Shown: positions 1 to 64,000, counted from the first letter of the stretch. The stretch: 64,000 bases of DNA from Phyllobates terribilis (GCF_046119375.1 NW_027362765.1:361956001-362020000); one strand, 5' to 3'. Made by a program: numbers and translations. The notes: a model not told the origin generated them from the sequence alone.

Positions 1-319
1 TGAGATTGTCACTGAGAAAGACTTGGGAGACAAACAGTGTAGAAAATGGAGAAACGTGAACATTTCTGGATCCTTCTCAGGAGACATTGAGGAATTGTAG
101 CTCCATATATAAAATGTATCATCCTCCAATCTTTTTCCCAGGGTTAAAAGCGGCACTGATTTCTTGTTAAGTGAGGAATAGATATTATTTTCTCTTTATA
201 ATGTGCTTCTATGTTACATTTGTAAATTCTACAGAGTGTTAGAAATAGATGTTCTGATAGAAGATATATACAGTATATTTATATTTTATTGTCTGGTGTG
301 GATTTACAGTGGACCCTAA

Positions 320-854
320 GGTTACTTTCCCACAATGAGCACTTGGTGAACTTTGATGTTGCAGATTTTCTGTAAGATTTCTCCACTTATTAGGTGACTT
401 TTGTTATTCATTGTGTTTGTGATTGCAATTGTTTGCATGCATTTGTTTATTGCATTTTTGACTCTTTTCTTTTTTTGTATGTCGTTATTTTAAATAAAGC
501 TGCTTTGTTTTTGATACTCCCTGCTATTTGGCTTTGGGAGAATTTTATTGATACCGTTACGTGCGGATTACAAGCGTTTCTAGTGCGTTTCTGCAGCATA
601 CGCATCTTTTTTACCTGCGGATTTTTCAGCATTTAATACAGTTCTATGGGGAATCCTTCACGTACGCGCAAGAGAAATTGACATTTTGCAAATTCTAAAA
701 TCTCACCGCAGGTCAGTTCACGCAGTGTTAAAAAAAAGCGCAAGGGGGGCAATAAAATTCTGTAAATCCTATTCACTTTGCTGGAACTATAAGATGCTGC
801 ACTTTTTTGCTCAGCGAAAAAACAGCATCAAAAACTCATTGTGGGAACGTGGCC
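320..854. mobile_element. PIF/Harbinger-type MITE
   Basis: About 20-bp imperfect TIRs: GGTTACTTTCCCACAATGAG versus the reverse complement of CTCATTGTGGGAACGTGGCC. Left flank TAA, right flank TAC (degenerate TWA TSD). No coding capacity. Confidence 0.6.
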
Positions 855-3385
855 TACAGGAACTTGTCACTTATTCACCACTGTCCTATCTGTTTTATTT
901 GCACTTTGTCACAGATTGGAGTTTGCGAGCAGCACCGCACTCCTGTAACTTCTGCACTATGTGTTACTATTTGATGTCTTTATTGTCTGCACACGTCCCC
1001 GCTTACTGTAAAGAGCTGCGGAATATGTTAGCGCTGTATAAATTAAATGGTTATTATTATTATACAGATTACCATATCTTGGCAGAGAACCATAGGGAAT
1101 GTTGGGAGTTGTAGTTTCCAGCAAGGTGCTATGCTTCCCATTCTCTTTGTGTAAATCCCATATACTGTGAGATACATGCATTCCCCATACAGTATAAGTT
1201 TAGTTCAAACCCAGCCTAAAACCCAGCCTAAAGTGAAGGACTTAGTATAGGTTCACACAATATTTTTGACACTGATTTTGACTCGGATCCTGCACGAAAT
1301 CCACATTAAAAACCGATCCGTCTGCTTGGAATCTGCAAAGTCTACTGCTCATGTAGCATTTACTTCAGCTCGTTTTTTTTAAGAAGTGTCAGAAAAAGCG
1401 TCATGTGTCCATTCTATGGGGTGTTTTTCATGCAACCCGAGTGTCTTGCTATGGTTTTTAATTGCAACTATTTAATGCTTTTTTTGTGATGATTTTATAG
1501 TGGTAACGCCCAATATTACTACACCCCATATTACCAATCAATGTGAAAACACATTGAATGTTATACTGAAAAAAAAAATACAACAAAAAAAACACATTAA
1601 AACATCAAAAAAATACTTGTGTTCTTAGAAAACCTCGTGTCTTTTAGATGTTTTATTCATCCAGAAAAATCTACAACTAAAAAGCCTGCGTGAACAAAAC
1701 GTCGCCGATACTGTGCCATGACACTTGTCCGTAGACCCTAGAGCTTGGTCATTATAGAGAGGGTCCCTACTAGCCTGAGACCCCTCTATAAACCAGAGAT
1801 CTGATTGGTCCTTCCCCATAAAGGGTTAACCAGGTGAGCACAATCTGTTCTCTTCTAGAACCGGTTCCTGACATTGGAGATCTGACCCGCTGCTCACATC
1901 ACTGATTCAGGAGCGGAGATCTTATCAGTGGCGCTCGGGAAACTATGACCCAGTGTTCATTGCATGTAGTGTGGGAAAGGACACAATAGATCATCATGGC
2001 TGATACGGTTTATTTATGAGCCACCGCAATAAAACGTGCATCTGTTATAATAATCTTATCTCCGATCCTGCAAAGGAGAAACAAGGTGCATCCTCACCGG
2101 GAGGGATCCTGCAGGTGGGGCCCCTGTACGGCCGCATGAAGATGGTGAACTATGTGATCGCATTCAGGACAGGTGCGCATCCTGCAACTGCAACCAACAG
2201 CCCCACATCACTGCTGATGAGTACACCATGCTTTATACTGCCATTTGTGGCTTCTTATCATTGGCTTCACTGCAAGAGAAGAGTGAATTGATTCTATTGA
2301 ATTGTATGAAATTTGCAGGTCGTAACTAATTCAGTCAATTTGTGATTCAAGTTGAATGAATCACCCCCCCCCCCAAAAAAATAAGCCCAACACCTTTTTA
2401 ACATTGCATTAGTCACAGAAGGCTCTCATGACCTCAGGTGCGACCGTGCGGGCTTTCCCATAATGCCTTGCAGCTATCACATTACATAGTATAGAGCAAC
2501 CAAGCAGGAGGTGCTATCACAGCCTGTATAAAAGCCAAGGCAAGGAATACAGCAGCCATTTTAGGTTGGTTTAGGATAGTGAAACGACATCACTGCTCTC
2601 AGGTCAGCAACAAAAATGGGAAGACAAGTACTCCAGACAGAAATGGGTTGAGCAAATGCAACACTGGAGAAAATGAGTGTAATAGTTTGCGAATAAAACA
2701 GAAATTCAATTATTAGGGGGATAAATATTGCAGAGGTGCCAGCAGCAGCAGTGCCAGACTAATCAGTGATACGGAGGAGCTGTATCTGTCCTATGGCATT
2801 TAATTTACTATTACACATTTTTTTCTTCATTCTTAATGCACTAGAAAGCAGCAGCAAAACATCGCTATAGGTATTACAAAAAAGAAAATCTGAAATCATT
2901 GCCAGTCAGAGAGCGTGTTCTTACTTGCGATAAGGGACCGTGCTAAGCTTTTTTTTTGCATTGATTGTGCAATTATTTTTGTGAAGGGGGGGAATAATTG
3001 TTTTTTAAAAATACAAAAAAAAAATTCCCCAAAATCCAGACATTTATCTGCGACTGTTCACCTCACAAACAATACGTGTTGCAAACAATTTTTTTTTTTT
3101 TTTGCATGTTTTACTTTTTACATTTTATATCCATACACGACACAACTACCTAGCGCTTCTTATTTTGACATTTTGGAAAAAAGTGGGATCAATTAAAAAA
3201 AAAAAATAGAAAAAAAAACTGTTTAAAAAATTTGAAAAGTTTGTTGAAGCTGGAAAATTTTAATTTTAAAAGATTCAATCATTTCTAGTAATGGGAAGTT
3301 ACTTTCATAAAGGGCGACTGATGCACAGAAGGAATATGCAACTGCCCATTGAAATAACGTATGAGTTGTCCCTGTAGTGATACCA

Positions 3386-4148
3386 GGGTTCGCTCACATC
3401 TTAGTATAAAAAATCGTTCCAACGTTCATCCCAAAAAAGTTGGACGAGTGCTCTGCGAGTGTGCGATTTTTTTCTTGCCTAGAATCCGTATGAAATCTGT
3501 ATGCAAAACGTTTTTACCATCATCTTTTACATACTATAAAGTACTATAATGCTCTATGCAACTTAAAGCTAGTTTACAAAACTAATAACACAATCTTATA
3601 TATAGATACAGACAGATAATATATAGATAGATAGACGTCATGCACATATATAATTTCACAACCCCCCTATATATTATAAACTTGCACCTTTAGTGCTATT
3701 CAGCTTTTTGGCTTGTATAAACTAATAAATCAATAAAACAATGATGTGGGGTCCACTTATGAAACAAGCAAAGGTAAAGCAGACAGCTGTGAGCTGATAT
3801 TATCAGGCTGGGAAGGTCCCTCGTCATTGAGCCCTTCCCAGCCTAAAAATACCAGCTGCCCCAGAAGTGGCGCATCACATGAGATGGCGCTTCTCCTTCA
3901 CTCTTCCCGATTGACCTGCTGCGGTGGCAATCGGAGTAATGGTAATTGGGGATGATGTCAGCTGTGAATTGTCCAAAAACACAGCTGACATCAAACTTCG
4001 GTGTTAGTAATGGAGAGGGGTCTATCACACACCCCCATTAACAACACATTCACCAAAGAACTTTAGTTAAAAAAAACATCAATTTATTTAGAAAAAAAAA
4101 CATGCAGATCTGTCGTAATCCGATTTATACACTAATGTGAGTGAGGCC
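3386..4148. mobile_element. Harbinger-type MITE (diverged)
   Basis: Termini GGGTTCGCTCACAT and ATGTGAGTGAGGCC are imperfect inverted repeats; TTA follows the right end. Confidence 0.5.
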
Positions 4149-4217
4149 TTACACTGTGGCAAAAGTGGTAAAAGAGCAAAATATTAACACATTCAAAGCC
4201 ACGCCAATCTTAGCCTG

Positions 4218-4408
4218 GGGTGACGTTCACACGGTCAGTATTTGGTCAGTATTTTACATCAGTATTTGTAAGCCAAAACCAGGATTGAGTGATAATACAG
4301 AAGTGGTGACGTGTTTCTATTATACTTTTCCTCTGATTGTTCCACTCCTGGTTTTGGCTTATAAATACTGATGTAAAATACCGACCAAATACTGAACATG
4401 ATGAACCC
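4218..4408. mobile_element. Short palindromic MITE
   Basis: About 50-bp near-perfect inverted arms: CAGTATTTGGTCAGTATTTTACATCAGTATTTGTAAGCCAAAACCAGGA versus TCCTGGTTTTGGCTTATAAATACTGATGTAAAATACCGACCAAATACTG. Confidence 0.65.
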
Positions 4409-4481
4409 AGCAATAAAAAAAAAAATTATATATACAACATCACATTTATTTGGCTATAGCTAGAAACAAATAAAAAATGAA

Positions 4482-4640
4482 GGTAATAAGAGCCTGTAAG
4501 GCTCGAAACGCTTAGACCCGGTGTCCACCATGCTATTTTATATTATTTTAATTTTTTCTTTGTTTTTAGCCATATCCAAATAAATGTGATGTTTTATATA
4601 TATATGATAAAAAAATTCCGGTTGCTGGATTTTTCCACTA
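4482..4640 (+). mobile_element. Probable Penelope-like pLTR fragment with a degenerate hammerhead motif
   Basis: Stem GAGCC-TGTAA-GGCTC immediately followed by GAAACGC, then an AT-rich tail containing AATAAA. The upstream hammerhead core is degenerate. Confidence 0.4.
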
Positions 4641-4659
4641 TATCTTCCATGGAGGACAT

Positions 4660-5260
4660 TATACCAGCATGGGGGACATTGTGATAGCATGGGGCACAGG
4701 ATGGGGGGCATTATTACTGGAAGGGCAAGGATGGGGAAGAGTATTACAGGAAGGGGCGAGGACAGGGGACATTATTACAGGAAGGAGCCAGGACAGGGGA
4801 CATTATTACTGGAAGGGGCCAAGGATGGGGGACATCCCAAGAAGGGGCCCAGGATGGGGGACATTACAGGAAGGGGCCCAGGATGGGGGACATTACAGGA
4901 AGGGGCCCAGGATGGGAGACATTACAGGAAGGGACAAGGATGGGGAAGATTATTACAGGAAGGGGTGAGGACAGGGGACATTATTACAGGAAGGAGCCAG
5001 GACAGTGGACATTATTACTGGAAGGGGCCAAGGATGGGGGACATCCCAGGAAGGGGCCCAGGATGAGGGACATTGCAGGAAGGGGCCCAGGATGGGGAAC
5101 ATTGCAGAAAGGGCCCCAGTATGGGGGACATTACAGGAAGGGGACCAGGATGGGAGACATTACAGGAAGGGGCAAGGATGGGGAAGATTATTACAGGAAG
5201 GGGCGAGGACAGGGGACATTATTACAGGAAGGGGCCAGGACAGGGGACATCATTACATGG
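4660..5260. repeat. G-rich minisatellite, about 20-21-bp units (GGGGACATTATTACAGGAAGGGGCCAGGAT-like)
   Basis: Directly visible tandem units. It explains the overlapping repetitive ORFs at 4669-5291. Confidence 0.9.
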
Positions 5261-6787
5261 GGGTGAACACGTAAGTCTTTATAGGATTTAGAGCCCCACA
5301 AGAGCAAATGCATCTGATTAACATTCAGGTTACCGGGTCTCATCTGACTCTAGTTACGGCACTATGTGCATGACTGAGATCATTAATGTGTCAGGAAACC
5401 GAGAGCAGTGGATACAATGTATCAAGGCCTCTGTTTACTAATATTGCAGCAGCGATAGTCAAGGAGTTCAGGTTTTTTATGTTTTATTCCCATTTCCAGC
5501 GATGGCGTCCTACCCTTGATGTCATGGCGTGCAGATTGCTCTTTTGTATCATGTTCTATCTTCTAGAAAACGTTCTGCGCCATTCTCATTCTACGATATC
5601 CTAATGTCACAATTAAGGCTGATTATTGTACGGTTGGTAATAATCCTTGAGATTTCCTCGGATTTCGTCTTGCCCATTAGTGATTGTTTTGCGACCGTCC
5701 TCCCTATTAATGGTGTAAAGCGCTCGCTCCATCTCCAGCCGGGAAGAAACGATCCTCTAATAGAAATTCATTTCTGATGATATTCGTTAATCATTGTAAA
5801 CTCTACTTTATGTTCCATGGGGGAGATAAGCAGTGGCTTCATTCCTGCACGTCGCTCCGGATTATTGATAGGGGAAATTATGATTAAGAATCCTTCACGT
5901 AAAGCAGGTGAATGTGGATGAAGGATCAGTCGTTATGGATCCATTAGACTAATTACTATTACAGGACGCTGAGCCGTAAAGTCAGACTAATGTGAACATA
6001 GCACAGCCGATCATCACTGCACCAGCTACAAAGATACAGTATGTCTATTTGTATCTAAAAGAATCCATGTTGTCTTGCAACATTTGACTTCATCTTATGG
6101 ATGCATGTAATACAAGAGACTGCCTCTCCTGGCTACACAGACTTATTTTGCTGGACCATCCTTTGTGCATTGAGATGTTTGGGAGGTAGAGTATGATCGC
6201 ACTGATTCCTCCTAATCTCGCCCAGCATCAAAGCAGCGCTCACAATCTACAGCGCAGCGGTGGTCGGTCTCCTCGGCAACGAGCTGTAAACAAAAGAAAA
6301 AAGTGTTAATATCTCTTGAACGGCTGCAAGTTTTAATAAGCCGCAAATTGCAAAAATATTTGTTTTTACAAGCTCCATTCAACAATAGCCATCTATGAAG
6401 ATGGAAATAACCCTTTATATTACTTCCTGCATTCTCCAGTCACACCCAAAGCTGCAATGTGACTTGTACTGGTTGACAAATGGAATCTGTCAGCTTTGTG
6501 CTGATGAGTGAACCCTCAAATGAGACGTGATCCCTGCATCGTGCAAAGGAAACATAATCATCTATGAATGTAGGTCCCAATGTGACTGCAGAATACCAAC
6601 TTCCAGGGGATCCAAAGTCCCCTCTGCCACATCAGAGCGAACCAGCATCACAAAGGAGCGTGGGACACAGGCAGAGACCCTCACATATTTCTTGATATGT
6701 GATTTGCTGAAAGTCAGGATAAAGCTTTCTGCATAACCGCATGTAAAGTGTTAATTGTCAGATTTAAATTTGCTTCATCTGTAACTT

Positions 6788-7828
6788 CTGCCAGCATTCT
6801 GGGACCTGTGGTCCTCCTCCTACCTGCCAGCATCCTGGGACTTGTGGTCCTCCTACCTGCCAGCATCCTGGGACTTGTGGTCCTCCTCCTACCTGCCAGC
6901 ATCCTGGGACTTGTGGTCCTCCTCCTACCTGCCAGCATCCTGGGACTTGTGGTCCTCCTACCTGCCAGCATCCTGGGACTTGTGGTCCTCCTCCTACCTG
7001 CCAGCATCCTTGGACTTGTGGTCCTCCTCCTACCTGCCAGCATCCTTGGACTTGTGGTCCTCCTCCTACCTGCCAGCATCCTGGGACTTGTGGTCCTCCT
7101 CCTACCTGCCAGCATCCTGGGACTTGTGGTCCTCCTCCTACCTGCCAGCATCCTGGGACTTGTGGTCCTCCTCCTACCTGCCAGCATCCTGAGACTTGTG
7201 GTCCTCCGCCTACCAGCCAGCATTCTGCGACCTGTGGTCCTCCTCCTACCTGCCAGCATCCTGGGACTTGTGGTCCTCCGCCTACCAGCCAGCATTCTGC
7301 GACCTGTGGTCCTCCTCCTACCTGCCAGCATCCTGAGACTTGGGGTGCAGCCTCCTCCTACCTGCCAGCTTATCTGCCTCTTACCTGTCCTCCTCTTACC
7401 TGTCAGTGGTCTTCATCCTCCCTGCCAGCATCCTGGAACTTGTGGCTCACCTACTGCCAGCTAGTATCCTGGAACTTGTGGTCCTCCTGCTCCCTGCCAG
7501 CATCCTGGAACTTGTGGTCCTCCTCCAGCCTGCCAGCATCCTGGAACTTGTGGTCCTCCTCCTGCCTGCCAGCACCCTGGGACTTGTGGTCCTCCTCTTA
7601 CCTGCCAGTTTACCTGCCTCTTATCTGTCCTGCTCTTACCTGCCAGTGGTCTTCATACTCCCTTCCAGCATCCTGGGACTTCTGGTCCTCCTGCTCCCTG
7701 CCAGCATCCTGGACTTGTGGTACTCCTCCAGTCTGCCAGCATCTTGGGACTTGTGGTACTCCTCCTGTCTGCCAGCATCCTGGCACTTGTGGTCCTCCTC
7801 CTGCCTGCCAGCATCCTGGGACTTGTAA
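6788..7828. repeat. 36-bp minisatellite (CCTGCCAGCATCCTGGGACTTGTGGTCCTCCTCCTA) with 33-bp variants
   Basis: Homogeneous copies on the left, degenerating towards the right. Unit lengths are multiples of 3, giving the PASILGLVVLLL and MLAGRRRTTSPR repeat ORFs. Confidence 0.95.
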
Positions 7829-8729
7829 CCCTCTGTAAGGGTGTGACAGGGGCCACTCATGCGCTTCACGCCTCTTTAATAAAATGAGCACACTTTCCAT
7901 TAGTAATGGGGATATTGCTATATACTGTATATATATTGATGTAAGGTTTTATGATTATTAACGCTGTGAATGATTTAAATGTATTTGACTGACAGTGATA
8001 TTTTATTGACATTGTATTACATGATTAGATAGAGACAGTGTAAGAATAAGGAGATAATATATTGGTTATAGGGAGTTCAGCGCATGCTGTTAGAGGGTAG
8101 TAACGGTGAAGTTTGCCCAGCAACCAAAGGAGAGTTGGTGATTGGTCTAGCTCCAGTGTGGGAGGGGCTTAGTTAATGTGTTTAGGGGATTTCCCAGTTG
8201 GGAGGGGCGTAGTTGAGACAAGAGACAGAGTTGACAATTGGCTGCGTGACAGGAAGAAGTGGTGCGGCCATCTTGGCGGCAGTTGGAAGTTACTAGTGAG
8301 ATGTAGGAAAGGCAGATAAAGCCAGAGGGCCCAGAAAAGTATGGAAAGCACGAGATAGTGGGGTACAACATGCGGACGGCCGTCACTTCATTTAGCGGTA
8401 TCTCCTGGAAAATCTGGGGCCTACTGCCCGAATCAGGTATGGATATGGGTACCTCTTTGATCTCCCAAAAAGGGGAGCCGGATGAGAGACCGACACAGTA
8501 GAGTGGGCCAGGAGGAATGGGAGCTGTAGAGCCAGGAAGAGCATCTCGGGAGCCAGAAGGCCCAGAAACGAACAGGAGAGCTCAGGCTGACAAAATTGAC
8601 TCTTGCCGTACTGTAACTGCCATAGAAACTGTGAACTTGTTGATGGACATGGAATCTGTCATTCAATGTGTGCAGGCATTTGGATTCAGGACCGTGGTAC
8701 CCGTCGAGACTTCCAGCGCAACAGTGAGT

Positions 8730-9200
8730 GTGACGTCAGCGGTCGCGTGTCCTGTCACATGACTAAATGACGTCATGGCAAGTCCTCACACCACCGTGAC
8801 CCATACAACAGACCGGATACATCGCTGAGGAGACCGGGGTCCATCAGAAGGTAAGTATAATCTGTATTTTAAATTCTTTTTGTAACAGGTTCTATGGTAC
8901 CCGGGTCTGGAGGAGAGTCTCCTCTTCTCCAAACCCGGGTACCATCCGCACATAGAAACGCATAATATCCGTGTGTACAAATGTATTGACACGGATATTA
9001 AGCGATTCAATGCAAGTCAATGGCGGCAATTACGCTGCGTGTCTACAAAATTAATGGACATGCGCGTATTTTTCCGCAATGATAATCCGCAGCGGAAATT
9101 TCCGCAGCATGTGCACAGTACATGCAGATTATCATTGGGGACCATGGGGCACGTATTACCAAGCGCTTTTTAAGCATTTTCGCTGCGGAAATTCCGCGCA
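8730..9200 (-). mobile_element. Partial inverted copy of the Harbinger MITE family at 22436-23246
   Basis: GACGTCAGCGGTCGCGTG..TCACATGACTAAATGACGTCA and CCATCAGAAGGTAAGTAT match the reverse complement of about 22800-22930. Confidence 0.7.
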
Positions 9201-9949
9201 GACACCTCTCCAGTAGTGTTGAGTGAGCACTAAAATGCTCGGGTGCTCAAAGCTCAGGCCAAGCTCACCGTGATACTCGGGTGCTCGACCCGAGCAACGA
9301 GCCCAATGTTAGTCTATGGGAGACCCGACCATTTTTGAGGCGGCACCCCCGGCAGTCTGTAGAAAGCCTAAAAAGTGGCCAAAACTATAGTGACAGCGCT
9401 CAAAAGACTTGGGGACAGCATGGGGATCGCCCCAGGAAGCATTTCTGACCCCCAGGTCACTGCTGTCAACAACGTGGTCAGAGGTATTAAGCCACTTTTA
9501 CGGGCTTACAATAAAACATTCAAAAATGAAACTGAAACAGTTTTCCTGTGAAATATTTTAAGGAACATCCTTTCTAGGGTAAAGACTTGTGCATAAGGTA
9601 AAATAAATAACCAAAAACAAAAATACTCCTCCACACCTTGGGCTATGTTCACAAGTAGCATTTTTTATGCGTTTTTGCACTTTTGTATTGCTTTCAACCG
9701 TGACAAATGCATTCACCAGGAAATGTAATTTTAACATTTTACAATCTTATCTGGCCATGTGCTGTGTGACACATGCATACAGTGCTGAAAAGACATGGGA
9801 ACAGCATGGGGAAGACCCCTGGAAGCATCTCTGACTCCCAGGTCACTGCCTAAAAGTGTGCCCATCAGAAGTGATCCTTGCCCCATCAGAAGATGCAGAC
9901 TTGCCCTGTCCTTGTCCCAGGGCAGTGTTCAATTGTACCTCCCCCATTC

Positions 9950-10862
9950 CTTGCAATGCAAGCGCAAGCATGCAGCCTGCCACTCACCCACCCGCAGGCT
10001 GCAATACTATACTGCTAGCTTGCACTTGAAATGGGTCCTTTTAGTTTGGAGGAGGCCAAAGCTGGCCACTACCTCATGGCTGCTTTGGCAGCAAGGTATC
10101 CATACTCAGTCCCCAGCCGCCCGGCGGGCGGGTGTCCACGCCCGGTCCCCAGCCGCCAGGGGGCGGCCGGGTGTCCATACTCGGTCCCCAGCCACCCCGC
10201 GGCCGGGTGTCCACACACGGTCCCCAGCCGCCCCTATTTCTCCTTGGAAGTTCCCCCAAACTTTTCTTAGCCTGACCTGCTTTAGGGCAGCATTGGACGA
10301 GCCCACCACAGAACCAGACTCCTCCAGTGGGCCCTGGCTTCTCCATCAGGGGAGTTGAGAGTGCCAAGGTGAGGAGCATGATGATGATTATAGGAGTTAG
10401 CGTCTGCTTTGTTTTCTTGGAATGCAAGCGTAAGTGTGCAACCTGCCACCCACCCAACCCCAGGCTGCAATACCATACTGCTAGCTTGCACTTTCAATGG
10501 GGCCTTTTAGTTTGAAGGAGGCCGAAGCTGGCCACTACCTCATGGCTGCTTTGGCAGCGAGGTATCCATACTCAGTCGCCAGCCGCCCCGCGGCCGGATG
10601 TCCACACACGGTCCCCAGCCGCCTGGGGGCAGTCGGGTGTCCATAAACGGTCACCAGCCGCCCCTATTTCTCCTTGGAAGTTCCCCCACACTTTTCTTAG
10701 CCCGGCCTGCTTTAGGGCATCATTGGACGAGCCCACCAGAGAACCAGACTCCTCCGGTGGGCCCTGGCTTCTCCATCAGGGGAGTTGAGAGTGCCAAAGT
10801 GAGGAGCATGATGATGATGATAGAAGTTAGCATCTGCTTTGTTTTCTTGGAATGCAAGCGCA
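9950..10862. repeat. Two tandem copies of an about 0.45-kb unit inside the hAT element
   Basis: Segment GGCTGCAATAC..GCTAGCTTGCAC..GCTGGCCACTACCTCATGGCTGC..GTTTTCTTGGAATGCAAGCG occurs at about 9950-10430 and 10430-10862. Confidence 0.85.
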
Positions 10863-11465
10863 TGTATGTAGTAGCGGCTAGGCCTGAGGTCGTCAGCGTT
10901 TTGGCGCATATCCTACCTCCTCTGAGGATTGCTGGATGTTTTCCTGCTACTATCCCAGTTCTATGACTCCCGTTAAAACAAAGCTTCAGGTGATGAATGA
11001 TGGATGAGGTAGTGGCAAAGGAGAAAGAGCATGAGGAACAGGGACCATTCACATCAATATCAGGCCAGTCAACCACACATGTCTTGTAGGATATGTTTCT
11101 GTACCAAAAGGAGCGGTTCGGCTACACAGTTATAGGGCATACAGTAAGTGAGGAGCATGATGGCATACCAAAAATGCCTACCAAAAATTTCAAGGCACTC
11201 CAATGCCCCTTGGAAGTGACATGGAGGTCGGAGGGCCTTAACTAAACCATTTTTTCCATTTATAGCAACTGGGTCTCCTGTACACTGTTGGCCTAAGCAG
11301 TGAATGGAAGGCTTTCCAAAAATTATGAGGAACTGCAATGCCCCTTGAAACAGACGTGGATTACAGCATACTAAAAACCTTCTACCCAGTATTGGGGAGT
11401 GGGTCTCCCTTAGTGTTCGCCTATGCATTGAAAAGCAAAAGCTGACTAAAATTAGGAGGAAATGC

Positions 11466-11995
11466 AATGCCGGTTGGAAGAATGGTGGAGGTCGCAGTGG
11501 AATAAAAAGACAATATCAATGCCCCTAGGAAAAGTGGTGGAGGTCGCAGTAGCATAACAAGACGGTTTTAATGCCCCTTGGAAAAGTGGTGGAGGTCGCA
11601 GTAGCTTAACAAGATGGTTTTAATGCCCCTTGGAAGAATGGTGGAGGTCGCAGTAGCTTAACAAGACGGTTTTAATGCCCCTGGGAAAAGTGGTGGAGGT
11701 CGCAGTGGAATAAAAAGACAATATCAATGCCCCTTGGAAGAATGGTGGAGGCCGCAGTAGCTTAACAAGATGGTTTTATTGCCCCTTGGAAGAATGATGG
11801 AGGTTGCAGTAGCTTAACAAGAAGGTTTTAATGCCCCTGGGAAAAGTGGTGGAGGTCGCAGTAGCTTAACAAGACGGTTTTAATGCCCCTTGGAAGAGAC
11901 GTGGAGGTCGCAGTGGAATAAAAAGACAATATCAATGCCCCTGGGAAAAGTGGTGGAGGTCGCAGTAGCTTAACAAGACGGTTTTCATGCCCCTT
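11466..11995. repeat. 52-bp tandem array (10 full copies plus 1 partial) inside the hAT element
   Basis: Units start at 11466, 11518, 11570, 11622, 11674, 11726, 11778, 11830, 11882, 11934 and 11986, with core AATGCCCC..GGAA..GTGGAGGTCGCAGT. Confidence 0.95.
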
Positions 11996-12534
11996 ACAAG
12001 AGCCATGCAGTACAGCATATTAAAAACATTATTCCCATTATTGGGGAGTGGGTCTCCCATTGTTAGAACTCTCCTGTTAGGTTTTTTCTAGTTTGCTGGT
12101 CACATGACCTTTTTGGCCTATTTAATCCTGCTCCGCCCTCCTGACCTTGCTGGACTTCATTGTAATTTCTACTCTTGAGCTAGCTTGGTGCTCTGTTACC
12201 TTTCTCAGTCAGTTTTGCTAGGTCTTCGGACCTCTATGTTCTATGTTGCTTGTTTGTCTTGTTTCTGCTACAATTTCTGCTAGGAGGTGTCCATCTTTCT
12301 CCCAGTCCCTAGTTCTTGTAGGGATCCCTTCCTCACATCTATAGGTCTTCGTTCAGACTAGCCGAGGACTTTAGCGGGTCTGATCACAGGATCAGGTTCC
12401 CCGTTACATCGTAGGGATCCAGCTTAGTTCTATTGTAGGGACAGTTCTCCTGTCTTTCCTTAGTGCTTGTAGCAGATCATAACAGTAAGTCCAGCCCAAA
12501 AAATTTCTCTAAGGAAAGACCTCCAGTTTCCATC

Positions 12535-15500
12535 ATGGTCTCGGTTCAGGATTTGACTCAACGCTTGCAGGGACTCTCTCTGGAGGTGGCCGAGCTCCAA
12601 CAACACGTGAGTAGCTGTTCTGGAGCGCATTTTGTGGAGCCTAAGGTACGTCTGCCTGATCTATTTTTTGGTGAACAACAAGATTTTTTTTCCTTTAAAA
12701 ATACTTGTGTTATGATCTGCTACAGGGACTAAGGAAAAACAGGAGAACTGTCCCTACAATAGAACTAAACTAGATCCCTACGATGTAATGGGGAACCTGA
12801 TCCTGCGATCAGACCCGCTAAAGTCCTCGGCTAGTCTGAACGAAGACCTATAGATGTGAGGGAGGGATCCCTACAAGAACTAGGGACTGGGATAAGTTGG
12901 ACACCTCCTAGCAGGAATAGTAGCAGTCAAAGACAAACACACAACAAAAAGCATAGAGGTCAGAAGACCTAGCAAAACTAACAGAGAACGGCAACAGAGC
13001 ACCAAGCTAGCTCAAGAGTAGTAAATACAATGAAGTCCAGCAAGACCAGGAGGGCAAAAATGGTCATGTGACCAGCAAACTAAAAAAAACCTAACAGGAG
13101 AGTTCTAACAACTTGTTTGCTGTATTTTTGTTTGAGGCCCAGATCCTCCGGTGATGAATCACAGCGCAAAGGGTTCATAATGTCACTTTTGCGCAAAGAA
13201 CCTCAGGGATGGGCCTTTTCTCTCCAACCTAGTGATCCGTGCTTTAGATCAGTGGATAGGTTTTTTTCTGCTTTGGGGTTGATGATCCTGATCGTGTCTC
13301 ATCTGCTGAGTCTGAATTAAGACGTTTGAGGCAGGGATCAGGTAATGTGGAAAATTATTGTACTCACTTCCGTCAGTGGTCTGCTCAGGTGGGGTGGAAC
13401 AATTCAGCTTTGAAAAGTTTGTTTCTTGCGGGGCTAGGTGAAAGGGTTAAGGATCTGCTGATTGCTTATCCTTCACCTGGAAACTTGCAGGAGGCAATGC
13501 AATTAGCTATACGGGTGGACAGGAGACTGCGTGCAAGGGTTAATGAGAGTAAATCCTCTGCCATGTCAGCTCCGAGTCTTGAGAGGGTCTGTACTGACAT
13601 TGGAGAGCCGATGGAGATTGGGGCGATGTCACCCCGCTCTCAGGAAAAAGACCGCAGATTTTCTGAAGGTTTGTGCTTTTATTGCGGTGGATCTGACCAT
13701 TTCATTAAGAACTGTGTGCTTCGTATGAACAAAGAAAAAAAAAAGGTCAGTTACGCCCGTATAGCCTGTTTAAATACTAAGGGTGTACTTCTTTCTGCTA
13801 CTACCACTGCTCAGGAAGAATTAATTGAATTTCGGGTATTTGTGGATTGTGGTTCTACTCTGAATGTGATTGATGGGGGATTCTTGGAAAAACTTAAATT
13901 AAAACCCAAACCTTTGTCATCCCCTATTGCCGTGGTTTCTGTCGATGGCTCTCCCTTAAAGAGTGTTACTCACAAGGTCTGTGAATTTCCCCTCACTATT
14001 AATGGTATTCACCAAGAGATTTTTGGATTTGGTAGTATTAAATAATTTGCCTTCTCCAGTAGTGTTGGGGTTACCCTGGTTAAAATTGCATAATCCTGTA
14101 CTGGATTGGTCTACCAATGAAATTAAGTCCAGGAGCCCTAAGTGTTATGACAAGTGTTGTAACGGGCGCATTGCTGCTGTGGATAAAGGGGAATTACCTG
14201 TACCTATTCAGGATTTTTGGAAATATTTTTCTGAGAAGGAATCGCAAATTTTGCCTCCCCATAGAGACTATGATTGTACCATTGAATTTGTCCCTGGAGC
14301 GACTCTTCCTAAAAGTCGTTTATTTAATCTTACTATTCCTGAGAGAAAGGCTTTGGAGGAATACATACAGACAAGCTTGGCCGCCGGTCACATTAGGCCT
14401 TCCAAGTCTCCTGTGGCTGTTGGATTTTTTTTTGTAAAAAAAAAAAGATGGCGGTTTACGTCCTTGTCTGGACTTTCGTGAGATTAATAAAATTACTGTA
14501 CGCAATCCTTACCCACTGCCATTGATTCCTGATTTGTTTAACCAGTTAGTGGGGGCCAAGTGGTTCTCTAAAATTGATCTCCGTGGGGCATACAATTTGT
14601 TGCGCATGAAGGAGGGTGATGAATGGAAGACTGCTTTTAACAATCCTGTGGGTCATTTTGAGAATCTGGTTATGCCTTTTGGTCTTACCAATGCTCCAGC
14701 ATTTTTTCAGAATCTTATTAATGACATCCTTAGACCTTTAATCGGCAAAAATGTGGTTGTGTATTTGGATGACATTTTGATTTATTCGCCGGATCTGGAG
14801 TCTCATTGGCGGAGCGTACGTGAGGTATTGCAGTTATTGATTGACAATTCGCTTTTTGCTAAGCTGGAGAAATGTGAGTTCGCTGTACAGAGAATTAGTT
14901 TTTTGGGCTACATTATCTCCAGTGAAGGTTTTGAGATGGACCCGGTTAAAGTTCAAGCTGTGCAGGAATGGCCTAGGCCTATTGGTTTGAAATCGATACA
15001 GAGGTTTTTGGGTTTCGCCAATTATTACAGAAAATTCATAAAAAAAATTTCTATTATTGTCAAACCGCTGACCGATCTCACTAGGAAAGGTGCTAATGCG
15101 GTTCAGTGGACTTCTGAGGCCATTGAAGCTTTTGTGTTTCTAAAGGAGAGGTTCAGTTCTGCTCCCATCCTTATGCAGCCTGATGTGACTAAGCCGTTTT
15201 TGGTTGAGGTTGATGCTTCTTCTGTGGGGGTCGGTGCGGTGTTGTCTCAGAAAAACAAGGATGGAGTACATCCCTGTGCCTTTTTTTCAAAAAAAATTTC
15301 TGAGACTGAACTTAATTACGATATTGGTAATCGGGAATTGCTGGCGATTAAACTCGCATTTGAACACTGGCGTCATCTCTTGGAAGGTGCTGAATTTCCC
15401 ATTCAGGCTTTCACTGATCATAAAAATCTGATCTATCTTGATGCTGCCAAGCACTTGAATGCCCGTCAGGCTAGGTGGGCACTGTTTTTCTCGCGGTTTA

Positions 15501-17005
15501 ATTTTTCCGTTACTTACATCCCGGGTACCAAGAATGTTAAGGCGGATGCTTTGTCTTGCAGCTTTTCTCCCATGGTCGGTGCTGAGGAGGAGGAGAGCAT
15601 TTTACAAGAAGGTGTTGTGATTGCTGCTTTGGACCCCGTTTTGGAGGATGAGATTCTTAAAGCGCAGGAGAATGCCGCATCTAACACTCCCCATGGGAGG
15701 TTGTTTGTGTCTAGGACCTTTAGGAGAGATTTGTTTGTTGAGTGTCATGAGTCTCGGTTGGCAGGTCATCCAGGAATTTCTGAGACCAAGAGACTTGTGG
15801 GTCGCAGTTTTTGGTGGCCTGGATGGCAGAAGGAAGTCATTAAGTGGGTGCGTCAATGTACTGTGTGTGCTAGATCTAAGTCTTCGCATGCTCCTGCTGC
15901 GGGGTTGCTTTGCCCTCTGGAGGTTCCTAGTGCACCTTGGACACATCTGGCTATGGACTTTATTACTGACCTTCCCCCCTCTGAGGGTTTCACGGTCATC
16001 TGGGTGGTCGTGACCGTTTTAGCAAGATGTGTCACTTGGTTCCCTTCATCAAACTGCCTTGCGCTAAGACACTCGCTAAGGCCTTTGTCAAGGAAATTGT
16101 CAGACTACATGGCGTTGCTACTGACATTGTTTCTGATAGGGGACCTCAGTTCGTGGCTCGTTTTTGGCGTGCCTTTTGTGACAGGTTGGGAGTTCATTTG
16201 TCGTTTTCATCCGGATATCATCCTGAGTCTAATGGCCAGACAGAAAGGAAGAACCAGGATGTTGAGCAGTTCTTGCGTTGCTTTGTGGCAGACAATCAAG
16301 AGGGGTGGTCTGAGTTTCTGCCACTTGCTGAATTTGCTCTTAACAACCATACATCCTCTTCTGCTGGGTGTTCGCCTTTTTTTTGTTGTTCTGGGAGACA
16401 TCCGTCTTTTAGGTCATTCTCCAAATTGGTATCGGCTGTGCCTGAGGAGGAGAGTTTTTCCGGTGATTTGGAGAGACTTTGGACGGATGTGCGTGGTAAT
16501 CTTCAGGAGGATAACAAAAAATCTAAGAGGTACTTTGATAGGAAATGGCAAGAGGTTTTGTTTGCTATTGGTGACATGGTTTGGTTGTCCTCTAAGAATC
16601 TGTGATTGAGGATTCTTTCTAAAAAATTGGGTCCCAAGTTTGTAGGGCCCTTTAAGGTGCTTCAGATAGTTAACCAATCTGCTGTTAGGTTGGAGGTTCC
16701 TACCTCCTGGAAGATTAATCCGGTGTTTCATGTTTCTCTGTTGAAAAGAGATGATGTGTCGGATGGTGACGCCTCTGCCACTGTTCCTCCGGTGGTGGAG
16801 GACGGGGAAATATGAAATTTCCTGCATCCTAAATTCTAGACGGTATAGAGGGAGTTTGCAGTATCTCGTCGCTTGGAAGGGTTTCGGACCAGAGGATAAC
16901 TCATGGGTGAGGGCGGATGATGTTTCTGCTTCCAGACTTGTCAGAGCGTTTCACAGGAGGTTTCCTGATAAGCCCGGGACTAGGGGATCCGGAGGATCCT
17001 CTTAG
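12535..17005 (+). pseudogene. gag-pol: Disrupted gag-pol of family A element
   Basis: Motifs: CCHC knuckle CFYCGGSDHFIKNC, protease [18 protein letters not shown], RNase H VEVDAS, integrase HHCC and AMDFITDLP, chromodomain [15 protein letters not shown]. Multiple frameshifts, and gag is split by a solo LTR. Confidence 0.93.
12708..13110 (-). mobile_element. Solo LTR of family A inserted antisense into family A gag
   Basis: Diverged reverse complement of the host LTR. 5-bp TSD ACTTG at 12703-12707 and 13111-13115. Removing it restores the gag frame FKNTCLLYFCLRP. Confidence 0.93.
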
Positions 17006-17670
17006 AGGAGGGGGTACTGTTAGAACTCTCCTGTTAGGTTTTTTCTAGTTTGCTGGTCACATGACCTTTTTGGCCTATTTAATCCTGCTCCGCCCTCCTG
17101 GCCTTGCTGGACTTCATTGTAATTTCTACTCTTGAGCTAGCTTGGTGCTCTGTTACCTTTCTCAGTCAGTTTTGCTAGGTCTTCGGACCTCTATGTTCTA
17201 TGTTGTTTGTTTGTCTTGTTTCTGCTACAATTTCTGCTAGGAGGTGTCCATCTTTCTCCCAGTCCCTAGTTCTTGTAGGGATCCCTTCCTCACATCTATA
17301 GGTCTTCGTTCAGACTAGCCGAGGACTTTAGCGGGTCTGATCGCAGGATCAGGTTCCCCGTTACATCGTAGGGATCCAGCTTAGTTCTATTGTAGGGACA
17401 GTTCTCCTGTCTTTCCTTAGTGCTTGTAGCAGATCATAACACCCATAGTCTTTGCCTATGCCTTCTAAGCAAAAGCTGCCAAAAATTAGGACGGAGGAAC
17501 TTGCAATGCTGGCAACACGAACCACGGTCACCCTGGTGGAATAGTGGTGGTGGAGGCTGAGGATAAGGAGAAGAGTAAAATACAGCCGAAATGAGGAAGC
17601 GTATACCCATGTGTGGGTGTGAAGCGGTGCATGGGAATACACCTCCCGAAACAACACAGTGGATTTGACT

Positions 17671-20470
17671 TTATGTTACTCTGCTGTCATTTGGTGGTGA
17701 TGAGAAGTCTGGCCCAATCCAGCCCTTGTTCATTTTGATAAGGGTCAGCTTGTCAGCATTGTCAGTTGACAGGCGAGTGCGCTTATCAGTTATAATTCCC
17801 CCAGCGGCACTAAAAACACGCTCCGATAACAGGCCAGGACCTCCAAGGCGTACATAGCGAGTTCATTCCAAGTGTCCAGCTTGGATACCCAATAATTAAA
17901 AGGCACAGAGGAATCACGGAGGACGCTGCTACGGTCGGCAAGGTACTCCCTCACCATCTTTTGAAACTTTCCACTCCTTGTGAGAGTACCCCGCGCCTCA
18001 GGGCCTGTAAGCTGGGCGGGTCTCAGAAAACTGTCCCAGAATGTTGACAGTGTTCCCCTGCCTCTGCTGGATTGGAGTTGCGTCTCTCTTGCCTGTACGC
18101 CTTGGTTGGTCAACGAACTGTGACCTCTGCCGCTAGCGTGCACAGATGGGAATTTTTTAACAGTTCTGCAGCAAGGGCCTTCTGGTACTGCCCCATTTTT
18201 GTAGACCTCTCCACCTCAGGAATAAGAGAGTGAAAGTTCTCCTTGTAGCGGGGGTCTAAAAGTGTCACCAACCAGTAATGACTGTCACCCAACATTTTGA
18301 CAACGCGAGGGTCACGGTTAAGGCAGCGTAACATAAAGTCATCCATGCGTGCCAGACTGGTAACGGGCAAGACTTCCGTGTCCTCACCAAGATGACGACT
18401 GACCATGCTCTCCTCCTCCTCCCCCCTGTCCTCAGGCCACCCACGCTGTACAGGTACTACCGTCTACAGCGCATGATACCAGCTCCTGTTCTTCCTCCTT
18501 CTCCTCCTCTCCCTCATTGTCCCCCAATGCACGTTGGGATGAGATGAGGCTGGGCTGTGTGTATTCGCCCATTACGGGTTCTTGATCCATCTCATGATAC
18601 TCTGGCTGCAATGCCTCCTCTTTAATTCTCAGCAGAGAGCGTTGCAAAAGACAGACAAGTGGGATGCTGACGCTAATGATGGCGTCATCGCCACTCACCG
18701 TCTTGGTGGACTCCTCAAAGTTTGTCAGGATGGTACATATGTCAGACATCCAGGTCCACTCCTGAGGTCTTATGTGTGGAGTCTGACCTGAATATCGACG
18801 GCCTTGTTGCAGCTGGTACTCCACAACTGCTCTCTTCTGCTCACAAATCCTTTGCAACATGTGGAGGGTAGAGTTCCAACGTGTGGGGACATCACACACC
18901 AGTCGGTGTGCCGGAAGCTGCAAATGCTGCTGCAACACAGCAAGGGCGGTGGAAGCTGTAGCCGACTTGCGAAAATGAGATGACAGGCGGCGTACTTTGA
19001 CGAGCAGATCTGGCAACTCGGGGTACGATTTAAGAAACTGCTGAACCACGAGGTTAAGCACATGAGCCAGGCATGGTACGTGTGTGATCTCGCCTCGCCT
19101 CAGAGCCGCCACCAGGTTACGGCCATTGTCACACACGACCATGCCTGGATGTAGGTTCAGTAGTCTCAGCCACAGATCTGCCTGCTCTTTCACAACTGTC
19201 CACAACTCACAAGCAGTGTGAGGTTTATCACCTAAGCTTATGAGTTTCAGCACAGCCTGTTGCTGCTTGGCTGAGGCAGTACTGCAGTGCTTCCAGCTTG
19301 TAACTGATGTGGTGATATCTGAGATGGAGGCTGAACATGAGGAGGAGGAGGAGGAGGATGATGCGCAGTAGCTGTACACTGTGGGGGCAACTCTGACTGA
19401 CATAGGGCCCGCAATCCTCGGTGTGGGGAGGATGTGTTCCATCCCAAGGTCCGACTTGGTCCCGGCTTCCACTATGTTTACCCAGTGTGCCGTCAGGGAG
19501 ATGTACCGTCCCTAGCCACAAGCACTTGTCCACGTGTCCGTTGTCAGGTGGACTCTCCCAGTAACTGCGTTGTTGAGGGCACGGCAGATGTTTTGGGACA
19601 CATGCTTGTGTCGTGCGGGGATGGCACACCGGGCAAAATAGTGTCGGCTGGGGACCGAGTACCAAGGGATGGCCACCGCCATAAGGTTGCGGAAGGATTC
19701 CGTCTCTACCAGCCTAAAAGGCAGCATTTCCAATGCAAGCAGTCATGAAATGTGCGAATTTAGGACTGTGGCCTGTGGGGCATTGGCTGCGAATTTGCGC
19801 TTTCGTTCAAAGGTCTGGGATGTGGACAACTGAACGCTGCGGTGGGACGTGGACGTGGACGTTGATGCTGTTTCTTGAGAAACTGCCATAACAAGTGAAG
19901 ACTGAGAGGAGGGGGCATCTTTGCATGCAGTATGGACAGGGGGTTGCCTTGCACGCACAACAGGGGTTCTATTACACGCACAACAGTGGAAGAAGCAGTG
20001 GTGACACCCGCTGACACTGGTCGTGGACCCTGGGGTTCGCCCCACAAAGTCGGGTGCTTTGCTGCCTTGTGCCTGATCATGCTGGTGGTGGTCAGGCTGG
20101 TTGTTTTGTCACCCCTGCTGTTGCTGGCATGGCAGGTGGTACAAATGACCTTTTTTGGGGCTATCAGCAGAGTCTTTAAAAAAATTCCCGACTCTGGAAG
20201 ACCTACCGGTTGTACTGGCAACGTCCCTCGTGTTGGTGTTACATGGAGCTATTGCCCGCCTTCTGTGTGCGGCCACCACACTGCTTTTTCCTGCCTGTTG
20301 GGGTACTCTGCCTCCCTCCCCCTGTGTGCTGCTGGCCTCGCTCTGCGTGTCCTCCTGCCATGTTGGGTCAGTTACTTTATCATCCACCACCCCCTCCTCT
20401 TCCACTTGCGCACCACGATCCTCCTCCTCACTTCATGGCAATTGTGTCTCGTCATCGTTCACCTCTTGTG
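17671..20470 (-). pseudogene. hAT transposase with BED zinc finger and hATC dimerisation domain (ZBED-like), frameshifted
   Basis: BED-like FFKDSADSPKKVICTTCH..MIRHKAAKHP, then VHLTTDTWTS (D), VCDNGRN (D), CLAHVLNL, VPTRWNSTLHML, and C-terminal YWVSKLDTWNELAMYALEVLAC..LSERVFSAAG (E). A small deletion precedes the SERVFS motif. Confidence 0.92.
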
Positions 20471-20777
20471 ACAAATTGTAAATGAAGTAAAATAGCTTAC
20501 ACTCGCACTATCAATGGAAAAAGGGTAATAAAAAGGAGATTAGAACCGTGGAAGAGGAAAACCACAGTTCTATTTGTCTGGCCTACACCAGAATCTTTTA
20601 AACAGATATATTGGTGTCTGACCAGTCAGGGAGACACTATTACAGTTTTTTTTTTACGGCAAAAAATGCCAAAAGCAGGATAATACAGAGATTTGACCCG
20701 TGGAACTGGAAAACCACAGTTCTATTTCTCTGGCCTACACCAGACTCTTTTAAACAGATATATTAGTGTCTGACCAG

Positions 20778-21754
20778 TGCTGTTCACAGGTACCACAGGA
20801 CCCAAAAGGGTGCATGGATGGGCTTCTCCACAAGAGGCCCTCATTACCAGAGGGAGCCCGATAGGGATATATATATGGAGGGTGGAGCCAGGCAGTTCAG
20901 TCAGACAGAGTCAGAGAGTCTGAGAGCGTGCTGGCACTGAGACCAGTGAAGACGCAGCACGTGTGCTGCTGAATGGAGGGCCCCGAGTGTGGCCGGAGGC
21001 AAAGAGTAGAGGAGAGAGGAGTTGAGGGGGCAGAGGAGCATCATAGGCTCACCCCAAGACACAAACCGGACACCGGGTCCGCGCCTACAGGGTCCTCTAT
21101 ACCCAGTAGGGATCACCGGCATACCAGAAGGACTACAAGTCCCTGGTCGACCTGAAGCTAAACCCTTGACAGGACTAGGAACCATGAAGGCCCCGGCGTC
21201 CAGGGATAGTGGTTGCCAGGAAAAGGTCCGACTACCAGGCGACAGGTGAAGAAACAGCACGACACAGAAGCTAGGCCTAGTTGCAGGCTGGCCAGGAGCT
21301 TAGAGAGAGTTAGACACGGACCAGGAGGCCTTATACCCGCTCACTGGGGAGAAGTCCTGAAGTGCACCCTTCCTACCGAGTACCCTGGACCGTACCTGAC
21401 ATCCGCACCAGTAAATGTACTGAAGTGAATCCCCTGTCTCTGTCAGTTACTCATGCTGCGCCATCTCTCCTGCACTGCAAGCCCCAACATCACCACCATC
21501 TGCACCTGCCGGGGGCCCGCTCCACCTGTGGGGAGCAGGAACATCCCAGCTGCCATCCCATCACCCCCCGGAGGTCTGCAGCAGCGCCGGTAACCATTAC
21601 CGGAAACCACAGGTGGCGTCATGAGACAAACTGTACACTAAAACCCCTTTTTAAAGAGAGACCCAGAGTACGGGCCCGGGAGCCGACTGCTGTGACCTCC
21701 TAAACAAGGTAAAAGGCCCGGGTACTGAGTCCCCTATATTCCCCCTGGGTGACA
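20778..21754 (+). mobile_element. 5'-truncated solo LTR, probably related to the 40131-44926 LTR group
   Basis: Interrupts a roughly 130-bp tandem repeat of the hAT. Ends GGGTGACA. Contains a TATA-like tract, AGTAAA and CACAGGTGGCGTCA like the related LTRs. The left TSD is lost. Confidence 0.55.
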
Positions 21755-22435
21755 CAGAGACACTATTACAGTTTTTTTTTATGGCAAAAAATGCCAAAAG
21801 CAGGATAATACAGAGGTTTTAACCGTGGAACTGCAAAACCACAGTTCTATTTCTCTGGCCTACACCAGACTCTTTTAAACAGATATATTGGTGTCTGAAC
21901 AGTCACAGACACACTCAATTTTTTTTTGGAGGGGGGGAAATACCAAAAGGTTAATAAGACGCGTATTTGTACAGTCTGACTGAGGAAAAGAAAAAAAAAA
22001 GGATTTAGATGAAAAAAAAAGGATTTTTCCTGGCCCCTGAGACCGGGGGATAAGTCTAGCAATTTGACCAACAGGAGCACACAGGACTGTAATGCAGCGT
22101 TTGCTGGTATAACCACTGCGTCTCCTATACAGCCTGCCTGCCTGTCTGCCTGATATCTGGGATGGATATTGTGGTGCCCCTGAGGGTTCAGTCGCCACAG
22201 GGGTACTGCATCTCTTTAATGAGGTGTAGTATCTCTCCTTTGAGGTAAGGATGGTGCAGCCAGGGGTGGATTAAGAGTAGCAAGGGCCCCGGGCAGTTTA
22301 GAAGGCACGGGCCCCCCCCACACACACACACACCTGATGTATCACGTGACATGTCACATGATCCCCTGTGATAGATCATGTGATAGTTCACGTGAAATTA
22401 ATTTGGCACAATATTAATTATAATAATTTTTTTTA

Positions 22436-23246
22436 GGCTGTGTGCCCACTGCGCGTTTTTTAAGCGTTTCCGCAGCGGCAATTCCGCTGCAGAAACGCCT
22501 AAAAAACGCTTGGTAGAAGGTCTGCCATGTTCCCCAATGATAATCCGCATGTGCTGCGGATTATCATTGCGGAAAAATCCGCAGCACTACCAATTATTTT
22601 GTGGAAGCGCTGCGTTTTCGCCGCCATTCACTTGCATTGGAACACATGGAATCCGCATCACTGCATCTGTACATGCAGAATCCATGCGTTTCAATGTGCG
22701 GATGGTACCCGGGTCTGGAGAAGAGGAGACTCTCCTCCAGACCCCCCCCCCCCCTACCATAGAACCTGTAAAAAAAGAATAAAATAAAAAATAAATATTA
22801 TACTTACCTTCTGATGGCCCCCGGTGTCTTTATCCGATGCGTCCTGGCTTGCCGGCAGCTCGCGATGGTCTGAAAAGGACCTGTGGTGACGTCATTTAGT
22901 CATGTGACGGGTCACGCGACCGCTGACGTCGGCAGGCCATCAGAAGGTAAGTATATATTTATTTTTTACCATTCTTTTACGGTCACACTATATATGCCGG
23001 TTCCATGGATTTATATAGTGTGATCAAGTTGTCAAGTACTTTCCAAGTGATGCTAAAATCGCCTGGAAAGTGCTTGTCAACCCGCATGCGGAAATGCATG
23101 TGAAGAACGCTTCACATCCGCATGTCCCTGGAAGGAAAAACGCATGTACAATCCGCATGTACAATCCGCATGCGTTTTTTCTGCCAGGGAGATGCAGAAA
23201 CGCTCAAAAAAAATCCGGAGCATTTCTGCATCGTGGGCACATAGCC
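22436..23246. mobile_element. PIF/Harbinger-type MITE
   Basis: TIRs GGCTGTGTGCCCAC / GTGGGCACATAGCC (13/14). TTA TSD on both sides. Confidence 0.85.
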
Positions 23247-23279
23247 TTACATTAATTGTATGACTCAATATTGAGCACA

Positions 23280-23905
23280 CGTAGCCATCTATACACAGCA
23301 GGAGGCCGCACGTAGTAGCCATCTATACACAGCAGGAGGCCGCACGTAGTAGCCATCTATACACAGCAGGAGGCCACACGTAGTAGCCATCTCTACACAG
23401 CAGAGAGCCACACGGTGCCATCTCTACACAGCGGGGGGCCGCACGGTGCCATCTACACACAGCGGGGGGCCGCACAGGACCATCTACACACAGCGGGAGG
23501 CCGCACGGAGCCATATATACACAGCGGGAGGCCGCACAGAGCCATCTATACACAGCGGGAGGCCGCAAGGAGCCATCTATACACAGCGGGAGGCCGCACG
23601 GAGCCATCTATACACAGCGGGAGGCCGCACGGAGCCATCTATATACAGCGGGAGGCCGCACGGAGCCATCTATACACAGCGGGAGGCCGCACGGAGCCAT
23701 CTATACACAGCGGGAGGCCGCACGTAGCCATTTATACACAGCAGGGAGCCGCACTGTGCCATCTATACACAGCAGGGAGCCGCACGGTGCCATCTATACA
23801 CAGCGGGAGGCCGCACGGAGCCATCTATACACAAGCGGGAGGCCGCACGGTGCCATCTATACACAGCAGGGAGCCGCACGGTACCATCTATACACAGCGG
23901 GAGGC
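23280..23905. repeat. About 31-bp minisatellite (CCATCTATACACAGCGGGAGGCCGCACGGAG)
   Basis: Directly visible tandem units inside the non-autonomous hAT. Confidence 0.92.
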
Positions 23906-24095
23906 TGCACGGCGCCCCCCCCCCAGAGACAGCAGGGGGCCGCACGGCGCCATCTATACTCAGCAGGAGGATGCACGCAGTCACGCACGCACTTACGCAC
24001 ACAAACAAACATATACAGACATATACATAGACGCATAAACACATTTGAAACACAAAAATACATATAAACAGACATCACACAATGATATCTGCCTG

Positions 24096-24170
24096 CACAC
24101 ACATACATACTTACATACACACACACACACACAGACACACACAGACACACACACACACACACACACTCAC
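24096..24170. repeat. (CA)n microsatellite
   Basis: Interrupted CA dinucleotide run. Confidence 0.95.
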
Positions 24171-26357
24171 TCACCATCCCCCGGCTCGGCTCCAGTCCTC
24201 CTGGCTCCTGCTCCTCTCCGATGGTAAGTAGCAGTGCAGGCCGGGCGCGCACTGCGTGACGTCAGAGCTAGGAGACATGGCCGCGCACAGGGCCGTGTCT
24301 CCTAGCAGTGACGCGGCCGGGCCAGCACAGGGAAGTTAACTGCTGCAGTGCTGGCCCGGCCGAAGAAGAAGCAGCGGCCGTGCACCACTGCTGGGGGAGC
24401 GGTCCGGGGGCCCCCCGCCACTGTCTGCCAGTATGGGCCGCGGGGCCGCACATATAATGAGGGCAATCTGGCCATAGACACCCCGGAGCCTCGGGCCCCC
24501 TGGAGACCCGAGGCCCCGGGCGGTAGCCCAGATTGCCCTCATTATAATCCACCTATGGGTGCAGTTGTCAGGACCCCACCTCTGCATTCATCACTACACC
24601 TCTCCCACCTGAGGGGGGCTAATATGCACCAGGGTGCTCTTCGTCCTTGCACTTTAACCCGTCTGTCTATGCATAATGTCTCTGGATGGTTTCATACTTT
24701 TATACTTTTATAATTTGTAAGGTTTGCAACGTTAAAGGAGAAGTGCCTCCCATATTGGGAAGATTGTTTATTGTTATCAAAAATTTAAAGAGACTGTACC
24801 AGGTTTTGCTCTCTTTGCAACCCGCGGACGTGCTGTGTTTCACCAGGGGGGAATGTGGCACCCCTGAGGGTTCGGTCGCCACAGGGGTACTGCATCTCTT
24901 TAATGAGGTGTGGTATCCCTCCTTCGAGGTAAGGATGGTGCAGCTGTCAGGACCCCACCTCTGCATTCATCACTACACCTCTCCCACCTGAGGGGGGCTA
25001 ATATGCACCAGGGTGCTGCCCCAGCCGGGATAAGAGGAGATGGGGGAACCAAAGATAGAGGGAACCAAGTAGTGGGAGAGGGTGGAGGACACACTTAGAA
25101 GTTACACTTACAAAATTCATATTTAATAGCCAGCCATCTTAAGCTCAAGGTCTTTGATTGTGATCTTCATCACTGAACGTGGCTTTCTGTGTGAACCTGC
25201 AGTTGATGGGGACACGGTCCTCGTGCTCTGGCCTTGAGACGAGGAGCGGGCAAGAGTTAACGGTTGTCTCTACCCGGTCAAGGTCCCTACCTAAGAAGGC
25301 CTGGAGGGGAGTAGAGGAGAAAAGCTCCACAGGCAAAATGATCCCAGGAGGATGCAGACGGAGCGGCATACGCCACCTGTCCTCACTATTCTGGCCTAGT
25401 CAGACGGAGTCCTGCTGCAAAAGGGGTATCAGCCCCCGATATCTGATTCTGTCACTTCAAGTCATAGTTAGAGAAGCCCGGAAGGCTGAGAGGATCTCAC
25501 CGGGTAACGGATGGAGCGGAGTCGCCACCCGTACCCTTGTTCTGTGCATATTCCAGAGGGAGACCCGGCCTTAGTACACGCAACACACATGGACAGGAGA
25601 GGACCTAGTGGGAAAAGTCTAGGAACACTCTGGTGCGGGGTCCTGATTAAGCACCTGAATTACTCGGAGATTGTCGGACCCCCGTCCCTGGTGACCGCAG
25701 AGCGCCGTGAGGAGCAGGGAGAAGCCTTGCAGCTGCGCATTTAACCGTGAGTAAAGCTTGGAAGACTACCCCTATGGCCTCTGGTTTCTTATTGCAACGC
25801 GGCACAGCACCACACCACACCAGAATCCACTATTACTCCCTCCATCCGCGTCTCTGCCCTGAGGCCCTGCTTCGCCTGTGGGGAGTAGCACCATCCGAAG
25901 CTGCCACTACATCCCGCCTCAGAGGACTGCGGCAGCGCTGGTGGCCATCACCAGACACCACAGGTGGCGTAGTCGAAATACCACTCAACCCTGAAAGCCC
26001 ATTACATCTTTTTAATGTGACCGCCCTGGGCACGGAACGGGTCTAGGCCGCGACTGCATCCCCCCAACATCTGACCCTGCTCCGAGTAACCCCACTTCCC
26101 AGGGTGAGGGCTGTGAGTGTCACAATATTAGTCCTGAGAAGGACTGTTTGTTTGATTTTGCAGGCTTTACAGACCCTACACTAACTATTTCGGAGTATAA
26201 ATCTCTCCCTAGCTCTGCAGCACTGACCCTACACTGGCTGATCCGGAGCGACTGTGCACAAGATGGCGGCGCACGGTTTTAAATACTCGAGGTGACGCTG
26301 TGCGGCCAGCCAATCACTGTAATGCCCACAAACAACATGGCTGCGGCATTACAGTGA

Positions 26358-27279
26358 AATTAATAATAACTCCGGCACTCAATAATTTTTGATTTGCAAA
26401 GAATTTTTTCAATTTAGAATTTTTTATTATTCATATTAAACGACCCATGAATGCAGATACATAGCATCAACGTTTCGGCCTACAATGGCCTTTTTCAAGG
26501 TATCTGTACATATACAAAAGAGAAAACAAAAACAAAAAGCGAAATCAATATACCACAAGAAGACATAATGACCTGCATAAAGACCATTTAAAACAAGGGA
26601 AAATTATTTTCAGCCATTCATTACATATTTTTTACATATTTCTTACATATAGTACAACATCAGCTTACAATATGTCAATGTAATAAGGAATATACAAGCA
26701 ATATAATGTTGTACTATTAATTCAGAAATATAATGTTGCCTTTAATATTTAATTCATTCATATCATTATGTTATATTACTGGATCATATAGTACCAACAA
26801 TAGTAAGGATAGGGGTCAAAAACTAGCAATCAAGCTTCCATCAACAACAAAAAAAATTTTATCCAGAAAATTTCATCAGAAAAATCCAAAAATTCATCAA
26901 TAGATAATTCTTCCATAAAATATTCTTCTAAAGATCTCTCAAATATCCCTAGGAAAGTCAAAGAATAAAAATTCATAAAGGTATTTCCAATATCTCCACA
27001 AAAAGGGGGACTACTATATGAATAAAAGACTATCTCCAATATTAGTGATATTCTTTATTCCCAGGTTTAAGAAAAAAAGTAATATCCAGAAGTAAGAGTA
27101 AAGACAGAAGATGTGCAAGTATATAGAATAAATATATAGAACAAATATAAGGTATATCTTAGTGGAGTATTACCTGGTGGTAGCAGGGTCCCGTAGCACA
27201 AGTGTGCGATCCAAAGAATGCCGCTGTATGAGCCCATGTTCTCACCGCTATAAGTACGCGCTTTGAGGTGGGCGTGTGT
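26358..27279 (-). mobile_element. Penelope-like element fragment (pseudo-LTR)
   Basis: Flanked by a 13-bp direct repeat GGCATTACAGTGA (26345-26357, 27280-27292). Contains a hammerhead-like motif and a splice-donor-like CAGGTAATA on the minus strand. AT-rich, with no RT present. Confidence 0.7.
26454..26506 (-). ncRNA. Putative minimal type-I hammerhead ribozyme (non-canonical U3-A8 core)
   Basis: Minus strand reads CAGATAC-C-TTGAAAA-A-GGCC-ATTGTA-GGCC-GAAA-CGTT-GATGCTAT-GTATCTG. This gives stem II GGCC/GGCC, palindromic ACGT stem III and distal stem I CAGATAC/GTATCTG. Confidence 0.6.
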
Positions 27280-28311
27280 GGCATTACAGTGACTGGCTGG
27301 CAATCCCTGCATGTTCATTGGCTCTGTAAAGAGCGCCAAACGTGCAGGGCGGAGACCCAAGCTCCCGCCCGAGTAACCCGGAAATGCTCGGTGCTCGCCG
27401 AACATCCTGAGATGCTTGGGCGAGTACCGAGCAGTGTCGAGCATGCTCGCTCAACACTACTCTCCAGCTTATCTCCCATCCAACAATAGGATTGGACTCG
27501 TATTGTTCTCGGCTCAGCAGATCCCAGAACGGCTATTGCAGCTTGTCGCCATTGATATTTCCCTCCATGTAAAATTACAGCGATGAGAAGATAAGCGGGA
27601 AATTGTATCATTAGGTGACGCGTTACCATGAATGAGCAGCTACGACAATGGCCGTCTATATAACCTGGCCCCACGCTGTCAGTAATATCCACCATCCAGT
27701 GATTGCACAGAGTGAAGCTATACCAGGGAGGGAGAACAATGATGAGGAGAGATACAATGCATCAAGGACGCGGCTCATAAATAATAACAGTGTGTGTTAG
27801 ATCTAGTCTCTGCCTTGTTCTATAGCGGGATATTTACGCAGCTTGTAATGTTTTTAGCTGAATAAATATATATGAAGACGTGAGGCAGAATCTAGAGCGC
27901 TGCTCTGGAGGACAACACCACCCAAAATTCACCGAATTACACAAGATAAAAACAAAAGCAAATGATGTATAGCTAAAAGAAACTCCACTCCCTGCCCTGT
28001 CGACCCGCACAGACGCGCTTCCTGATCTTTGGTTGCAAACATCCAGCATGTGACCGCTGCAGCCAATCAATGATCACATTGGTCATGTGGCATCTCTTCT
28101 CTACACAGAATCATTCTCCGCTTTCATTTCATAAAATGTCCTGGAACAATAAAAGCTTCATGTGATAAATAACGATATGTTCTCAATAGTGGCTAAATAA
28201 TACATCCATAAAGTGCATGCTTAATAGTGCCATAGTGTCCGCACATAGCAGAACCTGATAGGGGTCGTTCCCCTCTGTATGCAGATATATAGAGTATATA
28301 TCATCCATTAA

Positions 28312-28763
28312 AGGGTTATTCACAAAACAACAAGTTATCCCCTATCCATACAATATAAGAGATAACCTGCTGATTGCTGGGGGCCCGATAGTTGGGACCC
28401 CCTGTGAGATTGGGGTTCTGGAAGCCTGAGAATGAGGCAATAAAACACTGTCTGGATTAGAGCAAAGGTGAAGATGCTCAACCCCCTCCCACACCTCACC
28501 CCCGTCCATTCATTGTCTATGGGACTGCAGGACATACAGTAGGTGAGCGCTGCACTTGGTTTTTCCAGCAGATCCATAGGCAATGAACAAAGCAACATCT
28601 GAGGTGTTCACCTCTGCTCCATTCAAAATATCAGGCCAATTCTCTGTATTTAGTGCCCTGTTTCTGGGATCACTGAGGGTCCCAGCAGTTGGACCTCCAC
28701 CAATCAACACATTATCCCATATCCTACAAACAGGAGGCCATTTGTTATTTTGGGAATAACCTT
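28312..28763. mobile_element. T2/Kolobok-type MITE
   Basis: TTAA-AGGGTTATT left terminus and AATAACCTT-TTAA right terminus, with internal inverted similarity. Confidence 0.6.
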
Positions 28764-31476
28764 TTAACAAGATAGGTAATTGTGAAGACCCGGGTTCTTC
28801 CATGGGCGTAATACTACTCAGACAACGCAGGGTGCAGGTAAAACAGTGTGGCAATACTTTATTGAACCACCAAACAGATAATAAACATATAGAACAGTCC
28901 CAGCAAATACCCAAAATGGTGCAAAATTACAGAGTCTCACACTTGGCCCGCCGGGAATAGAGCAGTGAGGTATGTGGCAGGTGACCTGATTGTCCCAACC
29001 TGGATTTCCTCATAACATCTCTGAGAGTTCAGTGATAGTCAATGAAGCAGATCTCTATTCCTCTTGATGGAGCCATGTGTCCTGGTTGCTGTGCTGAAGA
29101 TTCTCTCTCAGCTGTTTTTTGTGAAGTCTCTCTGATACAAAGGCATATGCCCCTTTAGTAGTTCACAATTGTCCTTTCAAGCACACATCCACAGGTCAAG
29201 GATAAGGGATGATATTATTCCGCAGGGCTTGAGTATTCACAGCTCATCCCCCAAAGTTCACTGGCAAACATCCTACAATAATATTTAACATATCTAGCAA
29301 ACATCCATTGTTCAAAGATCCTCAGTCGCTGTATTGAAAAACTATCACACGATACATTGTAGGAGCTGATATAAGATGTAAATAACAGCCATTCATCAAT
29401 TAACAAGTATCAACTCAAGTGATCAACATTCGGGTTTATACAAACAATAGTCTGTGTTGATCAACCAAAGAAGATCACAAATTCAAAAGTCAACAAAAAA
29501 ATAAAGGTGTATGGTTCCTGGCCTACTGATTTATACGTCTGGATAATTAAGTAGAAATGCTGTGTTGTCACAGTAATAAATGTTGGATCTTTGGGGGTTC
29601 GATCACTTGGACCATCACTGATCACAAGAACTCATGTGTCCTCTATGTGAATGGAGCTAAAGTGACCACCGCTTCATTCCCTTTCTATGGCAGCAGTATC
29701 GTTCACACAGCCCCATAAATGTGAACAGAGCGGCGATTTCACATTCAGGCTACCGCTTCATCCACAGGGGGCACATGAGACCCCCTTTTGTGTAATTAGT
29801 GAGAACTCCACCAATTATTTACCACTTATTCTGGGGATAGGTGATTTATGGTGGAACAGCCCCATGTAATAAAATTGCTCTGTACTCTTTAAATAATAGC
29901 GAAGTATCAAAATATAACTCCACCCGATGCTCGGGTCTCATTTCTATTGTCCATTTTAACATTTGGTTGATTTCCATATTATGGTCGCCCCATAGCAAGA
30001 TGTTCATTAGTATTGGCTGCAGGGAACTCAAGGATTTCTGACAAGGTGCCTGTCGTCTCCATGTATCATCTCCTGGAGAGTTCATCTACCGATGACGTCC
30101 CCATAATGGATGTTCTTCATGGATGAAATGTTAAAGTATTGAACCTACAATGATAATGGCATTATGGCCGGAGAACGGACGTGATCTGCTTCTATGTTTC
30201 ATCACATATTTTTGAAGGTCACCCTAAAGGGCGCAGCGAAGAGGAGAACCACAGGTGGAGCGCAGTACAAGAGGATTGTGATTATTCTCATCAAGGAAGA
30301 ATATTTTACAGTGGATTCAGTAACAATGAAATGTAACCTTAAAATTCTATCAAAACTATCAAAATATGTAAAAAAAAAAAAAGTTAAGAAAAATTCATGT
30401 TCCTGTGAAACAGATTTAATCAATTTAATAAGTTTCAAATTAAAAGACAAAAACATTTAATTAAAATTACTAATAATTACCATAGTGTGACCCATCCATG
30501 ATAACGTAAAATCATATTATTATATTGTATTATTCTTCACTTAATAAACATCTGAAATTCTCAAGCAAAATTTTTATCATTTCAAAATGACTTGTTATTG
30601 TTATTTTATATTGTTTTTATCTCTATTTTGGACATCATTTTGCAGCATTTGAAAGCTCAAGTTTTTATAAAACTACTTGGCTTTAATTATCGTGTTCTGA
30701 TCCTGTGTCTTATAGGCAAGGAGTGCGGCACTTATAAGTTTTGCTTTACAGCTTGCAAGCGCAGCTCTGAAGCTGACAGGATCGTGGCGTCAGAGAGCGC
30801 ACAGTTTGGACCAGCGGCTCAATCATGTCACTGGTCCGAACTGTCAGTCAATCAGGAGTGCACTATTCCCCAGTATGCAGGAAGCCCAGGAGGCAGAAGA
30901 GTGGTGCGCTCTTTAAAAATTATCCTGAGACAACCCCTTTAAGTGCATTGTCTTAGGTGCAGATGTAGCAGTTTTTAAGAGCTTATTGAGCATGCCCCAT
31001 AACCATATGCAAACTGTAGCGTCGGCGTCTCTGCCTCCTGCCCAACAGAGATGCCGATCTACTCACCCTGTCCTCATCGCAGTGTCTGATCGGGGTGCCC
31101 GCACAGCGCGTAGATCCCCAGTCTCTCTACTTAGGCGACGCGCGCGCTCCCCTCCTCTTAAAGGTGACGGGCCCGCTGTCCTATAAGTCCCCAGCCAATG
31201 GCTGGAGAACTGCTCCTGCTTAAGGCACCTCCTCCATAATGGAGGTGCCTGTACAAAGTTGTTGTTTGTGTGCTAACACTCTCTCCAGTCCTCAGGTTCC
31301 GTGCCCGCCCGCCTCTCTTTCAGCCATGCCCGCCTGCCTGTCTATCAGCCGTGCCCGCCTGCCTGTCTATCAGCCGTGCCTGCCTGCCTGTTTATCAGCC
31401 GTGCCCGCCGTGCTGAGGGGAGTTGCTTCTACTGTGGTAGTATAGAGCACCTAATCTGCTCCTGTGCGGTAAGACC

Positions 31477-31537
31477 GGGAAACTCCAGTGTCTAGGACCG
31501 CTCAGAGAGGTCGTCCTAGACAAAAGTCCTTCCTCTC
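31477..31537 (+). promoter_or_regulatory. -1 ribosomal frameshift signal (GGGAAAC plus pseudoknot) at the gag/pol junction
   Basis: GGGAAAC at 31477-31483, 6-nt spacer, stem 1 GTCTAGGAC/GTCCTAGAC, stem 2 GAGAGG/CCTCTC. The same signal is at about 49660-49720 on the minus strand. Confidence 0.8.
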
Positions 31538-31542
31538 CGCCC

Positions 31543-34500
31543 TTGACTCTGTCCGTGTCAGTTACTAGTGATAAGACCCGCTTCTTCGAGACTGCCTATC
31601 TGGATTCCGGAGCCGCTGGGAACCTCATTCAACAGGCTGTTGTGGAGCGATATCAGATTCCTACCATATGTCTGGCTGATCCTTTAGCGCTTTCCTCTGT
31701 GGATGGAAAGCTTCTCTCTGAGACCATCTTGTTTGTCATTGAGCCTGTAACTCTTCAGGCGGGAATGCTACATTTGGAGAGGATCTCCTTCGACGTGCTG
31801 TCCAGTCTCTCTCATCCCATCTTGCTTGGCCTGCCTTGGTTACAGAGACATGAGCCCGTCCTGAATTGGAGCTCGGATGAGGTGCTCCGTTGGGGTCAGG
31901 AATGTCATAAGTCCTGTCTGGTTCCGGTTCGTCCTGCTCTACCTCCGTCTACTCCAGCTAACCTACCCGGCCTGCCGGCACCCTACTGGTCATATGCGGA
32001 TGTCTTTGATAAAAAGGAGGCAGAGACATTACCACCTCATAGGTCGCATGATTGCCCCATCGACCTAATACCTGGTGCTTTACCTCCTCGCAGGCAAATC
32101 TACCCCTTGTCACTGGCCGAGACCCATGCTATGTCTGAGTTCATAGAAGAGAATCTTGCTAGGGGATTTATCCAGAAATCCACCTCTCCGGCTGGAGCAG
32201 GATTCTTCTTTGTCAAAAAGAAAGACAGCTCTCTTCGTCCATGTATCGACTATAGGGGCCTAAACCAGATTACCATCAAAAATAAGTACCCCCTGCCTCT
32301 CATCTCAGAGCTGTTTGACCGCCTAAAATGCGTGAAGATCTTCACTAAGCTCGATCTTCGTGGAGCGTACAATCTGGTCCGGATTCGCCAGGGAGACGAG
32401 TGGAAGATGGCATTCAACACTCGGGATGGGCACTACGAGTACCGAGTGATGCCCTTCGGTCTCTGTAATGCTCCAACTGTCTTCCAGGAGTTAGTGAACA
32501 ACATCTTCCGAGATCTCCTGTATTCCTGAGTGGTGGTGTATCTGGACGATATCTTGGTGTTCTCTCCTGATCTGCCCTCTCATCGGAGGGATGTTCGTCA
32601 GGTACTGCTGAGGCTTCCGAAGAATCGCCTGTATGCTAAGTACGAGAAATGCATCTTTAAGCAGACCTCCCTACCATTTTTGGGGTATATCATCTCTGAG
32701 ACCGGACTGCGGATGGATCCCGAGAAGGTGTCTGCCGTCTTAAAGTGGCCCCGACCTGAGGGGTTGAAGGCTATTCAGCGGTTTCTGGGATTCACTAACT
32801 ATTACCGCCTCTTCTTTCCTCATTTCTCCTCCCGGACTGCTCCCATCTCTGCTCTCACCCTAAAAGGGGAGAATCCCAGGGAGTGGTCTCCCGAGGCTGA
32901 GAAAGCCTTTGTCTCTCTTAAGCAAACCTTCTCCTCCGCTCCAGTGCTACATCGTTCTGATTGCAATAAACAGTTCTTCTTGGAGGTTGATGCCTCTTCC
33001 TCCGGGGCCGGAGCAGTGCTTACCCAGAAATCCTCGTCCGGGCGAATGGTGACCTGCGGCTTCTTCTCCAAACTCTTTTCTCCGTCCGAGCGCAATTACT
33101 CCATAGGAGATTGAGAACTGCTGGCCATCAAATTAGCGCTGGAGGAGTGGCGCTACTTGCTTGAAGGGGCCCTGCAATCGGTGGTCATCTACACTGGCAA
33201 CAAAAACCTCTCTTACTTGCAGACCGCCCAGACTAAAGGCCAGATGGTCTCTGTTCTTTGCTCGTTTCAGCTTTACTCTCCATTACTGCCCGGCAGGCAA
33301 GAATATTAAAGCAGACGCCCTATCCCGCTCTTTCCTATATATCGACCAAGAGGAGGAGCCTCTACACATCATTGACCCCTCCAGAATAATGTCTGTTGCT
33401 CCGTTTGACCTGTCTAATCTTCCTCCTGGTAAGACCTTTGTGGCGACTCAGGATCGGAAGAGGGTCTTACTCTGGGGTCATTCGTCCAAACTGGCTGGTC
33501 ATGCCGGCCAGAGTAAGACGCTTCTGCTTATTGCCCGACATTATTGGTGGCCCACCCTGCGCAAGGATGTTGCGGATTTTGTCGTGGCTTGTTCACCCTG
33601 TGCCCGTAACAAGTTACCTAGGCACCTCCCAGCTGGTCGTTTTCTTCTTCCTCTCCCCGTGCCTTCTGCTCCTTGGCAACACATTGCTATGGATTTCATC
33701 ACTGATCTTCCGGTATCTGCCGGTTCTACTGTCATATGGGTGGTCGCTGACCACTTCTCCAAGATGGCTCACTTCATTCCTTTGCCTGGTCTTCCATCCG
33801 CACCTGTGCTGGCTAAGGACTTCATCCGTCACATCTTTCGTCTCCATGGCTTACCCCTCCATTTTGTCTCAGATAGAGGAGTTCAGTTCACTTCTCTCTT
33901 TTGGAGAGCCATGTGCAAGTTGCTGGATGTCACTTTGGACTTTTCTTCAGTCTATCATCCTCAGTCCAATGGTCAGGTGGAACGTATTAATCAGATCCTC
34001 ACCAGTTTTCTTCAGCACTTTGTCAACGCTTACCATAGCAATTGGGTAGAACTTCTGCCTTGGGCCGAGTTTTCTTATAACAACCATGTGAGTGAGTCCT
34101 CTGCTAAGTCTCCGTTTTTTGTGGTTTACGGTCAACACGAGTCTCTCGTCAGTGACTTTTCGGTGATTTGGGAAGACACTAGATCTGCGCTTCTACAGTC
34201 CTCTGAACGGATGAAGAGACACACTGATAAGCGACATCTGGATCCGCCTCTTTTACGTCCGGGAGACAAGGTCTGGCTTTCCTCTAAGTATGTTTGCCTC
34301 AAGATGCCTTCAAGTTGGATCCTCGATTCATTGGTCCGTTTGAGATTCTGAGTCAAATTAATCCGGTGGCGTACAAGTTGAAACTTCCTGCCTCATTACG
34401 GATCCCCAACTCCTTCCATGTATCACTCCTCAAACCTGTTGTCCTCAATCCTTTCTCTGATGATCCGGGTACCGCTCCAGTTCCTGTCAGCGCTGAGGAC

Positions 34501-34670
34501 GTTTTTGAGGTAGAAAACATTCTGGCTACCAAGAGGGTAAGAGGAAAAACCTTTTTTCTTGTGGATAGGAAGGGGTTCGGTCCTGAGGAGAGGTCATGGG
34601 AGCCCAGGGAGAACATACAAGCTCTTTTTCTTCTTGAAAAGTTTTTTGTGGGCTTGAAGACGAGGGGGCG
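31543..34670 (+). pseudogene. pol: Disrupted pol (PR-RT-RH-IN-chromodomain), family B
   Basis: Motifs [35 protein letters not shown] and FLVDRKGFGPEERSWEP. In-frame stops and frameshifts. Confidence 0.93.
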
Positions 34671-36790
34671 TAAAGGGGGGGGTGCTGTAGCATTGGCGTG
34701 TCTGCCTCCTGCCCGACAGAGACGCCGATCTACTCACCACTGCGGCTCCGGTCCGGCGTTCCCCACTCCTTCCCCTGTCCTCAACGCAGCGTCTGACTGG
34801 GGTGCGCACACCGCGCGTAGATCTCCAGTCTCTGTACTTAGGGCACGTGCCGTCCTAAAAGTCCCCAACCAATGGCTGGAGGATTGCCCCTACTTAAGGC
34901 ACCTCCTCCATAATGAAGGTGCCTGTACATAGTTGTTGTTTGTGTGCTAACACTCTCTCCAGCCCTCAGGTTCCATGCTCGCCCGCCTGTCTATCAGCTG
35001 TGCCCGCCAGCCTGTCTATCAGCCGTGCCCGCCAGCCTGTCTATCAGCTGTGCCCGCCAGCTTGTCTATCAGCCGTGCCCACCTGCCTGTCTATCAACTG
35101 TGCCCGCCTGTCTGTCTATTAGCCATGCCCGTCTGCCTGCCTATCTCCCGTGCCCACCTGCTTGTCTACCCACGTCACCTGCCTGTCTACCAGCCGTGCT
35201 CATCAGCTGTGCCTGTTGGCTTGGGCCATCAGTCCCGTGGGAGTCGCCTGCTCTCACACGTGGTTGGTCCCAGAGTGGCACCTGGTTCACCTTCCCGGTC
35301 ACTTCTTGGTTCACGGAGTCGACTAAGCCGCCGTGTGGCCAGGGTCGGTCCGGGTAGGCACTTCATTACGCCCCTCTGGTCCCTCCTTGTATCACAGCAC
35401 AGAGGTTCCACCACCCGGATCCGTAACACAACCTAGGTAGTGTGACCACCTAAATGAGCTGCCACACAATGCCATGGGTGCAGGCACGCCACAATAAGGT
35501 ATCTTTTTGCTACATCTGCAACATGACTACATTGGTAGCATACACTTTAGAATATATTGCTAAGAATAAATACTACATTAGTAAAGTACTTTTTTCATGT
35601 TGCTGTATACTTTGTGTAAAAGCAGAGTTACCCGTTTAAAGTGTAAATATGGCTTCCCCATCACGGGTGCACGGTAAACCTATAGGTCTGTGTAATCACC
35701 CCATAGATACTTCTTGCACCATCAACTATTATCCAGTAGCAATGCCAACAAGTAGGAGGCACAAGTTGATACCACATGGGCACATAGCGGGCTGCGGGTG
35801 CTGTATGACCAAGTTGTTGGACCCAGATGATGTGGTTTTGCTCCGTATTGTCCAATCAAATGATAAAAAGTCAAAGTCGGAGATACAAAGTGGTTAATCT
35901 AAATACCAAGGCGATACATGTTGAGAGACCCAGAGGTCCAGAAGTGACGCGCTTCCATGTTAATTCATCTTATGGTCAGAACAGCTGTTCAGCCCATTGG
36001 AGACTCAGAAAATGGGCCAAATTGCATCTCTGCTCTTGCCAGCGATGTCCACGACTGGCACCAGAGGGTCCATAGAGGTCGCGAAACAGGAGAAGAGCCA
36101 AAGGTCTACATACGAATGTATCAAACGTTCCAATTAGATACAGAAATGCAGCGATAGAGTCCAAGTGATTCCACCTTAATGAAGACAGATTGTATTGTTC
36201 ATTATGAGACAGGATCTGCATATGCAGAGGGGCTGCCAGGCGGGTACGATGGAAGCATCGGGTCAACAAAGAGCAAAGACGGAAAACTGGGAAGAAGCAA
36301 AGATACTTAGGGACTTCACAGATTGGTAAAAACCACCAAGCAGCTGCTCTGTGCAGGATACAAGATACACAAATATTCTGACAACTGGATTTAAAAAAGT
36401 TTTATTTACTTATTTATTTTGCATTTTGAGGTTTTTTTTGATTTTTGAGTACGGAAATTTTAAGATTTTGTTTCTAACTTTTGCAATGTATAATACATTT
36501 TAGGAGAGTGGAACAATGTCCCTCCACGTTTGCTACTAGGTAAGGGACTTTTTAATAATTGTATTAATATTTTGTGACATTTTTATTAATATGTGCTTGA
36601 ATTCAGCAAGGAAATTATTCAATGCAAATGAAACTTCACCCTAAATCTCTGGGGTCTCTACAGACCCCAGTAAATAATAAATGTAGGGTGGAAAAAAATA
36701 ATGGCTAGTCACCTTGCCACTCAGCTGTCTCACCATCTCGTCCTATGCAGCGCACACCAGGACATCACACGTTACAATGTGCACTGTGGC

Positions 36791-36880
36791 GGCAGAGGCG
36801 CAGGGAGCCGGGGCAGAGGCGCAGGGAGCCGGGGCAGAGGCGCAGGGAGCCGGGGCAGAGGCTCAGGGAGCCGGGGCAGA
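36791..36880. repeat. 21-bp tandem repeat (GGCAGAGGCGCAGGGAGCCGG, about 4 copies)
   Basis: Directly visible tandem copies. Confidence 0.9.
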
Positions 36881-37189
36881 GATCGAAGACAGATGAAACT
36901 GGAGGAAAGAAAAGAGGCCGGATGGAGCAAAGGTCCGGAAGGGGAGCGGCGGTGATGGTGGAGGAAAAGGTGAGCAGTGAGGAAAGGATCAGGGTTTTTA
37001 AACCTCTTTCCTGACCCTCAACAATTCCACAATCTGGTCGCCATTTTGATACATTTGCACAAAGGGAATTACTCAATCATTGGGTGGTGATATTTGATTA
37101 TTTCACCACTGTATTGCTGTATTTTTTGATCACTCTATAATGGCATTGCTTGATCACTATATGGTGGTATTATTTGGGAATTTGATGTT

Positions 37190-37478
37190 TCGCCCCCAGC
37201 AGTTCGCCCCCTGCAGTTCGCCCCCAGCAGTTCGCCCCCGGGTACATTTCGTCCCCGCACATTTCGTCACCAGTATTTGGCCCCCAGGATGTTTTGCCCC
37301 CGCACATTTCACCCCCAGTCCAGGGGCGAAACATGCGGGGGCGAAATGTGCGGGGGCGAATCTTCCTGGGGGCGAAATGATAGGGGCGAAATGTGTGGGG
37401 GCGAAATGTACCTGGGGGTGAACTGCTGGGGGCAAATTGCTGGGAGCGGACTGATGGGAGCAAAACTTCCTATAACCG
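37190..37478. mobile_element. Foldback-type MITE with modular TTCGCCCC / GGGGCGAA repeats
   Basis: The left half is an array of TTCGCCCCC units and the right half an array of GGGGGCGAAA units in inverted orientation. Superfamily not assignable. Confidence 0.6.
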
Positions 37479-37752
37479 TATTATTTAGTTATTTGACAAC
37501 TGTATGGCGGCATTGATCACTTTATGGAGAGTATTATTCAATCATTTTTATGTATTATTGGTTCACGAGAAAGTGGTATTTTTTAATTACTGTATAGTGC
37601 GATTACTTGATGACTATATGGTGGTAGTGTTTGATCTCTGTATGGCAGTACTATTCAGTCTTTAGTTGGTGATATTATTTCAGCACTGCATGGCAATATT
37701 GCTTGATCACTTCATGGTGGCGTTTACTTAGAGATTGTGGTATTGATATTTA

Positions 37753-38632
37753 GGGCGGTTTCACACGTCCTGAATTTTCCGGTACCAGAAAAACCCGTAC
37801 CGTAGATATCCATGTGTGGCAACCATGTGCCGCATCAGGAGCACACTTACTGGCACCTGGGAATCAGTGTACAGTTAGCGCTGTTCCCAAGCGCTGGATG
37901 CTGATGATCGCTGCCTTCATCATTTTCCCTTGCTCGCTCTGTGATCAGCACAATCAAGGGACAATGTTGGGAGTAGTAGTATTCTGCTCCCGCAGTGTCC
38001 ATCTGTAAAAATAAGAATAAAATCCTTATACTCATCTGTCTGGAGATGTCCCCCGTGGTAATCCTCTGACCGGGCTCCAGAGCTGCGCTGAGCTCAGGAG
38101 TGGTGTCCTGTCACTTAGTGATCTCTGCTCAGTGCAGAGCCCAGCTCGCTGGAGCAGCTCATTATCCCCGCTTCCTCGACGTCAGCGGTCAGAGGATTAT
38201 AGCAGGGGACATCTCCGGAGAGGTGAGTATAAGGATTTTATTATTTTATTCTTATTTTTACGCCAGGACACAGAGGGAGCAGAATACTACTCAAAACCTT
38301 GTCCCTTGCTCGTGCTGATCACAGTGTGAGCAAGGGACAATGATGAGAGCAGCGTTCAGCACCCGGCACTTGGGAACAGCGCTAACTGTACACTGATTCC
38401 CAGGCGCCGATACATGCCACACTGATGACACACGGATGTCATCCATGGGTGTTCAGCGTTGGACATTTGGAGGACTGTGCAGTGGGTAAAAAGTGGACAT
38501 AGCAGCATGTTTTGCCCACGGACACACGGTGTGAGGAAACATACGTTTGAATGGTCTACATGTGTCAGTGTCTCCAGAACATGTGGAAACTGTCACCACA
38601 TGTACCGGACACACTGACGTGTGAAAGAGCCC
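37753..38632. mobile_element. PIF/Harbinger-type MITE
   Basis: TIRs GGGCGGTTTCACACGTC / GACGTGTGAAAGAGCCC (15/17). TTA TSD on both sides. Long internal inverted arms. Confidence 0.88.
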
Positions 38633-39204
38633 TTAGACACAGTACAATATATTACTTCAGCAGTGTATGGTGGTGGCGGCATTTTACCGCATTGTTCTTT
38701 GGCCAACATATGGCGCTATTATTTGAGCCCCCTACTGTATGGCAGTGATAGGCACAGAATTATAGTAGTACACAGGATAATATGGCAGTACACAGGATAG
38801 CGCACCAACACACATTGAAGGCAAAACCAGAACACTGAACCCCCGGGGGCCGACTCAGACACAAGGACTGCCTGTTTTGGCGGTATATTTTGCTTAAGTT
38901 CCCTTTTGGCACCTGATAAAGTGAGCTACTGTGATATTGGTGCAGGGGCTTCCAAAAGTCTTGCAGAGGGCCCCCTTCATCATGAGAGCGGCCCTGCTCC
39001 TCGCTCGCTCTGGGGGGCCCGGAGAAATTAGTTACATCCCTAACACAAGGACCTGAAGTCCCACAGCGACGTCTCCCCCGGACGGGGAGCGCGATTTGTG
39101 CCAATGTTCTGTATCCACGGGAATAACAAATACCAGCCCTGTCCTTACTATATCACACCGATAATAATTATATCTGCTGCCACCACTGATCTATTGCCGA
39201 TGTG

Positions 39205-39217
39205 GTTGCTTAGCAAC
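39205..39217. promoter_or_regulatory. Candidate RFX X-box
   Basis: Palindromic GTTGCTTAGCAAC matches the RFX consensus and lies in a CpG-retaining non-repetitive patch. Confidence 0.4.
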
Positions 39218-40443
39218 AGACGATATGTATCCAGAAATGTCATCGTGTTTTACTGCCTTATTACACAGAGTTCAATAAATACGAGGGTTGCGTCTGGAGA
39301 GAAGCAAAGCTTTCTGCAAACATTAGCGATCAGAAGATGAAACCTTCTTCTCCCCCGATCTGCGAAACGCGTCGCCCATGGTCACATCAGGCGTTGGTTA
39401 GTTTATATTCCCCTGTAGCAAGGGAGGACGTCGTTACATGAGCCGAGGTCTCGGGTCTGTGACAGACGTGACTTTTAGTTCAGAAACAATATTTGTTTTG
39501 TTGTTTGATTTTCAGACTCCTTAAAAAGTTGCTCCTCCACGCACCCCCCCCCCGTGCCACAGATTGTGTCCGGTACTGCACTCCTGTTGACTTCTATGGA
39601 GCAGAGCTGCAATCCCAGACACAATCTAGGGACAGAGGTGACTGCCTCTCCTTGCCAAACAGTCTTGTTTTATATTCCTCCTATTAAAGGAGTTGTCTCG
39701 TCTTGTTAAATGGTTAACATTGCAGAAAAGCAAGCAGTTTCGTAATGTACACACGTGGTCAAAATTGTTGGTACCCCTCGTTTAATGAAAGAAAAACCCA
39801 CAACGGTCACAGAAATAACTTGAATCTGACAAAAGTAATAATAAATTAAAAATCTATGAAAATGAACAAATGAAAGTCAGACATTGCTTTTCTGCTTCCA
39901 CTGAATTAAAAAAAAAATTAAACCCATGAAATCGGCCTGGACAGAAATGATGGCACCCCTGAAAATAATGTGACAAAAGGGACATGTGAAATCAAGTTGT
40001 GTCCACTAATTATCATCACAGGTGTCTACAACCTTGTAATCAGTCAGTGGGCCTGTATATAGGGCTACAGATAGTCACTGTGCTGTTTGGTGACATGGTG
40101 TGCACCACACTCAACATGGACCAGAGGAAGTGTAGCACCCTGAGGATTCGGCTGCTACAGGGGTATTACACCTCAAGCCAGAGGTGTGGTATTCCACTCC
40201 CGGGTAAGGATGGAGTGTGGAACTGAGCTCAGTAGGCTGCATGCACTACATACATCCCATTTCCGGGGGACAGACCAATGGTACTCCCACTAGAGAAATG
40301 TGCAGGTACGACAGCGTCTGTCCCTGGCTGGAGTGGGAGGGGGGTGGAACATCCCAGTAGTGTAGGGGCAGATAGGGGGAGCAGTCTGGGTAATGCTAGG
40401 AGCTCATTGGGTGCTGGTCACCTGAGCTCACACATAGAGGGAG

Positions 40444-40450
40444 TATATAA
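40444..40450 (+). promoter_or_regulatory. LTR TATA box
   Basis: TATATAA in U3, repeated in the 3' LTR. An AGTAAA poly(A)-signal variant lies at 40963-40968 and also occurs in the related LTRs. Confidence 0.55.
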
Positions 40451-41331
40451 GGTGGGAACCATCTTAGAACAGGGTCTTTTGTAGAGGTTTGGTCAGACAA
40501 GCAGAGCAGCTCAGCCAGCTCCAAGGCCAAGAGAGTGAGAGAGAGGAGAAAAGAAGGACCCAGAGGGGGAGAAGAGGGAACTCCAAGAACCCAAAATTAG
40601 ACCAGAGGGTGAAGAGTTGGCACAAGGGTACCGGATCCCAAGCTGGTGGAGGGCACTAATCCTTAGCCAGAGACCGGAGGTCGTGGGCAGGATCTGCCAT
40701 GACCACCCACTAAATCCACCCGGAAGGCAAACCAAGAATAGGGTCAGGGAACCCAGAGACAAGGGTTTTACCAACAAGAGGCCCGAGGGAGCCGGACTTA
40801 GGTGGATCCCTGGTGGGGAAGGCCAGAGAGAAGGACAAGTCAGAAAGGGAGCTCAGGAACACGCTCCAGAATCACCTGGGGGTTGGCCGAGTCCAGGACC
40901 TGGTGGACGCAGCACGGCTCGGGTGGTCACTCAAGGCCGGAGTGACCAACACAAAAGCAGTAAGTAAAAACTCTGAACTGCACAGCCCGACTCTGAGTTT
41001 CATTACCATCCTCACTGCACCTCCACAACCACCATCCTCTGCAACTGACCCCCTGAGGCTATACCCCTCCCGTTGGGGGTTATACTACCTGAGCTGCACA
41101 CACACCACCAGCCTCAGCGGACCCTGCTGCAGCGGCGGCCGTAGTGACCGCAAATCAACGGGTGGCGTAGTCGACACTAAAGAACATCCAGTAACATCTG
41201 TAGGACTGCCACACACTGAGCTTGACACCCTGGGCACGGACCGGGTCACCGCCACTCGGAGACGACAACCCCCATCTGATCCGGCTCCGGGTATCCCCCA
41301 AACAACACTGGCCCAGGGGGCGCGTCAACTT

Positions 41332-41349
41332 TGGCGTAGTCGGCAGGAT
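41332..41349 (+). promoter_or_regulatory. Primer-binding site for tRNA-Ser
   Basis: TGGCGTAGTCGGCAGGAT, 4 nt after the 5' LTR, is complementary to the vertebrate tRNA-Ser(AGA/TGA) 3' end ATCCTGCCGACTACGCCA (sequence from memory). Confidence 0.9.
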
Positions 41350-41584
41350 AACGTGCCCGCAACAACCGGGTACTGCGTGCCTGAAGAAAAGTTCACCGTT
41401 ACCTTAAAAAGAAGTCTCCCGCCGGTTCCGGAGGGTCCCCGCCAACGGACCCCATCACAGGTCGTTTCCCGCCGGTTGCCCGCCATCTGCAGCTTTTTCC
41501 CGCCATCCACCGAGTTTCCCGCCACTGGGAGACGATTCCCGCCATTTCCAGAAGATTTCCCGCCTTGGAAGAGCGGACGCCATT

Positions 41585-43294
41585 ATGGGCGTGCCAGAGG
41601 GTGGCAAGAGGTCACCTCCCATCGTGGGCCAGGTCGAAGAATGGCGCCAAAAGCGGAAACCGCGCCCACCAACAGAGACTGTGATGCTGGAAGTGTCCAT
41701 CAGCGTGAGAGAACTGCCCCTGGAACTGACAATCACAAAGTCGCCCCGGGACCACCCTCAATGTGGGCGGAGACAGAACAAGAGAACGAAGATGGGTGTC
41801 GCCTGGAGGAGTCTGGAGAGAGCGCACCCGGAGACAAGAAGTCTGGAGAGGAGTCCAGAGAGAGCCTACCCGGAGATGGAGGGAGAGTCAGGCAGCACCG
41901 ACCCAGTGGTCAGGAGCCTGCTACAAGCCACAACCCCACTAGGCCTAGTGGAGGTCCTGGCACAGCTCCCCCGAGACCGGGAGTGTGCACAGACTGCGCT
42001 GGAGGGCCTCGCACGGAGGATGGCCCGGGTGCAGCGAGAGACGTTGGCGGAGTGGAGCCGAGAGATGGCCCAGCGGACCGAAACCCGTCAGCGGAGCACG
42101 CCACCCGAGACGAGGAGACAGACCGCCTCTGAGGATGGTGCAGGAGGACTCAAGGCCGGAGACGGCGCCGAGAAGGGAGCTGAACGAATGGAGGCAGGTA
42201 AAGGGGACGTCTCTACCCCGAGCCGGGAAACCGCGTGCCTGCCCCAGCTCCCCGTCGCAGAGCCCGAAATTCCCCCTGCCGTGCCCGTCGCTGCATCGTC
42301 ACCGCCGCAGACTAGGCCTCAACCGGAAACCGCGGCCGCGACCCCTGTGACGTCACGCGCTTCGACCCTGAGCGCGGCAAAGCAGGAAATACCATCGGCC
42401 TGGTCGCAAGGCCTAGTACACCCAGGCGCCGCCATTCCAACAGCGCCCCCTACCTCCGCGGAGCCACCAGCCTGGTCGCAGGGCCGAGTAACCACGGGCG
42501 CCGCCGTTCTTACGGTGCCCTTTTCCTTTAGCGTGCCCCAAGCCTGGTCGCAAGGCCTGGTCAACCCGGGCGCCGCTACCACCACAGCGCCCATAACACC
42601 CAAAGTACCGCACCTGGGTGAGGACCTGTTCGCCCAGCATACGTGCCCGGATGGGCAGCCCTTCATATGGCCCCAGGAGTACTACCAACTGGAACTCCAA
42701 AGGGCGAGGCCCCTGTGTGAGCCCCTGATTCCGGCTCCGAAGCCCGTCAGGAGGACCCAGCCCCCGCTAGAGGAGGCACAGTTTGAGTGGGACCCCATCG
42801 GAGGAGACCTCATGGGGTTCACTCAGGAGACTCGGGCGGCCGCAGCGGAGCGTGCAGAGTGCTGCCGCCAGCAGCTCGAGGTCTTCGAGAAGGAGCGGAG
42901 AGAGAGGCGGGTCCGGGAACAGCAAGCACAGATAAGGAGCGCGGAGCAGAAGAGCCGGACCTGGAGAGATCCCCGTGCAGCTCATGGTCCCCGTACCACC
43001 GGGACTGTGATTAAATTCAACCTGCAGCATGGGTGGGGCTTCATAAGAGACTATCATACCCCCGGCGACGTCTTTGTCACCCGCAGAGACGTAGAAAGCC
43101 ATCTGCCGGAGGGACACAGAGGTCGTGACCTGTATGTAGGGGACGAGGTCACCTTCACCCGGCACAAGTGTGCCAAAGGACCCTACGCCCTCCATGTACA
43201 TCGCCTGACGGAGGAGGAGCTGCGGTGTGAGGAGGAGCAGGAGGACCCGGACGGGTCTGAATCCAAAGAAGGAGCAGGAGGACGCCGTCGTTAA
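41585..43294 (+). CDS. 569-aa protein: helical N-terminus, Pro/Ala-rich linker with 3 AWSQG repeats, charged coiled coil, C-terminal cold-shock domain, acidic tail
   Basis: Intact ATG in a strong Kozak context (A at -3, G at +4) through to TAA. The CSD at about 42995-43207 reads GTVIKFN..HGWGFI (RNP1)..DVFVT (RNP2)..VGDEVTF..KGPYALHV. Confidence 0.88.
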   Translation: MGVPEGGKRSPPIVGQVEEWRQKRKPRPPTETVMLEVSISVRELPLELTITKSPRDHPQCGRRQNKRTKMGVAWRSLERAHPETRSLERSPERAYPEMEGESGSTDPVVRSLLQATTPLGLVEVLAQLPRDRECAQTALEGLARRMARVQRETLAEWSREMAQRTETRQRSTPPETRRQTASEDGAGGLKAGDGAEKGAERMEAGKGDVSTPSRETACLPQLPVAEPEIPPAVPVAASSPPQTRPQPETAAATPVTSRASTLSAAKQEIPSAWSQGLVHPGAAIPTAPPTSAEPPAWSQGRVTTGAAVLTVPFSFSVPQAWSQGLVNPGAATTTAPITPKVPHLGEDLFAQHTCPDGQPFIWPQEYYQLELQRARPLCEPLIPAPKPVRRTQPPLEEAQFEWDPIGGDLMGFTQETRAAAAERAECCRQQLEVFEKERRERRVREQQAQIRSAEQKSRTWRDPRAAHGPRTTGTVIKFNLQHGWGFIRDYHTPGDVFVTRRDVESHLPEGHRGRDLYVGDEVTFTRHKCAKGPYALHVHRLTEEELRCEEEQEDPDGSESKEGAGGRRR

Positions 43295-45707
43295 AGTACG
43301 GTAAAGAGACTGTAAATAGTTACCCATCGGGGTACAGTGAACTGTTGCTGCTTTAAATATGTCCCCGTTGGGACAAGAGTGAACTGTTAACCCGTGTGTC
43401 CCTATTCCAATTACCTGGCCGAGGACTGAGAGCGGCCATATTCCCCCTGTATATAGTTGCGCTTTCTAAGGCGCCCTCTACAGGTTTTATAGGAAAACCG
43501 TGTTTCTAAAGGAGACTGTCGCACTTTTCCCGGTCACAAGTTGCACCGTGGCCGGAGGAGCAAGAGTGTTTACAAGGATGTTATTTATGAAAAGTTTTAT
43601 ATGAAAAGTTTTATTGCTGATAATATATGTGATGTTTTATATGTTTATGTTTATGAAAAAAAATTGTATGTTTTGGATGTTTTTTATATCTTACAGCCCG
43701 AGGACGTGCTGTGATTTACCAGGGGGGAATGTAGCACCCTGAGGATTCGGCTGCTACAGGGGTATTACACCTCAAGCCAGAGGTGTGGTATTCCACTCCC
43801 GGGTAAGGATGGAGTGTGGAACTGAGCTCAGTAGGCTGCATGCACTACATACATCCCATTTCCGGGGGACAGACCAATGGTACTCCCACTAGAGAAATGT
43901 GCAGGTACGACAGCGTCTGTCCCTGGCTGGAGTGGGAGGGGGGTGGAACATCCCAGTAGTGTAGGGGCAGATAGGGGGAGCAGTCTGGGTAATGCTAGGA
44001 GCTCATTGGGTGCTGGTCACCTGAGCTCACACATAGAGGGAGTATATAAGGTGGGAACCATCTTAGAACAGGGTCTTTTGTAGAGGTTTGGTCAGACAAG
44101 CAGAGCAGCTCAGCCAGCTCCAAGGCCAAGAGAGTGAGAGAGAGGAGAAAAGAAGGACCCAGAGGGGGAGAAGAGGGAACTCCAAGAACCCAAAATTAGA
44201 CCAGAGGGTGAAGAGTTGGCACAAGGGTACTGGATCCCAAGCTGGTGGAGGGCACTAATCCTTAGCTAGAGACCGGAGGTCGTGGGCAGGATCTGCCACG
44301 ACCACCCACTAAATCCACCCGGAAGGCAAACCAAGAATAGGGTCAGGGAACCCAGAGACAAGGGTTTTACCAACAAGAGGCCCGAGGGAGCCGGACTTAG
44401 GTGGATCCCTGGTGGGGAAGGCCAGAGAGAAGGACAAGTCAGAAAGGGAGCTCAGGAACACGCTCCAGAATCACCTGGGGGTTGGCCGAGTCCAGGACCT
44501 GGTGGACGCAGCACGGCTCGGGTGGTCACTCAAGGCCGGAGTGACCAACACAAAAGCAGTAAGTAAAAACCCTGAACTGCACAGCCCGACTCTGAGTTTC
44601 ATTACCATCCTCACTGCACCTCCACAACCACCATCCTCTGCAACTGACCCCCTGAGGCTATACCCCTCCCGTTGGGGGTTATACTACCTGAGCTGCACAC
44701 ACACCACCAGCCTCAGCGGACCCTGCTGCAGCGGCGGCCGTAGTGACTGCAAATCAACGGGTGGCGTAGTCGACACTAAAGAACATCCAGTAACATCTGT
44801 AGGACTGCCACACACTGAGCTTGACACCCTGGGCACGGACCGGGTCACCGCCACTCGGAGACTACAACCCCCATCTGATCCGGCTCCGGGTATCCCCCAA
44901 ACAACACTGGCCCAGGGGGCGCGTCAGAAGCAAAAGAAAGAGTTGTCTCAGGAGATTAGAAAGTGTTACGGGTCCGGGTGGTGGAACCTCTGTGCTTCGG
45001 TGCAAGGAGGGACCAAAGGGGTGTAACTAAGTGCCTACCCGGCTTGACCCAGGTCACACGGCGGCTCAGTCGACTCCGTGAACCAGGGAGGGACCGGGCA
45101 GGTGAACCAGGTGCCACTCTGGGACCTACCTTGTGTGAGAGCAGGTGACTCCCACGGGTCAGATGGCAGGAACTGATCGGTACAGCGGATGAGCACGGCA
45201 GGAAGGCAGACGGGTGGTCCGGGTAGATCAGCAGGCAGGTACGGCAGATAGCCAGACAGGTGCTCTGGGTAGACAGGCTGGCGGGCACGACAGGTAACTG
45301 GCAGGTGCTCCAAGTAGGCAGGCTGGTGGGCACGGCAGGTAACTGGCAAGTTGGCAGGCTGGACTGTTAGACAGATTGGCGGGCTGGACTGACAGGCAGA
45401 GGGACCTGAGGGCTGAGGAAAGTGTTAGCACACAAAACAACCTTGTACAGGCACCTCCATTTTGCCTTATAAAGGAGAAGTCCTCCGGCCATTGGCTGGG
45501 GACTCTTTAGGATGGCGCGCGTGGCCCCTTTAAGACAGGGGGAGCGCACGCGTGCCCTAAGCACAGTGCCCGGGAAGCTGTGCGCGGTGCGTGCCACAGC
45601 AGCAGGGGAGCAGGAAGACACTGGACCAGGACCGCGGCGATGAGGGGGAACGGCGTCTCTGCCCGGCAGAAGGCAGAGACGCTGATGCTACAGTACCCCC
45701 CCCCCCC

Positions 45708-48700
45708 TTAACGCCCTCTCTTCATTAGTCCCGTGAGGAATTTTTTAAGAAGATAAGGGGCATGAATGTTCTCCATCGGTTTCCAAGACCTCTCCTCCAG
45801 GCCAAACCCCTTCCAATCAACAAGAAAGAAGGTCTTTCCTCTTACCCTCTTGGTGGCCAAAATGTTTTCTACCTCAAAGACGTCCTCAGCGGAGACTGGA
45901 GCTGAGGTGGTGCCTGGATTGTCAGAGAAAGAATTAAGGACAACTGGTTTGAGGAGGGATACATGAAAGGAGTTGGGAATCCGTAAGGTGACTGGGAGTT
46001 TCAGCTTGTAAGCCACGGGATTGATTTGGATCAGAACCTCGAACGGACCGATGAACCGTGGACCCAACTTATAAGAAGGTATCTTGAGATGGACATATTT
46101 GAAGGAAAGCCAGACCTTGTCTCCCGGACGGAATTGAGGCGGATCCAGACGTCTCTTATCAGCATGTCTCTTCATCAGCTCAGAGGACTGAAGAAGTGCA
46201 GATCTAGTGTCTTCCCAAATAGCCAAAAATTTGCTGACAAGAGACTCTGCAGCAGGATTGTCCACTGAAGAGGAGACGGGAAACGGAATCTGGGGGTGTC
46301 GACCGAAGACCACAAAAAACGGCGATTTAGAAGAAGACTCGCTCTCATGGTTGTTATAGGAGAACTCGGCCCAGGGGAGGAGCTCAACCCAATCGTTATG
46401 GTGAGCGTTGACAAACTGCCGAAGAAAGCTGGTAAGGATCTGGTTGATACGTTCCTCTTGACCATAGGACTGAAGATGATAAGCAGAAGAGAAATCCAAA
46501 GAGACATCCAGCAGCTTGCATGTAGCTCTCCAGAAGCGCGAAGTGAACTGAACCCCGCGATCAGACACAATGTGGAGGGGTAGGCCGTGAAGACGGAAGA
46601 TGTGATGGATGAAGTCCTTAGCCAGCACAGATGCAGACGGAAGACCAGGCAGAGGGATGAAGTGGGCCATCTTAGAAAAGCGATCAGCGACCACCCAAAT
46701 GACAGTACAACCGGCAGAAACAGGGAGTTCCGTGATGAAGACCATTGCAATGTGCTGCCACGGAGCGGAAGGCACGGGAAGAGGAAGGAGACAGCCGGAT
46801 GAAAGGTGCCTGGGAACCTTGTTATGGGCACAAGAGGAACAAGCCGCGACAAAATCCGCAACATCCTTGCGCAGGGAAGGCCACCAGTAATGTCGGGCGA
46901 TGAGCAGAAAGGTCTTTCTCTGGCCAGCATGACCGGCTAGTTTGGATGAATGGCCCCAGAGTAGAACCTTCTTTCGATCCGGAACCGCTACAAAGGTCTT
47001 ACTGAGTGGAAGATGAGACAGGTCAAACGAAGCAACAGTCATTACTTTGGAGGGGTCAATGATATATAGAGGCTCCTCCTCTTGGTCGGAAGACAGGAAT
47101 AAGCGGGATAGCGGTGAAGCAGAATTGGGCAAAGAATAGTGACCACCTGGCCTGATGCGGATTTAGTCTTTGGGTGTTCTGCAAATAAGCAAGGTTTTTG
47201 TGGTCAGTGCAGATGACCACCGGGTGCAGAGTCCTCACCAGCAAGTAGCACCACTCTTCCAGCGCTAATTTGATGGCCAGCAGCTCACGATCTCCTATGG
47301 AATAGTGTAATACTATTGTAGGAACTCGAGGATTCTGATAGCGTGGGGCAATGAACAAGCAGAGATGGGTTTCTTTAGTGCAAATAGTGTATTTGTGCAA
47401 CAGCAATAACACCCAAAAACAATATACAGATAACCCGTAGTGACATACAATGAAATAAGTCCAGCAATATTAAGTCTTTGAAACCTATATAGCAAAGTCG
47501 GCAATGTTCTTACGATGGAGTCTTCACACAAATGCTATCAAAAGGAAAGTCTGACACACTGGTGATGTGGCTTGATTCAAACACTGTTGGTGTAGTAAAA
47601 GTCAGATCCAGGTATGCAGTAGCCACAGGGAAGTCCAAGAACAAGTTCACAAGTTAATCCTAGATGTGGCGTAGATTCAGGGAAGTCCAGAAACAAGTTC
47701 ACATTTAAGTAATATTCCAGTAAATAGTTCCAGCAGCCCTCACCGGAGGGAGTGAACGAAGGGTTAAACAACACAGTTCAGAAACACAGTTCTTACGGGT
47801 AGAGTGAGCCAAGGGTTAAATTCCAAAGTCAACAGGTTAATGATAACACAGTGAGTGTAGCTTACATACACAGAGAAAGTCCAGAGCCACAGGCTGCTGC
47901 TGAGAAACATGTGAAGATTAACCTGGGAGATAATAGTAGGACAAGGCAGCTGGACTGAAGGGAAACGGAAGCAGAATACTCCAGCACCTGGGCTGGGTTT
48001 TAAACAAACGAACAGAAAGTAGGGCATACAAAAACAGCAAACTCCATCTTAACAAAAGGCAAAATCATTCACAAGGTGACCTAGAAAACCCGGAATACTG
48101 ACAAATAGTTGCGCTCGGACGAGGAGAAGAGCTTGGAGAAGAAGCTGCAGGTTACCATTCTTCTGGATGAGGATTTCTGGGTGAGCACCGCTCCGGCTCC
48201 GGAGGAGGATGCATCAACCTCCAGGAAGAACTGCTTGTTGCAATCTGGACGGAGCAGCACAGGAGTGGAGGAGAAGGCTTGTTTAAGGGAGACGAAGGCC
48301 TCCTCTGCTTCGGAAGTCCATTCCCTGGGATTTGCTCCTTTACGGGTGAGCGCGGAGATGGGAGAAGTCCGGGAGGAGAAATGAGGAATGAAGAGGCGGT
48401 AATAGTTCATGAAGCCCAGGAATTACTGAATCTCCTTCAACCCCTCTGGTCGGGACCACTTTAAGATGGCAGACACCTTCTCGGGATCCATCCGCAGACC
48501 AGTCTCGAAGATAATATAGCCCAGGAACGGTAGGGAGGTCTGCTCAAAGAGGCATTTCTCGAATTTAGCGCATAGGCGATTCTTCTGGAGCCTTAGCAGA
48601 ACCTGACGAACACCCCTCCTGTGTGAGGGCAGATCCGGAGATAAAACCAAGATATCGTCCAGGTACACCACCACGCAAGAATACAGGAGATCACGGAAGA

Positions 48701-49700
48701 TGTCATTAACCAGCTCCTGGAAGACGGCTGGAGCATTACAGAGACCAAAGGGCATCACGCGGTATTCGTAGTGACTGTCCCGGATGTTGAATGCCATTTT
48801 CCACTCGTCTCCCTGACGGATCCGGACCAAATTGAACGCCCCACGAAGATCAAGCTTGGTGAAGATCTTCGCGCCTTTAAGGCGGTCAAACAGCTCCGAG
48901 ATGAGAGGCAGGGGGTACCTATTTTTGATGGTAATCTGGTTAAGGCCCCTGTAATCGATACAGGGACTTAGAGAGCTGTCTTTCTTCTTGACGAAGAAGA
49001 ATCCTGCTCCAGCCGGAGAAGTGGATTTCTGGATAAATCCACTAGCAAGATTCTCTGCTATGTACTCAGACATGGCCCGGGTCTCAACCAGCGACAAGGG
49101 GTAGATTCGCCTGCGGGGAGGAGAAGCACCAGGTACCAGGTCGATGGAGCAATAAGACGGCCTATGAGGTGGTAGTGTCTCCGCTTCCTTTTTGTCAAAG
49201 TCATCCGCATAGGACCAGTAGGGTGCCGGCAGACCAGGTAGATCAGCCGGAGAAGACGGGGGTCGAGCAGGACGAACCGGAACCAGACAGGACTCATGGC
49301 ATTCCTGACCCCAACTGAGCACTTCACCAGATCTCCAATTCAGGACGGGCTTATGTCTTTGCAACCAGGGTAGACCAAGCAAGAGGGAGTGAGAGAGACC
49401 AGACAGCATATAAAAGGAGATCTTCTCCGAGTGCTGCATTCCCACCTGAATGGTTACAGGTTCTGTGACGAGCAAGATGGTCTCCGAAAAAGCCTCCCAT
49501 TCATGGAGGCAACTGCCAACGGTTCAGCCAGACGTACGGTAGGAATCTGATACCGCTCTTCCACAGCCTGTTGAATGAGATTCTGAGCGGCTCCGGAATC
49601 CAGATGGGCAGTCTCGAAGAAGCGGGTCTCATAGACATAGACAGACAGAGTCAAGGACAGAGAAGATTCACTCTTGCCTAGGACGACCTCTCCAAGCGGT
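45708..49700 (-). pseudogene. pol: Disrupted pol, family B
   Basis: Motifs HLDSGAAQN, YLDDILVLS, FLEVDASS, the integrase core and chromodomain FLVDWKGFGLEERSW. Frameshifts, and a solo LTR inserted in RNase H. Confidence 0.92.
47306..48103. mobile_element. Solo LTR of an unrelated family
   Basis: 798 bp, TG..CA, 5-bp TSD AATAG (47301-47305, 48104-48108). It splits the RNase [13 protein letters not shown] motif. Confidence 0.88.
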
Positions 49701-49701
49701 C

Positions 49702-50637
49702 CTAGACACTGGAGTTTCCCAGCCTCACCGGGCAGGAACGGATCAGATGCTCTATACTGCCACAGTAGAAGCAACTCCCCTTGGCTTGGCGCGTCTCTAG
49801 GTGAGACTTGACCATCTTGGTTTGGTCAATTTGCATAGGCTCAGGCAAACATACCTGGGGAATTTCTGGTTGCAAGGCTGGCCTTTGGAATGTTGGAGCG
49901 AGATGCGGAAATCTTCTCTCCCGTGTAGTCTCCTTGCCACGTTCCAGAAAACGGATGTCAATCCGGGTAGCTAAAGACACCAGGTGGTCCAGGGTGGAAA
50001 GGATGTCACGACCGGCTAGCTCATCCATGATCCGTCCGGAAAGACCCTCCCAAAAGGTGGACACCAGAGCCTCATTGTTCCAGGCAAGTTCAGATGCGAG
50101 GGTTCGGAAACGTATGGCATACTGGCCCACAGTGAGACTCCCTTGGCGGAGACGGAGAAGTGAGGAGGCAGTAGAAGATTTTCGTCCGGGCTCATCGAAG
50201 ACCTTCCGGAAGGCAGCGAGGAAAGCCAGAAGATCGGACACCAGGGGATCCCCTCTTTCCCACTGAGGGTTAAGCCATGCCAATGCCTCCCCGGTAAGGT
50301 GAGACATGATGAACGCCACCTTGGCCCAGTCGGAGGTGAATTGGTGTGCTAGGAGTTCAAAGTGCAGCGTGCACTGATTTATGAAGCCCCGACATAAGAC
50401 GGGGTCACCACCAAAATGTGGAGGCGCAGAGAGCCGGGGTCCAAAGCCGGGTGCCACAGCGCCACTGGGTTGAGGTGCCGCCGGAGCGGGTGCCGCTCGG
50501 CTAGAGACGGACACAGACGGGGTGGACAGCGTGTTCAGGCGGGAGTTGACAGTCCGCAGATAGGACAGGATAGTTTCCTGTTGGGATCTCTGGTACAGGT
50601 CTGAGAGCGAAGGAGCCTGGGGGCCACCGGGTTCTAT
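49702..50637 (-). pseudogene. gag: PEG10/RTL-like gag, family B; start codon apparently mutated (ATA)
   Basis: [70 protein letters not shown], in one open frame. Confidence 0.88.
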
Positions 50638-52243
50638 GGGCTGTGCAAACTGTTATGGATCCGGGTGGTGGAACCTCTGTGCTTCGGTGCAAGGAGGGAC
50701 CAGAGGGGCGTAACTAAGTGCCTACCTGGCCTCGCCCAGGTCACACGGCGGCTTAGTCAACTCCGTAAACCAGGGAGAGACCGGGCAGGTGAACCAGGTG
50801 CCACTCTGGGACGACCTTGTGTTAGAGCAGGTGACTCCCACGGGTCAGATGACAGGAACTGACCAGTACAGCGGATAAGCACGGCAGGAAGGCAGACGGG
50901 TGGTGCGGGTAGATCAGCTGGCAGGTACGGCAGATAGCCAGACAGGTGCTCCGGGTAGACAGGCTGGCGGGCATGGCAGGTAACTGACAGATGCTCCAGG
51001 TAGGCAGGCTGGCAGACACGTCAGGTTACTGCCAGGTGCTCCAGGTAGGCAGGCTGGCGGACACGACAGGTAACTGGCAGGTGCTCCAGGTAGACTGGCT
51101 GGCGGACACGGCAGGTTACTGGCAAGTGCTCCAGGTAGGCTGGCTGGCGGACACGGCAGGTAACTGGCAAGCAAGCTGGCAGGCTGGACTGTTAGACAGA
51201 CTGGCGGGCTGGACTGTTAGACAGACTGGCGGGCTGGACTGTTAGACAGACTGGCAGGCTGGACTGACAGGCAGCAGGACCTGAGGGCTGAGGAAAGTAT
51301 TAGCACACAAAACAACAACCTTGCACAGGCACCTCCTTTTTGGAGGAGGTGCCTTATACAGTAGAAGTCCTCCGGCCATTGGCCGGGGACTCTTTAGGAT
51401 GGCGCGCGGCCTCTTTAAGAGGGGGGGACCGTGCGCACGCCCTAAGCACAGTGCCCGGTAAGCTGTGCGTGGTGCGCGCCACAGCAACAGGGGAGCAGGA
51501 AGACACTGGACCAGGACCGCGGCGGTGAGGGGAACGGCGTCTCTGCCCAGCAGAAGGCAGAGACGCCGATGCTACAGTACCCCCCCTTTACGCCCCCTCT
51601 TCTTTAGGCCCGTGAGAAATTTTTTAAGAACATGAGGGGCATGAATGTTCTCCCTGGGTTCCCAAGACCTCTCCTCTGGGCCAAACCCCTTCCAATCAAC
51701 AAGAAAGAAAGTCTTTCCTCCTACCCTCTGGGTGGCCAAAATGTTTTCTACCTCAAAGGCGTCCTCAGCGGAGACTGGAGCTGGTGGTACCTGGATCATC
51801 AGAGAAGGAATTAAGGACAACTGGTTTGATGAGGGATACATGAAAGGAGATGGGAATCCGTAAGGTGACCGGGAGTTTCAGCTTGTAAGCCACGGGATTG
51901 ATTTGGTTCAGAACCTCGAACGGACCGATGAACCGCAGACCCAACTTATAAGCACAGTGCCCGGGAAGCTGCGCACGGTGCGCGCCGCAGCAGCAGGGGG
52001 AGCAGGAGGACGCCGGACCAGGACCGCGGCGGTGAGGGGATCAACGTCTCTGCCCGGCAGGAGGCAGAGACGCCGATGCTACAGAAAGAAAATTATAGAC
52101 AAGCATGTTAAAGGTAAAGGTTATAAGACCATCTCCAAGCAGCTTGATGTTCCTGTGACTACAGTTGCACATATTATTCAGAAATTTAAGATCCATGGAA
52201 CTGTAGCCAACCTCCCTGGACGTGTCCGCAGACAAATTTTTGA

Positions 52244-53152
<909 letters not shown>

Positions 53153-55301
53153 GAAATGTTCTGCCCAATGTCAGAAAGCTGACATTACTAACAGTACCCC
53201 CTCTTTTATGAGGATCCTCCAGGCCCAGGCCTATCTGGAAACCTCCTGTGAAAAGCTTTAACAAGCCTAGGAGCAAGAGACATCATCCGTCCTTACCCAG
53301 GAGTTGTCTTTGGGACCGAAACCCTTCCAGGAGACAAGATACTGTAATCTCCCTCTATGCCATCTAGAATTCAAGATACGAGAAATTTCATATTCGCCGT
53401 CTTCCACCACCGGAGGAACTGTGACAGTGGCCTCCCTATCAGATACGTCAGCCTTTTTCAACAAGGAAACATGAAACACAGGATTAATCTTCCAGGAAGT
53501 AGGGACATCCAACCTAACAGCAGACGGGTTAACAACCTGAAGCACTTTAAATGGACCCACAAACTTAGGACCCAGTTTTTTAGAGGGAATCCTCAACCGC
53601 AGGTTCTTCAAGGACAACCACAGTAAACAAAACCTCTTTACGTTTCCTGTCAAAATACTTCTTGGACTTCTTGTTAGCCTCTTGAAGGTTGCAACATACA
53701 TTAGTCCAAACTCTCTCCAAATCACCGGAAAAATTCTCCTCCTCCGGCTCCGCCGACCCCAATTTGGAGAACGAACCAAAAGACGGATGTCTCCCAGTAC
53801 AACAAAAAAAAGGAGAACACCCAGCTGAGGAGGATGTATGATTGTTAAGAACAAATTCTGCTAGAGACAGAAACTCAGACCACCCCTCTTGATTGTCCGC
53901 CACAAAACAACGTAAAAACTGTTCAACATCCTGGTTCTTTCTTTCAGTCTGTCCATTCGACTCAGGATGATAACCAGACGAAAATGACAAATGGCCTCCC
54001 AACCTGTCACAAAAAGCACGCCAAAAGCGAGCCACAAACTGAGGTCCTCTATCAGAAATAATATCCATGGGAACGCCATGGAGCTTGACAATCTCCTTAA
54101 CAAATGCCTTAGCGAGTGTCTTGGCTCAGGGCAACTTAATGAATGGAACCAAATGACACATCTTACTAAAACGGTCCACGACCACCCAGATGACAGTAAA
54201 ACCCTCGGACACAGGAAGATCAGTAATAAAATCCATTGTGAGATGCGTCCAAGGCGCACTAGGAACCTCCAGAGGGCAAAGCAACCCCGCAGCAGGGGTA
54301 TGTGAAGCCTTTGACCTAGCACACACCGTACATTGACGCACCCACTTGATGACTCCCTTCTGCCATCCAGGCCACCAAAAACTGCGACTGATAAGTCTCT
54401 TAGTCTCCGAAATTCCTGGATGACCTGCCAACCGAGACTCGTGACACTCCACAAACAAATCTCTCCTAAAGGCTCTAGGCACGAACAACCTCCTATGGGG
54501 AGTGTTAGATGGGGCATCATCTCGAGCATTCAGAATCCCATCCTCCAAATCGGAGTCCAAAGCCGCCACCACAACTCCTTTCTGTAAAATGCTCTCCTCC
54601 TCCTCGGCACCGACCATAGGAGAGAAGCTGCGAGATAAAGCATCGGCTTTAACATTCTTAGTACAAGGGAAATAGGTAACAGAAAAATGAAACCGAGAAA
54701 AAAAAAGTGCCCACCTAGCTTGACGGGCATTCAAGCACTTGGCAGCATCCAGATAGATCAAATTCTTATGATCTGTGAAAACCTGAATAGGAAATCTAGC
54801 GCCTTCCAAAAAATGACGCCAATGTTCAAACGCAAGATTAATAGCCAACAACTCCCGATTTCCAACATCATAATTCAGTTCGGTTTCCGAATTTTTTTTC
54901 TAAAAGAAGGCATCAGGCTGCATAAGGATAGGGGCAGAACTGAACCTCTCTTTGAGATACTCAAACACTTCAATGGCCTCAGTAGTCCACTGGACCGTAT
55001 TCGCGCCTTTCCTGGTGAGATCGGTTAGAGGTTTAACAATTACAGAAAAATTCTTAATGAATTTGCTGTAATAATTGGCAAAACCCCAAAATCTCTGTAT
55101 AGATTTCAAACCAATAGGCCTAGGCCATTCCTGCACAGCCTGAACCTTCACAGGGTCCATCTCTAAGCCCTCGCTGGAGACAATGTAGCCCAAAAAACTA
55201 ATTTTCTGCACAGCAAACTCACATTTCTCCAGCTTAGCAAAGAGTGAATTATCACTTAATAACTGCAAAACTTCACGTACACTCTACCAATGGGACTCTA
55301 G

Positions 55302-55601
55302 TAGGGTTGAGCGAGTATGTTCTGTCCGAGTATACTCAGGCCGAGCTCCTAGTATTTATAGCTGCTCGGTGATAAGGTTAAATCGCTCCGGTGTGCATGA
55401 TTTGCAACTGTTTGACAGCTTTATTACATGTGAGGAATATGTAAGAAATAGACAAGCCTCACATGTAATAAAACTGTCAAACAGTCGCAAATCATGCACA
55501 CGGGAGCGATTTAACCTTATCACCGAGCAGCTGTAAATACTCGGAGCTCGGCCGGAGCATACTCGGCGAAAGGGTTAATAGAACATACTCGCTCAACACT
55601 A
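55302..55601. mobile_element. 300-bp foldback hAT MITE
   Basis: TIRs TAGGGTTGAGCGAG / CTCGCTCAACACTA. Perfect 8-bp TSD GACTCTAG. The arms are inverted along almost the whole length. Confidence 0.92.
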
Positions 55602-57379
55602 GACTCTAGATCTGGTGAATAAATCAAAATGTCATCCAAATACACAACCACATTCTTACCAATCAAAGGTCTCAGGATGTCATTAATAAGATTCTGAAAA
55701 AATGCTGGTGCATTGGTAAGACCAAAAGGCATCACCAGATTCTCAAAATGAGTGTTAAAAGCAGTTTTCCATTCATCACCCTCCTTCACACGTAGCAAAT
55801 TGTATGCCCCCCGGAGATCAATTTTGTAGAACCACTTGGCTCCCACTAACTGGTTAAACAAGTCAGGAATTAACAGCAATGGGTAGGAATTGCGTACGGT
55901 AATCTTATTAATTTCTCGAAAATCCAGACATGGACGTAAACCGCCGTCCTTTTTTTTAACAAAGAAGAATCCAACTGCACCAGGCGACTTAGAAGGTCTA
56001 ATGTGACCAGCAGCCAGGCTAGTCTGTATGTACTCCTCCAAGGCCTTTCTTTCAGGGATAGTCAGATTAAACAAGCGACTCTTGAGAAGAGTAGCTCCAG
56101 GAACAAACTCAATGGCGCAATCATAATCCCTATGAGGAGGTAAAACTTGCGACTCCTCCTCCGAAAAAACCCTCCAAAAATCTTGAATAGGTACCGGTAA
56201 TTCCCCTTTTTCCACAGCCGCAATGCGACCATTACAACATTTATCATAGCACTTCGGACTCCAAGACTTAATCACATTAGTAGACAGCAGCAGTCTTGTG
56301 AGTAATACATTTCAAAGGTGTGTTATCTGTAATGACCGGAGGTCCGAGAGAGATCCAGTGAGTCACAAACTGAGACAGAGGCAGAAATAAACAACACTTT
56401 CTTTACTAAAACAGGGATTAGACTAAAATTCAGTATTGAATGAATCAGTCTCAGGTTCTGCCTGGGACACTGTCTCTACTAAATACACACAATCAGTAAA
56501 AGCTGAAATCAATGTGCCAATCTCAAGGTTTCCAGCTTATGTGAATTATTCTAGTGATCTGGAACAATTTTATCTAAACACTGTGTCAGTCTAGTGAGGG
56601 CGGTATATGGGGACCCCCTGAGATGGCACACTGCATACAATCTTACCACTATGAGCAATAATAATGCATAAAACTATATCAATTGCTCTTATTATCAGGA
56701 TATCCGGATATCTTAAAGTTATGGTACCGTTAACCTCAGATGCAGTCTATCACAGGCCTGTGAATCACGCTGGCTGCAGCTAGTCCCGGAAAACTTTGGC
56801 GCCTAAACAAAAACAAAGTTCACAAAACAGCAAAAATTCCTTGTCTTGTCGGCCGATGCCGAGCCCACACGCCGGGGACTTTAGTCCTGTTGCCTCAGAT
56901 TAAGGTCTGGGAAGATCTCTTCACAAAGTCTTGTCAATATCCTCTCAGTGGAAATAGCACCAGAAATCTTCTTTCCTCCCGAAGTCTCTCACTGTTATCC
57001 AGTACTCCAGCCGCGTGCTCAGTCACAGAAATGGATTCCTCAGTCCCTTCATCACTCCACACGTGACTCCTTCAGCACAAAGTCTATAATCCACTCAGCA
57101 TGGACCTCCACAAAACTCCACAGAGCCACACAGCTTCCCCAGCTCAGCACTTGTCCTTAAACAGAGAAAGGGGTAAACAAACTCCACACAGAAGAGTGTA
57201 AAGACAGCGTCTTATTGCAGCTCCTTTTTACAGACTTCCTGTCTAGACTCACACATCAGACACTCTAAGAATACACACAGTTTCTAGCACTGCCCCTCCT
57301 CTGAGCCCAGCCAGGCAAAAGTCACAGGGTCCTAGTGCTCTCCTGCTGTTATCACATTTCACACTCTCACATGCCACCC

Positions 57380-60300
57380 CACTAGAGGTTGGCGTCCTCG
57401 ACACACCTCCCCACTCAAAGTCGTCTTGTGCATAGCGTTGTGGAGGTATACCCGCCGTAGTTCGAGTAGTTCTCCTGGGACCCACCCCAACAGGCTCGGC
57501 TCCCGAGGGAGCAGAAGTCTCTTCAATGGGAGCCAATGAGGCTGCTCCCTCCTGAGGTGTGGCGCCCTGTGCCACATCATACGGATCAGGTAACTGACCT
57601 GATTCCCCGTTCTCTGAAGGACATACTACATTCTCAATACTCTCTTCACACGGGTACAGATCGGTCACAGGGGGCAAGTAAGCCGGGGCGGAGACAGACC
57701 CACCATCAAATTCGAGAGTATTAGGGATGCCCACCCCTCAGGACACGGCCTGTGGTACCGGGGAAACGGGGACGGCATCTTTAAACCAGCACCGTTGTAG
57801 CATGTTATGATGAAGATTACGGGATGGTCCCCCTGTTCCTACCGGTTCAACCTCGTAGACTGGAGTCTCAGGGCTCAGTCGTTTTTTTTACCAGGTATGG
57901 AGTCGCCTCCCACCGTTCACTCAGCTTTCCGAACCGTCGTTTGATTCTCACTAACACTCTATCCCCCGGGGAGAAAGGCTCGGTTTGCATGGGGCGCGTG
58001 TCCCTATATGACTGATTCGATCACCCACCACCTGATACACCACCCTCAATCACCGCCGGTGTTCCCGAACCCATTCTCATGCGGTCCGAGGGGGATTGGA
58101 GGAGGGATCTGGCATGCTCAAATCCTCAATGTCCTGCCCTGGACTCCCGAACATCAACATGTGTGGTGAGTAGCCAGTAGTGCTGTGCACTCTATTATTG
58201 TAGGCAGACATCAATTCGGGAAGATACTCAGGCCAAGCTCCGTTACCTTGGGGATGGTAAGGTGTCGTTCTCGACTGTGCGACACCATACAGCTGGTACA
58301 GCTCCTTCATCAATGCCCCCTGAAAACATGCCCCTTGATCTGAGTGTATTCTTTGCGGACACCCAAACACTTGAATGAAATATCGACACACGGCTTCAGC
58401 CGCCGACTCCGCCGTCTGATCTCTTGTCGGAACTGCTACAGCATACTTGGTGAAGTGGTCTGTCATTACCAAGCAATAGGAATACCCAGACGTTGAGTAT
58501 CCTATCAGGACATAGTCAATCATGAGCAGCTCTAAAGGAGCGGAAGTCTTAATAGACTGCGTGGGCGCCCGCTGCTCAGGGCTCTTACTGAGACCACAGA
58601 CCCGACACTGCCGACATGCCTCTGTCACCATCTCCCCCAATTCAAGACAATAGAGGACTCGCTGCAGCCACTGGAGTGTCTTTTCACTCCCAAAGTGGGC
58701 CCCCTTCTCATGCGCCTTGCGAGCGACTACCGGACCCATCCCCATAGGAATTACTAGCTGGTATCGGTGCTGCAGCTCAGATGGCAGGTACACCTTACGG
58801 TACAAAAGGCCCTGTTCCACACACAACTTATCCCACTGTCGCAGTAGATTCACTCCTTCCACGGACAGCTGGGCCTTTTCCTCTGAACGCGGCCAGACCC
58901 CTTTTTGTACCCAACTGCGCACTAGTGCAACGTCAGAGCAATCGTTCTGGTCCTTCGCCCAATCCGAGGGTTTTTTCCCCAGAACACATGGCATCCCTGA
59001 CGCCACCCCACTTGAATGTACCACACTTCGGAAGATAGGTACCTGCCCCAAGTCAGGGGTTTCAGTGTCCTCCAGCTGGTCATCAACATTTTCCCCCGAG
59101 GACCCAAGGGGCACCCTTGAGAGTACATCCGCATTTCCGTTTTCCCGCCCAGATCGAAACTTAATTCTATAGTTAAACTTAGCAAGGCGAGTGACCCACC
59201 GCTGCTCCAACGCTCCCAGCTTTGCGTTTTCTAGGTGAGCCAGAGGGTTATTATCAGTCATGACCAGCACCTCAGCTCCCGTTAAATACTCGGCAAAGCG
59301 TTCCGTCATCGCCCACACCAGGGCCAGTAGCTCTAGGCGAAGCGAACTGTAGTTAGCTGGGTTGCGTTCAGTGTCTCTCAAAGACCTGCTGCCATAGGCA
59401 ATTACTCGCTCCTGACCATCCTGCACTTGTGCTAGTACCGCCCATGCTGACTGCCATCGGTATATAGCAGGAAAGGGGAATCGAACCGGGCATATGCTAA
59501 CAACGGAGCACTCGTTAGGGCAGCCTTCACCTCCTCAAATGCCTTTCGCTGCTGGGGTCCCCATGGGATGGGGCGATTTTGGGGGCCTTGTGCCGTCCCT
59601 CTTAATAGCTCATTCAGGGGACTCACTACTTCTGAAAACTTAGGTACAAATCGCCGATAGTACCCCGCTAAACCTAAGAAGACCCGAACCTCTCGCAGGG
59701 TACGGGGGGGTGGCCACTTCTGCACAACCATGACCTTACTTGTCGTGGGCAGAAACCCATCCGGAGTCACCACGTGACCTAGATACTCAATCTGACTCTG
59801 TAACAGTTGGCACTTCTTTGGTTTTATTTTTAGGCCATAACAACTGAGCCGCCGGAGAACTTGACGTAACTTCTCAAGATGGTCTTCAAATGAGGCCCCG
59901 AACACCACAATGTCATCTAGGTATATCAGGACTGATTCAAAATTCAGATCACCTAAGCAATGTTCCATCAGGCACTGAAAAGTTCCCGGGGCATTAGTGA
60001 GCCCGAAGGGCATCCGGTTGAATTCAAAGAGCCCCATTGGTAGGACAAACGCCGTCTTGGCTCGGTCTTTTTCGGCCATTGGTACCTGCCAATAGCCACT
60101 TGCTAAATCCAACGTCGAGAAATATTTGGCCTGACCCAATGCCGACAGAGTCTCTTCTATGCGAGGTAATGGATATGCGTCCCTCACTGTGTGAGCATTC
60201 AATTTGCGATAGTCTACACAAAACCGAAGGGTCCCATCCTTCTTCCGCACCAAGACCACAGGGGCCGCCCAGGGGCTCTGGCTTTCTCGGATCACTTGGT

Positions 60301-61534
60301 TGTCAAGCATACAGGCCACCATGCGCTTCACCTCTTGATAGAGTGTTGGGGGGATTTGACGATAACGTTCCCTAATAGGAGGAGTATCCCCTGTGGGAAT
60401 CTCATGCTCAATCGTCTGGGAACAACCGAAATCCTCCGCATGTCGCGAAAAGGTCTCTTGATGTTCCCACAAGACCTTCTCCAGCTGCTCCAATTGCACG
60501 GGGGTCAGTTTCTCCCGATCCAATCCCATCTGGTACATGATCACACGACCATTCCATTCTTCGGTAGGAGATTCGGTCTGGCCTACTTCAACCGCGAACG
60601 TCCAGGAAGACTATTCATCTGAGCGAAGTTCAAACACTGTCTTATCAGGCACCTTCCCTGCTTGCACGAACAATTCAGCCAGAATGGTCCCAGCAGGAAT
60701 TGTAACAGCCTCATCTAAAACGTTGATACATCTGACTGGCACCTGTCCATTCTTCACAATCGCCAGAGACCGGGCCACATGCGCATTGGCCAACGAGGAT
60801 TTCTCTGGGGCTGGCTCGATGAGTACTTCAAGCCCATTTAGTCTCTGCGCAACCCCCACCGGTAACATTAAGAGTTCTTCATGCCGGGGCGCGAGCGAGA
60901 TCGGGATCCGCGATGGCACTCGGACCAGGCCCACCCGACCCCCAGGGACCGCACTCTTCAGGAGATCGCAACTCAGCACTAGACGGTGTAACATTCTCTG
61001 GGTGGGTCGATGGTGGGTAGCACTTGCCCAGTATCTGGGTCCCTCCCTGGCATACATCTGATGATTTAAATCTCACAGAACGTTCATTCCGAGCGTCACC
61101 TCCATCCCTCTTCTGGGAGGGTGGTCCACCAGCACTATTCCTTTCTGACCCAGCTCTTGACCAAACATTTTCAGTTGCATCCACACGATCCCCTTCACCG
61201 TCAGTTGGCCATTGTTAGCGGCTGTAAGCCTTATAACTCGGCCGTCCTCGGGAACCATGAGTTGACTGAAGTGCCTTTCGTACACCTCTAAGGGCATTAT
61301 GGTACATTCGGATCCTGTGTCGACCAAGCATCTCATCTTCCGCCCTTCAAACTCTGCTTCCAGCACTGGACTGCATGCGAACAAATCTTGTTCTTTCCGT
61401 CGAGGGCTTTGTGTGGGGTGGGCCGCTGCTGCTCGCCCTCTCATGGCAGCAGCTGGGAGTTTAACGCCGGCGAAGGAGGCTCCAGGGCTGCAGACATCCG
61501 GCAGTACCGGGAGATGTGTCCCCGACGCCCACAC
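57380..61534 (-). pseudogene. pol: Disrupted pol of the tRNA-Ser Gypsy
   Basis: Motifs CLVDTGSECT, YLDDIVVFG, LYTDGS, integrase ELLMIDY..RIHSDQGACF and C-terminal RRTTRTTAGIPPQRY. Several frameshifts. Confidence 0.92.
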
Positions 61535-62447
61535 CTCCAGCAGGTGACTGCTCCTCGTGGACGAGAACTTGGATCATTCAAGGGGGGCGACCTGGCAGAC
61601 TGTGGAACCACCATTCCAGAGGATGGGGCGGGTGGCCCTTCCGTAGGAGTAGGGACCGGCCCAGCTCTGAGTTTAGACACCTCCAGCTTTAACTCCTTCA
61701 GTTTGGCACGCAGAGCCTGTACAACGTTTACCAGTCCACCCCCTCCTGAAACTGGCGCCAGACCTCCCTCAAGCTGTGCACTGTCCACTGCCCCCTCGGT
61801 CCCAGAGTAGACTCCTCCTCCCTTTCCACCGCGGCCCGATAAATCTGCCAGAAGGATAATTCCGGGGTAGCTCGGGACATCTCCATCAGTTTGTCTCGAA
61901 GGAGTCTATTGGCTAACCCCATTATGAATTGATCCCGGAGTAAGCGGTCTACCTCTCGGAATACCCCCATGACCCCTGGGTCTGTTCGTTGCACCTCATT
62001 CAAAGTTTCCTGTAAAGTGTTCGAGTACTGCATCAAAGTCTCACATTCCCTTTGGGGCCGATTGAAAAACAAGGAACGAAGCTGGGCCACACGAGCCCGG
62101 CCTCCTGAACTCCCCTGTAACAGCTCCAAGATTTTCTCTAACGTGCTCCTCTCTGACTCTGGACGTACCATCACCATCCGCCTAGCGTCACCCTCTAGTG
62201 CATTTAATGCCAACTCTGCCCATAATGCGGGGGCCAGATTACACATCCGCAGCACTCTCCGAACCCTCTCAACCCAATCCTGCAACGGCATGTTACGCCC
62301 GTCGTATTTCGGCATGTGCTGGAGTAAAGCTCCTACCGGCACATATCCTCCCACAGTCGTCGTGGCTGCCAGGGGTTCTGCTACCAGCGGGGGGGCTGCT
62401 GGTACGGCAGAGTCATTTCTTCCCTCGCCTCCGTCCATGACATACAC
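61441..62447 (-). pseudogene. gag: gag of the tRNA-Ser Gypsy (capsid plus CCHC), one frameshift
   Basis: PKYDGRNMPLQDWVERV..QRECETLMQYSNTLQ..LLRDQFIMGL, followed by the knuckle CWRCGRRGHISRYC. Confidence 0.88.
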
Positions 62448-63695
62448 TGGATCCTGCTGACTACGCCAAAAATGTAATGACCAGAGGTCCGAGAGAGATC
62501 CAGTGAGTCACAAACTGAGACAGAGGCAGAAATAAACAACACTTTCTTTACTAAAACAGGGATTAGACTAAAATTCAGTATTGAATGAATCAGTCTCAGG
62601 TTCTGCCTGGGACACTGTCTCTACTAAATACACACAATCAGCAAAAGCTGAAATCAATGTGCCAATCTCAAGGTTTCCAGCTTATGTGAGTTATTCTAGT
62701 GATCTGGAACAATTTTACCTAAACACTGTGTCAGTCTAGTGAGGGCGGTATATGGGGACCCCCTGAGATGGCACACTGAGTACAATCCTATCACTATTAA
62801 CAATAACAATGCATGAAACTATACCAATTGCTCTTATTATCAGGATATCCAGATATCTTAAAGTTATGGTACCGTTAACCTCAGATGCAGTCTATCACAG
62901 GCCTGTGAATCACGGTGGCTGCAGCTAGTCCCGGAAAACTTTGGCGCCAAAACAAAAACAAAGTTCACAAAACAGCAAAAATTCCTTGCCTTGTCGGCCG
63001 ATGCCGAGCCCACACGCCGGGGACTTTAGTCCTGTTGCCTCAGATTAAGGTCTGGGAAGATCTCTTCACAAAGTCTTGTCAATATCCTCTCAGTGGAAAT
63101 AGCACCAGAAATCTTCTTTCCTCCCGAAGTCTCTCACTGTTATCCAGTACTCCAGCCGCGTGCTCAGTCACAGAAATGGATTCCTCAGTCCCTTCATCAC
63201 TCGACATGTGACTCCTTCAGCACAAAGTCTATAATCCACTCAGCATGGACCTCCACAAAACTCCACAGAGCCACACAGCTTCCCCAGCTCAGCACTTGTC
63301 CTTAAACAGAGAAAGGGGTAAACAAACTCCACACAGAAGAGTGTAAAGACAACGTCTTATTGCAGCTCCTTTTCACAGACTTCCTGTCTAGATTCACACA
63401 TCAGACACTCTAAGAATACACACAGTTTCTAGCACTGCCCCTCCTCTGAGCCCAGCCAGGCAAAAGTCACAGGGTCCTAGTGCTCTCCTGCTGTTATCAC
63501 ATTTCACACTCTCACATATCAATTGCAACCACAGAAATAGGTGATGACGAAGGTTTGGATTTCAATTTAAGATTTTCCAAAAAACCCTTATCAATCACAT
63601 TAAGTGTTGAACCACAATCCACAAATACCTGAAATTCAATCAAATCTCCCTGCAGAGTAGTACTCCCAGAAAGAAACACTCCTGCAGAGCGTAAA

Positions 63696-64000
63696 TGTGG
63701 CGCCCCTGAGGGTTCGACCGCCACAGGGATGCTGCACTTCCCTAATGGAGTGTAGTGTTCCTCCTCTGAGGTAAGAACAATGTGATGGTCAGGACCCTTC
63801 CTCCACATCCAACACCACACTTCTCCCACCAGAGGGGGCTAGAATGCACTAGGTGCTGCCCCTCCTGGTAATTGGGAGACTGGGAAACCAAGAGATAGGG
63901 GAACCATTTGGTGGGTGAGGGTGGAGGACTCACATTTTAGTGACACTGTAAATTTCATATTTAATACACAGCCATTTTGGTTCATGGTCTTTTGATGGTT
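63696..64000 (+). mobile_element. 5' part of an LTR related to 24854-26124 and 40131-41327, running off the window
   Basis: TGTGGCGCCCCTGAGGGTTCGACCGCCACAGGG start, with further similarity to 24854-25150. Confidence 0.85.

What the first reader, a model, noticed from the sequence alone, without database searches (positions are those of the whole stretch)
40131..44926. Young LTR retroelement whose only gene is an intact cold-shock-domain RNA-binding protein
Seen in sequence: all cis parts of an LTR retrotransposon are present (1197-bp LTRs about 99.5% identical, 4-bp TSD, 18-nt tRNA-Ser PBS, PPT). The 2.4-kb interior holds a single uninterrupted 569-aa ORF with no protease, RT, integrase or CCHC knuckle, and it ends in a cold-shock domain. 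Every other retroelement ORF in the window is broken. Established: CSD proteins (YBX1, YBX2/FRGY2, Lin28) are RNA chaperones, and FRGY2 masks maternal mRNA in frog oocytes. Inference: this is a non-autonomous family maintained with a captured RNA-chaperone gene. The protein might coat, protect or package its own RNA in the germline, substitute for nucleocapsid, or counter host silencing. I do not know of a description of this architecture, but could not check.
Basis: partly seen in the sequence, partly recalled or inferred. Interest (0 to 1): 0.92.

Follow-up and report, generated by a model that had tools for sequence, protein, structure and literature searches.

The report
Frog LTR retroelement carrying only a cold-shock-domain gene
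A recently inserted frog retrotransposon has lost every usual retroviral gene and instead carries one intact RNA-binding (cold-shock domain) gene, which the same element family also keeps under purifying selection in a second poison-frog species.

Summary
Window 40131-44926 is a complete LTR retroelement. Its two 1197-bp LTRs differ at 6 sites and run TG..CA. It has a GAAG target-site duplication, an 18-nt PBS exactly complementary to the tRNA-Ser 3' end, and a short PPT. The interior holds one 569-aa ORF with no gag, protease, RT, integrase or CCHC. Its C-terminus is a true cold-shock domain (Pfam 32.9 bits; AF2 barrel, TM 0.88 to CspA).

The element is not a one-off. Phyllobates terribilis carries the same element (about 80% nt identity) at a non-orthologous site. 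That copy has identical LTRs, its own 4-bp TSD and the ORF intact. dN/dS between the two ORFs is 0.26 overall and 0.06 in the CSD, and all indels are in frame. A far more divergent CSD ORF in Ranitomeya variabilis sits between homologous LTR remains. Further relatives occur in Ranitomeya, Anomaloglossus and Bufo.

My best reading is a non-autonomous LTR family that keeps its own RNA-binding protein and is mobilised in trans. That protein probably acts on the element's own RNA; the function is inferred. A conserved array of five TTCCCGCC motifs in the leader is a candidate binding site.

I found no host donor gene, no autonomous partner and no copy number. I could not check Dfam or Repbase.

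The parts
40127..40130 (+). Target-site duplication, left copy (GAAG)
   Evidence: Read directly; identical to 44927-44930.
40131..41327 (+). 5' LTR, 1197 bp, TG..CA. TATATAA lies at 40444-40450. A conserved GTAAGTAAA at 40960-40968 could be a splice donor or an AGTAAA poly(A) signal. No AATAAA is present.
   Evidence: Alignment with the 3' LTR shows 6 mismatches in 1197 bp. It is 82% identical to the LTR of the P. terribilis element.
41332..41349 (+). Primer-binding site, 18 nt, complementary to the 3' end of tRNA-Ser
   Evidence: Sequence. The same 18 nt open the antisense tRNA-Ser template in PMC3299991. It is identical in L001.
41466..41564 (+). Leader array of five exact TTCCCGCC motifs with spacing 31/19/20/21 nt. 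It lies where a retroviral packaging signal would lie and is a candidate binding array for the CSD protein (inferred).
   Evidence: Five of the seven matches in the 64 kb fall here, against a chance mean of 1.5. L001 has the same five copies at nearly the same spacing. The leader is the best-conserved non-coding part at 89% identity.
41585..43294 (+). Single ORF of 569 aa. The ATG has A at -3 and G at +4.
   Evidence: ORF. The start codon and whole frame are conserved in L001. dN/dS is 0.26 and no bootstrap replicate reached 1.
41903..42094 (+). N-terminal helical module (aa 107-170)
   Evidence: AF2 predicts helices 107-114, 118-126 and 132-170, with pLDDT about 70-87 from aa 121 and about 54 for the first helices. 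The module is conserved at 43% identity in a second P. terribilis subfamily, P0054. No Pfam or PDB match.
42392..42592 (+). Three roughly 72-nt repeats encoding the proline/alanine-rich 'AWSQG' units, in the predicted disordered middle
   Evidence: Self-matches; AF2 pLDDT below 50 for aa 172-380.
42824..42967 (+). Long charged alpha-helix (aa 414-461), which could be a coiled coil or a single alpha-helix, directly before the CSD
   Evidence: AF2 pLDDT is 93-98 through about aa 450, falling to about 70 at its end. It is conserved with the CSD in P0001, P0002, P0003 and P0054. dN/dS is 0.12 for aa 341-460.
42998..43201 (+). Cold-shock domain (aa 472-539)
   Evidence: Pfam PF00313 at 32.9 bits. 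PDB sequence hits are to Csp and YB-1. The AF2 barrel has pLDDT 81-95. Foldseek gives CspA 1mjc at TM 0.88, E 1e-7. dN/dS is 0.06.
43295..43720 (+). AT-rich 3' untranslated interior
   Evidence: Sequence; 78% identical to L001 with non-triplet indels.
43721..43729 (+). Polypurine tract AGGGGGGAA
   Evidence: Sequence. The same tract is in L001 and before the related LTR at window 24854.
43730..44926 (+). 3' LTR
44927..44930 (+). Target-site duplication, right copy (GAAG)

Best explanation
This is a young copy of a non-autonomous LTR retroelement family of dendrobatoid frogs. The family has no gag, protease, RT or integrase of its own, so it must be reverse-transcribed and integrated by proteins from an autonomous LTR element or endogenous retrovirus, which I did not identify. 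It differs from ordinary non-autonomous LTR elements in encoding and conserving one protein. That protein has a disordered N-terminal region with a short helical module, then a long charged helix, then a C-terminal cold-shock domain.

The mechanism I think most likely is inferred, not shown. The protein binds single-stranded RNA through the CSD and the adjacent basic helix. It acts preferentially on the transcript that encoded it, coating, stabilising or chaperoning that RNA and so favouring its entry into the helper's particles. In logic this resembles a nucleocapsid or LINE ORF1p function supplied by the parasite itself. The conserved five-fold TTCCCGCC array in the leader is my candidate recognition site.

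What is shown: the element anatomy, the CSD fold, family membership across species, recent transposition with the ORF intact, and purifying selection on the protein.
For: Anatomy is complete: LTRs, TSD, PBS and PPT.

The only recognisable domain is CSD. There is no gag or pol relic and no CCHC.

The P. terribilis element L001 has the same architecture: 1245-bp LTRs at 100% identity, TSD ACAA, the same PBS and PPT, non-homologous flanks and an intact 617-aa ORF from the same ATG.

Selection: NG86 dN/dS is 0.256 overall, 0.44 for aa 1-340, 0.10 for aa 341-545 and 0.06 in the CSD. The bootstrap 95% CI for the whole ORF (pN/pS) is 0.28-0.42, and 0 of 2000 replicates reached 1. All five indels in the ORF are in frame, while the LTR and 3'UTR carry non-triplet indels.

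The R. variabilis locus L002 has a 37-40% identical CSD ORF followed by a PPT and an LTR. That LTR starts TGTGGCACCCCAGGG and has a U5-side block about 66-67% identical to this LTR. A truncated 5' LTR lies upstream.

A second P. terribilis subfamily (P0054) conserves both the N-terminal helix module and the helix-plus-CSD region.

The leader motif array is conserved in number and spacing between species.
Against: No RNA-binding, expression or cis-preference data exist.

Two of the five positions that stack on bases in Y-box CSDs are replaced here (W65 to K, H87 to T, by the alignment; residue roles are from memory). Nucleic-acid binding may therefore be altered.

The helper element is unknown, and the copy number in this genome is unknown. 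Only three loci with DNA could be examined, and one of them (L002) is immobile yet still intact. That would also fit a host-useful gene.

The leader does not fold better than shuffled sequence (z = -1.0). This is neutral for a single-strand binding array, but it gives no support for a structured psi.

Third-codon-position identity is only about 50% for aa 361-520, while the LTRs and UTRs are 78-89% identical. The history is therefore mosaic, and a single dN/dS figure simplifies it.
Confidence: 0.5

Rival explanations
1. The element derives from a spliced subgenomic transcript of a complex endogenous retrovirus or LTR element. On this reading the CSD ORF is an accessory gene in the 3' position of the full-length parent, for example a post-transcriptional regulator in the manner of Rev, Rex or Rec. 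The LTR-PBS-ORF-PPT-LTR form arose when the spliced RNA was reverse-transcribed, and it now propagates as a defective satellite of that parent.
For: The architecture (PBS kept, gag-pol absent, one 3' ORF, PPT) is what reverse transcription of a spliced retroviral mRNA would give; this is established retrovirology, recalled from memory.

A GT[AG]AGTAAA motif with a perfect donor core is conserved in the LTRs of this element, of L001 and of the distant LTR at window 25748.

Distantly related LTRs with the same PPT region and LTR start exist in the window without a CSD ORF, at 24854-26130 and 63696-64000. The LTR lineage is therefore wider than the CSD carriers.
Against: No full-length relative with gag-pol and these LTRs was seen in the window, L001 or L002.

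The candidate donor lies inside the LTR, not downstream of the PBS as in retroviruses, and it can equally be read as an AGTAAA poly(A) signal.

The 257 nt from the LTR end to the ATG (PBS plus leader) align with only 6 gap columns between the two species and show no visible junction.
Confidence: 0.2
2. The ORF is a host gene, from a lineage-specific anuran CSD family, that a retroelement transduced as retroviruses transduce oncogenes. It is maintained because it benefits the host or is neutral cargo, not because it serves the element. Selection on the protein would then reflect host function, for example a germline RNA-binding protein driven by an LTR promoter.
For: Relatives of this CSD exist as annotated single-copy-looking genes in Ranitomeya, Anomaloglossus and Bufo bufo. 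Some have different domain order, for example P0038 with the CSD at its N-terminus.

The immobile R. variabilis copy has no PBS and its 5' LTR is truncated, yet it still has an intact ORF.
Against: Neutral cargo would not give dN/dS of 0.06-0.26 between two element lineages that each transposed recently, with LTRs 99.5% and 100% identical and non-orthologous sites.

Host-level selection cannot easily act on a multi-copy mobile ORF.

No intron-bearing donor locus was identified, and no relative exists outside anurans apart from generic CSDs. All three loci with readable DNA are LTR-associated.
Confidence: 0.15
3. The protein is a counter-defence factor. On this reading it shields element or helper RNA from host silencing, such as piRNA or siRNA cleavage or CpG-directed restriction, rather than serving packaging.
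For: The element RNA is CpG-rich compared with its surroundings: observed/expected is 1.1 in the leader and 0.75 in the ORF, against 0.55 for the window.

Synonymous sites of the conserved C-terminal half have diverged unusually far, which could reflect escape from sequence-based silencing.

CSD proteins coat and mask mRNAs (FRGY2/YBX2; established knowledge, from memory).
Against: There is no direct evidence. The synonymous excess is explained more simply by recombination between old subfamilies.
Confidence: 0.1

Closest known systems
Non-autonomous LTR retrotransposons (LARD/TRIM in plants, ETn and VL30 in mouse, MaLR in mammals)
   Same: Paired LTRs, PBS, PPT and TSD are present. There is no RT or integrase, so mobilisation must come in trans from an autonomous partner.
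   Different: Those families have non-coding or decayed interiors. This one conserves a 569-617-aa ORF under purifying selection across species, and the ORF is not gag-derived.
Replication-defective transducing retroviruses (LTR - captured cellular gene - LTR, helper-dependent)
   Same: The layout is identical: LTR, PBS, leader, a single non-viral ORF, PPT, LTR. Both depend on a helper.
   Different: Transducing viruses are short-lived one-off captures of identifiable host genes. Here no donor gene is identifiable, and the ORF-LTR association is old enough to have diverged to 37-40% protein identity between frog genera.
LINE-1 ORF1p and retroviral nucleocapsid (element-encoded RNA-binding chaperones)
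   Same: The proposed logic is shared: an element-encoded protein with a long helix next to a nucleic-acid-binding domain acts on its own RNA. The helix-plus-binding-domain order resembles the ORF1p coiled coil plus RRM.
   Different: The fold differs: a CSD/OB barrel rather than an RRM or CCHC knuckle. The element class also differs. No functional data exist, and trimerisation or coiled-coil formation is not shown.
Vertebrate CSD proteins (YBX1/2/3, LIN28, CARHSP1/CSDC2, CSDE1) and bacterial Csp
   Same: The five-stranded CSD barrel is the same (Foldseek TM 0.63-0.90). The RNP1-like GWGFI and VFV motifs are kept.
   Different: Sequence scores are low and about equal to bacterial Csp and Y-box proteins (22-26 bits), and lower to LIN28. 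No A/P-rich or basic/aromatic Y-box tail and no CCHC are present. A family-specific VFVxRRDVExHLxxGHxxRD signature follows. No orthology to any named host gene was found.

Membership tests
LTR retrotransposon / retrovirus-like element (structural definition) | Two direct long terminal repeats ending TG..CA | tested here: met
   Two 1197-bp LTRs, 99.5% identical, TG..CA.
LTR retrotransposon / retrovirus-like element (structural definition) | Target-site duplication of 4-6 bp | tested here: met
   GAAG on both sides here; ACAA on both sides of the P. terribilis copy.
LTR retrotransposon / retrovirus-like element (structural definition) | tRNA-complementary PBS just after the 5' LTR and a PPT just before the 3' LTR | tested here: met
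   The 18-nt PBS equals the antisense 3' end of tRNA-Ser. The PPT is AGGGGGGAA.
Autonomous LTR element (Ty3/gypsy, Ty1/copia, BEL/Pao, Retroviridae) | Encodes gag and pol (protease, RT-RNase H, integrase) | tested here: not met
   Pfam finds only CSD at E<=1. There is no CCHC, no tblastn match to the window's gag or pol ORFs, and no capsid-like fold hit.
Non-autonomous LTR element family | More than one copy, at different sites, sharing LTRs and interior and showing signs of recent transposition | tested here: met
   Only two mobile-looking copies could be read, one per species, with LTRs 99.5% and 100% identical and unrelated flanks. Copy number within either genome was not testable.
Non-autonomous LTR element family | An autonomous partner sharing the LTR, PBS or PPT | not testable with these tools
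   No frog genome can be searched by DNA here. Only coding-less distant LTR relatives were seen in the window.
Cold-shock domain proteins (Pfam PF00313) | Sequence match above the curated threshold | tested here: met
   32.9 bits against a 27-bit cut-off, covering 2-64 of 66 profile positions.
Cold-shock domain proteins (Pfam PF00313) | Five-stranded OB-type beta barrel | tested here: met
   AF2 predicts strands at 470-479, 484-489, 495-499, 521-529 and 532-540 with pLDDT 81-95. TM is 0.88 to CspA 1mjc.
Cold-shock domain proteins (Pfam PF00313) | RNP1/RNP2 aromatic and His residues that stack on bases | tested here: inconclusive
   GWGFI and VFV are kept, but the positions aligned to YB-1 W65 and H87 are K and T (alignment; residue roles from memory). 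An invariant RR follows RNP2 across the family.
Y-box / LIN28 / CARHSP1 host gene families | Orthology: family-specific flanking regions (A/P domain and basic/aromatic tail; CCHC pair) and closest sequence similarity | tested here: not met
   No such regions are present. An exhaustive phmmer search returns only orphan anuran ORFs plus dinoflagellate and microbial CSDs ahead of any host family.
Retroviral Gag / nucleocapsid | Capsid NTD/CTD fold or CCHC zinc knuckles | tested here: not met

The most novel reading that the evidence does not exclude
Dendrobatoid, and perhaps wider hyloid, frogs harbour a long-lived lineage of LTR retroelements that replaced gag-pol with a self-encoded cold-shock-domain RNA-binding protein. 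That protein would be required in cis for the element's own propagation, for example by recognising the TTCCCGCC leader array and delivering the RNA to a helper's particles. This would be a coding 'satellite' strategy not described for LTR elements, with a CSD in the role usually filled by nucleocapsid or ORF1p.
Probability: 0.4. Interest if true: 0.85.

Novelty: new variant of a known kind. Interest (0 to 1): 0.72.

Why it matters
Non-autonomous LTR elements are normally thought of as non-coding parasites of their autonomous partners. A family that discards gag-pol yet keeps one unrelated RNA-binding gene under strong purifying selection, in separate frog species and in recently transposed copies, implies that the protein pays its way for the element. 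That makes three questions directly testable: how a parasite-of-a-parasite secures packaging or RNA survival, whether CSD proteins can stand in for nucleocapsid or ORF1p-type chaperones, and how new genes enter and persist in retroelements. It also bears on the TE-driven genome expansion of poison frogs. Finally, it flags a set of 'uncharacterized protein' gene models in frog annotations as TE-borne.

Tried and rejected
N-terminus as gag or capsid: Pfam at E<=1, PDB sequence search of aa 1-460, the AF2 model plus Foldseek against PDB and BFVD, a CCHC regex and tblastn with local gag and pol ORFs were all negative. I rejected a gag origin.

More copies: the word-indexed protein searches returned only the P. 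terribilis protein and two chimeric models. Metagenome scans with peptide and LTR/PPT patterns found nothing (one search failed on the alignment). The viral-contig scan gave only a phage Csp next to a terminase, which is a generic CSD and irrelevant.

Other relatives' loci: DNA for P0003, P0004, P0038, P0042 and P0054 could not be fetched because the sample files are too large. The Logan contig L003 gave no context.

Empty site: a test against paralogous gypsy copies failed because the insertion lies about 30 bp outside the neighbouring gypsy LTR.

RNA features: folding the leader gave z = -1.0, so there is no evidence of special structure. Rfam gave nothing meaningful. No tRNA-Ser gene occurs in the window or loci for a direct PBS comparison, so I used a published tRNA-Ser template instead.

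Second CSD ORF or partner: tblastn for a second CSD ORF in the window found none. ORFs upstream of the related LTR at 24854 have no retroelement domains.

Literature: four full-text searches for a CSD in an LTR element or retroelement returned nothing relevant. The dyeing poison frog TE paper does not mention it.

Full report
**1. Observation**

The feature is real and sits at the stated coordinates.
- The segments 40131-41327 and 43730-44926 are 1197-bp direct repeats that align without gaps. They differ at 6 sites (99.5% identity). Four of the six fall in CpG dinucleotides, three as CG/TG differences. The repeats begin TG and end CA.
- GAAG flanks the element on both sides.
- Four nucleotides after the 5' LTR lies TGGCGTAGTCGGCAGGAT (41332-41349). 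The same 18 nt begin the antisense DNA template for human tRNA-Ser printed in PMC3299991. The site is therefore complementary to the 3' end of tRNA-Ser including CCA.
- A 9-nt purine run, AGGGGGGAA, abuts the 3' LTR.
- The 2.4-kb interior is almost filled by one ATG-initiated ORF, 41585-43294, of 569 aa. Shuffled interiors never gave a stop-free run above 330 codons, against 628 observed.

**2. What the ORF is**

- Pfam finds only the cold-shock domain (PF00313, 32.9 bits, cut-off 27, aa 472-539) and nothing else at E<=1.
- PDB sequence search gives bacterial Csp and Y-box CSDs at similar low scores of 22-26 bits.
- An AlphaFold2 model built on a 10-sequence family alignment is mostly disordered (mean pLDDT 55), but three parts are confident: a helical module at aa 107-170, a long charged helix at 414-461 (pLDDT up to 98), and a five-stranded barrel at 470-540 (pLDDT 81-95).
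- Foldseek places the barrel on CspA (1mjc, TM 0.88, E 1e-7), followed by YBX1/2, CRHSP-24, LIN28 and Unr CSDs. BFVD returns only CSD/S1-type viral proteins, with no capsid or nucleocapsid.
- There is no CCHC motif in any frame. The N-terminal 460 aa have no PDB match. The element shows no similarity to the gag, PR, RT or IN ORFs of the window's own Ty3/gypsy copies.
- In the alignment to YB-1, the GWGFI and VFV cores are kept. The positions equivalent to W65 and H87 are K and T, and they are followed by a family-invariant RR (residue roles from memory).
- Nucleic-acid binding is therefore likely but not proven, and its specificity may differ from Y-box proteins.

**3. It is a family, not a one-off**

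The only close protein in about 5.8 billion clusters is an 'uncharacterized protein' of Phyllobates terribilis (P0001, 73-75% identity). Its locus (L001) shows the same element:
- LTRs at 7941-9185 and 11787-13031 are 100% identical.
- It has its own 4-bp TSD (ACAA), the identical PBS and the identical PPT region.
- Its ORF is open from the same ATG for 617 aa.
- Its flanks share nothing with the window.

The two elements are about 80% identical in nucleotides. Between the two ORFs, Nei-Gojobori dN/dS is as follows:

| Region | dN/dS |
|---|---|
| Whole ORF | 0.256 |
| aa 1-340 | 0.44 |
| aa 341-545 | 0.10 |
| CSD | 0.06 |

The bootstrap 95% interval for the whole ORF (pN/pS) is 0.28-0.42, and none of 2000 replicates reached 1. 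All five indels in the ORF are multiples of three, whereas the LTR and 3'UTR carry ordinary indels. Two element lineages that each transposed very recently have therefore kept the protein under purifying selection.

**4. Deeper relatives**

- Exhaustive phmmer against 1.84 billion representatives finds further relatives of the helix-plus-CSD region only in anurans: Ranitomeya variabilis (P0002, P0042), R. imitator (P0004, P0055), Anomaloglossus baeobatrachus (P0003, P0007), Bufo bufo (P0038; assembly identity from PMC10539516), and two unnamed Logan contigs.
- All remaining hits are dinoflagellate multi-CSD proteins or microbial Csp.
- The family shares the signature G-V--F----GWGFI------VFV-RRDVE-HL--GH--RDLY-GD-V-FTRH.
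- The one distant locus with readable DNA (L002, R. variabilis) is again LTR-associated. After the ORF come a 3'UTR, a PPT and an LTR starting TGTGGCACCCCAGGG, with a block about 66-67% identical to this LTR's positions 879-1038.
- Upstream of that ORF lies a 5' LTR remnant truncated on both sides. It joins the ORF 4 nt before the ATG, so there is no PBS and the copy is immobile, yet its ORF is intact.
- A second P. terribilis subfamily (the N-terminus of chimeric model P0054) conserves both the N-terminal helix module (43%) and the helix-plus-CSD region (56%).
- The ORF-LTR association is thus old and diversified. No donor host gene is visible.

**5. Context in the window**

- The surroundings are broken Ty3/gypsy copies. 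The element sits about 30 bp outside the LTR of one of them.
- Distant relatives of the LTR exist at 24854-26130, which is preceded by a homologous PPT region, and at 63696-64000. They share the same start (TGTGGC.CCCCTGAGGGTTCG). The complete copy at 24854-26130 also has a conserved U5-side block. Neither has a CSD ORF or recognisable coding capacity here.
- No autonomous partner was found.

**6. Two further features**

First, the leader between the PBS and the ATG holds five exact TTCCCGCC motifs about 20 nt apart (41466-41564).
- Only two other matches occur in the 64 kb, against a chance mean of 1.5.
- The P. terribilis element has the same five at nearly the same spacing, and the leader is the best-conserved non-coding segment at 89% identity.
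- The leader does not fold unusually well (z = -1.0), which suits a single-strand binding array.
- On DNA the motif resembles an E2F site (from memory).

Second, third-codon-position identity is about 70% across aa 41-360 but only about 50% for aa 361-520.
- The non-coding LTR, leader and 3'UTR are 78-89% identical.
- The conserved C-terminal half therefore has a much deeper coalescence than the rest.
- I attribute this to recombination between old CSD-bearing subfamilies. This is inference, and it would again imply long-term selection on the protein.

**7. Mechanism**

Shown:
- a structurally complete, recently mobile, pol-less LTR element;
- a CSD protein under purifying selection across element lineages.

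Inferred:
- mobilisation by a helper's RT and integrase;
- binding of the protein to the element's own RNA, with the leader array as candidate site, to stabilise, chaperone or package it. This is a nucleocapsid or ORF1p-like role supplied by the satellite itself.

Rivals are a spliced-transcript derivative of a complex ERV whose accessory gene this is (0.2), a transduced host gene kept for host benefit (0.15), and a counter-silencing factor (0.1). The report sections give the evidence and refuting results for each.

**8. Comparison and novelty**

- Structurally the element is a member of the non-autonomous LTR elements.
- In layout it equals a replication-defective transducing retrovirus.
- In proposed logic it parallels ORF1p or nucleocapsid.
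- It fails membership of autonomous LTR families, of Gag/NC, and of the named host CSD families.
- I found no description of a CSD-encoding LTR element in full-text searches, but Repbase and Dfam could not be consulted.
- I rate it a new variant of a known kind, with high interest tempered by three unknowns: copy number, helper and function.

Noticed in passing
window 41466-41564; L001 9322-9419: Five exact TTCCCGCC (mostly TTTCCCGCC) motifs lie about 20 nt apart in the leader between the PBS and the ORF start. Their number and spacing are conserved in the P. terribilis element, and they are far above chance. On DNA they resemble E2F sites; on RNA they lie where a packaging signal would.
   Followed up: partly
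window 42665-43144 (aa 361-520 of the ORF): Third codon positions are only about 50% identical to the P. terribilis copy, while the LTRs, leader and 3'UTR of the same elements are 78-89% identical. dS is about 1.3 here against 0.4-0.5 in the N-terminal half. This suggests a mosaic or recombinant history, or unusual synonymous turnover.
   Followed up: partly
window 24815-26130, 22170-22260, 24558-24638, 63696-64000: Copies and fragments of a distantly related LTR family share the PPT region and LTR start (TGTGGC.CCCCTGAGGGTTCG). The complete copy at 24854-26130 also shares a U5-side block with the CSD element. None has a CSD ORF. The 24-26 kb copy looks like an internally deleted relic, and the last one is cut by the window end.
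   Followed up: partly
window 40960-40968 and 44559-44567; L001 about 8808; window 25748: GT[AG]AGTAAA is conserved in the LTRs of this element, its P. terribilis relative and the distant LTR family. It reads either as a 5' splice-donor core or as an AGTAAA poly(A) signal. There is no AATAAA in the LTR.
   Followed up: no
L002 9521-14112 (Ranitomeya variabilis): This is an old, immobile relative. Its 5' LTR is truncated at both ends with a 206-bp internal deletion at an ACC microhomology, and the ORF ATG lies 4 nt after the LTR remnant. An 840-bp perfect-hairpin (foldback/MITE-like) insertion sits at 11329-12168 in the 3'UTR. The 382-aa CSD ORF is still intact and is annotated as LOC143808358.
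   Followed up: partly
proteins P0054 (P. terribilis) and P0055, P0004 (R. imitator): Annotated frog gene models fuse a CSD-ORF fragment to unrelated TE parts: a Harbinger/PIF DDE transposase or a MADF domain. P0004 ends in the same GGRRR as this ORF. These are probably chimeric predictions across nested repeats.
   Followed up: partly
window 42392-42592: Three tandem units of about 72 nt encode repeated '..AWSQG..PGAA..' segments in the disordered middle of the ORF. The P. terribilis ORF has a separate 41-aa insertion of repeated 'SSTGPLARSL' units near aa 98.
   Followed up: no
window 12061-17441 and 56328-63517: Two Ty3/gypsy copies have fairly young LTR pairs: 424 bp at 99.3% and 1045 bp at 97.9%. 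Their pol is split over several ORFs. Copies at 31130-35429 (+) and 44960-51952 (-) belong to one chromodomain-bearing family.
   Followed up: no
window 4664-5260, 6785-7826, 23273-23977: There are three blocks of tandem minisatellite-like repeats. The 23.3-24.0 kb block lies inside the relic of the related LTR element and yields a spurious 207-aa ORF.
   Followed up: no
L004 5380-5802 (IMG/VR phage contig): A small phage CSD protein with a VFVHRRDI motif is encoded just upstream of a terminase large subunit. The degenerate family pattern picked it up. It is a generic Csp, not a specific relative.
   Followed up: yes
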